Below the pieces are notes generated by a model. That model did not search any database and was not told where the DNA came from. It was given only the letters and a program-made list of their open reading frames with translations. A program made the translations under genes and the position numbers. DNA of 61,066 nt, filler included, from Sphacelaria rigidula (taxonomy: Eukaryota): assembly GCA_964200075.2 (NCBI GenBank). It is 9 parts of 9 records of this genome, joined end to end, with 100 filler letters (N's around TTAATTAATTAA, not from the genome) between each part and the next. Parts side by side here need not be neighbours in the genome. Positions count along the whole stretch, not along the records: positions 27,187 to 33,882 come from CAXNAA020018556.1; 8 more parts are not named here. The stretch is one strand, 5' to 3'. Positions within the stretch are counted from its first letter, which is position 1, and each line of letters begins with the position of its first letter. Below, piece after piece: positions 1 to 61,066 of this stretch.

Positions 1-1700
1 GAAATTTGCTTGTTTTCCTTCAAATTTTGCCATGATTAACAGCCCGTTGGGGCAAAGACAAAACCCCCCCCCCCCCCCCCCCCCCCCCCGGTCTATTCCT
101 TTTTCGTGAGTTATTGGCAATTTTGTTCCGAAAAAATGTTCTGATTTGTTCCGTCGCCAATAGCTCAAGAAGGAAAAATAAAAAACGAGAGAAAATAAGG
201 GATATTCGCACACATGTCCTGTACACCGTGTCAAAATTTCGTCGAAAACGACTCAAGATTGAGGTCGGGAATCGCGTCATTCTCTCGAAATCGACTTTTC
301 TTATACGTTCTGCTCAAAGGTCTTCGGAAACTGCTCGTTGGTTCGCACACTACGACCAGACGCCTTGACGCGCCTCGGATCTTGTCTGCGTGCATTCTCA
401 GAGGCTGCGCGCGTAGTGCAACTTGTGTTGTACAATCGCAGCTTGTGCGGCAACACGCGGCACAACCGACTGTAACCGAGACTCCGATTTCAGCCGTTTT
501 TTTGGCTGATTCCGCCGCATATAGTACCCTCAATTCTCTACATTTCGGCACATGACTACAGTTCGGTATTTCGTTTGATGGGGCCTTGTCGGATCGCAGT
601 GCTTTATGGATTTGGAGACGCGCACTGATTTGTCGATTACTACGATGTGTCAAAGTAAGCACAACTCGGGATACATCTTCAATTAGAACGGGCTGAAGGA
701 AAGCGAGCTTCTCGGGCGGCCCAGCTTGTAGTAAACGACCCCAAATTGAGGAGTGTAATCATTTTCGCGTCGAAAATCGGTTCCCACGTCGACATGGACC
801 AGCCACGACGGGAACAGAATACTCTGAACCGCGCTCTACGTTGTTCAATTTCAAGCTATTTTCCCTGAAATTATGACACGATGTGCTTGAGCTATGTCTC
901 AAGAACCTGATTTCCCCCCCTCTTCGACTTTTTCTTCAATGAGTTTTGGAGGATCTTGTCCCGGAAAAAAACTGTTCTGAAATTCGGATTACCGATCACG
1001 TACGAGGAGAAAAACAAAAAACGGTAGAGGAATAAGAGCAAGGGCTTTGCACATATCGTATGTACACCGTGTCGACACACATACCGTATGTACACCGTGT
1101 CGACATCTCATAGTGAACGACTCAAAATTGAGCAACGCAACCGCGCTTTTCTGTTGAGAACCGGTTGACTTGCTCTTGGAGCACAACAACCTCAGCCGGA
1201 ACTTCAACGTTCTCTACAAGCTTTTTTCATCCGCTGCTCGTTGGTTCGCACACTGCTACCAGAGACGCCTTGGCGCGCCGGAGGCGTCGTCTGCGCACCA
1301 TCTCAGACACTGCGCGCCTACAGTACGACATGCATTGTTGTACAACCACAAACTTGTGCAGCACCACCACTTTGCGGCCGCACAACCGACTGTAACCGAA
1401 GATACTATCTCAGCTGTTTTGTTACCCTAATTCCGCCGAAAATGCCACCCTCAACTCTCTACACTTCGCAGCTGACATCACTTTTGTATTCCGTTTGATG
1501 GGAACTTATCGGATCACAGTGCTAGGTGGATTAAAAGACGCGCGCTGATATGCACATCACCACCATGTGTCTTAGTAGGCATAACTTGCGATATATCGTC
1601 AGTTAGAACAGGCTGAAGGAAAGTTCGTTCCTTCGGCGGCCCAGCCTGTACAACCCCATTTCCGCACCACCGAAGTCTTTATTTGTCCCCGTTCGGAATC
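1..1700 (+). repeat. Two diverged tandem copies (~850-900 bp unit) of an interspersed repeat, inside the asparagine synthetase intron
   Basis: Colinear shared blocks: tgtacaccgtgtc (219/1061), ctgctcgttggttcgcacact (331/1234), cacaaccgactgtaaccga (461/1381), ttagaac.ggctgaaggaaag (683/1603). Confidence 0.8.
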
Positions 1701-1973
1701 GCGGCGGGCAATAAACGGCGTCATTTTTTTTCAAGGGTAGAATTGTCAACAGCTCCCGTAAGAAATGGTATTTATGGGCACGACTTTGTTTGCACACACA
1801 TTTTGAGAGAACTTCTCGAGTCTCGACAAGACACGACCCCGACTGTACAATGCCGCCTGCTTTTTATTTTTTATTCTCCGAGCTAAAGATGACCACTTTC
1901 GAAAAATATTATTCCGAGCGAAAACGAGCTTGTTGGTGACCGGAAAACTCCGTGTGGCTGACAATACCGCAAT

Positions 1974-3280
1974 TAGGGCGTATCTCAGCAGATCATTTTT
2001 TAATCTCAAATATGGAGTGGAAAACAAATATCCCGATCTGATAGATCGTGATTTCAACGATTTTAGTTTTTTTTCAAGATTGTTGAAATCACGACCTATC
2101 AGCAGAGTTCAGTATTGGGTCTGAAAAAGTCCCCAATAGGATATAGATATATTGGGTAAGAATTCCTCGCATATATCTGTCATCTCCATAACAAATATCA
2201 TACTTCGTATCTGGGTATTTGGACTATCCTATGCGTATCCGAAATCGCACCCGATATCCCTCCAGATTTCTCTGGATATAGGGACGATTCGTCCAGATCA
2301 TACAGATTTAGTCCAAGAGTGTGGCATACTTGTGTTATTCATGTATGTGTAACGAGTGACGAGTTACGTATCTCATCAGTGAGCTGCATACACTTATGCA
2401 CGTACCAGGCCTACTGCATAGAGGCAGACACGACAATGCTGGAGGGACGACGCGCCCAAACGCTCAAATGCTATTATGACAAGCAGAACAAACAAGTAGA
2501 GACAATACACGCCTTCAAGTGACGGTAGTTGGTGTCGTTGTTGATTTTTTTTTCCTCTTATAATATTTGTTCACGGTAAGCGAGAAACCTGTCAAACCAC
2601 GATTTAAATCCATGTGTTTACCTGCAACCCTCCCGCTGTCTCCGTGCTGCCATCCCGACTAACGTCCAACCCCCCACCACCTGGCAACACGCTGCAAACA
2701 TATTATCACAAATCCAGTCATCTCCATTCTCCACACCACACAAGACATTACTTTGCTTTCCAGATCCAGTGCTGTTGGCTGGGGGTGTCAACCGGGAGTT
2801 GCTCATCGCACATATGTGGTGTGTGGTGTATGGTGTTTAGTGGTTGTTTTATGTGTGCACGGGGGTAGTGCGGCGAATGCACTGTTACATACGCGCCAAG
2901 GATCTGGAGTCTGGAGACAACATAAAAAGGCTGATTCTGGTACTCAACAAGATATATCGCATGATATCCGCGTCCATATCCCACATATATTGGGTTTATT
3001 GGGTATATTTGGGCATCGTGTATCATACCTCGAATACCTACGTGAGAATACGCAGATACGTTGGGCAATTTTGGGGAAATGTTCTCGCGTAAGATTTGCC
3101 AAAAAATCTTCAAGTAAAGGCCCAAAAAACATGCTTGGAAAATACAAATATCCTCTGCGTATTGGGGGCAATATATATTTCGACCCAATACCCAATACCG
3201 AACTCTACTCATCAGGTCGGGATATTTGTTTTCCACTGCACTTTCCAGATCAAAAACTGATGTGCGAAGACACGGCCCTA
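1974..3280. mobile_element. Non-autonomous DNA transposon with long imperfect inverted ends starting TAGGG (hAT-like by termini)
   Basis: Left TAGGGCGTATCTCAGCAGATCATTTTT...AGTGGAAAACAAATATCCCGA matches reverse complement of 3215-3280 (TAGGGCCGTGTCTTCGCACATCAGTTTTT...AGTGGAAAACAAATATCCCGA); no clear TSD. Confidence 0.65.
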
Positions 3281-3328
3281 GGCCCTAGCCGAACAAAACA
3301 TATGAGGGGCGAAAAAAAAGCACCTCAC

Positions 3329-3470
3329 CTCTTCATCACGAGCCGAAAGAGGCTGCGCGCCGGACTCTGGGTTGATGATAGCCAAACGCTCGTGCGCAAT
3401 TCCGTGTCTCTTCTTTCCGCCGGAGTTGACGATGTGGTAGCCAGACCAGTCCGGTCCGCGATGGCGGAGC
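3329..3470 (-). CDS. ASNS: Asparagine synthetase (glutamine-hydrolysing, AsnB/ASNS family), coding exon 2; rest of gene beyond contig
   Basis: Manual translation (M)LRHRGPDWSGYHIVNSGGKKRHGIAHERLAIINPESGAQPLSARDEE with hallmark HRGPD and HERLAI..P..G.QP motifs; ttag acceptor, gtgagg donor; phase matches exon 1. Confidence 0.93.
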
Positions 3471-4901
3471 CTAAGCGGTGCAGCGTGGCCGTTGTAAATG
3501 AGGAGAGCGGGGGAAACGTCGTAAAGTCGCTACACTAGGCACACCGTATGGAACTGTTACCGTATTATCGTGTTGCAGAGGCGCTCGCTGCCCCACACGT
3601 CTTCTCTACGGAACACTTTTGCTGCGAAGCACTGAGTGTGGGTCTATTTTCCTTGTGCATTTAGATGCTCATGTTATTGGCTTTGGGCCGCACGAGGCGG
3701 TGAAAACCCGTGGGTGGTGTTTCTTTGCAAGAGACGAAGCATGTGTATTGTACGGAGTACAATATTGTAACCGTCTGTTCGGTCGGCGCAGACCACAGGC
3801 AGTAGGGGGTATAGTGTGCTACAGTGCTACGCCATCGACGATTTGACAGAACAGTGCATCGTTCTTCAACTCTCGTGAAATCGATGCTTGATGGATGAGG
3901 ATGGTGGGGAGTGACGAAAACACGCATGGTTGCAGCAATTGCTAGTAGCGTGGTGCGATCGAGCGCAGTCGTTATACAGTAAAGTGTGTTCTGGTTGCTA
4001 CACCTGGTCTGTGTGTGGGTTTCAGGCTGATAGCTTCCAGTTTCAGCTCACCAGCTGCATGTGTACCACGGGCACTGAGCTACAGTATCGTACCAGAAAA
4101 GTGCACTGCTGTCCGTGTCATGCATGCAGTATCCAGACAGCACAACAAGCTACATCCATGATTAATTTGTCCACTCCATACACGGTTACAGGACGGTGTC
4201 GCGCACAATGTCATGATGGACAAGCGTGCTTGGTGCCCCGACAAGTTCGAGATGGGAAATTTCGATGTGATGACATCAATTGCTTTCCGTCCACTTGTCT
4301 CCGAGCTCCCATAACGTGTACATCCTCCGGCACCGTAAGCAAACAGGGGGCAGGAACGACGGTAGGGAACATGAACACGGCAGCAGTTTGGCGTGTTATC
4401 TGTGCTATGCGCATGTCGATATGGAGACGTATGTAGCGCTACGTGCACATGTGAACCTAACACCGCCAGTACCGCGAGCAACGCCTACCGTATGCGTGTA
4501 CTGCACTAAACTGTACAAGTTTGACCTGCGTTCATAATGCGCTGGGTGAATTGCTCAAGCACCCTAATGGTGATCGGATACCAATGCAGGCATGGTGTGA
4601 TACGTCCTACGATCCGCATGTTTGAATGGCGATGCATGGGGGTGTTAAACTCCGTCATTTGCTGCAGCTGGTATCCTGCTCATGATGCGTTGTGGGCCTT
4701 GTCTACACCATCCACCCCTCTCATGACATCGCCATTCAGGGAATCAATCAAACAGTCAAAACAGCATTTATCTTCTCTCGGCACATACGGCGCTGTGCTG
4801 CAGCTGCGGCCACTACACATTCAATCAACGGTTGGTCTACACAAAACGGTTGTACTGGTGTTTCTACGGGTAGGTTCTGTAGTTTATGGCGTCGAACTTA
4901 C

Positions 4902-4981
4902 ATTTTGGAATGCGCGATGAGAAGCTTCCGCAACTCCGTCTCAGTCAAGGGCGACCCGAATATCCCCAGGATGCCGCACAT
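4902..4981 (-). CDS. ASNS: Asparagine synthetase, coding exon 1
   Basis: MCGILGIFGSPLTETELRKLLIAHSK: Met-Cys-Gly start of class II (Ntn) glutamine amidotransferases; gtaagt donor at 4901, phase 2 joins exon 2 in frame. Confidence 0.93.
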
Positions 4982-6224
4982 CTTGACCTAGCGTAGGTGG
5001 AGAGAAAAGGTGCTGCTTTGTTCTGTTTGTCAAGATAATACACTGGTGTAAGCCCTTGACAGCAGCAGCGTTTCACCTGTAACCGCCAACTTCTAGTGAA
5101 ACGGCGAGAGTGTATTCGGTGCCACCTCGAAAAGCAAACTACTTGATTAATATATAGGTGACGTGGCAGCTAGAAAATGACGAAAAAATACGGACGACCA
5201 GTGCCCGGCGGTCCGTTCTGCATGCGAACCGGTCTGCTTGGTTGCCAAATTATCCTTCACGTCCGTTCTCTTCTCTTGCAACCGTTTTTGATGGGTAGAG
5301 AGTGCATCATCTATGTGGGTCAGCGTCACCTCTCACTGAAGTGATCGTTTTCCCCTGAACGATGGCTGTTGTTAGACCCCACATCACTCAACCGTGTGGC
5401 CAAAGGGCTCAACTTTTTTTGCCCACCACCCGGATGGCTCGTCTGTTCCATGGGCGTATTGCATTTCCACTTGGGAAACTCTTACAAAAGTTGAGAGCGA
5501 GAAGGTGCAGAATCTGGTATTTCAGACGCGAACGTACGGTAGCAGGGTTACGAGAAGCGTCTGCGCATCTGCGCCAGAGCAGATCGGGGGCCTGAATCGC
5601 GCGCAGCGCATACTTCTTGGAGAGTCATTCGCGGCTTGCCGCTCCAAAACGAATTGGGCCTCATATTCATCCCGCTAGGCGGACAAGAATTGGGATTGTT
5701 TTTCGCCAAATGAAACCGTATACAGTATCGAAATACTCGTATCGAGTATCGGTCGCGATTTTCGGCAAGTCTCAGTCCGGAATCGCGAGCTGGTAAGCCG
5801 GGACTTTCGATACGCAAACTGGCTCTCTCGAGGGGTCCACCTGCTAAGAAGGGGAACGGGTAGTGCACTCACATCATCGGTCCCCCCTTTTCTTGCAAAA
5901 ACGACTCTTCAATAACAGCAAAAGAAGGCCTAGAGAACCAGGAAACCGGTTGTTTGCCCATTTTCCGAGTATCGATAAAAATACTGATATCGACGAATTT
6001 TTCGTCGATATTTTCAAAACTATTATCAAACATTTTATTCCGTTCGATTTTCAATACTGATACACGCGCAGCCTCATGCATAATAAATCAAGAAATTTTC
6101 GGCTTATCCATGAGTCTGTCGGGAGAAGATTTTCGGACCCGCAGCCCCCCCCTCCATCCCGGGGGCAATTTTTCACACGCCGGACGAGCACGAGGATAAC
6201 TCGTGACACTCGCACCCGTTAGGC

Positions 6225-6480
6225 TGCTCGTTGGCCGTAAAAGTTCACAGGGCGAGCACTCGAGTCATTGCTCGTCGTGCAAAAAAATAGTAGGGCGAGT
6301 AATCGAGTCATAGCTCCTTGTGGAAAAAATTAACAGGACGAGTACTCGAGTCATTGCTCGTGGTGGAGAAGAAAATGATACGAGCAACCGAGTCATTGCT
6401 CGTCATGAACGACTTGAGTGGAGGAGTCAGCAATCCGACGAGAAAATAATTATAAGGAGCTCTTCGACGAGCTTGAACCT
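6225..6480 (+). repeat. Degenerate tandem repeat (~44-nt period, core cgagtcattgctcgt)
   Basis: Four to five recurrences of gcgag.a.tcgagtcattgctc between 6251 and 6405. Confidence 0.7.
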
Positions 6481-6697
6481 AGAATCTTCAAGTTCAAATG
6501 CATATCTGCACATATACAAGCGCCAAGCTCCAAAGCTCGTTTCCCTTTTATCCAAGTACCCCCCCCCCTCCCCCCCCTCCCGCGTGTGAGACACCCATGA
6601 GGCAGTGTATAAACCATGGCTGTCTCGGAAAGTGGCGATACCAGAAAATAAAGCAACTCATTGTAGGCTGTCATCCAACTGCAAGACAATCATTAGG

Positions 6698-6797
6698 NNN
6701 NNNNNNNNNNNNNNNNNNNNNNNNNNNNNNNNNNNNNNNNNTTAATTAATTAANNNNNNNNNNNNNNNNNNNNNNNNNNNNNNNNNNNNNNNNNNNN
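6698..6797. other. Artificial contig linker (N44-TTAATTAATTAA-N44); identical linkers at 13495-13594, 20291-20390, 27087-27186, 33883-33982, 40679-40778, 47475-47574, 54271-54370
   Basis: Same 100-nt spacer with six-frame-stop core repeated every 6796-6797 nt. Confidence 0.98.
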
Positions 6798-6874
6798 CGC
6801 CAAGCGACGCCAACCCCATCGGGGGTCCGCCCCTACAAAGTCGGGACGGCGCACGCCGGGTTCTCGCCGGACGG

Positions 6875-7098
6875 GATTTGATTGCACGAAAGAAGAGGCT
6901 CGAAAGTGTGTCAGACGACCTACCACACTCGCGGTGCGCTTGTATTTGGTTCAAAACGGCGTCAATCGGTACGAACGAGCATTATGTTTCTATAACAAGC
7001 TCGATCAAGCAACCGTTGCTCCTTTCAAGGACGATTCGACTTGGAATTTCGTGCGAGAAGTGGCCCAAAATACCCCCCTCTCTATCGTAGGATAACTC
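6875..7098 (+). mobile_element. Partial MITE, same family as 9000-9252
   Basis: High similarity to 9027-9252; ends ctatcgtaggataactc, after which Gypsy gag sequence resumes. Confidence 0.8.
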
Positions 7099-10000
7099 GC
7101 ATGCTGCCATGCAAACTCTGCATCGCACGTCATCGGCGTCGTCGCCATCGCCAGCGCCAGCTCTCATCGAGGCATTTACGGCTTTTTGCCACGCCACGAT
7201 CCAAGATCAATGGACGTCTGCTCATGTGCAATTCAATGATGATTCTGCACCTGCCACGCCCAAACCCGTACGTCTGGCATCCCGTTTGGCGACATCGCGC
7301 TCTCCGTTTGTCACTCGTGAACAATCCAATGGACATGAGTCCAGCCTTTCCTCAACGTCGCAGCAGAGCCTTACTCGCGCTTCTGACCGGCGCCGCACAC
7401 CGAGACTTGGTCACGACCACGTCTCCCGTTCTGGCAGATCTAAGGGCAACTCCCAGCAAAGGTTGAATTCATCGCGCGTTTCTACACGCCCGAAGAACGT
7501 CACTCATGATTACACTTACCGACGGTAGTTCACGCCACAGCTCCAACTCATCACGCGCTCCGCAGCGCTGGGTGAATGCTAACCGTGAACGTACTCACGA
7601 GGATGCCTTGCGGCACAGATCAAGTTCTTCGCGCGTTCACTCGCGCTCGAAAAACACCGATCATGCGCCCTCGCGCATTTCTCCTGCTCCACATCAGTCA
7701 AACAACCGCCATGTACGCAATGATAACACTGTGCATGCTGATGATATCCAAAACATATTTTCGGACATGTCACCGGCTCCGGAATCCTCAATTGAAGGAT
7801 CCGGCCGCACCTCATCGCAAAACCGACGACCACGCACTAACCGCGAACCACCGTCCCGTTCCGATGCTGCGCATATTCGTTCTCTTTAACAACGCTTGAC
7901 AGAACTCGAGCGACAACTGTCTACCGTGGACCCTTTATCATCCGCTGCCGCCGCCGCTACAGTCAGCAAGCCCACTCGCGCTCCCGCAGCTACTGCTGCC
8001 GCTACTGTGACCGCTGCGCCTTCAGCCGCCCTTGCGACGGCTCATACAACCGCCGCCGCTCCATCTGCCATCGACACGGGCGCCGATGGCGGTTCCACAA
8101 CTGCCCCTGTGCGCCCGCCCCCATCCGTGGAGATTCTCCCTCCACTCGGCGACGAGCACTGCTCCACCGGCCGGCTCCTACGTCTGTTCACCACCCGACC
8201 CCGCGTGGAACAGCAACAGCTCATTGCCGATTATGCATCCCAGGCGCCGGCATTGGCGCAAAACATACTTAGTCAGCAACGTGACGCTGACGCTGCCGCT
8301 GCCCGCCTCCTTCTGGAGGGGCACGCAGAAGTGCTGAAGGACCTCCAGCGGCAGGCCTCCCACGCTCAATCCACGAGCACGGCGGCACAACAAGCGCTAT
8401 AGGAGGGCCGTACTGCTGCCATGGCGGCCCAAAGACGGGTCCGCGAGCTAGACGATCATGTTCAGTGGACAGCTCAAGCAACGGACATGTCGGTGGCGCG
8501 CCTATCCGACCATCAAGCCTCTCCGCCTTCCGCCAACAACTTGCTCAGGATCCACCTGCCGGCGCCCAACATATCGACTTACGTTATTCCATGAAAGTCC
8601 GACCGGACGTCGTCTGCTGCGGCCACTGCCGCCGCCACGACGCCTCCGACACCGCCACCGCAAGAAGTTAGCTCGGCGCCGAGCGCCGTTTCGGCGCAAG
8701 ACTTGCGACTTGTGTCCCACGAACGAGAATAACTTTCTCGTCCTGTGACCACTCATACCGGTCCTTTTGAACGCCGAAACCACCTCCACTGTTCCCAAAA
8801 CACATGGTCCTTAATCTCCCAACGTATGTTCTATACTGTTGGGGTTTACGTCGAACAGAACGGTTTTCTCCCCAAACAGGGCGTCTCGGTGTCTTGGGCC
8901 AACTGGTCCTGCAGACAACCATTGGCAATCACCGGGATCACTACACTTACGTTGACGCGGTCATCCAACGTTTTGCGGCGCTTCGCGCCGCCTACAACAG
9001 AGTCACCCTACGATAGGGGGGGGGGATATTTGATTGCACGAAAAAGAGGCTCGAAAGTGTGTCAGACGACCTGCCACACTCGCGGTGTGCTTATATTTGG
9101 TTTAACACGGTGTCAATCGCTATGAATGAGCATTATTCATCGATAACAAGCTCGTTCGAGCAACCGCTGCTCCTTTCAACGACGATTTGACTTGGAATTT
9201 CGTGCAAGAAGTGGCCAAAACTACCCCCCCCCCCCCTATCGTAGGATGACTCAACACTCATCTCGGCCTCACCATCGACGGAGACGAAGATGAAGATGGG
9301 TGGATTCCCGTAACATCCAATTGCCGGGGCCAGAGGAAGAATTACAGGCGCGACGACGATGATAACGATGGAGGGAATTCACGCCGCCGTCATGGCGGTG
9401 GGGGATCCTCTTCGGGCGGTTCCGGACCGAACCGCCCACCTCGCAAACTGCACCGAAAAAACCACACGGAGGTAATTCTTCCGGTTCATCGGCACCCGGA
9501 TGGAACAAGTCTGACACAGATCTTCCCGCCTCGGGCTTGGCGACCCCCAGGCAAGTGATTCCTAAGTTGGCTGATGTTTCGGCCCGCATTTTAGGTTTGT
9601 CCGATACGGATACACCTGACCGTCCTTTGTCGTCTACTGCACCCCGCGCTTTAGCAACCTCTGCGGCTGACAAAGAACGTTCTGAAGCTAGGAAAGAAGC
9701 AGCTTCCGATAGAGCTGAGTCTACCCGAGTAGCTGTAATACAGAGACAGTATATTCAGATGGATGTGAAAAAACTCTGGCACATCAAAAGCATGCCTGCC
9801 GCGGATAACGAAGGTTCGGGCCAGTTTACTTCTGCCCTCATCACGTTCATCCGCCGCACTGTTTGTAACATCCTTCTGGCATACACCGTTTCGAAGATTC
9901 CGACCGGGTAAAGGGCTGGCAGACTCCCTTGCACAAAGCAATGCACCGATCGATCAGACGCCGCTCTCCCGACCTCGCTGCTTCCTTAACGCAGATTCTC

Positions 10001-13000
10001 GACGGATTCCTCGCCGAGATGGACCCGGACCGTGCCAAGGGGAAGACAGGCCCGGTATTACTCTCTGATTTGGAGAGGCGTCTGATCGGCTACTTCGATA
10101 AAAGTGACCAAGCCAGTGCCATCCAGGGGCTGAGCTCTTTTGTCTTCGCCTCTGATGTACCCTTCGCGGATTATCTCCGCGAATTTAAGCTTTTGATTTC
10201 GGGTACGACGGGTGTCGGACGCCAGAACGGACCAAGCGACGCAATGTGTCAGACTTACGTTCGCAATAGTGTTGCTCAACAGTATCCAGCTCTGATGCCG
10301 TCGTTGTTTCCGGGTGTCTTGGCGCATCGCGAGGTGCCTTGCGCCTCCAATGATACTATATGGTCTGCTTTTGTACACCAAGAGGGTAATCTAACGCCTA
10401 CCATCAGTGGCAAACCCTCAACGTCTGTGCGTTCACAACCTATGGTTGTGTCCTCCGCTCATGCCCAAGGGACTCGTGGCAGGAATTCGAGCTTGTCTCG
10501 CGCTTCATGGACCCCCGACTCAGTCGCCGGTTCAGTTATGCATGTTCAAGATACCAGAGATGAATTAAGCGCGAGTTTTGACGGTTGGCCGTTTTCCGAG
10601 GAAACTTGGGATGATGTTCATTTGACTTCAACAATGGCATTTATAACCGATGACCCCCACTTGTGGAACCCGCTTCTCTCTTCTTCCGCTAGACGCAATA
10701 CCTTCAGCAGTCATGCCAACAGTTGCATCAACTGTGGTGTTCAAGGCCACAGCATGCGCGACTGTGACAGTCCATGCATCAATGCCTTTGATCTCATGAA
10801 CTCTGGATTGCAGGACAATGAACCCGCGTGGCGCCGATGGCAAAAACGCATGCGGGACTATCATCCACAAACTCGAAATTACCGCAACAATTCGAACCAA
10901 CGTGGCAACAAAAGCTCTAATCGCAGTCGCCGACACAACAACAATCACGGAAACCCTCGCCAGAACGATCAAAATTCTCGCGACAACAAACGTTCCGCTG
11001 ATAGACACCAGCGGACGGGACCGACACAAAGTTCTAATCCTAACACCAGAAGCCCTGGTACCTTCACAACGGATTGCTTAGATCCATGACGTGCCGACGC
11101 CGGCGTTCTTCGGTCTTCCACGCCGTCGATAGCACGAGCGGAGACTTTCTCAACACAGCCCGCGGAGTCCGTGTCAAAAATCGCTGACTCGACTGCCCCG
11201 ACACTATCCAAGAGCGTAACTGACGGCCGTTCATTCAGACCCCCGTCTTCATCCCTCCACACACCGCGTAACAGTTGTGTCACCCCGCGACTCAGATCTA
11301 CACCCGGGATTGAATTTGGTCCTTCAGTACCGAGTATAAGTCTGAGGTGCGGGAAGACCAACCACCAGTCCCTGAGGCAAAGGTTTCCCTCAGCGACCGC
11401 ACACACAGGTAGCAGCAAGCCTTTTTCAGCTGACCCAAGTGCTGCTGATTTGAACCTGACCACATCGGATCATGTAATTCCTAATCAGTTCGATCGGGCT
11501 CCTTCCCCGCGCTTTTTAAAACGCACGGACCTACCTTCGGCCGGTTTTATTACCAACCGCCACAACATATCTTCGGCTATGCCCCAACAGCCAAACTTCC
11601 CTACGGAAAGCAGCCCACAAGTTTCGCTCCGCCATGCCCCGATGCTGACCCCATCCACGCAACTGGACGCAGTTATGTATCATCCCCAAATGCTTTGGAA
11701 GTTCCCCGACCTTTGTCACGGCGAAAGAGAAAGCCCCGTAAGCATGCCCCCAAGGACGCGCGCGCATCATTACGTACACCTCTCTCGAACGGGAATCCTC
11801 GACCTCAATCTCTCCAAAATGCGACGACTTGGCGCTCGACGGCTTTATCAAGTATCCCGGAAGAAACAAAGTCACATTATTCTGACGGCACTGCTTCTTC
11901 AATCGACGCCTCCAGCCCCGCACTTCCTGGATCCCCCTTCGACGGTGATCCCTGTCAACCAAAGACGATCATTTACGGAATCGCCCATGACCGTGCCACA
12001 CCTGGAAATAATATACCGTCCACCCCCTTCTCTGGTGAGACGTCTGATCCACCGGCGGATCACCCGCCGTGCGTTTTTGCTGTCAGCCCCGCTGATCCTG
12101 ACCAGTTTACCTTGCCGGAACACGGTCCGGATCTTGTCGGCGGCAAAGTGTCTGTCGATCCGGCCACTTTCACTACTCGCGTTGCGATCCATGCCGGTCC
12201 AAACGCTATCACGCCTACGAAATGTGTATCCTTGTTGGACAGCGGCAGCCCGCAAACATTCATTCGAGAATCAACATGGAAACACATGAAACACACTGGC
12301 GCTGCTACTGCAGCTTGCGAAACCACCACCAAACCTCGAGTGTGGGGCGGTTTCGGTGACTCGACCGCGCCACTGACGACCCGTAAATCCGTACGTCTCA
12401 TTGTGCGATTCTTTCACAACACCACTCGATCTGCCAGCCTGGCATTCTGGGCATACGTTGTCCCCGACAGCACCATGCATCACGCCATATTATTGGGCAG
12501 AGATAGCTATATGCGGTAATAAACGCACCTACCGCACGCTTCCACCATTAACGCCACATTCCCCGCCGCGTGGAGAATTCAACCTCGAGCACTTCGGTAC
12601 TCTCCACGGCGCCCTGGCTTATCAGAAGAATCCTCAGGCGACCGGAGCTGCTTACCACCTACGATATAACGGTAGTGTGGCTATTACACTCTCCGACGAC
12701 CCCCAACTTCTTGACGTTGCACTAGTTCGTCGAAATGGCATGCCAGCACTTACGGGCCATTATCTTGCCGAAATGTTACCCCGTATTGGCGCACCAGCCG
12801 ACACAGAACATTTTGTGTGGGCGGGACAACAACTCCTCCCCCTTACGGGACATGCTAACTTGGAACCCGACGATGTTTTAGGAATCGCCGCTGCTCCCCT
12901 GTTGTACATCCCCCTCGAGACGTGCGTCGCAGAGCCTGCCGCACCAACGAACACATCCCCGGCGGAGTCAGTACATTGTGTCGATGAACCTTATTTCGAT

Positions 13001-13494
13001 CTCGCCTCTGCGACTCTACCCCAGGTCCACACCGTGGATCCTGTCCAGTCAAATTCCGATCCTCCTCCTGAAGTGCTTCAACGCTTATCACCAGATTCTC
13101 GGAATAGCTTCTTGCACATGTGGGACCAACTGCCGCCACACATGCGCGACATCAATTTTGACCTTCATGGACCCGGCTGGGAACCGGCAGCCATCCAAGA
13201 ACTCAGTGATGTCCTGCTACAGTACCAAGACCGATTTCCCGATCCAAGACGGATCTTGGGCATTGTAAAGCATTGCCCTTTGAAGTTACCCTCCAACCCG
13301 GTGTCTCGCCGATTTCTTCTCGGCCATACCGTACCAACCCGATCCTTACCAAGAAAGTCAACGCCACCTTGGATGCGTATTTGGGAGCGGGACTAATCCA
13401 ACATTCCTCCTCTCCTTGGGCCTCGCCACTTGTGGTCGTCCTCAAAAAGGATGGAAACATACGCATAACCGTGAATTATCAACGGTTGAACCGC
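7099..13494 (+). mobile_element. Ty3/Gypsy LTR retrotransposon internal region (long gag-like ORF, aspartic protease, start of RT), decayed and cut by contig end
   Basis: CCHC knuckle CINCGVQGHSMRDC (ORF 9929-11089); protease LLDSGS...ILLGRD (ORF 11695-12519); RT N-terminus SRPYR...SSSPWASPLVVVLKKDGNIRITVNYQRLN (13273-13494); PR directly followed by RT is Gypsy order; several stops and frameshifts. Confidence 0.92.
9000..9252. mobile_element. 253-bp MITE with GAG...CTC termini and 4-bp TSD (AACA), Sola-like, inserted in Gypsy gag
   Basis: TIRs GAGTCACCCTACGATAGGGGGGG / rc GAGTCATCCTACGATAGGGGGGG; AACA at 8996-8999 and 9253-9256; insertion absent at homologous site (~27915) of the second Gypsy copy. 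Confidence 0.9.
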
Positions 13495-16052
13495 NNNNNN
13501 NNNNNNNNNNNNNNNNNNNNNNNNNNNNNNNNNNNNNNTTAATTAATTAANNNNNNNNNNNNNNNNNNNNNNNNNNNNNNNNNNNNNNNNNNNNCCCTAG
13601 CTCGACTCTGTACACGAGTCACCCTACCCATCCGGGCGTCGGTCCTCAGAAATACTCGTGTTGTACCGCACGTGTATCCTGTATGTACCAGGATCTCGCA
13701 GGGCATCATGATGTGGCCGGAACAACCGACCAGCAGCTACTCTAAATAGAACAGTTGCTACCAAAGAAGGGCCCCCTCCCCTAGACATTTCTTCCATCCA
13801 AGTGGGTGTACGGGATATCTCGCCCTTACGCCAACACAGGCATCGTCGCGCTGCTATGCAGATACTGCACCATACAGCAGTAGTAGTAGTAGTCGGAAGA
13901 TGACGTATAACACCCCCCTTTCCACCCTCGTCGACAGAAACTTTCAGCCTCGATTTTCCCGGATACGTTTTCGGTACCATAAGTCAAGTATGTTTAACAG
14001 AAAGCGACGTATGCATCGCTGGGAATGAGTCATCTCTAGTACTATATGTACGCAGGCTCTACTTGCAGTACAAGTAGGGAGTATAGAGTATGGAGACCCA
14101 CCTACAGAGATCAAGCTCAAACAACTTGAACAACTTCTCGAACGAGGTGGAACGCGCGAGCGCGCGCGGTGGGGTATGGGGGGGATGATTTCCCGCTGCC
14201 TACGCAAAGGTATACCTGTAACACATTCTCAACACACCCAGCTCGTGCACTAACTAATTATACATCAACAGACAGTGCGTATAATCACACGAAGACCACA
14301 CACCACAGTAGACACAAAAAAACCACACGTCCCCCAGCAGTCATCACACACACTGCCCGCGCCGATCACCCTTACCGATGCCCTTACCACCGCGACTCGT
14401 GTCTATGGTCACCGCCGCCGCCATCGCCACCGCCGCCGCCTCCCGCGGACGTCCAAATGCAAATTGCGTTCGAGATCCGGCGACAGCATCCTGCAAAACA
14501 ATGCGCTACGCTCGCGCCGGCACTGCCACAAAAGAATCTGCTTCGAGAGTAGCCGCAACGAGGGCGATTGCCGTTACTAGTACTTGCGTCGCTGATGCGC
14601 GAGATATTCTGTGGTTGCAAGTGCGAGCGTACCGCATGTATTTTTGCCGCCAAACTGAGAGAGAGAATCCGTCTTGGTGAGAGGGGAATATTCATTCAAG
14701 CCCTGGGTAGAAATGTCGGCGAATAATAGTACATGAAGAACAAGAGGATGGAAAAGTGGACTTTCGAATACAGATCACACTGGCGTAATGAAACGTTTAC
14801 CCTAGTTTCAGACCCGCGGTTGAATTAAAACCAACGACTCACCGTACATAAGATTCACCACCTTTCTGGGTGAAGATGTTCACGTCCGAAACACTGAGTG
14901 CAAAAGAAGCTCTCTACTTCACAAAGATGAATGAACTAATCACGGGTGCCAGCAGGAACCATGGTCATAGAAAGGTACAAGAGTAATGACGAACACAACA
15001 ATAGAAGATAGTTTCGAAATACAGAAAAATAGAGTGGTATGAATCGCCACGTGTGTGAGCCCGGCTGATGCATCCACACATACCGAAAGGCGTAGTCTAG
15101 CGCCTAGAACAAATAGGATAACAAACGCGCGCACGCACACACGCAAGAACCGCTTCGAGAATATGTCACGTGTGTGGAATGAAAATCGCCAGACACGATA
15201 CGCCAAGCACTAGGTACCACACATGCGAGATGGGCCGTCGTTCGCATAAGAATTTGGATTGTGACAATTTACGCGTAGCATTTGATACTGTAAGGATCCT
15301 GAGTAGCCGTTATTCACAATTGTTGGTTATGCCGCGTCTCTCGACCCTTTGGATACACATGGTGCTGACAGTTGAGCGAGGTACAGATCGGTGAGAGAGG
15401 TCTCGATCGTTGGGAAATTTGGCATTGGGAATATGGCCGTCCGCGTGGAGGCCGAGATGACGTGGAATGGATGCAGTGCAGCCAGTGTGAAGATCTGAGA
15501 TCCACGCGTCGGTCACTAAAATCACAAGAGGCATCAACATTCTCGTTGAGCCCACCTAAAGATATGACATAACTCGTACGGTAATCATGTCATCATATCC
15601 TTTAATGCGGCGTAATGAGCAATACGAAACGTAATTTAGTACAAAAAGCAACCCGAGCAGAAGAAAAAAAAGCATAGTCCCACTTACTCCACTGTTGACT
15701 GCGAGCAGCACAGAGCTTTCCAGCTTGAGCAGCAAAGGCAACAATACAATACTGATCCCGGAACCACCAGGCAGTGTTGTTCAATACATTACGGCACATC
15801 TCGCAGGCGAGCTCAGGCCGACCTGTCCGGGTTCATATCTTGTCGCTCGGCCGAACGTCCACGGTTAGCACCCACACGTCCATCGACCGACTTCGTTCAA
15901 GAAGACTACAAGGTAGCACAGCCTCCTCGACCGGCGGCCCATAGGAAACTACTGTAAACTAACAACAGCACGCCGGGCAGCAGCAGCTCGGCATTGACAT
16001 GCACACAGAACTACGTCATCACTAACATCAACACCAGCGTAGTACGTACGGA

Positions 16053-16379
16053 ATGATGTCCATGCTGCGACTTGTCCTGGAGCTTGCGCTGCTCCTGGTC
16101 ATCAGCGCATCTTTTCCCCCCAAGGGCGACGCATTTGTCGCCCCATCCCATGCCAAGTCGCCGTTCACGTCATCATCCCACCCCAGGCAAGGCGCATGGA
16201 CAAGGCCCTACGTGTCACCAACGGCAACCCACGCGAACCGCGGGCCGATCGGATATCCGATCGCAGAAGTGGCACGTCCTATCTTTGATGCCGACACTCC
16301 TGGCGCAGAGGTGGTGGTGACGAGTCGTAGGAGCAGAACGCTTCTCTTTGATTCGTTCGGAGAAGCGGAGCCAGATTTG
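16053..16379 (+). CDS. Exon 1 of a predicted plastid-targeted protein of unknown function
   Basis: Hydrophobic signal peptide then GDA-FVAP (ASAFAP-like) and Ser/Arg-rich transit-like peptide; gtgaga donor, phase 0. Confidence 0.7.
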
Positions 16380-17891
16380 GTGAGACTTTGCTCTTCTTAC
16401 GAAGTTAAATAACGGTGGTTAAAGGGTTTGTTGTGAGGGTACAAGCAAAAGATGCCGTTCAGACTATTCAGAAGCGAATTTTCGGACAACAACATAGAGC
16501 GGTGGGGGGCATGCCCGTGCCTGTGTTACCATGCATTTGAGACCCAGTAAAGTGCTCGGTTGCGCTTTTCAGCCTTATTCATTGCACATCGTCTGCAGAC
16601 AGAACGGCACCAGACAGAGTAGAACTCTTGAGACGTAGTCAAACATAGAAAAGCTGCAGCGTTTCCTCTTGTTCGCGAGTCGAGATGAATCTCATGGTCG
16701 GCGACGATCTCATTGTACTAGGCGCGCCTGGTTTCATGGAGAGCAACGCGGGACGATAAGCGCTGCTGCTGCCGGCACCATGCGGATAAGAAATCATAGG
16801 ATTGACGTTTCGAATACCTCATCATAAAGTAAAACTCACAAGGTCCGAGATAGCATGGCGTTGCATCCGAAAATACGGGGCATGCATTCTTCGTTGGCAC
16901 ACAGCTGATGCGCTCGTGAACGACACAGCACTGTGGGGAGTAAATGCTGTGAAAACGATAATCGTGCAAGGGAAATGACCCCCGAGACGTCGATTGTATG
17001 CAGTGAAAAACTGACAAACAGGCCCCAAGCAGTGCAAAAATCCCAAGCAACACCGTAAAGAAAATGCCGTACTTCTGGCAGCAGCACACGATTCGTCTCC
17101 AACAGACACGATGAACGCTGGTGTTTCAGTATGTTAATGGCCAGGTGATATATGTGCTGAATGCGCTTGTTGCTTCCAACAATGCGACTCAGTCGATCGC
17201 TTTTGCACACGCTCACTCTGCTCTGCCTGTGTTTCTACTGCAACCTGTAATAGACTGTTGCAAGGAGAATCAGACGCTATACGGAGGGGTGCATGATACT
17301 GGGTTACGGTTGTGCTGGTCCATCTCTGTTCTTCCTCCTTTATTTGTTTCATCGTCCTTGTACTTCTCGGTCTTCCTTCAGCGGGTATTTCTATTCACTC
17401 ACCTTGGGAAATCTTCGTACTTCAACTGGCTCTCCAGAGATTTAGCCGTGGTCGCATGATAGACGTACCAAAGAAAAGCAAAACTGAAACACTCTCTCAA
17501 GAAAAGAAGGAACAGAAAAAAAGTCGAACAGAATGACATAGCCTAAGACGTGAAACAAAAAAAATGAGAGCAAGCCTGGATTCGTAGCTGATTAGCTAAC
17601 AATGCCATACGGTGGTCAACTGATGTCAGGAGGTGAAACAATAAATGTTCCCATCAATTTTGATCGTGAGCCTCAAGCAAAATCATACACGCTCGCTCCC
17701 ATCCCCTCCCCCCCCCCCTGAGTAGTATCCATTCGATTGCCTCACGACTGCGGCATGCAGAATCATAAGTACACTCCCCCCCCATGAACAAGGTAAGGGG
17801 TAAGCACGAAAGTACCAGTGTCATAAACCAGGATTCGAATCGAATCACCCATCGGCCGTCTTCATGTGCTTCGTATGCTGTGAGTATGCAG

Positions 17892-18018
17892 CTCCTCCCT
17901 TCAACCGCGGCGGCTGACGCGGACAAAAACTCTGACACAAGCCAGTCAGCACCATCGGCCGCGACGTGGGACGTGAACGCTGCACCGACGGTAGGCATCG
18001 CCGGTGAGAACAAGTGCG
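17892..18018 (+). CDS. Probable exon 2 of same gene
   Basis: tgcag acceptor, LLPSTAAADADKNSDTSQSAPSAATWDVNAAPTVGIAGENKC, gtaggt donor; phase 0 in, phase 1 out fits flanking exons. Confidence 0.55.
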
Positions 18019-19403
18019 GTAGGTACCGTATTGCTGGAATGCCTTTTGAGGGCGTAACGAGATGCGTTCGTCTTAATTACACACGACCATCTCACTAAAC
18101 AACGGTACTACCGACATCGACATATATATGTATCAATGTTGGCGACATGAACCTCCGCAAAAAGACATTCTCAACAAACGCACAATCGTCGGAGGTCCGC
18201 TAGCAGCTATGTACGTGATTGGTTGATTGGTTGAGGGATTAACGATACATTGCTTCACGTGGAACGATGTATTTGTAGAGATCATATCAAAGATCGAGGA
18301 ACATACATCCTAGTTTTCTGCAGATCTGACCTGAGCGATGAACCATGCAGCCAACGCACCCTGAAACGAGGGCTGATACCTTTATTCGTGGAAACGATGT
18401 ATGCTGTGTGTATTTTACAGTCGAAGAGCATACGGCCAAGGTATAAAACTCTGTCGGAAGTTTAAGCTACGTAGAACAGGGGCAATATCGCTAACCGGAA
18501 AAGTTTGAAGATACTGTTGTTGTAACTTCGTCAGATACCATCGGATCGACGAACTGGACATGCCTTGTTGTTTCCACGAGGGAGGGCTTCAACCACCGTG
18601 TGGGATGCATTGACGGCATAGTCCGTCTTCCAGAACAACTGCAGAAACTAGAGCATGATGTTCGCCGTGAAAGTAAGGCCACGGGCTGATTGCTTCGCAT
18701 AGAGTGCTGATGAATGATGTGATCTACCACAAATGTAGTCGTGATCGCAAGGTAAGCGTTCCGGGATTTGTGGAAAATTAAGACATTTGCTGAAGTTGAG
18801 CTCGACTGAAAGAATCGAGAGAAGGATATAGTGGAATTGGCGAAAAAGGGAACAAAGAACTCGTCGAAGTGAGACTCCCGTGTGCATTTTTCGGAATACA
18901 GTTTCACGATAGACAGTACAAGATCTCCGGACTGGGCATAGGGCCGACCGAATAGTCGCGGAAGACGATCGCGAGTACGCTATCTATTGAACTCTCTTGG
19001 TAAAACAACTGAAAATAAAATGGTGGATATCGTGGAGGGTCCCACGGACCCTTTTCGTTCCCTTTATACTTTGGTGTTCCCGGGAATCAGCTATCCACCA
19101 TGAAGGACGCGCAATCATTGCCGAGGTTCCATAATATACAGCTTCCATGACTTCACACGTTTTTGTCGGTTAGAACAGCGCTACACATGAGTACGTACAC
19201 CAATTCAGCGTGTTTGTCTCCATCTATATATTCGTATTTTTATGTAACTGCCAGGCCACTCCTGTACAAAAAGTGTACGATGATGTCCGAAACGCTATGG
19301 CAAGATCAGACGAGACCTGCTGACAAAATATAACATCACTGACGAACTCCGCACATCCTTGCCCCCCCCCCCCCCGCCGCCGCCACTCTTCTTGTGCGCA
19401 AAG

Positions 19404-19831
19404 CACCAGATCTATCCCACACGACCGACAGCCCCCAGTCATCGGCGGAACGAATGGCGGCGGCCTATCGCTTGCACAACGGGGCGTCAACAGCCGACCC
19501 CGTGGGCAACGCTGATTCCACGTCTCCGAACACGGCCCGTGGTACCGCCATCATCGGCGACACTATCGCCGCCGATACCACCACGCACACCGCCTCGACA
19601 GCCACCCACGAGGCAACCACCACCATAATTACCACTACCACGGCGGCGACGGTGGCTGCAGGTGTAATGACCTCAACAACGTCAGTCACCACCGTCGTCA
19701 CTACGACCACGACGGTACCGGTGACTGAAACCGTCGCTTCATCTGCCACTACAGTAGAGTCGAACATGGCGAACGAAAACCGCCGAATGTCCCCGGAGAA
19801 GCAGAGTGCCGCTGCGGGGAACGATGCGCAG
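19404..19831 (+). CDS. Probable exon 3 (Thr/Ala/Val-rich low-complexity); gene continues beyond contig
   Basis: Poly-C tract plus aag acceptor, phase 1 start, open frame of ORF 19394-19882, cag|gtgatt donor. Confidence 0.6.
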
Positions 19832-20995
19832 GTGATTAGGGGGGTTGTTTTGTGTTACGTTATAAGAGCGTACGACCAATAACGTGTAGTTGTGAGTGGC
19901 GGGTGAGTGGTGATCAATGTTTTGTTCGTCTTGCCTCCCTTTTCCGTGGCGATGAGGAATGAGCCTTTCTGCTGATGACTTCGGTGCGTTTGCAATCTTT
20001 GGTGCTAGAGATGGATCGGGATTCTGCTCTTTCTCAGGATATAGATTCACAGGGAAATGTTCGGCGGCAACTATTGCAGGGATTTTTTTTGTGTCGGTAT
20101 CAGATGTGGTTCGACAAGTTTTCATTTCTCACCTATTTCTCGTGTTTTGGTGTGAGCCCTCTGTGTCCTTTTGTTTCCTTCTACTGTTTCTTAGCGGTAC
20201 TGATACTGGGTCTATCTTGGAGCAATGCTACGGTAGGGGTGCACTTTTTTCGCGAAATTTTGTCTGATTCAGGGACTCCTAACGCTTCTANNNNNNNNNN
20301 NNNNNNNNNNNNNNNNNNNNNNNNNNNNNNNNNNTTAATTAATTAANNNNNNNNNNNNNNNNNNNNNNNNNNNNNNNNNNNNNNNNNNNNTAGGCCAGGG
20401 AAAGCACGACTTTTGAGTTGAACCTCATTTTTTTTTCAACCCCATTTTTCGAAAATCGGCTGTTATTTGTTAATAACTACCAGTAGGTGGAGGAATGGAA
20501 GCATATTTCGAAGATTTGATGTGGATACGAAGGTTTTAATCCTCCGGCTCTCATCCTCAATGAAAAGCTCCATCCTCAATTTCGATGACAGGCTGTTACT
20601 ACTACTACTACTACTACTACTGCTACTACCACCACCACTACTACCGCTCCATGTTTCTCACGATCTTCTTCCGCGAATTTCCTCGTCCTCTCACTTCCTT
20701 TTTTTCTTTTACGTTTGATTGTTTCATTCTGTTTCACTCGGTCTTGGCGACCTTAGGCTATCGTGCACGGACATTTACCCGTCGTAGCATGGGCCCGTGA
20801 CAACGGATGCCCTTGGAATCGTCGAGCGCGCTCTATTGCCAAGCGGCATCGGCAGTGGCACATTCTTCAGTGGGCCCAGGAAAACGGGTTCTAAATGAGA
20901 CCAAACACATGTTCTGAACGGAGTTGAATCGGTTCTGGAATATCAGGACCGATTCCATACAAGGAGCAGAAGCGGCTCTCTCGGTTCGTCGGAGG

Positions 20996-21100
20996 ACCAG
21001 TTTTCGAACATTGTAACCAGTTTTCGAACATCGGAACCAGTTTTCGAACATCGGAACCAGTTTTCGAACATTGGAACCAGTTTTCGAATATGAGAACCTG
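20996..21100 (+). repeat. 20-bp minisatellite (ccagttttcgaacatcggaa), about 5 copies
   Basis: Directly visible tandem units. Confidence 0.9.
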
Positions 21101-21958
21101 TTCTATAAGGGGTGTAGTCGACTCTCTTGACACAGACGGATAGAACCGGTTATCGAAGGAGTGGTGCCGTCTGTCGGATTATCGTGTACAGTCGGTTCGA
21201 TCGATGGCGTCAGTTTCTCTTTTTACACCCCCGCGGGTGCTGCAAGTAGAAGGTCTCTAGAATTATTTCCGGTGTGCTCCAAGAGTTTTTATCTTGAAAT
21301 TGGCGGGGTCGAAGAATGTTTGAGGGCGTTGGGCGTCGATCAAGGACAATCCGAGCGGCGGCTACACTCGCGGTGTCTTCTGCAACACATTTTGGGGAGG
21401 CTTGGCCAGGACGTAAACCCTGTGATGAAAAAGTACGGCTACTCACGCATTGGAGAAGCATAGTCGGTGCACGGAAAGAAAGTCCGTGATGGGAGTCGTC
21501 GCCGAAGGGTGTGTATGGAAGGTTTGCAGTTTTGTAGCGGTGCATGAAATATCGGGACGTACTCAAGGAAGAGGTGTTTCACTCTCTTTTTTCTCTCAGC
21601 GGAAGGGGGGGGGTGTACTCATGATCTTGCATGCTGTACTGGTGAGACCGTTGACCTCTCACCCCTACAAAGCCGGGACGGGGCATGCCGGACTTTTGCC
21701 GGAACAGGCTCGCAGCCATAAATGGGGGGGTGCGGGGGCGCAATGGGTCCGCGAGGACACGGCTAACTTACACACTACAGCTAAGCAAACGAATCGGGTC
21801 GATGGTCTGTGAAGTAACTTCGGTTCAAGAGTACGTATGACGGGTACCAGTTGTAACAGAGTATTATGCACAATTTCAACCTCAGTTTGTTTCTGTAGAA
21901 AATCTCGTCTCCAGTTTTCAGGACCCTGTTACATGTTTTTAGTATACAGCCCGTATGG

Positions 21959-21960
<2 letters not shown>

Positions 21961-22036
<76 letters not shown>

Positions 22037-22064
22037 TATTATTATTATTATTATTATTGTTATT
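21961..22064. repeat. (TTA)n microsatellite
   Basis: More than 30 near-perfect units. Confidence 0.97.
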
Positions 22065-22577
22065 TAGATCGACGATTTCTTTCTGTGCTTCGCTTTTGTT
22101 GGCTTCTTTTCTCACGTCTTAGTCTACTATGCCGTTCTGTTCGACTTCTTCTGTTCCTTCTTTTTCGTCAGCGAACGTTTCAGTTTTGTTTTTCTTGGGT
22201 ACGTCTACCATGTGACCACGGCTGGATCATGACTACCTGGGGGGTCAGTTGAAGTGCGACAGTTAATCAATTCAATCGATCAATGTAACACTATGCTCGA
22301 TGGAGTTCTCGAACTGTGAACCCCCTGGCAGGGATTATCCTCACGTCCAAAGGTATTTCACCAAATGTATCTGTGTGGACGGAAGGGCAAACGCGCGCAA
22401 TATTCTTGTTCTGGTGAGGAATTCGTCCACTTCGTAAATCTATACACATGTACAAAATCGCCTGGGATGGGTTGAAGGAGGGGCTGAGGAATGCACCGCG
22501 TACGTGTAGTTATTAGTTTTGTGTTATTATTTTTCTCTCAGTCCCCATCACCCTTTTCTGGGCTGGCAGCAATGCTA

Positions 22578-22811
22578 CGGTAGGGGTGCACTTTTTGCGC
22601 AAAATCTTGTCTGGTTCAGGGGCTCCTGATGGTTCTAGATGTACAAGAATATCGGTCAGGACATCCCCGTTTGCAAAGTTATTCGGGATATCCCCAGCAC
22701 ATTGGAGTAGAAATCCTGGCGTACTCCCACATATTTCAGAAGTCGTGTTTTGGACGAGATACAGGGCTCCCAACACTTCTAAAGCCAGAAAATATTTGTG
22801 CACCCCTACCG
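22578..22811. mobile_element. Tc1/mariner/pogo-like MITE with TA TSD; second truncated copy at 20231-20290
   Basis: TA-CGGTAGGGGTGCAC ... GTGCACCCCTACCG-TA perfect 14-bp TIR. Confidence 0.82.
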
Positions 22812-23850
22812 TATTATCACTCGTGGGCTACCGCAGCATTTTATTTTTCGGGATTTTTTAAATTTTTTTTTAGAGAAGTTTAGAATGAGAACGATCCGCA
22901 TGGAAAGAAGAATGACGTTTCATCCCACACTACCTACCACAACCACGATGGAGTCTCCCTTGCACTCACCCCACGTGAACGAGGCGGTAAAGTATCGTTT
23001 GGCCGCCGTGACACCATTGTGGTGGAGATGCTAGCCACTCATTCCGCCTGGCAACCAACTCGAGGGGTGAGGAAGGGCGCTCAAGGTCCGCCCACCGAGC
23101 GCTACGGTGTTGGTCCGGACTAGTACCCGGCGCGGTAGAGGGCGGGGACGTCGGGAAGGGAAAACGTTTTCGAGAGATTGACAGTAGAGCGCGGATCGAG
23201 AGTGGCGTTGGTCATTCGCTTCAACTCGGCCATTTTTTTATTCCGTGTGTGCTTTCCTCTGCGTCTATCACTGCTGTGTGTGTGCTTACAGCTACACGTC
23301 GATATCCTACTCAGGGATATCAAAGGCCTCAGTGGCAAGCGATCACAGGACGCATATCGAGCCTCGTGGAGAGGAATTTCGGAACTGAAACGATCCATTC
23401 ACGATTTGGCCGCTTTTCACTCTCAATCGTACCCTCTACTCTCAATCTCACGAAAATAACGTGAAGAGTGGTTAACTACGATAATGAGGGCTTCACTGAG
23501 GAGGAGGAGTGTAGCTACCTAGCATCAGGTTCCAGTGACGGCGAGGACGACTAACTTCTTTTTTCCAGGGCTATGAACTGGCGCCTCTGGTCAGTTGATC
23601 CGAAAATTGCTCAGCAAGCGGCGAGTCAATCGATGTTTTCCCAGTTAATCCGCCTCGCCAATCAACTGGGAAGACATCGACGGCGAGCGGAGGAGCCACG
23701 AGTCCCAACGAGCCCCCCCGGCTGGTGAGGGGGCCCGGCGGGAGGGCCGCCGGAGGCAAAAAAAAATGCCATGTTTCTTTTTCCTCCGAAAGTCGTGGAT
23801 AATGGTGAAAAATTAGAACTCTCCCGTCGAGGGGCCAATTATTTGGTTTA

Positions 23851-24087
23851 GATGACATTATAAGTCTATCCAACGTGGTGAGCGATCCGAGACTCTTTAT
23901 GAGGAACGGAGGATGGAAATAAGCGAGCCAAGTGGACCTTTAGCACTTGGATCGACAGGTCCCGACCGATGACATTATAAGTCTATCCAACGTGGTGAGC
24001 GATCCGAGACTCTTTATGAGGAACGGAGGATGGAAATAAGCGAGCCAAGTGGACCTTTAGCACTTGGATCGACAGGTCCCGACCGAT
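23851..24087 (+). repeat. Perfect 117-bp tandem duplication
   Basis: gatgacattataagtctatcc...ggtcccgacc repeated at 23851 and 23968. Confidence 0.93.
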
Positions 24088-24539
24088 TCATTTGAATTTA
24101 GGCTGACTTGCGGGATAATGTTGCCCCTCTTTTGTTTTGACTGATTCAATACATTCATGACGCCAAGAACCTCAAATATACCGCATGGTACGTAAGACTA
24201 CATGGGAAATATCTCCGATGCATTGGTGAGTAGGTGTCATGTGGAGGTTGGGCCCATGGTTTTTCCAGGGATGGATGGGGAAGAAGCCGTGCCCGGGGGT
24301 GGCATACACCGTCTTGTCCTGTCGCAAACGAACGGTGGTGCTCCTGACTAAGGGTACACGGTTCAGACGAATCAGAGTTCATACGGGTTGACTCCCCATG
24401 AATGTAGAATGCGAATTATTGTACCAAAGAGTCATCTCGTATAAATCACGGATGATAAAGTTGTATGTTCAAGGTTATACCACACGAAGCACGAACTGGG
24501 AATGTGTACACTCCACGTAGTATCAGACGAATCCAGAGT

Positions 24540-24960
24540 GCTACATATGTACGAATCACGATTCCTGTATAGATCATGGATGGGAAACACGTACGTATGA
24601 TTCATCTCCCATGAATGGGAGGTAGGGAACATGTACGTATGATTCATGCTGCATGAACGGAGATTGGGAGACATGTACGCTTGATTCAACTTGTGTGGAT
24701 GGAAGGCAGAGAACATGCATGTATGATTCATGCCGCATGAACGGAAATGGGGAAACATGTACGCTTGACTCACCTCGTTTGAATGGAAGGTGCAGAACGC
24801 ATGCCCTTGATTCATGCTGCATGGATAAAAGGGGAGATACAGGTACGCTTAATTCACCTCGTATAAATGGAAGGTGGGAATCATGTATCTATTATCCATC
24901 CTCACGAACGCGGGGTGGATAACATGTCCATGAATCACGTGATTCATGCTGTGTGAACCA
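24540..24960 (+). repeat. Degenerate ~40-41-bp minisatellite array 1 (core acatgtacgtatgattca)
   Basis: About 10 diverged units. Confidence 0.85.
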
Positions 24961-25409
24961 TACGAAAATAAGCAGCTAGAAGAATCACTCTAGGCGTGCA
25001 GATGCGAGCTGTGCCATGCTGTACCCTACTACACGCGCACTGCAGAGTACGCTGCGGCAGTTTCCCCGGAAACTCCCGCGAGCATGCGAGGACAACTCAT
25101 GCTGGTGCTGTGTTTTCCGCAAGTCTTCGTGGTATTGTATACGGTATGTATGCTCAGGTCAACTGGACCACAGAATACAACGTGAAGCCACAAAGGATGT
25201 CAATAGCATAGCTCGGGGGGGAAATTGGCCAGAAAAAAACACTCTGGGCACGCGAGCGTGTGTGTTGTACTATAGTTGATGTGTTACGTATGAATACAAA
25301 ACTGAGATTGGGTTATTGCGGATGGATTTGCTCTTGAGGGGTTTGCGACCTGTACGCGTTTGTTTGCCTGCCCCACCTGTATAACGGCGGCGCCTCCGAA
25401 GAGTCGCGC

Positions 25410-25830
25410 CCCATGAAATGATAGGTGGGGAAGTGCATGTTCACATTATTTATACCACATGAACAGAAGGCGGAGAACATGTACGCATGATTCGCGCTGC
25501 ATAACTGAAAAGTGGAAAATTATTACACTTGATCCATCTCGTATGAATGGAAGGCAGGGAACATGTACGTATGATTCATGCCGCATGGATGGAAATTGGG
25601 ATACATGTACGCTCGATTAACGTTGTATGAATAGCCGATGGAGAACATGTACGTATGATCCACGCTGCATGAACGGAAATAATGAATGATGTACGTTTGA
25701 TTCAGCTCGTATGAATGGAACGTAGGGAACGTGTGCCTATTATTCATGCTGAATGAACGTAAATTGGGAAACATGTACTACCTATGATTCACGCTATACG
25801 AATGGAAGATAGGAAACGTGCACCTTTGAC
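25410..25830 (+). repeat. Degenerate ~40-41-bp minisatellite array 2, same family and orientation
   Basis: About 10 diverged units of tgaatggaagg..gggaacatgtacgtatgattca. Confidence 0.85.
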
Positions 25831-26306
25831 GGTGTACCGCACGAATCACAAGCTGGGACTATGTACGCTCAAAGTGGTGCCATACGAATCACGAACCCAA
25901 AATAGATGCAACTCAAAACTTGTGTACGAATCGTATGATTGATTCGTCCAAATGTTGAATATATGAGTCGAATCAATTTTATTCGTCGGAACCGTGTAAG
26001 GGCAGGTGTCGATGTTCGATACCTCTAACGCGTTCAGAAACATCATCATGTAGTCCCCACCTGCAGCTACCAACAAATCGGGGGAAAAAACAAACTCCCA
26101 GCAGGGTGGGGGTGTTTGCGGGGGAGATACTCACGTCATCTGTACGTTGCAGTGACCACTCGCGTGTTCAGGGGCATCGCCATTCGTATTCAACAGGCCC
26201 TGACAGCAGATGATAATCCCAGCGTGTCGTTATGGAGAGGATGGCACAATGTCTTCCCCGGGTCGTCCGTGGTTCCGTGAAGAAAACAGAGACTGTGCTG
26301 AGTTAA

Positions 26307-26403
26307 CCCTTAGACCGCGAGATTAGTCTTTCTGGATCATGCACACTCTTTTCACTTGAAATTGATGCCAATTCAACAGAAGACTAACCTCGCGGTCTAA
26401 GGG
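26307..26403. mobile_element. 97-bp piggyBac-like MITE
   Basis: TTAA-CCCTTAGACCGCGAG ... CTCGCGGTCTAAGGG-TTAA: perfect 15-bp TIR, TTAA TSD, CCC terminus. Confidence 0.92.
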
Positions 26404-27186
26404 TTAAGGTAAGTTCTACGCTGTCTATTGGTACCGGCCACATGTTCAGATTGCTCGTTGTCGGGTCGCAAATGGCTCCCGCGTCGGATATCACCCGCTT
26501 CCCGTGTGCGGGGAGAGGATGTGTCGAGCTTATTCCCGGGGAGGAGAGGCGGCGGGGAGCAGGAGTCCTGAAGCGGTAGAATAGGGTGAGTACGGTCTAA
26601 CAGTGCTTCTCACGTGTTCGGGGGTATCTCCATCCTGGTGTATATAAAATGTTCTGACGGTGCATGGTGGCCCCTGCGCGTGCTTATCGAGGGGATGAAC
26701 CAATGTCTCCCCAGTGGTGTCCGTAACCCAGCTGACAAAAACGGCATGTAATAAATATTACAGAGGCGTATACAGTTACGGAATCCTCGACGCCATTTCG
26801 CTAATATTTGAGCGACGGAAACGTTATCCATATTAATGAGGTTGCCACACAGAAAAATAAAACGGAAAATAAATATTTTCATCATGAGGTATGCCTTAAT
26901 ATTGTGTTTGGAATGTGACAAATGATTGCTAAAAAAACGCATCAACAATGTTGTCACACAAAAACAAAATGTGTACGAAAAAGGTTTTTTGTGCCGAGTT
27001 TGATATAGCTGTGGACGTTCCCCATTTTTTTTCGGGAGGAAGGGGGGCGTACTCATTTGTTGCTTGCCTTAGTCGTTTGATCATTGNNNNNNNNNNNNNN
27101 NNNNNNNNNNNNNNNNNNNNNNNNNNNNNNTTAATTAATTAANNNNNNNNNNNNNNNNNNNNNNNNNNNNNNNNNNNNNNNNNNNN

Positions 27187-30100
27187 GGCGGCTGATCGAT
27201 CGATGCATTGCTTTGTGCAAGGGAGTCTGCCAGCCCTCTACCCAGTCGGAGTCTTCGAAACGTTGTGTGCCAGTCACATCCGCCAAGTGAAGGATGTTAC
27301 GAACAGTGCGGCGGATGGACGTGATGAGGGCAGAAGTAAACTGGCCCGAATCTTTGTTATTCTCGGCGGGCATGGTTTTTATGTGCCAGAGTTTTTCACA
27401 TCCATTTGAGTGTACTGGCTTTGTATTGCAGCTACTCGGGTAGACTCAGCTCTATCGGAAGCTGCTTTTTTGCTAGCTTCCGAACGTTCTTTGTCAGCCG
27501 TGGCGCTTGCTAAAGCGCGGGCTGCAGTAGAGGACAAAGGACGGTCAGGTGTATCCGTATCGGACAAGCCTAAAATGCGGGCCGAAACATCAGCCAGCTT
27601 AGGAACCACCTGCCTGGGGGTCTCCGAGCCCGAGGCGGAAAGAGCTGCACCGGACCGGTTCCAGGCCGATGCGGATGATCCGAAAGAGGTGCCTCCGGTG
27701 TGCTTGCTTTTCGGCTTGCGGAGCGGGTGGTTTGATCCGGAACCGCCCGAAGAGAATCCTCCACCGCCATGGCGGCGGCGTGAATTCCCACCAGTGTTGT
27801 CATCGTCATCGCGATGGTGATTCTTCTTGTGACCCCGGCAATTGGAGGTCGTGGTGGTCCACCCATCCTCATCTTCGTCATCGTCGGGGAGAGTCGTGGC
27901 GGGATCAGAGTTGGAAGCGGCGCGTAGCGCCGCAAAAAGATTGGTGACAGTGTCGACGTACCGGTGGAGATGCGGACTATCGCCGATTGTCGCCTGGAGG
28001 ACCAGTTGACCCAAGGTGACCGCCGACACGCCGGCGTCCGGGAAGAAGCCGCCCTGTTCCACGTAGCCACCAATAACAGCTAACATGCGTTGGGATATGG
28101 TGTTCCAAGCTGGCGGGAACAGTGCAGGTGATTGTTTCGGTGAAAGGGGCCAGTATAATCGGCCGCAGACCGAGAAAGCCACACTCGTTCGAGTGATGCA
28201 AGTTGCAAGCGTGTGTGGGGGCTGGCAGTGACCGCCGGGCCAGGTGTACGAGGCGGCGTGGGGGCGGCGACGGCCGCGACAGATGACGCCCTGTCGGACT
28301 TACGTGGAATCACGTAATCCGACCTGGTGTTCGTGGGCTGTCGAGGAGGTCGAGCTTCAAGCAAGTGGTCGGCGTAAGGCGGCGGGGGGGCTTGATGCTG
28401 TGTCACCCGCGCCATCGACGAATCCGCTTGTTGCGTAGTGCGCCGGACATGATCTTGTAGCTCGCGAACCCTCGTTTGTGCCGTCAAGGCTGCAGTCTGC
28501 CCTTCTTCTAATGCCCTGTGCGCCGCCGTCTTAGTGGCTTGGGCAAGTAAACCCTGTCGCTGAAAATCCTTCAGCTTTGCAGCATGTTCCTCCAAAAGGA
28601 GGCGGGCGGCAGCCTCGTCAGCATTGCGTTGCTGGTCTAGTATATTGCGAGCTAGCGCCGGGGCTTGGAACTTGTAGTCTTGAATGAGCCGTTCTTGTTC
28701 CGCGGGGGGGCGGTCCTGGAATTATCTCAAGAGAAGCCCGGTGGGGCAATGCTCGTCGCCGAGCGGAGGAAGATCCTCCACCGAAGGAGGCGAGCGCACG
28801 GAGACGTCCCCGACAGGGGCAGTGGTGGGACCACTATCCGTATCAGTGTCTACTGCAGGCTGGGCGGCAGCAGGAGTTGGGGCCGTGGCTGCAGTGGCTG
28901 CTGCAAAAGGCGCAGTGACCACGGTAGTGGCGGCTGAGGCGGAAGTGGGAGCGGCGTTGGTGGTCTCCCTCGTAGGCGTGGCAGCAGCGGTAGTGCACTT
29001 CGTGTCCATGGTTGCTGTTGCCAGCTGTCGTTCAAGATCCGTCAAACGTTGTTGCAGAGAACGAATAAGCGCAGCGTCAGAACAGGTCGGTGGTTCGCGG
29101 TCAGTGCGTTGTCGTCGGTTGTGCGATGAAGTGCGGTCGGATCCTGCAAGTGAGGATTCCGGAGCCGGTTATATGTCCGAAAATATTTTTTGAATATCGT
29201 CAGCATGCACAGTGTTATCATTGCGTACATAACGGTTGTGCGACAAAGGCTGAGCAGTAGAGATGCGCGAAGGTGCATGATCGGAGTTGTTCAAGCGCGA
29301 GTCAACGCGCGAAGAACTTGATCTGGGCCACAAGGCATCGTCGTGAGTACGGCCATGGCTAGTGTTCACCGGGCGCTTAGGAGCGCGGGATAAATTGGAA
29401 CTATGGCGCGAACCACCTTCATATTTGTGTCCATGAGCGATATTCTTCGGGCGTGTGGAAGCGCGCGATGAGTTTAAGCTTTGCTGGGAGTGGCCCTTAG
29501 AACTGCTAGAACGGGAGACATGGTCACGACCAAGTCTCGGTGTGCGGCACCGGTCAGAAGCGCGAGTATGGCTCTGCTGCGACGTTGAGGAAGGGCTGGA
29601 CTCATGTTCGTTGAACTTATCATGAGTGACGAAGGGAGGACGTGCTGTCACCGAACGGGTCGCCAGACGTACGGGTTTGGGCATGGCAGGTGCAGAATCA
29701 TCATTGAATTGTACATGAGCAGACGCCGACTGATCTTGGAGCGTGGCGTGGCACAAAGCCGTAAATGCCTCGATGAGAGCTGGCGCTGGCGATGGCGGTG
29801 ACGCCGAGGAGGTGCGATGCAGAGTTTGCATGGCAGCATGCATGGCCGCAACTGCAGGTCCGACATTGGACTGCGCAGTAGGGCGCACGGGACTATCCAG
29901 AGTCTTGCGAAGGGAGTCCGTAACGGAAGCAGCCCGTGTGACAAAGTCTCTTGCTCCAGAAGCGATGCGCTTCGTCGGGACAGAATCGTCTCGAGAGTTG
30001 TCAGCCGTCAAGCGACGGGGTGCCACGGTTGGTGCCACGGTTGAAGCAACCGTGACAGGGCCGAGCTGGACACGTGTGTCCAGGGGCAACGACTCGACTG

Positions 30101-32392
30101 AGGGCACAATCCTAACTCCGGATTCCACATTGGGATTCGGGGGAGCAGGGGCCAGCGAGGGGTGTGCGACGGAATCCACCGTTATGGGCTCACTGACATG
30201 CGCGTCAGGAACCAATGACTCGGCCGGGTGCACTACCAGGTTCTCTGAGTCCAAGTCGGAACGTGAGAGAACAGGTCTCGGCGTCGAAGTCTGGTCTTCA
30301 AGACTTGAAGAACGAGCTTCGCTCGAATGTTGGTCTTCAGATCCCGAAGAACGAACAGCGCTCGCATACGTGCAGCGATGCGTTGAAGGTGGCGTGCCGC
30401 TCATCTTAAATGATTTCGAACCGCTAGTAGTCTGGCTTCGGGTCCGGCGAAGCGATTGGTTTCCCAATTGAGGGGAGGAGCCAGCGAAAGTGTTATGCGA
30501 CATGATATTAGTACGCAACTTTTATTTCAAAAAGGCAGGTGCAGTATGTCTGGTCTGTGAGCTCTAATTATAGGAGTGTGGCAAACGAGCTGCTACGTGC
30601 AAAAGTCGGAGATTATAGCCGGAATTACTGGATAATGAAGCCTAATAGCACCTGGGGGGACCGTGGGACCCGATGTGCTTGAGTAATTTATTCAAGCGAA
30701 TTGCTGTATGTAACAACTTTGTCCGGGGTCTGGTTAGTACAACTTTATTAAGGTTGTGGCGGTTAGGGCTATCAACGGAGCTCGGAATTGTGCAAAGAAC
30801 AGACGTATGTCGTCGAAGAAAAAATGAGGACCCGATTGTCTGCAGGAACTTGGGTACGTGGAAGTCGTAAAACCCACACGTGTTCCGGGTGTGCGTGACA
30901 GGCAGACTACAACTAACTGTATTATCACGGGACAGGCTGAGGGGCAACTGGCGGTGTGCAACTGAAACTTGTCGCTTTCAGATGCGCACGAAAGTTGCAC
31001 AGTGCGATGCAGCACAAAAGCTTTTACAAAGCTTGGGTATGGGGCCGCGAAATCTGGCTGCGTGGTGCAGAGCGAAGGCTTGTTATCCAACGAAGTCGAG
31101 GCAACGTATGACGCGCACGAAAGTTGCACAGTGCGATGCAACACCAAAAAGCTTTTACAAAGCTTGGATATGGGGCCGCGAAATCTGGCTGCGTAGTGCA
31201 AAGCGAAGGCTAGTTATCCAACTAAGTCGAGGCAACGTATGATGTACACAAAAGTTGCGCAGCAAGGACAACGCTGAGGGCGGTGCCAAAAAATGTAGTG
31301 CACAGGCAAGGGGCACCGATTTCAGGTGCTGTTTGTTCAAATGAGCACGTAACGGAGGTTGAAATGTTTCAACTAGTAGTATTTCAACGAAACCGTCTCG
31401 AAACAATAATTTTCTTCGTTCGAGAAGGGGTCAAAGGAGGAAAAACTCACAGTACGTTATGCTGTGTATCGTTACTTACCACGGTGATGTACCGCGTTGC
31501 CTTACGGTTGTGCGAAGTACACAAGAGGACAACAAGAACAAAGTAGCCACCAGCAACGAAGCTAAAGCTACAACAACAACAAGGTACCTACGAGCAACGA
31601 AGGTAAAAGGCCGGAACAATCCAAAGTTTGTGTACAGATGTCCGTTATCACACTGTGTGAGCACGGTTTGTACTTGTTCAGTAATTTCGTGAAGAAAAGA
31701 TACAACAGTCGCGTACAATCGATACGGGAAAATAAGAGCAGCAACGTGCCGGCTTGGCAGGAGCTCAGATCAGGAACAGCGGCTCGCGATGAACAACAGT
31801 GCGCCTTTGTGCACTGGTGTTCTGTACGAACCTATAGTAGAAGGCTTATTCTGTAGAAGAAAAGGGGGCCACAAGACCAAATACACGAGCCAACGATGGC
31901 TTGGTGCGGTTCGGCCGGGCTGGTGAATCACGAAAAGATTCACAGCCGTGCAGGCGAAGCTGATACCGTGGGACCTTGTGCAGGTGATGTCAAATTGACA
32001 GCACGGCCAGAACAGCAAGCAGTGCGCGTTGACCCCACGTTGACCACACAAGATGTGGCGTCGAGTGCTACAGCAATTGCAAGTAGCAGAGCACGAATAC
32101 ACTTGACCGAGAGACACACGGGGCAGAAGCTTGAGAGCTGCTGACTACCTTAGCGGTAGGTGTGACTACGACTGTCCTGAAGGGAAAAGGGGCAAATGAT
32201 CAAAAAGCTGGAGTACACAGCTGGCAGCCAGGGATACAAATCGGTACAAGAAGGAAACGCAATAGCCAAAGAGGAAGTTCCTTAGTCAGACGCCAATGTA
32301 ATAAAGAGCAAGCGACTGTATAATGCAAGGACACACCTTGCAACCCGAGGCACAAGCTTGGCAGGCAAGTGTACAGCCGTCAGACTGTTACA
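27187..32392 (-). mobile_element. Second copy of the Ty3/Gypsy family: putative 5' LTR, leader and N-terminal part of the gag-like ORF (decayed)
   Basis: ORFs 29169-30518, 28722-29045, 28080-28595, 27379-28182, 27131-27373 align to 7099-9960 (HAAMQTLHRTSSAS, LPPLGDEHC, PKLADVSARILGLSDTDTPDRPLSS). Confidence 0.9.
30709..32392 (-). repeat. Putative 5' LTR (1684 bp), with an internal ~128-bp tandem duplication at ~30984-31260
   Basis: Minus strand starts TGTAACA and ends TGTTACA (perfect 7-bp inverted termini), about 200 nt upstream of gag ATG at 30503; second LTR not in window. Confidence 0.62.
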
Positions 32393-32759
32393 ACGTGCAG
32401 ATGCCGTATAACCTGCTCAATATCCAATGTTAGCCGAGGTTCGCGCAATAGGTTCTTGGACTTCTCTCTCAATTATCTTGATTCTAACTCCGATACCACT
32501 CAATCAATCCAACCCAGACCAGCCAATATCTCTCACCAGTGGTTAGATGTCCTTTTGCTGACTAGCAGATGGGAGCAGTTGGTAGTGCTCATCAGGGGGG
32601 TTTGTTCGTGGCTACAGCGAACAAAGGCCGTATTATTCCTGTGATTATACAGGTTCACATTCGTATCCGACCAACTCTGAACAGACCTGTAGTCTCCGGA
32701 ACAAAAGCACGCCATGGCTAGAATCGACAACGAGTCTGAAGCGGCATCAACAGACAAAT

Positions 32760-33420
32760 ATGCGTCTTCATGACACTGCCTCTGCGTCATCCTTTTGGCA
32801 CCAGTCCGCCATAAACCTTTGTGCTCCCTGTTCAACACAGCTGTGCCACTCTACTGCATTCGAGGCTCTGGCAGTCCATCCCTGCCATTCGATACCGAAC
32901 GCCTCCGTGTCTTCCGCTAGGCAGCGGATTCAGTCCTCGTGCCTGCCGTTAAACTCTCTTTCTTGTCAATTCACGACTATAATATCACCAAACATGATGA
33001 CATGTTTCGGTATCCGTCCGGGTGACATGCGCGTGACGAAACCGGCGAAATGGAGTCTCCTTTTCCTCACCGTCGTCTCGATGCTTTCGCACCCTGTCCT
33101 CGCGAGGGTCTCTCGGTATGACAGAACGTGGCCTGTGCGATTGCGCTCGCGCCATCCAAGGCAGCGCCTGAGCAACGCATGGTGCGCCGTGCGTAGTAGA
33201 TTGTAGTGGCCGTTGAGAGGGGTCCATGTGACGCACCCGTGCAGGAGCGCTTCGACAGCCTCGGCTTTGATCATGCGGACCTCGAGGTGGACGTCCGCGT
33301 TCGATCGAGTGTACAGTTGGACTTTGCACTGGTGGTAGCTCGACCATGTCCCTTGTACGCGCTTTTGATCTTCACCGAGAGGTCGCCGCTCTCCGTAATT
33401 TACCCCCTACATAGCACAAA
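32760..33420 (-). mobile_element. Non-LTR retrotransposon (RTE-like LINE) ORF C-terminal fragment, decayed
   Basis: IKAEAVEALLHGCVTWT...LLRRCLGW...LSYRETLARTGCESIETTVRKRRLHFAGFVTRMSPGRIPKHVIMFG, typical post-RT region of RTE-clade ORFs. Confidence 0.82.
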
Positions 33421-33882
33421 CACCTTTTACATATCTCATCCCCGTCCTGTTTCGCCGTCTGTGGCCGCCATCTATCTCCTAGTATAGCCATCATTTTCTT
33501 CCTACTGTCTAATGCATCAAACGATTCAATGTCACCTTCGTTCACGTCCCGCATTTCCCCCTCTAGCACGTCCCGTTCCTCCTTGTATAGTTTACATTCT
33601 GCCACTGTATGACTTCTGCTCTTCATTCCGTTGCCACAGAGGCAGATCTGTGTATCTACTTCCTCCTCCTTTCGACGACTGGTATTTCTCTTCCTTCTTT
33701 CTGGCAGGTACAGGCCCCCCACCCGGAATCGCAGTTTCCCGTTTTTTCGCCGCGTCCATTGTGCCATGCAGATAACGTTTTATCCCGATCCCCTCTCTAA
33801 ACCACCCATATATCTCCAGGTGTTCTTCCTCGTCTACTTTGCGTCTGAGCGCTCCTTTGCCCCTTACTTCAATCATATCTCT
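33421..33882 (-). mobile_element. Second LINE fragment with C-terminal Cys/His knuckle-like region
   Basis: GIGIKRYLHG...LRFRVGGLYLPERRKR...CLCG...SRSHTVAECKLYKEER; frameshifted. Confidence 0.6.
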
Positions 33883-34249
33883 NNNNNNNNNNNNNNNNNN
33901 NNNNNNNNNNNNNNNNNNNNNNNNNNTTAATTAATTAANNNNNNNNNNNNNNNNNNNNNNNNNNNNNNNNNNNNNNNNNNNNTGTTGTGGGTGTGGGCGC
34001 TGGAACGGTGCAGAACTGACTCGTTGGAAGAGGGGGGGGGGGGGGGGAGGGAGGGTAGATGAAACGAAAGTTAACAAAGAACCACCAAGAACAAGAGGTA
34101 AGCAAATCAAAGATGAGAACCAAACACGTTTGAGATTATTCGGGTTAGTGACTAGCTTGTCAGCGCAATCTGTAACCATGATCCGCTCGTTTTGTCTTCT
34201 CGCCCTATCGCTTCACCTATTCCGTCCACTGACGTTTCACGCATGCCAG

Positions 34250-34381
34250 GTGAATCGTCTGCGATTAGATAAGCAGGTGCTAGAAGCACACGAGGCGGCG
34301 ACAAAAGCGCTTAAGAGCTGCCGGGAGACGCACGGGCTGACGGTGGAGCGTGTAGAAACCACTCTGGACGCCTTGGCAGAG
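34250..34381 (+). CDS. ESCRT-III Snf7-family protein (CHMP7-like), penultimate exon
   Basis: cag acceptor, VNRLRLDKQVLEAHEAATKALKSCRETHGLTVERVETTLDALAE, gtcagt donor; Snf7 helix pattern. Confidence 0.78.
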
Positions 34382-34943
34382 GTCAGTCATCGGGACGTAG
34401 TCAAATGTTTGGACAACAACGTTTGGCGTCATCACTGCAGTCAGGACCTGTAGTCAGGACCTGTAGTCAATACTCATGGTACGATGGAAGCATGCGCTCT
34501 GCTAAATGCCTTCTATTTCACTGCAGGCGTGTCGGAGCGTTCGAGCTGACGCGCGTTTCGCAGGAAATGGGTACGTTGGTACACCTCGTCACGTGGGTTT
34601 GATACGTTGCCAAGAGTCATGTGGTATTTATTAACAGTGTATTGAACCCTTTCCTCTGCTGCATGTCGAACACGCCCTCGTTGATGGCCACCCGCGCTGC
34701 TTCTTGTCTCCTTTGACGTGACACTCGGCTGCTTCACCCCATGCAACCTTTGACATCGCCCCCCCCCCCCCCCCCCCCCCCCGAAGACGGCGGCGGCGGG
34801 GGGGGGGGACCGCCGGCGGGCCACCCACAAGGACCGAAAACAGACNNNNNNNNNNCCCCCCCCCTCCTCTTTTTTCCCTTTGCCGGGACCCCCGCCTGCT
34901 CCCCCCCTTGCACCCTTTGCCTCCCCCCCCCCCCCCCCTGAAG

Positions 34944-35288
34944 GAGATGGCGGATACGGAGGCGGTCGGCAACGCGCTGGCGCAACACCATGAAGCTATA
35001 ACCGACGAGGACGAAGAGGCCGAGCTACAAGAAGAACTGGAGGAGTTGTTCCGAGAAGAATCCGAACACTTGAATGGAACAGCTGATGTTGTTACAGGAG
35101 TAACTACTGTGGATTATGACCCGAATCGGCCAAGAATAGCCGTGCCGTTGCAGCCTCAGCCTACAGTAGCCGAAAATGCTGACACGCCAGTAGCAAAACA
35201 TGGTTCTGGTGGAGTTCTGGTTGCGAGTAATAAAGAAGGGATAAGTGAACCAGGTGGAGGACACTCACCAAGACTGGTTCCCGCCTGA
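34944..35288 (+). CDS. ESCRT-III Snf7-family protein, last exon
   Basis: Poly-C plus aag acceptor, in phase; EMADTEAVGNALAQ...DEDEEAELQEELEEL is the acidic Snf7 signature; TGA at 35286-35288. Confidence 0.8.
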   Translation, partial: EMADTEAVGNALAQHHEAITDEDEEAELQEELEELFREESEHLNGTADVVTGVTTVDYDPNRPRIAVPLQPQPTVAENADTPVAKHGSGGVLVASNKEGISEPGGGHSPRLVPA

Positions 35289-35340
35289 CGCTGTCGGGTG
35301 GGGCTGTTCGTGGGGGCGTACGTGTGATATTGAAATTGAG

Positions 35341-35342
35341 TG

Positions 35343-35409
<67 letters not shown>

Positions 35410-35430
35410 GCTGTTGCTGTTGCTGTTATG
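35341..35430. repeat. (GTT)n microsatellite just 3' of the Snf7-family stop codon
   Basis: More than 20 units. Confidence 0.95.
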
Positions 35431-36754
35431 TTGCTCTTTGTGTCGTACGTCGCGAGTATGTCTCTGGTTTGGAGCGGGAACTTGTGTTTGCTGTCTTATA
35501 TTCGCTCAGATTCGAAGCTGGTTGACGGGTATTTTTTCCTATTTATGCCCAAATTTTGTTCGTTTATCTAACGTGATGCATTCTGGATGGTAAGACCCGC
35601 CGATCAACGCGTTGATGTCGAATGAATTTCGCTTTTTGCCCACAGTATCCCAAGCTCATTTTACACCCGCGGTCATCAGTATGAAAACTTGTCACCTGCC
35701 ATTAACGGTAGCGACACGACGCCCCCGGTCGATCCCATACGGCCAGACTTGGTACGCTGCTTTGTTGAGTTTGTCGGTACGTTTTGCAATAGAGCTGACT
35801 CTACTCATCACCATGTGTGGAGAATTGTGTGATGTGAGAATGTGACTTATGGCCCGGCGACACGAAAAGACAGGAAAATCGGGAGGGGGGCGGGGGGGGA
35901 GTGGGAGGGGGGGATCCACCCCGGTATTAGAGTTGGCCTGAGATATCTTAACAAATGTTATTCATCCCGTTACCGTATTGGCCTACAGTGATATTATTGG
36001 CAGTTAGCCCTGCAGTTTCTGGGTAACCGGCTCTAGAGCGCTTTGTCTAGCCTAACCTGTGCTGGTGATCGCCGGTAGCTCGAGTCTTCTGTGTCGTGTT
36101 TCGTGGAAGGTGTAATATACTTCAGTGGATACAGTACAACGCATGCTACACTTAATAGTGTCCTTCGTAATGTTTCGCAGTAGAGCGCAATTTTAATCAC
36201 ACGCCAAAAACGCTGTGTCTCAACCTGTGTATCACTTAACGTTTAGTATGTGTGTTGTTGTGGTTTTCCTGCAGATTTGCGTATGTGATGTGTATCTGTA
36301 TGCGTGTATCTGTATGCGTGTGTCCGTGTCAGTGTATTTCTCCATATCTCTTGCGTCTCTGTGTCTGTCTGTGTGCGCACGTCCGTGTGTAAATTAACAT
36401 GCCTCAACGGGGCCCGAGTTGAGACAGATACTTTACAAGCTGGGTCCGCCAAGGCTCCGTCGCCACAGTTCTCAGGCTTTGAGCAGTGCAATTTTTTTTT
36501 GCTTTGGGGGAAACTTTTGACACCGGAGAAACAATAGGCCTACCCTTTCCCCGATCAACCTCCTGTTTTACCGCAACTCCGGGCGATCCAATTTTTGGGC
36601 TGTCTTCAGCTCCTGTTGAGTAGGTGAAGCAAAATGATAGCTTGATCCCGGGAATAGGGTGGGCCTGTGTGTTACCTCTCTGGTGTCAATTTTTCGCCCC
36701 GAAATTCGATCTAATGGGGCCATGCATTGTCGTTTGCACGCGAACATACCAGCC

Positions 36755-36843
36755 GCGGCTCCCCGGAGGTCTAACGGTCAGACTATCACCATTAGGGTGG
36801 AGACGACGTGGGTTCGATTCCCGCGACATGTGTTTTTTCTTCG
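36755..36843 (+). other. tRNA-derived Pol III-like cassette (SINE-head-like), not a complete tRNA
   Basis: A-box-like AGGTCTAACGG, stem-loop tcacc-attag-ggtgg, T-arm gtggg-TTCGATT-cccgc, then T6; no acceptor stem. Confidence 0.55.
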
Positions 36844-38984
36844 AAATACTCGTGTTGTTTTTTGTGTGGACACCTCTAAGTCCATCTAGAGCTGTTGAAG
36901 CACAAGCATGGCGATCTCCCGATCTCAGTGATATGCTTACCTGGGGATATGTTGCCACAGTTATTGAAATATGTTTGAAATATGTTCGGTTGTAGGCCGG
37001 CCCGGCCCAGCTCGTATAGGGTATAAGTTCTGTACTAAAAACCAAGTCATTCACCCGAATAGTGCACTGGGTATGGCACCCATGTGGTTCAAGCCGCATA
37101 TGAGTGGCCGGTAACGAACAGTCGCGTCACGTTTTCAACGTTTGTCGTCACGATTTTTTCATCCACTGGCATTTCTGTTCGGGTGTTCAAGCCTGATCGA
37201 TATGCGACCTACCCATGTATGTGATGGTTCAGCTCTCCCGCAAAATACAAATACTCTTCTAGTCTGGATCTATTATAGTATTCTGTACAGGCATATGCGC
37301 TGGCGTGCGCAGTGGTTGCTGAAGGGTTGAGTCATCACCCCCCTACCCCTCATTTCTTGATCGGATTTAGTGTTGGCAGCTGTTATTTCTTCACCCCCTC
37401 ATAAGCGGGCCGGCACGTCTACCGTGTACAATTATAGCGCATCTCTTCCGTTTCTTCCTGTTCTGCGGTCTACATCTATTTTTTCATTTATTCTTTTCAA
37501 CGGACTCACCTCGAAATGAGGTTCACTTCTGAAAAGAGGAATAAGCTGGCGCCCAGTTTTGCCGGGTTGGATTCGCCGGGAGTACAGCAGGACAAAGGGT
37601 AAGTGCTTGCGCTGATATTCTCACATGGAAACTACGCGGCGACCGTCTTGAGGACGTTTGTTTCCAAACCGTAGTGCACGGATACTTCCTTCTTTGGAGC
37701 GCATCCGCCCACTACCACGACGACAATGCCGCGGCGTGCCTGCTGAGGGGCGGTAGCACCGAGAAACGTGCCTGAAACAACGGATGACCCGTGGTTGCTC
37801 AGTCGCACTAGTGACCCTCCGCGTGTTGTCGTGTCCGGGCAAAGGGTTGTGCAACGATAATAGGTACTGTAGTAGAGGTGAGCCTATCTTTGTTGTTCAT
37901 TTTTCGTTTGTCGCATCTTTCACGATTTACTCGATCCGACCTACGTCAACGGCGGAGCCAGACGCCAAGGCCACCCCCTTCGACCAGAGGATACCACCTC
38001 GAAAATGATGTACCACTTTCTACATACGGCAAGGCAACTGCTGTCCCGGGCAATTCTGTGTGCTTTGTGGTCCCACTCACTATACCATAAGTGAAGGGCG
38101 GCGTCATTTTCATTCATTCATTGAACACCATAGATCGTTCTTCTTCGACCACTGCTCTTTTCTTGTCCCATCATGATCTGTGCAACAGGAGGACAACATA
38201 TACGATAGCCTAGACCAGCTGCCCCGACCACTATCAGAATCGTTGACATCTGTGCAGAGTTGAGCACGCTATGGACTGTGGATTGAACTTATGTGATGTC
38301 TGTAGGACACAGGGTACTGACACAACATCGCGGTGATGACACTGTCATGGGAGATAATAGGACGTGTACGGAAGGTTTTGAGAAGGAGGTCCATGAACAG
38401 TACGAGTAGCCGTGGGATATCCCGCGGATGGTTTCCGAAGAATGTTCTGTGGAAAAATGGTGTCGTTCGAAAGATTTTTTTTTGACAAGGACAACAAGCG
38501 ACGGCCCGAGCGGGTCAGATATCGATGCAACCGCGTCAATATAATGTCTCGTGACAATTATCTCGCTCCACAAAAAGGTGCACCGTGAGGAAGTTCGCCA
38601 CGGCCACTCAACACCTCACAGGCGCACACACCACTCATTGCCGTCGTTACGATAATCGTGACGATCCCTAGAGCGACTCACCCCAGGTTATGTTCCTTTT
38701 TATTTTAAATTGATGTACCCCTGCTCACCCCAATATTCTGCTTCAATTTCTATGATTCTCTTCTTTCGTTTTGCTTGTTATGTTGGTTTCTACAAGTCTC
38801 TTCTCTCCTCTTAATCTTCTCTCTCGAGTCGTACTGGTGTTGTTTCGGCGGGTGAGAATTCGTGCCCGAACAGTACGATCGCCAGATAGTTGATCGCAAC
38901 CTGCATCAATAGTGCTGCCTTTTGCACGGCCTCCTTCCTCGCCTCAGGCGCTGGTGGGAGCCCGTCAACAACACGGGATTTTAC

Positions 38985-39410
38985 AAATTGGGGATATATT
39001 TTTTATTGAGGATGAGAACCCGGAGAATGAAAATCTTCGTATCCACACCAATTTTTTTTAATATGAATCCCTTCTTCACCTGGTGGTAGCTATTGACAAG
39101 TACTACACGCCATAAAGAATTGGATCCTGATCACCGGCATGTTGGGTTCCAAGGTGACGAAACAATACTTGAGGTATTTAGATGATCCGATCACATCGCC
39201 GAAATTCCCCAAACTTGGTTTTTCACCTAGGACCCCAACACTTCGGTTATCGGCATCCAAACTTGTATGGCGTGTAGTAGTTGTCAATAGCTACCAGCAG
39301 GTGGAGAAATGGAACCATATTTCGAAGATTCGGTGAGGAAACGAAGATTTGAATTCTCCGGGTTTTTCATCCCCCCCCCCAAAAAATATCCTCATTTTGC
39401 AAAATTCCGT
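38985..39410. mobile_element. Foldback/palindromic MITE centred near 39190; related arms at 20470-20600 and 40781-40850
   Basis: cacctggtggtagctattgacaagtactacacgccata (39077-39114) is inverted by tatggcgtgtagtagttgtcaatagctaccagcaggtg (39266-39303); inner and outer arms also inverted. Confidence 0.8.
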
Positions 39411-39559
39411 GTTTGTTGAGGGTTTCGCTCGCAAGACCAGTACTAGATCTTGGAATATGATTCCTTGTTTTGTGATCACTTCGTTCATTTCCTGCTCAAT
39501 GCTTCCATCACGTTTCTTGTCGGTATTAGCCTTCTCTTGTCCATTTTCTTACTTTCCAG

Positions 39560-40288
39560 TAGAGATGTGCTCCGTTTGAATTTTGCAAACCGAGCGGATT
39601 TCGGATTTCCGGCAGCCTCATCCGGATCGATCCGCGGATTGGAGAAAGTGGCGGATATCAGAATATCCGAATATCCGAATATCCGAATATCCGGATGTCC
39701 AACTTGCAGACGGATTTCGAGGAAAACAAACGATGGATACTCCTCAACTCTCCCTATATGCATTTTGCGCATGTTGTCTGAAAAAGGGTAGTGGAGCTTT
39801 GGATCACGTATCACGAGTCGCATCGGCTGCTCCATCTCTTCCCGCGAGGACACAATTTACGATCTCACGACCATCTACTGGTTGCAACGTTTCTGTCGGA
39901 TTCTTTTCAATTGAGTGTTGATCGAGTAAACTTCTCGGCCGCTTCCCAAGAACCCTCCAGAAACATCGGCATCTCAAGCCGTTTTTGCTTGAATTTGTTT
40001 GTTCGTTGCATCATAACAAGCCCACTCTGCGGGAAGACTCGCTCTGAGGGACCTGACGACGCCGGAACACCCGGGGCGTTCCGAGCGACGTGCCCAATGA
40101 GTAGATACTTGTGCGCTTTCAGCGCCCCCCACTTGAGCGGGTTCTCGCCTATGGCCAGAGCATGTTCTATCGCAATATCCAAATACCAAGAAAAACAAAT
40201 CCACGCATTTGTTCTTCAAACGGAGCGGATTAGGACTGGAGGTAAACGGAGCGGATATCCGGAGTGGACGGAGCGGAGCACATCTCTA
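39560..40288 (-). mobile_element. Internally deleted hAT transposon (729 bp) retaining a decayed C-terminal dimerisation domain
   Basis: TIR TAGAGATGTGCTCCG / CGGAGCACATCTCTA; perfect 8-bp TSD CTTTCCAG (39552-39559, 40289-40296); ORF 39907-40182 NPLKW...ARN.PGVPASSGPSERVF; subterminal gaatatcc repeats. Confidence 0.95.
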
Positions 40289-43200
40289 CTTTCCAGATAC
40301 TTCTCTGCCATTACTTTCCAGCTACTTTCTTTATTGAGGCTTCTTCAGCGAGTGCTCCCGGTTATTTATTTTTGATGCAGGAGTCGCCGTGCCCCGGTAG
40401 TCTAATTCGTGCATCGGTTAGGGCGAAGGTGAAGGTCTGATTGTCGGCAGATATACGTTTTTCTTTTGAGGAGTATATCTTCTTTCTTGTGTTGAAAACA
40501 TGATGAGAACGTGGGTATGAACAGCACAGGAAATTTGGCGATGGTCGACGCAGTACGAAAGTAAGTGCTGATCCAATCCACAACACCAAATGTCAGGTAT
40601 ACACCGCGTGGGAGGGGGGGGGGGGGGGGGGCTTCAAGATCGTGGAAGACGGAGGCGTGAGCGGGGTGAGCCCCCCCCNNNNNNNNNNNNNNNNNNNNNN
40701 NNNNNNNNNNNNNNNNNNNNNNTTAATTAATTAANNNNNNNNNNNNNNNNNNNNNNNNNNNNNNNNNNNNNNNNNNNNATACGAAGATTTTAATCCTCCG
40801 GGTTCTCATTTTCAATGAAAAGCACCATCCTCAACATAGATGATCGGCTGTTTTTACGAGTAAAGAAAAAGCTTAGTTTTCGCTGCTTTGAGGATGAATC
40901 CTCGCAGCTGTAATAAAGGTACGTCTGGGTGGGTTGGCGTCATGAAGACGCATCTTAGCTTGTTGCCATGCCGCTTCAGACCCGTTGATGACTGTGGCTA
41001 TTTGAATTTAGGGGTATTCTCAGACCTCAGACTGCAGGTCTGTTCAGAGTTGGTCAGGTACGAGTGTGAACTTGTATATTGCAGATATGATATCGGCTTT
41101 GTTTGTCCTCGCACGAACGAAGTCTCAGTCTCCTGTCACTACCGTCTACTGCCCCTCTCTCAGCAAGGAGTCTAACATCAGTGAGATTGATATACTGAGC
41201 GTGAGATTGGATTGATTCATTGGATACTGGAAGGTCGAGACCAGACAATAAAGAAGAAGACATAACGAACGCGTGAGATACTGGTTTACTTGAACACGTC
41301 TTGTGTGGGACTGGTGCACAGGGTGAGAATACACTGAACATTACCTTGTCGCTTGGCTGTACGGTCTTTCGACTGTCCACTTGCCTTGCCTAGTGAGCCT
41401 GTGCTTGTCATAACAGCACCGTAACCCCATTACAATTCGTACACCGGAAGCTGTTCGAAATAAATCCTCATCTTGCCGGTCAATACCTGGATCAGGCAAA
41501 ACAGATCCTATTTGCTGGTAGCTTTTGCCCTTCAAGCCCCATATGCTGTACCGTGTTAAAAAAATAGGCTGTGGAGCTTACTCTCGTCAATGCTTCGTAT
41601 GGTATTGTATTTGCATCGAGGAATAGTATGGATCGCCGGTGCTGCTTACGATAGTCTGGTCTGATATGGAGCGTAGCAGTAGGTGGGTTGCCCTCACTAT
41701 TCTTGGTTGACCGTTCAACACGGTGGGTTGTTTGGACTGTCTTGCCCGCAAGCGGCGCCTTGAACACTATCTTCTGTCTACACTCCAAAGCAGCTTGTCT
41801 GCTTGCTTGGCTTAAGTTCCATTGCACCAACTCTAGCGATCACGACGAAGGGGTCTTAGCGACACCTTTTCTAACAGGTTATGAGCCTCGGCGTTGGCGT
41901 CTACCCGGACTTTGGAAGAAGAAGGGCAGCAGCAAAAAGGAATTATCTTTGCTGGAAAACAACGTGAGTTGAGTCAAAGTAAAGACGGCACTACACTTGT
42001 GTGCGTCTGGCACTGCAGCAGTATATCACGAAGTGAGGACGGCACTCTATCCTGTCCGCACCTGGTGACATACGTAATATTTAAACAGCGGGACAATCGT
42101 TGGATCCTATTGGGGGAAAATTGAACGCATTTACTATTGAACTGCACAGCCGTAAATCCGCCTGCAACATCCTGTTTATCGATATCCTGTCTGAAGCTAT
42201 CCATCAATGAATGTCAAGCGGCTCATCCAGTGGACGCTGCCGCGGTGGGGGACCATTACGAGTGCTACTTCTCTACAGTTTTTTTGAGCTACCGACTAGT
42301 CAAGTGGCGGTGAGCAAAGCCGATTGTGTGGTGGGAAAACTATACTTGGACACCGTTGAACACCCTCTATCTATACTCGTGAAGTTGGAGCAGAGCGACG
42401 GACAGGATTCACAAGGCGGACAATGAAGGTATTCGAGGGGTACTGAAACTCTGTGCAAAGTTTGATGGCAGGGAGAAAGCGAGCTTCCGGGAATATAAAG
42501 ACACACTCCGGGTGATCCTGTCCCTCCACACAATGAGGCCGCAGAAATCCTGCAGGGGCGGCAAAGACCCAGATCCACCGTAATCAATGATTACCAACCA
42601 CCCTGTGATACGACAACTTCCGTGGCGTGGGATCGTGCAAACGATGATCTGTTTGGTATTCTGTTTTTCAACACGGAAAATTAACAAACAATACCGTCAG
42701 ACGTCATATGGGGAAAACCCAACAGGACGGGGTCGGGGACGGGCAAGCAGCGTGGGCAGCGCTGAGCAACAAATTTGTCGGCAACGGCAATGAGGCACGA
42801 AGGGAGTTCACCGACGAACTTCATACTACAACGATGCAGTCCGGAGATGATCCAGAATACTTCCTGTTTGTCATGGACGGCTACCCTGACCGCCTAGATG
42901 AAATGGAACAATGTATACCCGACCAGAGGTACGAGGACATTATCTTTCGAGCCCTGCCTGCCGAGTACGAAAGGGTTCGTATTGTTAGCTGCGAGATGCG
43001 TGATTTTTAATTTGGCGAATCTCCGATATATGGTCAGCACCATGTATACCGACTATCTCTCTCGCCCAGATGCTATAAACTTGGTCGCAGGCCGCGGGGT
43101 CGCCATGCAGGCCAGTGGAAGTGGGGATAGCAGAAGAAACTACAGAACATACTTCCGCTGCGGAAAGTGAGGCCACGTTAAAAGAATTGCCCCTCTCGAA

Positions 43201-43717
43201 ACGCGGCCCAATCACTGACAGGGAGAGACAAGGAAAAGAGGACAGAAAGCGAGTGGTGCTCCTTCCACATATCAACAACCCACAGCGACCAAGAGTGCCG
43301 TTTTTTGCAACGGCGCAACCAGCAGGCAACAAACAACCAGCAGGCAACACATCTCGCGCAGTGGTCGGGTTACCCACCAGTCACCGGTGCAAGGGAGCAG
43401 ACCTCAGCCATCTCCTTCAATACCTTAGAAGCGCCCCGAACACAAAATCCGCGGGAAATGGACAACCTTTCGCCGTTTGCTCCAACGAACAAGCCCGTTG
43501 CTTCATTTGACAGCAGCAGACTCTTCGGTGCCTTCGAAGGGACGGACGGGGCCGAGGAGGCCAGGAGTCTGGAGTTCCGGCGTAGGACTCACAACACATT
43601 GCGGGGAATCAAGGTGGCACTTTCCCTGATAGTCCGCGCCTTGGCCATAATAGCCGTGGTTCATTACGTCTGGTTGGTGTTTGGGAGCTTATTTTACCAC
43701 CGAGCCTCGTCGAGCCC

Positions 43718-43966
43718 GACGCTTTCTACGATAGCCCCCCGCCAAAACCAACCCAAGTCTGCCACAAAGAAAATGGTCATACAGCGTCTGATGTTTGATT
43801 TCAGGCTGCATCACGCGTCTCATACCGGCGACATTGGCGACACCGAACCCAAGCGTGGGAACTCCTAGCTGCTTGTTGTGCTCGCCTTTTTTATTTCGAT
43901 TAACGTGTAGATTTTGCATCCCCAAACCAGCCACTTTTTCGGGGGGGGGGTATCGTAGAAAGGGTC
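43718..43966. mobile_element. MITE inserted in Copia between gag and protease
   Basis: TIR GACGCTTTCTACGATAGCCCCCC / rc GACCCTTTCTACGATACCCCCCC; flanks gccc/accc (imperfect 4-bp TSD). Confidence 0.7.
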
Positions 43967-45599
43967 ACCCCTACGACAACGCTGGAACATTTGGTGGTAT
44001 CACCGACGCTGACGATGGGTCGGCTCTCGCGGCGGGACCCGCTCTCAACAAGTAGAAGGAAGGCAACAACAGCTATATCAACTCTGTCAGTGTCATGGTA
44101 GACAGTGGCCCGTCGGGAGATTTCTTTAACGATACCCTCATCCCGGGACTGCGACACAAACTCTGCAACTACCAGGAACTAGCGACCCCGCGTAAGATCA
44201 CCACCGCAGGAGGGCACCAACGGGCAGGGGTTGGTAAGGGACTGCTCCGACACGTCAAAGACGACGAAGGGGTCATGCGCGTGGTTCAGATTTTGTGTTT
44301 GGTCGTGTCTGCCTTGGGACGGAATCTGTTCTCCGTCAAGCAAGCGACACGAAATGGAGTGATATCTATTTCGAGATGAACAACCCAAGACTGGAAACGC
44401 ACAACTTCACCGTTCCGCTCCAGGAGCTGGGGAGTGACCTGTAGTTGTTTTCTCTAGAAGTAATCAGTGGCAACGACCCGCCCTGACTTGCCATGCAAGC
44501 TGCAGACACCACCATGCTGTGGCATTGGCGGACGGGGCACTTGAACAGCAATAGTTCGAACCTTCTTAAAACCGTCGAAAGTAACGAAGTGGACTTTGGT
44601 GGATCTATCCCGGACTGTAATATTTATGCTGTTGGGAAAAAACATCAACTAGCCCATCCGAAGACAGACAACAACAAAGTGCAACGCACCTCCCAACGGG
44701 TCCTGACCATGGGTGGGACCGGCGGCGTTCGGGTCGAACGACTCAGGGCAAACAAAGGGGGTGAATTTATTGGCAACGATTTTAGAACGTACTGTCCGCA
44801 GACAGCCATATTGCTAGAGTTTGCGAGCACCAATACATCACAACAAATTGGCCTGTCAGAACGCGAAGGAAGGACGCTTGCAGCCATGGTCTGGTGCATG
44901 CTTGCCAACAGCGGTTTACCGACCTGTTCCCTGGGGGGAATCAATGCGCAGGACATCCTACCTTGCAAACAGAGCACCGCACTGCGCGCTGAGAATGCAA
45001 TGTCCGCACAAGATGCTGCAGGGGAGAAAACCAGATCGAAGACATCCTCGAGTCATTGGGGCCAAGGTGTTCGTCAACACCAATGAGAGCACTCAGAAAC
45101 TATCTCCCGAGGCAGTCGGAGGACGATTGGTTAGCTATGGTGGCAAAAGCAGCAAGTGCTATCGCGTCTACATTATAGAGCCTTCACTACCCAACGACGA
45201 GGAGCCTGGCGACAGCGAGGGTCACAACCACACCCTCAATGACGCCTTCATACGCGACCTTCGCAATCATACTTCTGTATTTACTCATCCGGCTCATGTC
45301 TTTGCCGACCATGCCACTGCCAGCGGGGGCTTTAGAAATTTCACAAGGAGGCGAGCTTCCGGGGAGAATCGGCGCCATCACCAGGCGAAATATGCACGAC
45401 GGTGCCCCGATCCGTGGAGGGACGCTTCCGCACGATTGTCTTACACAGGCTGGTACACTGCCGGAGCAACTCGTGACACACCCACGGGACGAATTTAGCG
45501 AACACATGGTGACATGGCTCGCAGAACCATCACTACTCCACCACCATCGACACTCGCTTCATGGTGACATGTGCACGCATCGCAGCCCGCAACTACAGG

Positions 45600-45628
45600 C
45601 AACAACAACAACAACAACAACAACTACA

Positions 45629-45675
<47 letters not shown>

Positions 45676-45733
45676 GACTACTACGACTACTACGACTACT
45701 GCTGCTACTGCTGCTGCTGCTGCTGCTGCTGCC
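45600..45733. repeat. Compound trinucleotide microsatellite (CAA)n(CTA)n(CTG)n within Copia pol
   Basis: Directly visible. Confidence 0.95.
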
Positions 45734-46369
45734 ACAAGGATCGAGTCGGCGTGCTGGACTGGAAACAAGCCCCCGGCTTCGGTTGCGGCAGTCATTCCGA
45801 CTTACAGGATTCAGGGTATTCGCATGACGTCGGTAATAGTTGGGGGGTACAACCTGGAGCGATGGCAGAATGACTCCAAGGTGCTGGAAATAATCAAGCA
45901 GAAACTAATGGGACGTTTTTTATGATGGGCATGGGAGATGTACCGTTAGTGCTGGGAATGCAGGTTGTACGTGACCGGCGTTGACTATCTTGCTATTACG
46001 TAATAGCAAGATAGTCAACACCAGCCACACAAATTACACCAAGCCTCTCCAGGAACGATGCGGGAGGGGAACTGCAACCCGGCGTGCACTCCTGGGGTGG
46101 GACAAGAACTGTCACCGGACCAGCCGAAGGACAAAATACTAAACGAGAAGGAAAAGCGGCGCTTCCAGGCCGTCACAGGCAGTGTGATGTATCTCGCTCG
46201 AGTGAACCGCTACGACATTGGATACGGCGTGAAGCAACCGGCGCGCGCGATGTCCACACCGTCGAAGTTGCATGTGGCAGCTGCAAAACACTTACTTCGA
46301 TATTTGGCCGGCATCACGGACCATGACATCGCCTACAACCAGGGTGATTTCCAATTGACGGCTTTTCAA

Positions 46370-46467
46370 CCCTTAGACTGCGAGGTTAGTCTTCTGTTGA
46401 ATCGGCATCAATTTCAAGTGAAGAAAAGTATGCATGACCTAGAAAGACTAATCTCGCGGTCTAAGGG
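46370..46467. mobile_element. piggyBac-like MITE, inverted second copy of 26307-26403, interrupting the Copia RNase H start
   Basis: CCCTTAGACTGCGAG ... CTCGCGGTCTAAGGG; flanks TCAA/TTAG; splits LTAF from DAS..NNPDNGKSTSS. Confidence 0.88.
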
Positions 46468-47677
46468 TTAGATGCGAGTGGGGACAACAACCCCGACAAC
46501 GGAAAATCCACATCATCATATAACAGGGGATTCTATAAAATGAGGTTGATCAATGAAATGAGGTTTGAGGAGGCTAGCCAGTATGCGACAAAACTCCGAG
46601 GGAAGTACCGTCCGCAAGTACCTTCGATCAATACGGGGCGTACTCATTTGTTGCTTGCCTTCACACGTGGACAGATAGCACCCTGTGGAGGGCGTCTACA
46701 GGGTTTACGTACCCTGCGCAGTGTTTCTGGCGGGAATTTTACTGTACAGTGTTTTCCAGCGTGGCACAGGACGATCCACAGGGTTTCCCTACAGTGGTCA
46801 TGAATCGTGTGCATCACAGGGTTCCTCTCCACAGGGTTTCTCTACAGTGATCATGAATAGTGTGCATCACAGGGTTCCGTCGCCCCGTGAAGAGTTCAAC
46901 GCTGCTGGCAATGCTGTGCAGTGTGTTTACGCACAAACGCTACCCTCCACATGCAGCTGCGGGCGCAAGGTACTGGAGGAAAAAAAACCTGATTAGGTTG
47001 GACGGAGAATCGAATCCTCGGCTTCATCGTTGTACAGTCAACCGGTTACACACGGAGCTACGCGTGGTAGTCGTTGTTGATTGGATATATTTTTTGTACT
47101 TCTGAATTTTGGGGCCCTCGAAGGTCCGTGTCAATAACACTGAAATCTCCCGAACTGTTTTTAGAGGCACAACAAGTGTCATGGAAATCTGGAATTTGGA
47201 CAGCCGCTGCTGTTCGAAATAAATCCTAATTCCAAACTTGGAATATAGGGGGAAACGGATTCATTTCGAAGAGCTTCAGCTGTACAGATAATCCCATATA
47301 CACTGTATATAGCAGATGGAATTTGTACACCACCAAGAGTACCTGAAATGGGGTGGAGAAAGAACTTGCTCGCGAGCAGCTTCAGCTGTTCAAGTCTCAC
47401 ATACTAACAGCAAATTGTAAGAATTGAGGTTTAACTCTGAATTGAGGCTCAAGTGGGCAACCCAACTTGCGAACNNNNNNNNNNNNNNNNNNNNNNNNNN
47501 NNNNNNNNNNNNNNNNNNTTAATTAATTAANNNNNNNNNNNNNNNNNNNNNNNNNNNNNNNNNNNNNNNNNNNNCCCAAAGGGAAGTCTTCGTCCCGCGC
47601 CCCCCCCTCGCCCCCCTTTTTGGGGGGGGGGGGGCCCTGGGGATTCCCCCCCCCCCCCCCCCCCCCCTAACAAAAAG

Positions 47678-47789
47678 GAGCGCATGGAGGTGACCACGGT
47701 AGATGACATACCGCTCGGAGCATCACCAGCTCCTATATTTTCGATAACCGACAGCGAGGAGGGGGCGATTACGGGATCGTGCAATTATG
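47678..47789 (+). CDS. Possible internal exon of an unidentified gene
   Basis: Long poly-C then taacaaaaag acceptor, open frame ERMEVTTVDDIPLGASPAPIFSITDSEEGAITGSCNY, g|gtgggt donor; no homology recognised. Confidence 0.4.
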
Positions 47790-48514
47790 GTGGGTTTCGG
47801 TGTTGTGGGGGTAGGTGTGAAGGCGGCGGTTAGTTGCGTGACTCATGAGACGAGAGGCGGGGGGACCGAGAAATGAAAGATGAGCACAAGGGAACAGCCA
47901 CTCAGCAGAGTGAGCAGCATGTCTTCACATCAGCGAAAGAGAACAACCGACGGGCACCAGCATGAGAAGGACAGATACATGAGACACGCACCACACACAC
48001 GAAACAAAACCATCGCACGAGGCCATATCTGTTCGGGATTGAATTGTCGTGTCTTGTTCTCTTTGTTCCTCCAGCTGTTGGGCATGCAGTCCACCGTTTC
48101 GCTCTGAAACAGGAAATATCACCACAACGTGTCTTGGGTATTATGCATCACCTTAGGCAGAAAAGTCCAGTCCACTTCTTCGATTCGCTGAGCCCTGTGG
48201 CGTCGAGAGTGACCTCCGGATAAGAATAAACCTCAAAATGTCATATTTGAATGTTGTTTGCTCTGATAGTCATGCAAATGGTCATAGCCTCTGCATTACA
48301 GTATCTTCATTCCGACGACATCCCCTGTCTTCGAGCCTCAAAAGTTTTCGAATGTTCCAAGTGTGAAATATCCAACCAAAATACATCTACTCCCCACAAC
48401 AGATGGCTCGAGAGCGGATGGTTGAGGCTGTTTTCATTATATTCTTAACATGCACGAGTGAACAAAGCCACCGGGTGTACGTCACTCATGATATCCAGCA
48501 ATAAGACAAAGGAA

Positions 48515-50240
48515 TCACACCCCACGACAGACCCTCATACATTCATCTTCCCTTCGCTTCTTCTTCGAGCCCCTTCCCGCAGTACTCAGTCTACTACTAT
48601 TGCTACTGCTGAGGCGGTGGCGACGAATTGGGGTTCGTGAGAATTGTTGCCCATGGCCGTCGTTCCTGGGCTCCTCGCTTCTCTGTTCGGGGTGTTCCAT
48701 CGTGATGCCCATTTTCCTTATCATCAATCCCTGATAAGTTTGTGAGATCACACAGTCTTCCAGGGGGGTGACGGCCGTTTCGGCTGACTCGATCGCTTCG
48801 GTGTGAATCACGAACAACCTTCCCTTTTCAATAAAACAATCCGTTTCTAATCTCACCATCAGGTTGTTCTTCAACGCCAATTCAAAACATACAGCGCGAG
48901 AGCCCTAAGGTGAAATTCTTTAAGTCACGGCCGGAGGGTGCATCTCATTATAAAGAAAAAAACGATGCTTGTTATGAAGGTTCTCAACGCTCATCTTCAG
49001 AATCAAACCCATCCGCAATACAAGAAGGGGTCCTGAGAAGTAAGGATGAACATTGAAACGACCTTTAACTCCAAGCAGTGCTTCACTGGCCTCAAGTCAT
49101 TACAAAGATCTCTTCCACATGGACAACCTAAAGCCCCCCATTCTCCCTGAAACTATTTTCGGGTGCTTCCGGTTTTTCGTTTTCCTAAAGGATATGTGCG
49201 AAAACACCGTTGTCGGGCTAAAATCATCTCTTTTCTTCAAACCCGAAATCGAGGCTAAAGGGTGCTTTCTCACATACCCTTTTGGGAAACGAGAGACGAG
49301 AAACGCCCTCCGAAAATATTATAGGGAGGTCGGAGTGCACGAAGTCGCCCGTATGGCAGTCAGTTTTCATGACTTTCAGGCCAAGGAAATCACTGTCTTT
49401 TTGGAGTTGAACCTCATGGTAATGTTCAACCTCATTTATCAGGTTGTTCCCTTCAATTTTTATAATTCCGTGTTGAATGGTCACCAGGATCAATCGGAAT
49501 GATCATTACATCGAAACCGTTACCGAGCCAATGATGTTCTCCCGTTCCCATACAGATCCATACTGAGCAAATCATGTTCTCTCATTCCCGTCCGAACGAA
49601 TAACCGCGCAAATATACTGCTCCCACTTACGGTACAGCAAAGCACAATGAACTCCCTCCTCTGCTTGGTCATCATGACCTTCAAGAGGGAATCCTGAGAA
49701 CAGAGGTTGAACGATAAAGGAGGTTCAACCCGGAAACAGTACTCTCCCCACGCTACAGGAGTTATTCGTGATGTAGGGAACGCATTGTTTCGGCATCAAG
49801 ACTTATTTTTTGTTCAACCTCATTTTTCAGAATCCTCTCTTTATTTCAGATTTGTAAACAACACGTCCTCCTGCATGAGGTCCACGTACGGTTTCGTGTT
49901 GCTCGCATGTCTCGGCATAGTAAGTGTGGACCATGAGTTGCCACATGGTGAAGAAATACACATACACACAAGGAACGGAAACACCATCATGCCACATGGT
50001 GACTGGTTCCCGTACCAATGATCACCAGGGTGGCACATGACAAAAACAGGTACCGTGCATTACCGTGGTGGATGGATTCCGTGGTTAACGTTACCAACCT
50101 CAAAAGCGCATGCATACCAAAGCGACTCCACGACGGAAGTCTAGTTGTATCCTCTTCATGGTGATTTAAATTCATCGCGTTGCACGAGTTTACGTCAACC
50201 ACCGGTCACATTATGCGTCACGAACAGTAGAACAATTATG
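48515..50240 (-). pseudogene. Decayed intronless ORF of unknown family
   Basis: ORFs 49224-49493 and 48515-48880 appear to be linked by protein-like sequence broken by isolated stops; further fragments up to 50202. Confidence 0.4.
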
Positions 50241-52166
50241 CAGTTGTGATTTGGTGCCAAACACTTGGAGGCAAAATCTCGACTTACCAGGAGCTCAGAA
50301 GTGATGGCTGCAGGCACACGGACAAAGAATAATGGCGGCAAGCTCTGGATTCCCGTTATCTTTATAAATTATCATTCATATGATGGAATTATTGTACTAA
50401 CTCCGTGCATCCGCCCGCTTTATATTTGAATAACTATACTACCGCCCTGCACCCCGGCTGCGCCGAGCTTCACATGTGTAAACGGCACAATCTATCCCTT
50501 CTACCGAGCTGTGAGGATGACTTCATTAAACGGACGGTATATGTGACTTGACCAGTCGTCCCGTGTTCGAGCCCTCGCCTGGGCTCTTTTTCCCCCGCTC
50601 GTGGTGCTCAAGTAGAGCACGTCATCTTCACACCGGGCGTCGACTTCGCGTCGACTTTGAGTTTTGGCTCGGCCATTTTTTTGTTCGTTCGTGGTGCGGT
50701 ACGAGCTGGGCTAGGCAAGAGTAGGTGTGAATCCCGCTCAGGCGACGCACGGCGCGATATTATGAGGTGGACGCTGGAATGTTGACAACAGCTTTTTATG
50801 ATCGAAATGCAGAAGATCACGTGAGCAGCGAACAAAAAGAAAAAAAGAAGTTTTGGGCATTTGAAATTCTGAACATACAAGATAATGCCATGAGTACAGG
50901 AAAATAAGGAGACTCTGCAGCTGCTCACGTGAAGTATTAGTTCCTTGGGTGCAGAAGGTCTACCTGAAATTTCAGCTCAATAGTCGTCGAATTGGGCCGT
51001 GCATTCAACATTTCTCGTGACGCTGCTGCACCCCTATAAATCAAGTGATGGGAGTCTCCAATTATGGAGGTAATGAGTTCGAATCCCGACGGATTCTCTT
51101 TTTTTTTCGTCCGTTGTTAAGGTCATACATTATGCAGTACATTTTTTTTCATTTTTTTTCTTTGAGCGGCGGTGCCCTGTGTTACCAAGTTGGTCTACAC
51201 TTCACAGTGATTTGCTTAAATCGGGTTCATTCGAGAAATTGAGAAAGCTGTGGTGTGAGCAACTTTCAGCCGCTTTGAAGCTGGCCCAGCCCGTGTGAAA
51301 GCACAACTTTTCTGCACCGGGAGTCGTTTTTGTTATTCGTCACGCGACGACAAGAACTGAAAGTTCAAAAGTGCTCGGTCGAGACTCGAACTGAGCGTTG
51401 TTTTCCGCCGCTCGTGGTGCTTAGGTACAACACGTTTTGTTCACACCAGGGGTCGAGTTCGAGTCCTGGCTCGGGATTGTGTTTTTCCGTTAGCGCTGCG
51501 GTATCAGAATACGGTTTCTACACTGGGAGTCAGTCTCGTTCCTTGTCATGCGGCGACAAGAACTCAAAATTGAAACTGCTCTGCCGAGACTCAGACTCGG
51601 TTCAGGTTTGTCGTGGTGCGGTTGGTACCATTCATCACACTGATCACATGTTCCACGGCTGTAAGCACACAGTGACGGCCGATGATTGTAACGTATCTCT
51701 GCCCGTGTCCACGCCGACCCGCCGGCCGGGAGCGACGCGGAAACAGTCGGCTATGTTTTTTGCCGTGCGGTTGATTTACGACGCACCGCCAACTACACCG
51801 CAAGCGGTGGGGAAAAAGCTTATTTGCGCTTCCGAATAACAAGAAAATATCATCGAATACAATCAATGAGAGATATCAAGAGAACAGAAGACAAACAACT
51901 CAATTCCCAACCCCCCCGTTAAGAACACATAAAACCATGAAGAAAAGCATTGAGAAGGCATGAGCTGCAACATGAAGTAACGTTATATAGTCGATTATTT
52001 CCCAAAAAGGCGTCACCCGGCGCCATCAACGGAGTACGGATAAGCCTAGACATACCAGTACCAACCACACCAGCGACACCACCAAAAACGATCTCTGAAG
52101 TACCAATACCTTTATAATTGTTCAAAAGTCACCACAACATGTCCCCCGAGTTGATCAGGGTTAAGG

Positions 52167-52907
52167 TTAAAACACACCCATCACATCTGCTACTGTAGTA
52201 TACAGGAGAAAAAGGGGAAGGAGCGAGCGATTTGGATTACTACCAAGCGAGGGTCGAATCATCAACTCCAGGCACCATCGCCATTTTTCTACCAGGGCGT
52301 TGTTCTTTTTCACTATGCGTCGACGAAAATGACGTAAAGTATTGTACCGCCGAGACTCAGAAGCAGGTCTACGTTTTGTGCGACGCAATCGGTGGCATTC
52401 GGGACATTTATCGTTTCTCCACGCCTGAAAGCAATCACACGGTAGCGTCCGATTGTCCTCACGTATTGTTGACCGTCTACCCGTCAACCCTCCCGCCGGA
52501 ACCGGCCTCGTATACCTGCCGGCCGAATGCAGGCAATGGCCCTTGCAGGATAATATATATTTGTATCCTTCGTATGGTTTGTGCTCCACATATGTCGTCT
52601 CCTCACTATGTTTCATATATTCCCTTGACTCGATATACCTATCCGTCGATATACCCGGCGGCAGGGGGGGGGGGTATATGTTGACACATGTTGCTCGGGA
52701 GGCAACCTCGTGTCCAGCACATGCCGAGACGAACCCAAGGTACGTTTCGGCATCTATACTCCAAATTACAGCCACGTCGAGACCCGAATGGATGCTATCT
52801 ACGATGCAAAGTATCGACATGTATAAAAAATCGCATCGACCCGTCTTTGTTGTGGCTCCCACCGACCATGTTGTTCTTTCCGAGGGCAAGTTGGCAGGGC
52901 ATGACAC
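52167..52907 (-). CDS. 246-aa intronless Cys/His-rich, basic ORF of unknown function (possibly element-borne)
   Basis: Longest ORF in contig 8; CKGHCLH...CDC...CPECH cluster followed by Arg/Lys-rich stretch; no family recognised. Confidence 0.35.
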   Translation of the reverse strand: MSCPANLPSERTTWSVGATTKTGRCDFLYMSILCIVDSIHSGLDVAVIWSIDAETYLGFVSACAGHEVASRATCVNIYPPPLPPGISTDRYIESREYMKHSEETTYVEHKPYEGYKYILSCKGHCLHSAGRYTRPVPAGGLTGRRSTIREDNRTLPCDCFQAWRNDKCPECHRLRRTKRRPASESRRYNTLRHFRRRIVKKNNALVEKWRWCLELMIRPSLGSNPNRSLLPLFLLYTTVADVMGVF

Positions 52908-55528
52908 GAGTAGGGTAAATTACAAGGTTGTTGTCTGCGCTTTTGCAAGATGGCATCAGAAGAACTAATCGCACGCCAGCGGTAAATCATAGTTGGCAAC
53001 CAGAGACGTGTAACATTTTGTGGTCGGCATGGGAATAGCTAATCAGACACGATTGCAGTTAGCCTCAGTCACGTCGAACAAAAGCAAGAGTGGTCCATGA
53101 TAGGTTCGTAGCACTTGTCTCTTCAACCGATTGTGTGTGCCCTATTTTTATCAACCTTTCATGAATCGTTCCCGTCGCTCGAGTTACTACCATGAATAGG
53201 GCGTTATTGCGTTATGTTTGCCTTGGGTGCGTCTCTCTATGAGCACGCCTCGATTTCTCGGAGATCACTGAGTGTGCGATAATCGAGCAACACGGAAAGC
53301 CCATATGCGGCACCAGGAATAAATGAACAAATGCCACCACATGTACAAGGTAACCATGAAGGGAACGCCGAGATCACATGAACTTGATTCTTTCGACCCG
53401 CTGACGTAACTACTTCCCCACCGTTATTCCCGGTCTCGTGTTGGGCGCTGAGTGTAGTTTGATCGTAGAGTAATGTTCACGCGTCCTGTGCACTGACATA
53501 GCGTGATTCGAAGGTACTATCATGTGCTGATCTTCTCGTTTGCCGCGAGCGCCATTTTTGCAGGGGCTAATGTGTTCAATGTGTCTGTGCAAAACTCACG
53601 TCTTTCGGTGTGCTCCTGACTTAAGCTTTTTTGCTCCAACACCTCGATTCGAGGCCATACCAAACGATCCAACTTTACCACGACCATATACAGTGGGGTG
53701 TCCTAATCGCGTGGTTGTGTGATTTATCGTGACACACACGGGGGGCGGTGCATGTAGCGTATGCCCCTGCACATGTGAAGCCATATCCATTCGCAAACTC
53801 GGCACGGATTCTCGAGGCATACTATGAGGAAGGTGAAGTAAATGGGGCAATCCATCATGGCTTCCTGGCGGATCGCGTATTTGTTGAGGATACATGATAT
53901 GGCCATTCATTCGACAGGAGCTGCCTACCGGAATTCATCGGGGTTGTCGTGTGCCGGTGTCGAGGGGGGAGTTGAGCTTCTGATCATTTCTAACCAATGC
54001 TGAATTACTGTCTTCAAGCATGGGCTTGACGACTCAAACGATACCGTGACTTTACAATTTTCCTACGAGCTGGGCCAGCCTAGAGGCGGATTTGAAGTTC
54101 TAAGGCCCATGCTTTTTTATACATTTAAAGTTGGACCCTAAAATTTGGTATGGACAATGCATAAGGCATAAAAAAAACCACCTCGGTACCATTTTTTTTT
54201 TTTTTTTTTATTGAAGTCATTTTTATTATACTTGAAAATTGTTTTTTGCTTTTAATTCATTTATATTATANNNNNNNNNNNNNNNNNNNNNNNNNNNNNN
54301 NNNNNNNNNNNNNNTTAATTAATTAANNNNNNNNNNNNNNNNNNNNNNNNNNNNNNNNNNNNNNNNNNNNATATCGACGTGTAGCTGTAAGCACACGCAA
54401 GTGGTGGAGGTGAAGAAAAGCACACGTGAAATAAAAAAATGACTCTCAATCGAAGATCTACTCTCAATCTCACGAGAACGTTGTTAGGTGCCGTGTGACA
54501 CCCTTCTAAACGATGGGGTACTATCCGAAAGTTTCCGTAGGCTATTCCATTTTTCGATCCCAAAAACGGTCGAATTGACAGTTTCTTGACAAACGTCTTC
54601 AGATTTTCCACATCCCGTCTCCACGTGCTGTGACAAGGCCGCAGCCCCCAACACGGCCATGATCACCGTGGAGAACAGCGATGTCATACCTTGCATACAT
54701 AGTGTAGGGTAGTCATCGTGGTGGCACTATTGGGCTGGGCGAGCGTCAAACAAGCAGCAGTGCTGATTTCGGCGATGCCCATTTTCCGATCGGAAATGGC
54801 AACGTATTTCGTGATGGAAAATAGTTCGTGCAGGTTTCCATGTGTGAAATATTTTTCGGACCTCTGTAATGGAAAATGAACGGAATCGGAGATTTCGAAG
54901 GGAAAATGACACTGCATTATTTCTTCCGTGTTAAAATGAGTCTCACTCGCCCCACGCTCTTGCCGATTTTGGTGATGAATGCGTCGCCGTTTGCCTTTTG
55001 ATATTTGTGTACATATGCACATGTAACGTACGCGCACTGTGCCCTCGGTGCTCGACCCTTCTGTATGCTGCACTTGCACATCTACTACCTTCAAATGTGT
55101 TTCCTTGGCTGAGATCGCTCCCGGTGAGCGCTGCGGCATCAGCCGCCGGTAACGCTGTTCAGTACAAGATAATTGAGCACACCCGCACTGTGTATTGTCA
55201 TGCTTAGTATGCCCTGGGATTGCCGCAGGGTGACATGCCCGTTTGTCATCATTTTTCTCAGTTTCCTCGATTAACGTCAGCTAGCTATCCTAACTCCACA
55301 TTGAAGACACAAGCGAAACCAAAATCGAGAGCGTGGTTACCCTCCCTCACCCTCTACAACCTGACAGCAGAATCATTGCCATAGCCATCCTTACACCTCC
55401 GATGCACACGCCACCACACTTATTGTCGTCCTCGAAGATAACGCTAGATCGCAACTCGGACCATACCCATAGCAGAAAGTTCTTGGTCGACGAATTCATC
55501 TCCCTGTGTGCATGCGGGGTGTCCGCAG

Positions 55529-56400
55529 ATGGAAGTACGCCTCGCAAATATTGTCCACCACGTGACTGGCGAAGCTGACGAGGACACGATGAGCGCATGG
55601 GGTAGCCTTGGCACAGCATCACCCGTGGGTGACGCTCCTCCAGCACGACGGCGAAGCTCCTTCGCCCTGGGTCTCCAGGGAGCTGCGTTCAGCGAAGGTC
55701 CCATATTCGAACTAGATGGAATTGGAGAAGAGAGCCCAGAAAAACATGAGCCGGCACTTGCCACGCTCGCGGCACAATTAGCAGCACAAGCTTCGGCAGT
55801 GGTGAGAAATGGAGTGACCGACGAAAAGGTAAGAACACCGACAGAAAGCGAACCACTGGGGGAAACTAAAGGCGACGCGCCGATGATGAGAAGCAAAGAC
55901 ATTGCAAGTGCACATGTACCGCAGCACACCACAGATCAGCCTGTTGTCAGGCACAGAGAGACGGTCCTCCCACTGAGCAGTGGCCGTCGCAGAAGCAATC
56001 AGGATGACCAAAGCCAGGGTTCCGGCAGGAGTGATCTTCAAGATATCCCGGGCAGCCCAGCACCAGATAATGAAGGCGTCATCAACAAAAAAGCTCGCCT
56101 TTCAGATGAAAGAAATGCCGAGCAAAAGGAGGAAGGCGGGTTACGGCCAGATGATACTGGGGTTTCCAACAAAGCAGCTCGCCTGTCAGACGACGATGCT
56201 GGGTTTTTCAACGTTCCGGCCCATGCGGCGGAACCCGGAGCCGAAGGGGAAATCGAGCTGGAGGAGTCTATTGGCTCTGCTGCAGATGTCCACTATATTG
56301 CTCGGCAGCGGTGGTTGTGGGCGTTCGGGCGCGTGTGCAATCTCATTCGCCGCAGAAAGCGGAAGCAGTTGGAGATTATGAGTCAGCGGGCAACCGACAG
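55529..56400 (+). CDS. Large uncharacterised coiled-coil protein, exon A
   Basis: cgcag acceptor, 290-codon open frame, ag|gtgatt donor (phase 2). Confidence 0.78.
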
Positions 56401-56713
56401 GTGATTCGCAACCAGCGATATTGTTTCAAGTACTCCCTCCTCTGTGCAACCGCAACGGTGTTGATCGCCCTCTGCATGAACACAGGTCTGTAGTGATCGA
56501 GGCCGCATCATCTGCGATGTCTAAACGCTCATGGTGAAGAGAGCACGAATAACCGCCTCAAACGTATACTTGGCGCGGAGAGATACAAGCCAGTCGCAGT
56601 AGACAAGAATACCCTACAAGCAAACAAACGGCCGATTCGGACCACCCTCGTCATATAACTGAAGGCGTCGCCCTCATACCATGCCGTGTCTGCACGTACA
56701 TACAAATTTTCAG

Positions 56714-56915
56714 GACGGTGCGCATGGGCTCCCGGGTATCTGTTTTAGAGAAGAGATTGGACGAAACGAAGGAAGCTCTTGCAGGCATAGAGCGTCTTCG
56801 AGCTAAAAGCACTGCGCATGCGTACGAGATGAAGTGTCTGAGCGCCAAGGTCTCCGAACTTTCTCCCTTAGCCGGGGTCGAAGAAAGAATCAAACGACTC
56901 GTCGAAGTCACGCAG
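56714..56915 (+). CDS. Coiled-coil protein, exon B
   Basis: tttcag acceptor phase 2, RVSVLEKRLDETKEALAGIERL heptads, cag|gtgggc donor. Confidence 0.8.
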
Positions 56916-57401
56916 GTGGGCTTCGTCCTAACGGCGATTGACATACGTATAGTGACGAGAACCTTTCCAGGGAGGTGTTTGCGTAGTTTTGCACGGCCGT
57001 TTCCAGCAAGACCGCTTAGAGAGTACCAGCCCAGTACTGAGACTAGAGAGCATCGCTTGTCGATACCAATGCAATGATGGTGTGATGCTCAGGCAAAGCG
57101 ATGGTCAGGAAGCTTGAGTACTCGCTTCTGTGCTTCGTTTTCGCGGTTGCGCCACAATGGAATTGGCGATACCCGGCCGAAGACGTACTTCCGAACCCTG
57201 CCGTCGCTGACTTTCTCACCAAATTCCTTCGCAACGAAATCCTATATTGTTTAATCGTCCCCCGCTGCAGCAAGGGAAAGTGTGAACACTCGAGGGTGCA
57301 GAGCTCTAACCCGATGTTAGAGCGCCACCGATCTGTTGACAACCACCTTGCCGTATCGCAATGTACATCTAATCGGCACCATAACCCGTGTTTTTGCCCA
57401 G

Positions 57402-57602
57402 ACACGCGTGGAAGGAATGGTGAAGACGGGCGACTCGAAGGTGGAGAGCAAGCTTCGGAGCGGACACGCCGAGCTAGAATCAAGGTTGGAAAACGACATC
57501 AAGCAGCATAGCGCACTGCTGGAAGACATGGACGATCGCTATGCCAGGAGTGAGGATGCCATGCGACGCGCCGAGGACAGATTAGGAGAAATGCAGGACG
57601 AG
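57402..57602 (+). CDS. Coiled-coil protein, exon C
   Basis: cccag acceptor, ELESRLENDIKQHSALLEDMDDR, gag|gttagc donor, phase 0/0. Confidence 0.8.
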
Positions 57603-59079
57603 GTTAGCACGAAGACGCTCGATAGCATATCCATCGAAGAAAGGACCCTGATACAGAATTTCGCCGAGACACAATACATGTGATGGTCTGCTCTTACGTG
57701 TAAACATTGCACGCCCTAGTCAAGGACTCGGTACATACTAGCTACCTGTAGGCGGCGCTCGGGTGAGAGTGATCGACGCCTGGCTGTCTGTCAACTACTC
57801 TCAGACGAGAACATGTACCAGCCAGTTACCTGACTGCTGCCGAGATAATTTAGCCCCCCCCCGTACCGGCCAAAAAAGAGCACGGAGGCGATGGTCATAA
57901 ATGCCGTTAGAGCTGGTTTCGTGCTGTACGACGCAACGAATTTGGGCGTTATATCTGATTTCGTACTGCTACACGCCTCTCATGTGGGCGAAATTGCTGC
58001 AAACGAGCCCAATAGTGGGATCGCAGCCGGTTTGTCGAAAGGACTCCGGTGCACTTTTTGTGGGGGGGCTATCATGGCATTAGTCACATTTAGACAACTT
58101 CAGGGTATAATGTCAGACACACCGAGGTGCCTATGAGCACCTCTCGGATGAGAAATCAATGCAGCTAGTTATCTAAAGAAACAACTATGCCAAACAACTA
58201 CACGAACATTCCGAGATCAACGGTCGTTTCAGTTGCGAACTTGCCTTGTTTGGAACTGCTCAATGGACGTCAACGTAAGCACTGATGCACCATGTTGGCC
58301 TACGTTTCAAATCCAGTTTGATTGGAGTGGTGAAAGGGTGCTGGGTAGGCCATTATTGCTTTTAATCGAGAGCAAAGGACCGCTATGGATATTGAGGGAA
58401 AAAAATCACCTGTAGGCAGCTTTCGGATGAAAGTGGCAGGCAAATAGTCGTCCCTAGACAGCTGCCCGATTGAAGCATGTATGTGTCGACTAGTTGCCTG
58501 CAACTCTCGTATGACGAGAACTTACGCAACTGGTTGTCTAGAGGACAACTACTCCAAATCGCTACTTGGCTAGGTATCGGTTGTAGAGGGTGTGAAAAAT
58601 CGGCCGATACGTGAGACGTGCAGCACATGTTATTAGGGCACATGAGGAAATTTTGCAAGTGTAGTACTGCAAAATCGTATCGCACCACGTCGAACGTTGT
58701 TCGAGTACCCGGCTTGAGCTGAAACTACCCCCGAATACGGTACACAAGCGGCAAGAAAATTGCTAGTAGTACGGTATGGTTTCTGTGCAAGCTACAGGAA
58801 TCGTCATGTATCACGTAAAACAGGACATTCCAGCTTCGCTCGATTTTCTTGGGCAGCTGGGACATAGTGTAGGCCCTTCACTGGGGTTACGGACTGTTCT
58901 TCTTTGCCTGGTCCGTTTCTACGCCGAATAGTAGACGGTGCAGGGCAGTATTTATGCAGCAAACCTCGATATAGACTTTTCCTCGTTTGCTCCCCCGGGA
59001 TATTAGAGCTAAGAATGAGCAAGGTGAGTAAGTTATTCTCAGTTCAACTGTTTTGTTGCTGGATGTGCTTCGTGAGCAG

Positions 59080-59169
59080 GTCAACACCGTCACCCAAAGC
59101 ATTGTCGAGTTGGAGAGACAATTGCGGGTTGATGAAGATCGTCTCGACAGTCTAGAAGTCGTCAAAAAG
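59080..59169 (+). CDS. Coiled-coil protein, exon D
   Basis: gcag acceptor, VNTVTQSIVELERQLRVDEDRLDSLEVVKK, aag|gtggga donor, phase 0/0. Confidence 0.72.
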
Positions 59170-59436
59170 GTGGGACTCAAAGGATATTATCTGGGGTACA
59201 GTACTTCAAGACAGGGGACTAAATAGTGGCTTGTGCTCGCTGGCAAACAAACTCTAGACGCGCAAAATCGGTTGTTGAATGCAGCTCCGATGCACGGATA
59301 CCAAACACTTTGCACCGTAATGCAAGGGAAGATGAATCCTTGGACTGCGAATAGCAAGTTTACGGGTAGCACTCTGATCAACCTGTGTTCGTACCAAACG
59401 ACAACGAATTCGACCAACATAATCTTGTACCATCAG

Positions 59437-60750
59437 GCGCAGCAACGACGATTGAGCGAACTCCGTAAAAAAGTTGGAGAAGGCGGCGTCCCACCAGCAG
59501 AGCACGAACATCCCGAAGAAACAGCAACCGATAGAATGGCCCGCTTGCTCAAGGCTGCGGCTACGGGCCTTGAGTTTTTGTCCTCAGATCTGGATAAGAT
59601 CGCTGGCATAGAAAATGGAGTTGGTGAGCATACGGATAGTGAAGCATACATGGTGGATGGAAAGAGAGTCACGCTTGAGCTACTCAGAGCCATATCAGAT
59701 GACGCTTCTGACTATGCTAGCCGATGCCGGCAAGATAAGTGGGACGCGGGGGATGGAGAGGGCGGGAGGGCAGAAAATCCCGTGACACGGGCGGAAGCAT
59801 TGTGCGGTCATATTGAAGCCGCACTATCCCTACCCAAACCTGCTGGAGAGGGAGTGACCCATCCTTCTTTTTTATCACCAACTCCCAAGGCGAATGGAGT
59901 GACGGTGGCAAACACGAGGCGCTCATCACCCTCGGAATTCGACGGTTGCTCTCTTGACGACATCCAATGCCCGAATGGGCGTTCTAGCCTAGCGGAAAAG
60001 CTCAAAGCAGCACGCGACGTGTTGCTCCCGATTGTGGAGCAGCAAACATCTCTGGGAGCCCTCAAAGTAGCCGTTTTGGGACTGAAGGCCGATCTAAGAA
60101 TGGCAATTGGTGAAGCAAATGGGATCGCCAGACGGACGGCATGGGGGGAGGAGGGAAGCACCCACAATAATGGCGAAGCACCCGTTAATGGAGATGAATC
60201 CCGGTGGCAGAATGTTGAAGGTCAAATAGCGGCGCTGAATACGGAGTTTGCCGGCATCAGAGACTCCATGTTTGATCGAGGGTTAGCAGTTGGCCGTGAT
60301 CCAACCGTCGGCGAGGCCGGAGTAGGCGTGATCGACGACGAGGACCTAGAAGAACGACTGTTGGCCAAAGCGAACGTTTCGTGGGTGCAGAGAGAGCTCC
60401 AGCGCTTATGGGAGGCCTTGAACTCGCGCGCTGTGGTGGACTTAGCTTCGAATTCACTGCGCTCCTCCTCTAGAGAACCTCTTGCCGTGAGACCAGCGTC
60501 CGCCCCACTGCATGAGCGTCCCGTCAAGGAAAACCCCGAAACTGCGGGGGAAGAAAGCGACACTTCGCGGCCAAGTACCCCGGTGATGGACGGAGGGAAA
60601 GCTAGTGCGGGTATGGAGGGAGCGGGAGTTAAGGACCCGAGTGGGAGAATGGTACTTCCCCATGGTGACATCATTCATCGTCCGAGCTTCCATGAGGGAT
60701 CACCGTTGATTAAAGATCTACTCAGGAAGACTTCACGTCTCGATCAACAG
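59437..60750 (+). CDS. Coiled-coil protein, exon E; gene continues beyond window
   Basis: catcag acceptor, 438 open codons within ORF 59233-60888, cag|gtgtgc donor. Confidence 0.82.
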
Positions 60751-61066
60751 GTGTGCGACAGTTTATGGGACCAGTTGGATAATATATACTCTGAGTATAT
60801 ATATATACATGAGAGCCCTCGCGGGGACGGTGGAGAGGTGTGTGTTGCTACGCATCACATCATGTTATGGGGTCGAGGTCGACTTTAACAGTGGCCTCGA
60901 ATATACACTCAAATACCCCGGAGCCGACTTTCTGGCCGTTGACTCCATTCTTGCAAGGGTCGGACAAATAATGATTCGTCTCGAAACTACTTGGTTTTAG
61001 TATGATGAGTCGACTCGTGACGAATGAATCCCTAGGCTTTATTTCAGCGTTGCAACCCAAGCACAC

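Follow-up and report, generated by a model that had tools for sequence, protein, structure and literature searches.

The window analyzed here is a 61,066-base stretch of DNA from the brown alga Sphacelaria rigidula. Its minus strand carries, in order, a region resembling a 5′ LTR, a candidate PBS, a leader and a long ORF rich in Ser and Pro; another, inverted copy of the element is present on the plus strand (Table 1). To judge from the sequence, this is a brown-algal Ty3/gypsy retrotransposon, and the minus-strand copy represents the 5′ terminal part of an old insertion truncated on its 3′ side.

Table 1. Features of the element, its second copy and the adjoining repeat (positions along the window).
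Feature	Position	Strand	Remarks
Neighboring different repeat, LINE-like by eye	32465..33406	(-)	Adjoins the putative LTR upstream; 72 nt (32393-32464) between
Putative 5′ LTR, 1,684 nt	30709..32392	(-)	Begins TGTAACA 32392-32386, ends TGTTACA 30715-30709; single copy in the window
Candidate self-primer AATTGCTGTA	32069..32078	(-)	LTR positions 315-324; putative transcript 5′ end
131-bp tandem duplication in the LTR	31016..31262	(-)	Two units, 91% alike
AATAAA, possible poly(A) signal	30744..30749	(-)	35 nt before the LTR end
Candidate PBS TACAGCAATT, not of tRNA type	30699..30708	(-)	Directly behind the putative LTR end; no TGG at 0-5 nt
Second AATAAA	30692-30687	(-)	Behind the candidate PBS
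Leader	30504..30698	(-)	From candidate PBS to first ATG (30503-30501)
Long Ser/Pro-rich ORF, precedes gag	27187..30503	(-)	Ends at or in mask 27087-27186
Second copy, inverted, 5′-truncated	7099..9962, continuing to 13494	(+)	By blastn to the minus-strand copy
Gag zinc knuckle CINCGVQGHSMRDC, C-x2-C-x4-H-x4-C	10724..10765	(+)	Second copy; Pfam zf-CCHC weak (E 0.0094, under the curated cut-off)
Aspartic protease motifs LLDSGS ... ILLGRD	12232..12504	(+)	Second copy; by eye; LLDSGS at 12232-12249
Reverse transcriptase start	13321..13494	(+)	Second copy; about 58 residues, cut by the mask at 13495

The Ty3/gypsy element and its second copy

The long ORF comprises 813 codons in one frame with two stops (30521–28083), and continues after frame shifts in 28299–27382 and 27445–27187. 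It belongs to no Pfam family. Among 1.84 billion representatives its sole relative is a 118-aa Sphacelaria rigidula fragment with 85% identity; no homologue of near length was found, and the protein had no match in metagenome contigs. About 1,100 codons of this Ser/Pro-rich ORF precede the CCHC gag.

By blastn, nt 7099–8998 of the second copy align with 29841–27910 at 74%, and nt 9276–9962 with 27886–27187 at 84%. Farther on, the second copy encodes a CCHC gag, and then a protease motif and the beginning of an RT that resemble brown-algal Ty3/gypsy polyproteins, which upholds the Gypsy assignment of the earlier note. The protease stretch matches the pre-RT parts of brown-algal polyproteins at 47–54% (tblastn) and has no Pfam match. 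For the RT start, 22 proteins among 63 candidates were found at E ≤1e-5, the best being from Sphacelaria rigidula (77–86% identity) and the Ty3/gypsy polyproteins of Ectocarpus sp. (62–65%). The relatives matched in this way carry RVT_1, RT_RNaseH, Integrase_H2C2 and rve in that order. One brown-algal relative polyprotein matches the Ty3 Gag-Pol structure 7q5b with an E of 1.7e-96 and the Ty3 RT structure 4ol8 with 5.2e-64. The hallmarks of Ty3/gypsy elements found are the RT type and the domain order (the latter taken from the relatives), the CCHC knuckle and a D-S/T-G protease.

The Pfam scan of ORFs of at least 90 aa took in 13 ORFs, 75 of the 93 overlapping 13–36 kb, and 117 of 128 (the other 11 being within the 13). 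The other 18 of these 93 comprise 5 scanned elsewhere, 12 that lie within the LTR or on the strand facing the long ORF, and 13210–13539, which includes masked letters. No RT, IN or PR family was found near the LTR among the scanned ORFs. No Pfam chromodomain, a mark of the Tf1/sushi chromoviruses, was found in the brown-algal relatives, even at an E of 10. A chromodomain-like motif, Y-x3-W-x-G-x5-SWE, was seen by eye in 4 of 26 relative proteins; similarity to the MPP8 chromodomain is weak (E 1.6). The top matches in the PDB were to rhinovirus VP2 (E 0.079) and were judged to be chance.

The element family is highly abundant in the sequencing runs, with 22,136 to 36,154 contig pieces on 6.7 kb per DNA-type run. 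In each of runs X1, X2, X3 and X6, contigs cover the stretch in 30 of 30 bins. All runs were searched as contigs, and none recorded as RNA holds the stretch. No copy of the element was found in viral contigs with two element protein queries or with an alignment query.

Separately, run X6, which is guessed to be RNA, shows a lower per-contig depth over 30771–31890 than over 32115–33010; such figures weigh neither for nor against a start at 32078. One contig of this run matches 30694–30984 and then continues for 138 nt unlike the window.

The ends of the putative LTR

On the minus strand, the sequence beginning TGTAACAG starts at 32392, the sequence ending AAAGTTGTTACA stops at 30709, and TACAGCAATT follows directly at 30708–30699. 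The earlier note, which had TGTTACA ending at 30709 with the 10-mer immediately behind it, was correct to the base. The ends are of the LTR type, TG...CA with the 7-nt inverted repeat TGTAACA / TGTTACA, and are close to the general LTR end consensus TGTTRNR...YNYAACA given in a passage of PMC3601003. An inverted 7-mer alone is expected by chance about once per nine such regions (estimated as 1,870 nt / 4^7). Together with the AATAAA, and with the leader that precedes the long ORF, these ends make 32392–30709 look like a 5′ LTR.

A single copy of this region is present in the window. A second LTR was searched for in the window by repeat search, self-blastn at word sizes 11, 9 and 7, nhmmer and pattern search, and none was found; the 16-mer of the LTR start, allowing up to 3 mismatches, has no second copy there either. 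The best nhmmer and word-size-7 blastn match was 57 nt with an E of 0.003, judged to be noise. Consequently the window provides no TSD and no PPT. An LTR pair with a 4–6-bp TSD was not found because both element copies are truncated; this reflects a lack of material, and no second end disagrees with the first. As a solo LTR the region would be flanked by CACGT and TACAG, which do not match as a TSD.

Upstream of the putative LTR lies a different repeat. At least three contigs of run X3 diverge at its border, 32465, and nt 32620–32774 align with 41103–40939 at 72% (blastn). ORF 32969–33406 of this repeat contains what we take to be an RT-thumb-like motif, and has no Pfam match.

These observations bear on whether the LTR has been delimited properly. 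The region could instead represent an extended 5′ leader, an LTR bounded elsewhere or a composite with other repeats, in which case the 10-mer would adjoin the LTR end only because the end was freely chosen. The single LTR copy, the lack of TSD and PPT and the unmatched flanks are in keeping with such an error, as are the 72 nt left between the repeat break and 32392 and the broad composition change point at the upstream end (32330–32760). The chance of a comparable arrangement under free choice was measured with the 2,279 nt above the ORF, accepting any TG...CA pair whose termini form an inverted repeat and that has a self-complementary 10-mer 0–5 nt behind it. It is 4.8% in 3,000 shuffles for inverted repeats of at least 7 nt. 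It rises to 35% (3,000 shuffles) for repeats of at least 5 nt, at which setting the real sequence also has a second such candidate. Against a wrong delimitation are the fit of the 7-nt inverted repeat to the consensus, the maximum of the cumulative purine skew at 32401, only 9 nt from 32392, and the placement of the other end 205 nt before the ATG of the long ORF and 35 nt behind an AATAAA. The GC and AT skews also switch sign near 32400. There is no better choice of ends that would bring in a TGG PBS. Taken together, we regard a misplaced LTR as unlikely.

Inside the LTR, contigs of other copies omit 107 or 183 nt at the 131-bp duplication (among the matches listed), indicating that the number of duplication units varies among copies. 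Rfam gave no real match in 30000–33000. A match to RsmV in this interval, with an E of 0.012 and far below the gathering score, was dismissed as chance.

The 10-mer behind the LTR end and its complement

The stretch behind the LTR does not resemble a tRNA-type primer site. No TGG is present within 0–5 nt of the putative LTR end. There are 12 sites of CA followed by TGG in 32800–30400, and the sole one pairing with the 32392 start would leave an LTR of 96 nt. The claim that a TGG PBS is missing here thus holds. The window contains no tRNA gene, and no tRNA-like sequence was recognized by eye in the post-LTR stretch.

Exactly two copies of AATTGCTGTA exist in the 61,066 bases, one at 30699–30708 on the plus strand and the other at 32069–32078 on the minus strand. 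The expectation from shuffling is 0.06, and 0 of 100 shuffles had two or more matches. On the element strand, the putative LTR contains the complement a single time, from position 315 onward; the earlier note had it at 32078–32069, about 315 nt into the LTR, and the position agrees. The pairing is exactly 10 bp, of which 6 are A-U pairs, and it can not be extended, the flanking pairs being G-A and C-C. Between the two arms are 1,360 nt, consistent with the R-U5 of about 1.37 kb that the pairing was said to span.

According to a passage of PMC6317226, a putative self-primer is recognized when at least 10 bp, beginning 0–5 bp downstream of the 5′ LTR, are complementary to some part of that LTR. 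In the present element 10 of 10 nt are paired at offset 0, conditional on the LTR ending at 30709. With this end fixed, 20,000 Markov shuffles gave a chance of 0.245% at offset 0 and of 0.72% at any offset of 0–5; the former is near the 0.2% estimated previously.

The pairing may still be a coincidence, with the LTR about right and the element using another primer, such as a tRNA half or fragment or a small RNA, or having a decayed PBS. Between 30400 and 32700 there are 15 inverted pairs of at least 9 nt, including 3 perfect 10-mers. Inverted pairs of such size are ordinary here, and the only special feature of this one is its adjacency to the supposed LTR end. The copy is also old: two in-frame stops and a frameshift interrupt its ORF, it shares 74–84% identity with the second copy, and contig pieces from other copies are mostly 90–95% alike or less. 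Elements lacking a recognizable site are known in other hosts. Of the elements in the plant survey, 6% lacked a detectable PBS and 2% were primed by half-tRNAs, and a passage of PMC2864245 describes a Tcn1-clade element lacking both a tRNA PBS and a self-primer PBS. Position 315 of the LTR has no independent mark. No TATA or initiator was seen there by eye, and no composition change point was found inside the LTR, where the highest log-likelihood ratio, 5.6 (position 880), stays below the 95% shuffle threshold of 7.95. Coincidence has to contend with the 0.245% chance of an exact complement at offset 0 when the end is fixed, and with the want of tRNA-like sequence behind the LTR. We hold it to be somewhat unlikely.

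Related loci were sought with the 19-mer covering the LTR end and the PBS, which matches once in metagenome contigs, twice in genome contigs and nowhere in viral contigs. All three were rejected as chance, since only the metagenome locus aligns to the window, over 21 nt and with no similarity in the flanks. Predicted proteins over the LTR/PBS junction, searched with ORF 30645–30977, gave 7 candidates, of which none was significant.

In modelled RNA the 10-bp duplex has an energy of -11 kcal/mol. In a 1,419-nt RNA starting at 32078, the helix has a pair probability of 0.19–0.33 and is absent from the minimum-energy fold. The model therefore makes the helix thermodynamically possible. Long-range RNA contacts are known in retroviral leaders, and with a pair probability of this size the two 10-mers could form such a contact, closing the 5′ leader for packaging, dimerization or translation control, with a separate primer starting reverse transcription. 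The 10-mer lies exactly at the place required of a PBS, and no other PBS candidate is nearby, so that we consider a contact serving no role in priming highly improbable.

Self-priming as the preferred reading

Tf1-like self-priming is the most likely mechanism of the element, with a probability of roughly 40%. Part of the reading proposed in the earlier note stands, namely the Ty3/gypsy identity, the LTR-like anatomy, the missing TGG PBS and a 10-bp pairing that agrees with the published definition of a putative self-primer. From these we infer the priming itself, along with the LTR ends, the transcription start and the cleavage.

The anatomy of the element would be a 5′ LTR of about 1.68 kb (32392–30709), a 10-nt PBS unlike a tRNA 3′ end, a leader of 205 nt, the long Ser/Pro-rich ORF, and then gag-PR-RT. 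In the proposed mechanism, transcription of the genomic RNA would begin at 32078 or close to it, and the first 10 nt of this RNA, AAUUGCUGUA, would loop back across an R-U5 of about 1.36 kb to pair with the PBS. Cleavage by RNase H after the duplex would then release a 3′ end from which minus-strand DNA synthesis would be primed. The PBS would be re-copied from the primer in each cycle, and thereby the two 10-mers would remain complementary.

Several points weigh against self-priming. The LTR ends rest on one copy, the 10-bp duplex is short, and the 1,360-nt loop is far longer than that of Tf1. Neither the search for motifs by eye nor the composition analysis singles out LTR position 315 as a start. 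The free-choice chance, the local frequency of perfect 10-mer pairs and the 72 nt left upstream of the LTR also count against it, as does the lack of a Pfam chromodomain in the relatives, which leaves descent from the self-priming Tf1/sushi chromoviruses unsupported. Tandem repeats like the 131-bp duplication are usual in U3; under self-priming from 32078 this one would fall in R-U5, not U3.

Self-priming was shown in fission yeast; for fungi, vertebrates, mosses and a single copia lineage of plants it is a prediction. According to a passage of PMC7175516, Tf1 RNA anneals to the PBS through its first 11 nt and is cleaved by RNase H between nt 11 and 12; the earlier note had likewise named the first ~11 nt as the primer. 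Tj1 of S. japonicus has the same PBS arrangement as Tf1, according to an excerpt of PMC4600332. Like the present element, Tf1 and Tf2 of Schizosaccharomyces pombe and Tj1 have a non-tRNA PBS directly behind the 5′ LTR, complementary to their own LTR. Tf1 forms an 11-bp duplex, whereas that of the brown-algal element is 10 bp. The R-U5 loop of Tf1 is short, in contrast to the 1,360 nt here. The hosts also differ, a fission yeast versus a stramenopile; no accessory U5 stem was found in the brown-algal element, and the 5′ RNA end of the latter is a predicted one.

In plants, self-priming is predicted for 12% of surveyed elements; the lineages with such a prediction are Tcn1 (a Ty3/gypsy chromovirus) and TAR (Ty1/copia) (Neumann et al. 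2019). The definition applied to Tcn1 and TAR was the same, at least 10 bp from 0–5 bp behind the 5′ LTR, and those cases are likewise predictions from sequence. They come from many full-length elements with both LTRs and from another host kingdom, whereas the present one concerns a single truncated copy. It is a prediction from sequence, and many of this kind have been published.

The comparison with Ty3 of Saccharomyces cerevisiae shows both likeness and difference. The brown-algal relatives share with Ty3 the polyprotein match and the order RT, RNase H, integrase. Ty3 is primed by a tRNA, whereas in the brown-algal element the TGG-type PBS is missing and the ORF of about 1,100 codons is placed ahead of the CCHC gag.

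Whether a stramenopile Ty3/gypsy lineage, perhaps one apart from the Tf1/sushi clade, arrived on its own at self-priming without a tRNA, or retained it from ancient times, by a kilobase fold-back of R-U5 (with a U3 of 314 nt and an R-U5 of about 1.37 kb) is a broader question, and we regard such a history as rather doubtful. The literature searched held nothing relevant on self-priming in brown algae, in line with the earlier supposition that it has not been described there. If the self-priming reading is true, self-primed reverse transcription would extend to the brown algae, and so to the stramenopiles, as the first such case there. The fold-back could then exceed 1 kb, the longest loop proposed for a self-primer. 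It would also bear on how PBSs are searched for by LTR annotation pipelines in algal genomes, and on how often tRNA-independent priming arose.

The putative LTR and the pairing behind it

On the minus strand the Ty3/gypsy copy that carries the pairing (copy 1) reads TGTAACAG... from 32392 and ...AAAGTTGTTACA to 30709, followed directly by TACAGCAATTCGCTTG. The 10-mer AATTGCTGTA has two exact occurrences in the 61,066 bases, 30699–30708 (+) and 32069–32078 (−); the shuffle expectation is 0.06 matches, and none of 100 shuffles held two. Its complement on the element strand occurs once in the 1,684-nt putative LTR, beginning at position 315. The pairing arms are 1,360 nt apart, and extension of the 10-bp duplex is blocked on both sides. 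The earlier note, which had placed the end TGTTACA at 30709, the PBS and its complement at these positions and the chance level at about 0.2%, was accurate in all its coordinates and numbers.

That the LTR is right and the pairing fortuitous is a rather doubtful reading. Inverted pairs of such size are ordinary in 30400–32700, which holds 15 of at least 9 nt, three perfect 10-mers included, but fixing the LTR end at 30709 left only 0.245% of 20,000 Markov-shuffled LTRs with an exact 10-mer complement at offset 0. Over offsets 0–5 the value is 0.72%, or 3.4% for at least 9 nt and 18% for at least 8 nt. Both ends were also left floating within the 2,279 nt that precede the first ORF: a TG...CA pair was accepted wherever its terminal inverted repeat reached at least 7 nt and a 10-mer self-complement lay 0–5 nt behind. 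Of 3,000 shuffles, 4.8% showed this pattern. Relaxing the inverted repeat to at least 5 nt raised the share to 35%, and under that looser rule the real sequence contains a second candidate. Since such pairs are common locally and the pattern arises in 4.8% or 35% of shuffles when the ends are free, the weight of the finding rests on whether 30709 is the true LTR end.

The sequence features suggest that the LTR ends are probably 32392 and 30709. The TG...CA ends and 7-nt inverted repeat lie near the general consensus TGTTRNR...YNYAACA (as worded in the available text of PMC3601003). AATAAA stands 35 nt ahead of the LTR end, and the start of the first ORF follows the 10-mer at a distance of 205 nt. 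The GC and AT skews both reverse near 32400, cumulative purine skew is highest at 32401, and the upstream neighbour is a different repeat, LINE-like by eye. Against these ends, no method tried revealed a second copy of 32392–30709 in the window, and hence no TSD or PPT. The change point in mononucleotide composition is spread over a wide plateau (32330–32760), and at least three contigs of one sequencing run diverge at 32465, so that 72 nt ahead of the LTR start belong to neither repeat. A second AATAAA behind the candidate PBS shows this patch to be plainly A/T-rich. Protein and DNA-pattern scans of viral, metagenome and genome contigs found nothing related as another LTR copy, and no predicted protein translated across the LTR/PBS junction was found. 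A mis-delimited LTR would agree with the 4.8% level and the single copy, and is unlikely in view of the inverted repeat, AATAAA and skew flip.

Priming by tRNA or by the element itself

No TGG is present within 0–5 nt of 30709, and among 12 CA+TGG sites in 32800–30400 only one pairs with the 32392 start, and it would give a 96-nt LTR. The earlier note's claim that a TGG-type tRNA PBS is missing behind the LTR thus holds, conditional on the LTR end itself. The window contains no tRNA genes. The available text of a large plant survey (PMC6317226) counts as putative self-primers pairings of at least 10 bp starting 0–5 bp behind the 5′ LTR, and the present pairing falls within these limits.

In a modelled 1,419-nt RNA starting at 32078, the helix between the 5′ end and the PBS has a pair probability of 0.19–0.33 and is absent from the minimum-energy fold; the duplex energy is −11 kcal/mol. 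Fold-back onto the candidate PBS is therefore possible in the model, yet not favoured. Visual inspection showed neither TATA nor initiator at LTR position 315, and the LTR contains no change point in composition. The stretch was found in no run recorded as RNA; the runs containing it are contigs, which are unable to show a transcription start.

The 10-mer may be a genuine self-primer site, with a probability of about 0.4. The pairing reported in the earlier note is confirmed, and its interpretation as tRNA-independent self-priming is partly supported. A different RNA function for the pairing is very improbable.

Identity of the element and its neighbours

Features of the stretch
Feature	Position	Strand
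Putative 5′ LTR	32392–30709	−
Candidate PBS	30708–30699	−
Candidate self-primer	32078–32069	−
Copy 1 first ORF, ATG	30503	−
Ser/Pro/Thr-rich ORF, copy 1	27187–30503	−
Ser/Pro/Thr-rich ORF, copy 2	7099–9962	+
Copy 2, 74% to 29841–27910	7099–8998	+
Copy 2, 84% to 27886–27187	9276–9962	+
Copy 2 gag zinc knuckle CINCGVQGHSMRDC	10724–10765	+
Copy 2 protease motifs LLDSGS and ILLGRD	12232–12504	+
Copy 2 RT start	13321, cut by filler at 13495	+
Deep repeat with ORF	33235–33882	− (ORF)
223-bp direct repeat	6876–7098 and 9028–9252	
Ty1/copia fragments	42648–45495	+
hAT transposase fragment	39910–40215	−
Perfect 117-bp tandem duplication	23851–24087	
Two 84-bp tandem repeat arrays, ~850 bp apart	24463–25820	

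Pfam detected no RT, IN or PR family near the stretch among the stop-free ORFs of at least 90 aa that were scanned (one set of 13 ORFs, 75 of 93 from the 13–36 kb region, and a set of 117; 12 ORFs, either inside the LTR or opposite the long ORF, were outside the scanned sets). An inverted partial copy (copy 2), aligned to copy 1 by self-blastn, bears gag, protease and the start of RT. The latter matches 22 proteins at E ≤1e-5 among 63 candidates, the best from Sphacelaria rigidula (77–86% identity) and Ectocarpus sp. (62–65%). Full-length relatives bear RVT_1, RT_RNaseH, Integrase_H2C2 and rve, and one resembles Ty3 Gag-Pol (E 1.7e-96). The contents of copy 2 and its RT relatives thus show that "Gypsy element" and "brown alga" were both rightly assigned.

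Copy 1 extends from 32392 as far as roughly 27187, beyond which it disappears at or within filler. Its first ORF has 813 codons in one frame with two stops before a frame shift, matches no Pfam family, and has a 118-aa S. rigidula fragment as sole relative among 1.84 billion representatives. The family's ORF ahead of the CCHC gag, about 1,100 codons, Ser/Pro/Thr-rich and with no Pfam family, is preserved in two copies only 74–84% alike in DNA; it represents either an additional ORF or a 5′ coding extension of unusual length. Runs that contain the family have it in great abundance: in each DNA-type run, between 22,136 and 36,154 contig pieces fall on 27187–33882, the majority at most 95% alike.

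A NADAR domain (PF08719, E 1e-45 to 1e-48) separates gag from protease/RT in several relatives: P0014, P0013 and P0022 from Ectocarpus sp. (the last two by precomputed Pfam) and P0008 from a Logan-derived contig. None was seen in the window's copy, and the gene model of P0014 may be a chimera. The deep repeat is about 100 times deeper in runs than the Gypsy family; its ORF has a C-x2-C ... H-x4-C motif and resembles P0014 residues 1732–1886 (46–53%). The 223-bp repeats are 88% alike. One lies precisely where copy 2 breaks off at its 5′ side and the other within a ~278-bp stretch missing from copy 1; possible identities for the repeat are a small mobile element and a solo LTR from a different family. 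The Ty1/copia fragments comprise Retrotran_gag_2, Pol_BBD and SH3_retrovirus, and the hAT fragment is a dimerisation domain. N runs recur at regular spacing, at 6698–6797 and then every ~6,796 bases, in the form of two blocks of 44 separated by 12 bases; Ns also occupy 34846–34855. These runs resemble masks, not assembly gaps, and truncate both the RT of copy 2 (13495) and copy 1 at its downstream end (27087–27186).

Comparison with known self-primed elements

In the accessible portions of the sources, Tj1 of S. japonicus has the same arrangement as self-primed Tf1-type elements (PMC4600332). Predictions of self-priming exist for the Tf1/sushi group, the plant Tcn1 and TAR lineages and 12% of all plant elements surveyed. 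The present element works alike on paper, but differs in its 10-bp duplex, 1.36-kb loop and stramenopile host. As to the Tf1/sushi clade marker, the integrase is not in the window and Pfam finds no chromodomain in the relatives. A chromodomain-like motif missed by Pfam, VDYISGHQLV...LYQTHW-x-GLTTPSWERESDL, was seen by eye C-terminal to the integrase in 4 of 26 stored proteins (P0009, P0010, P0014, P0016); its only PDB chromodomain match is MPP8, a weak one (E 1.6).

Literature searches on self-priming in Ectocarpus or stramenopiles, and on the PBS of brown-algal LTR retrotransposons, returned nothing relevant, in agreement with the earlier note, which knew of no description of self-priming in brown algae. 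Even if true, self-priming here would add to a mechanism already known; it would be of moderate interest for the host lineage and the long loop.
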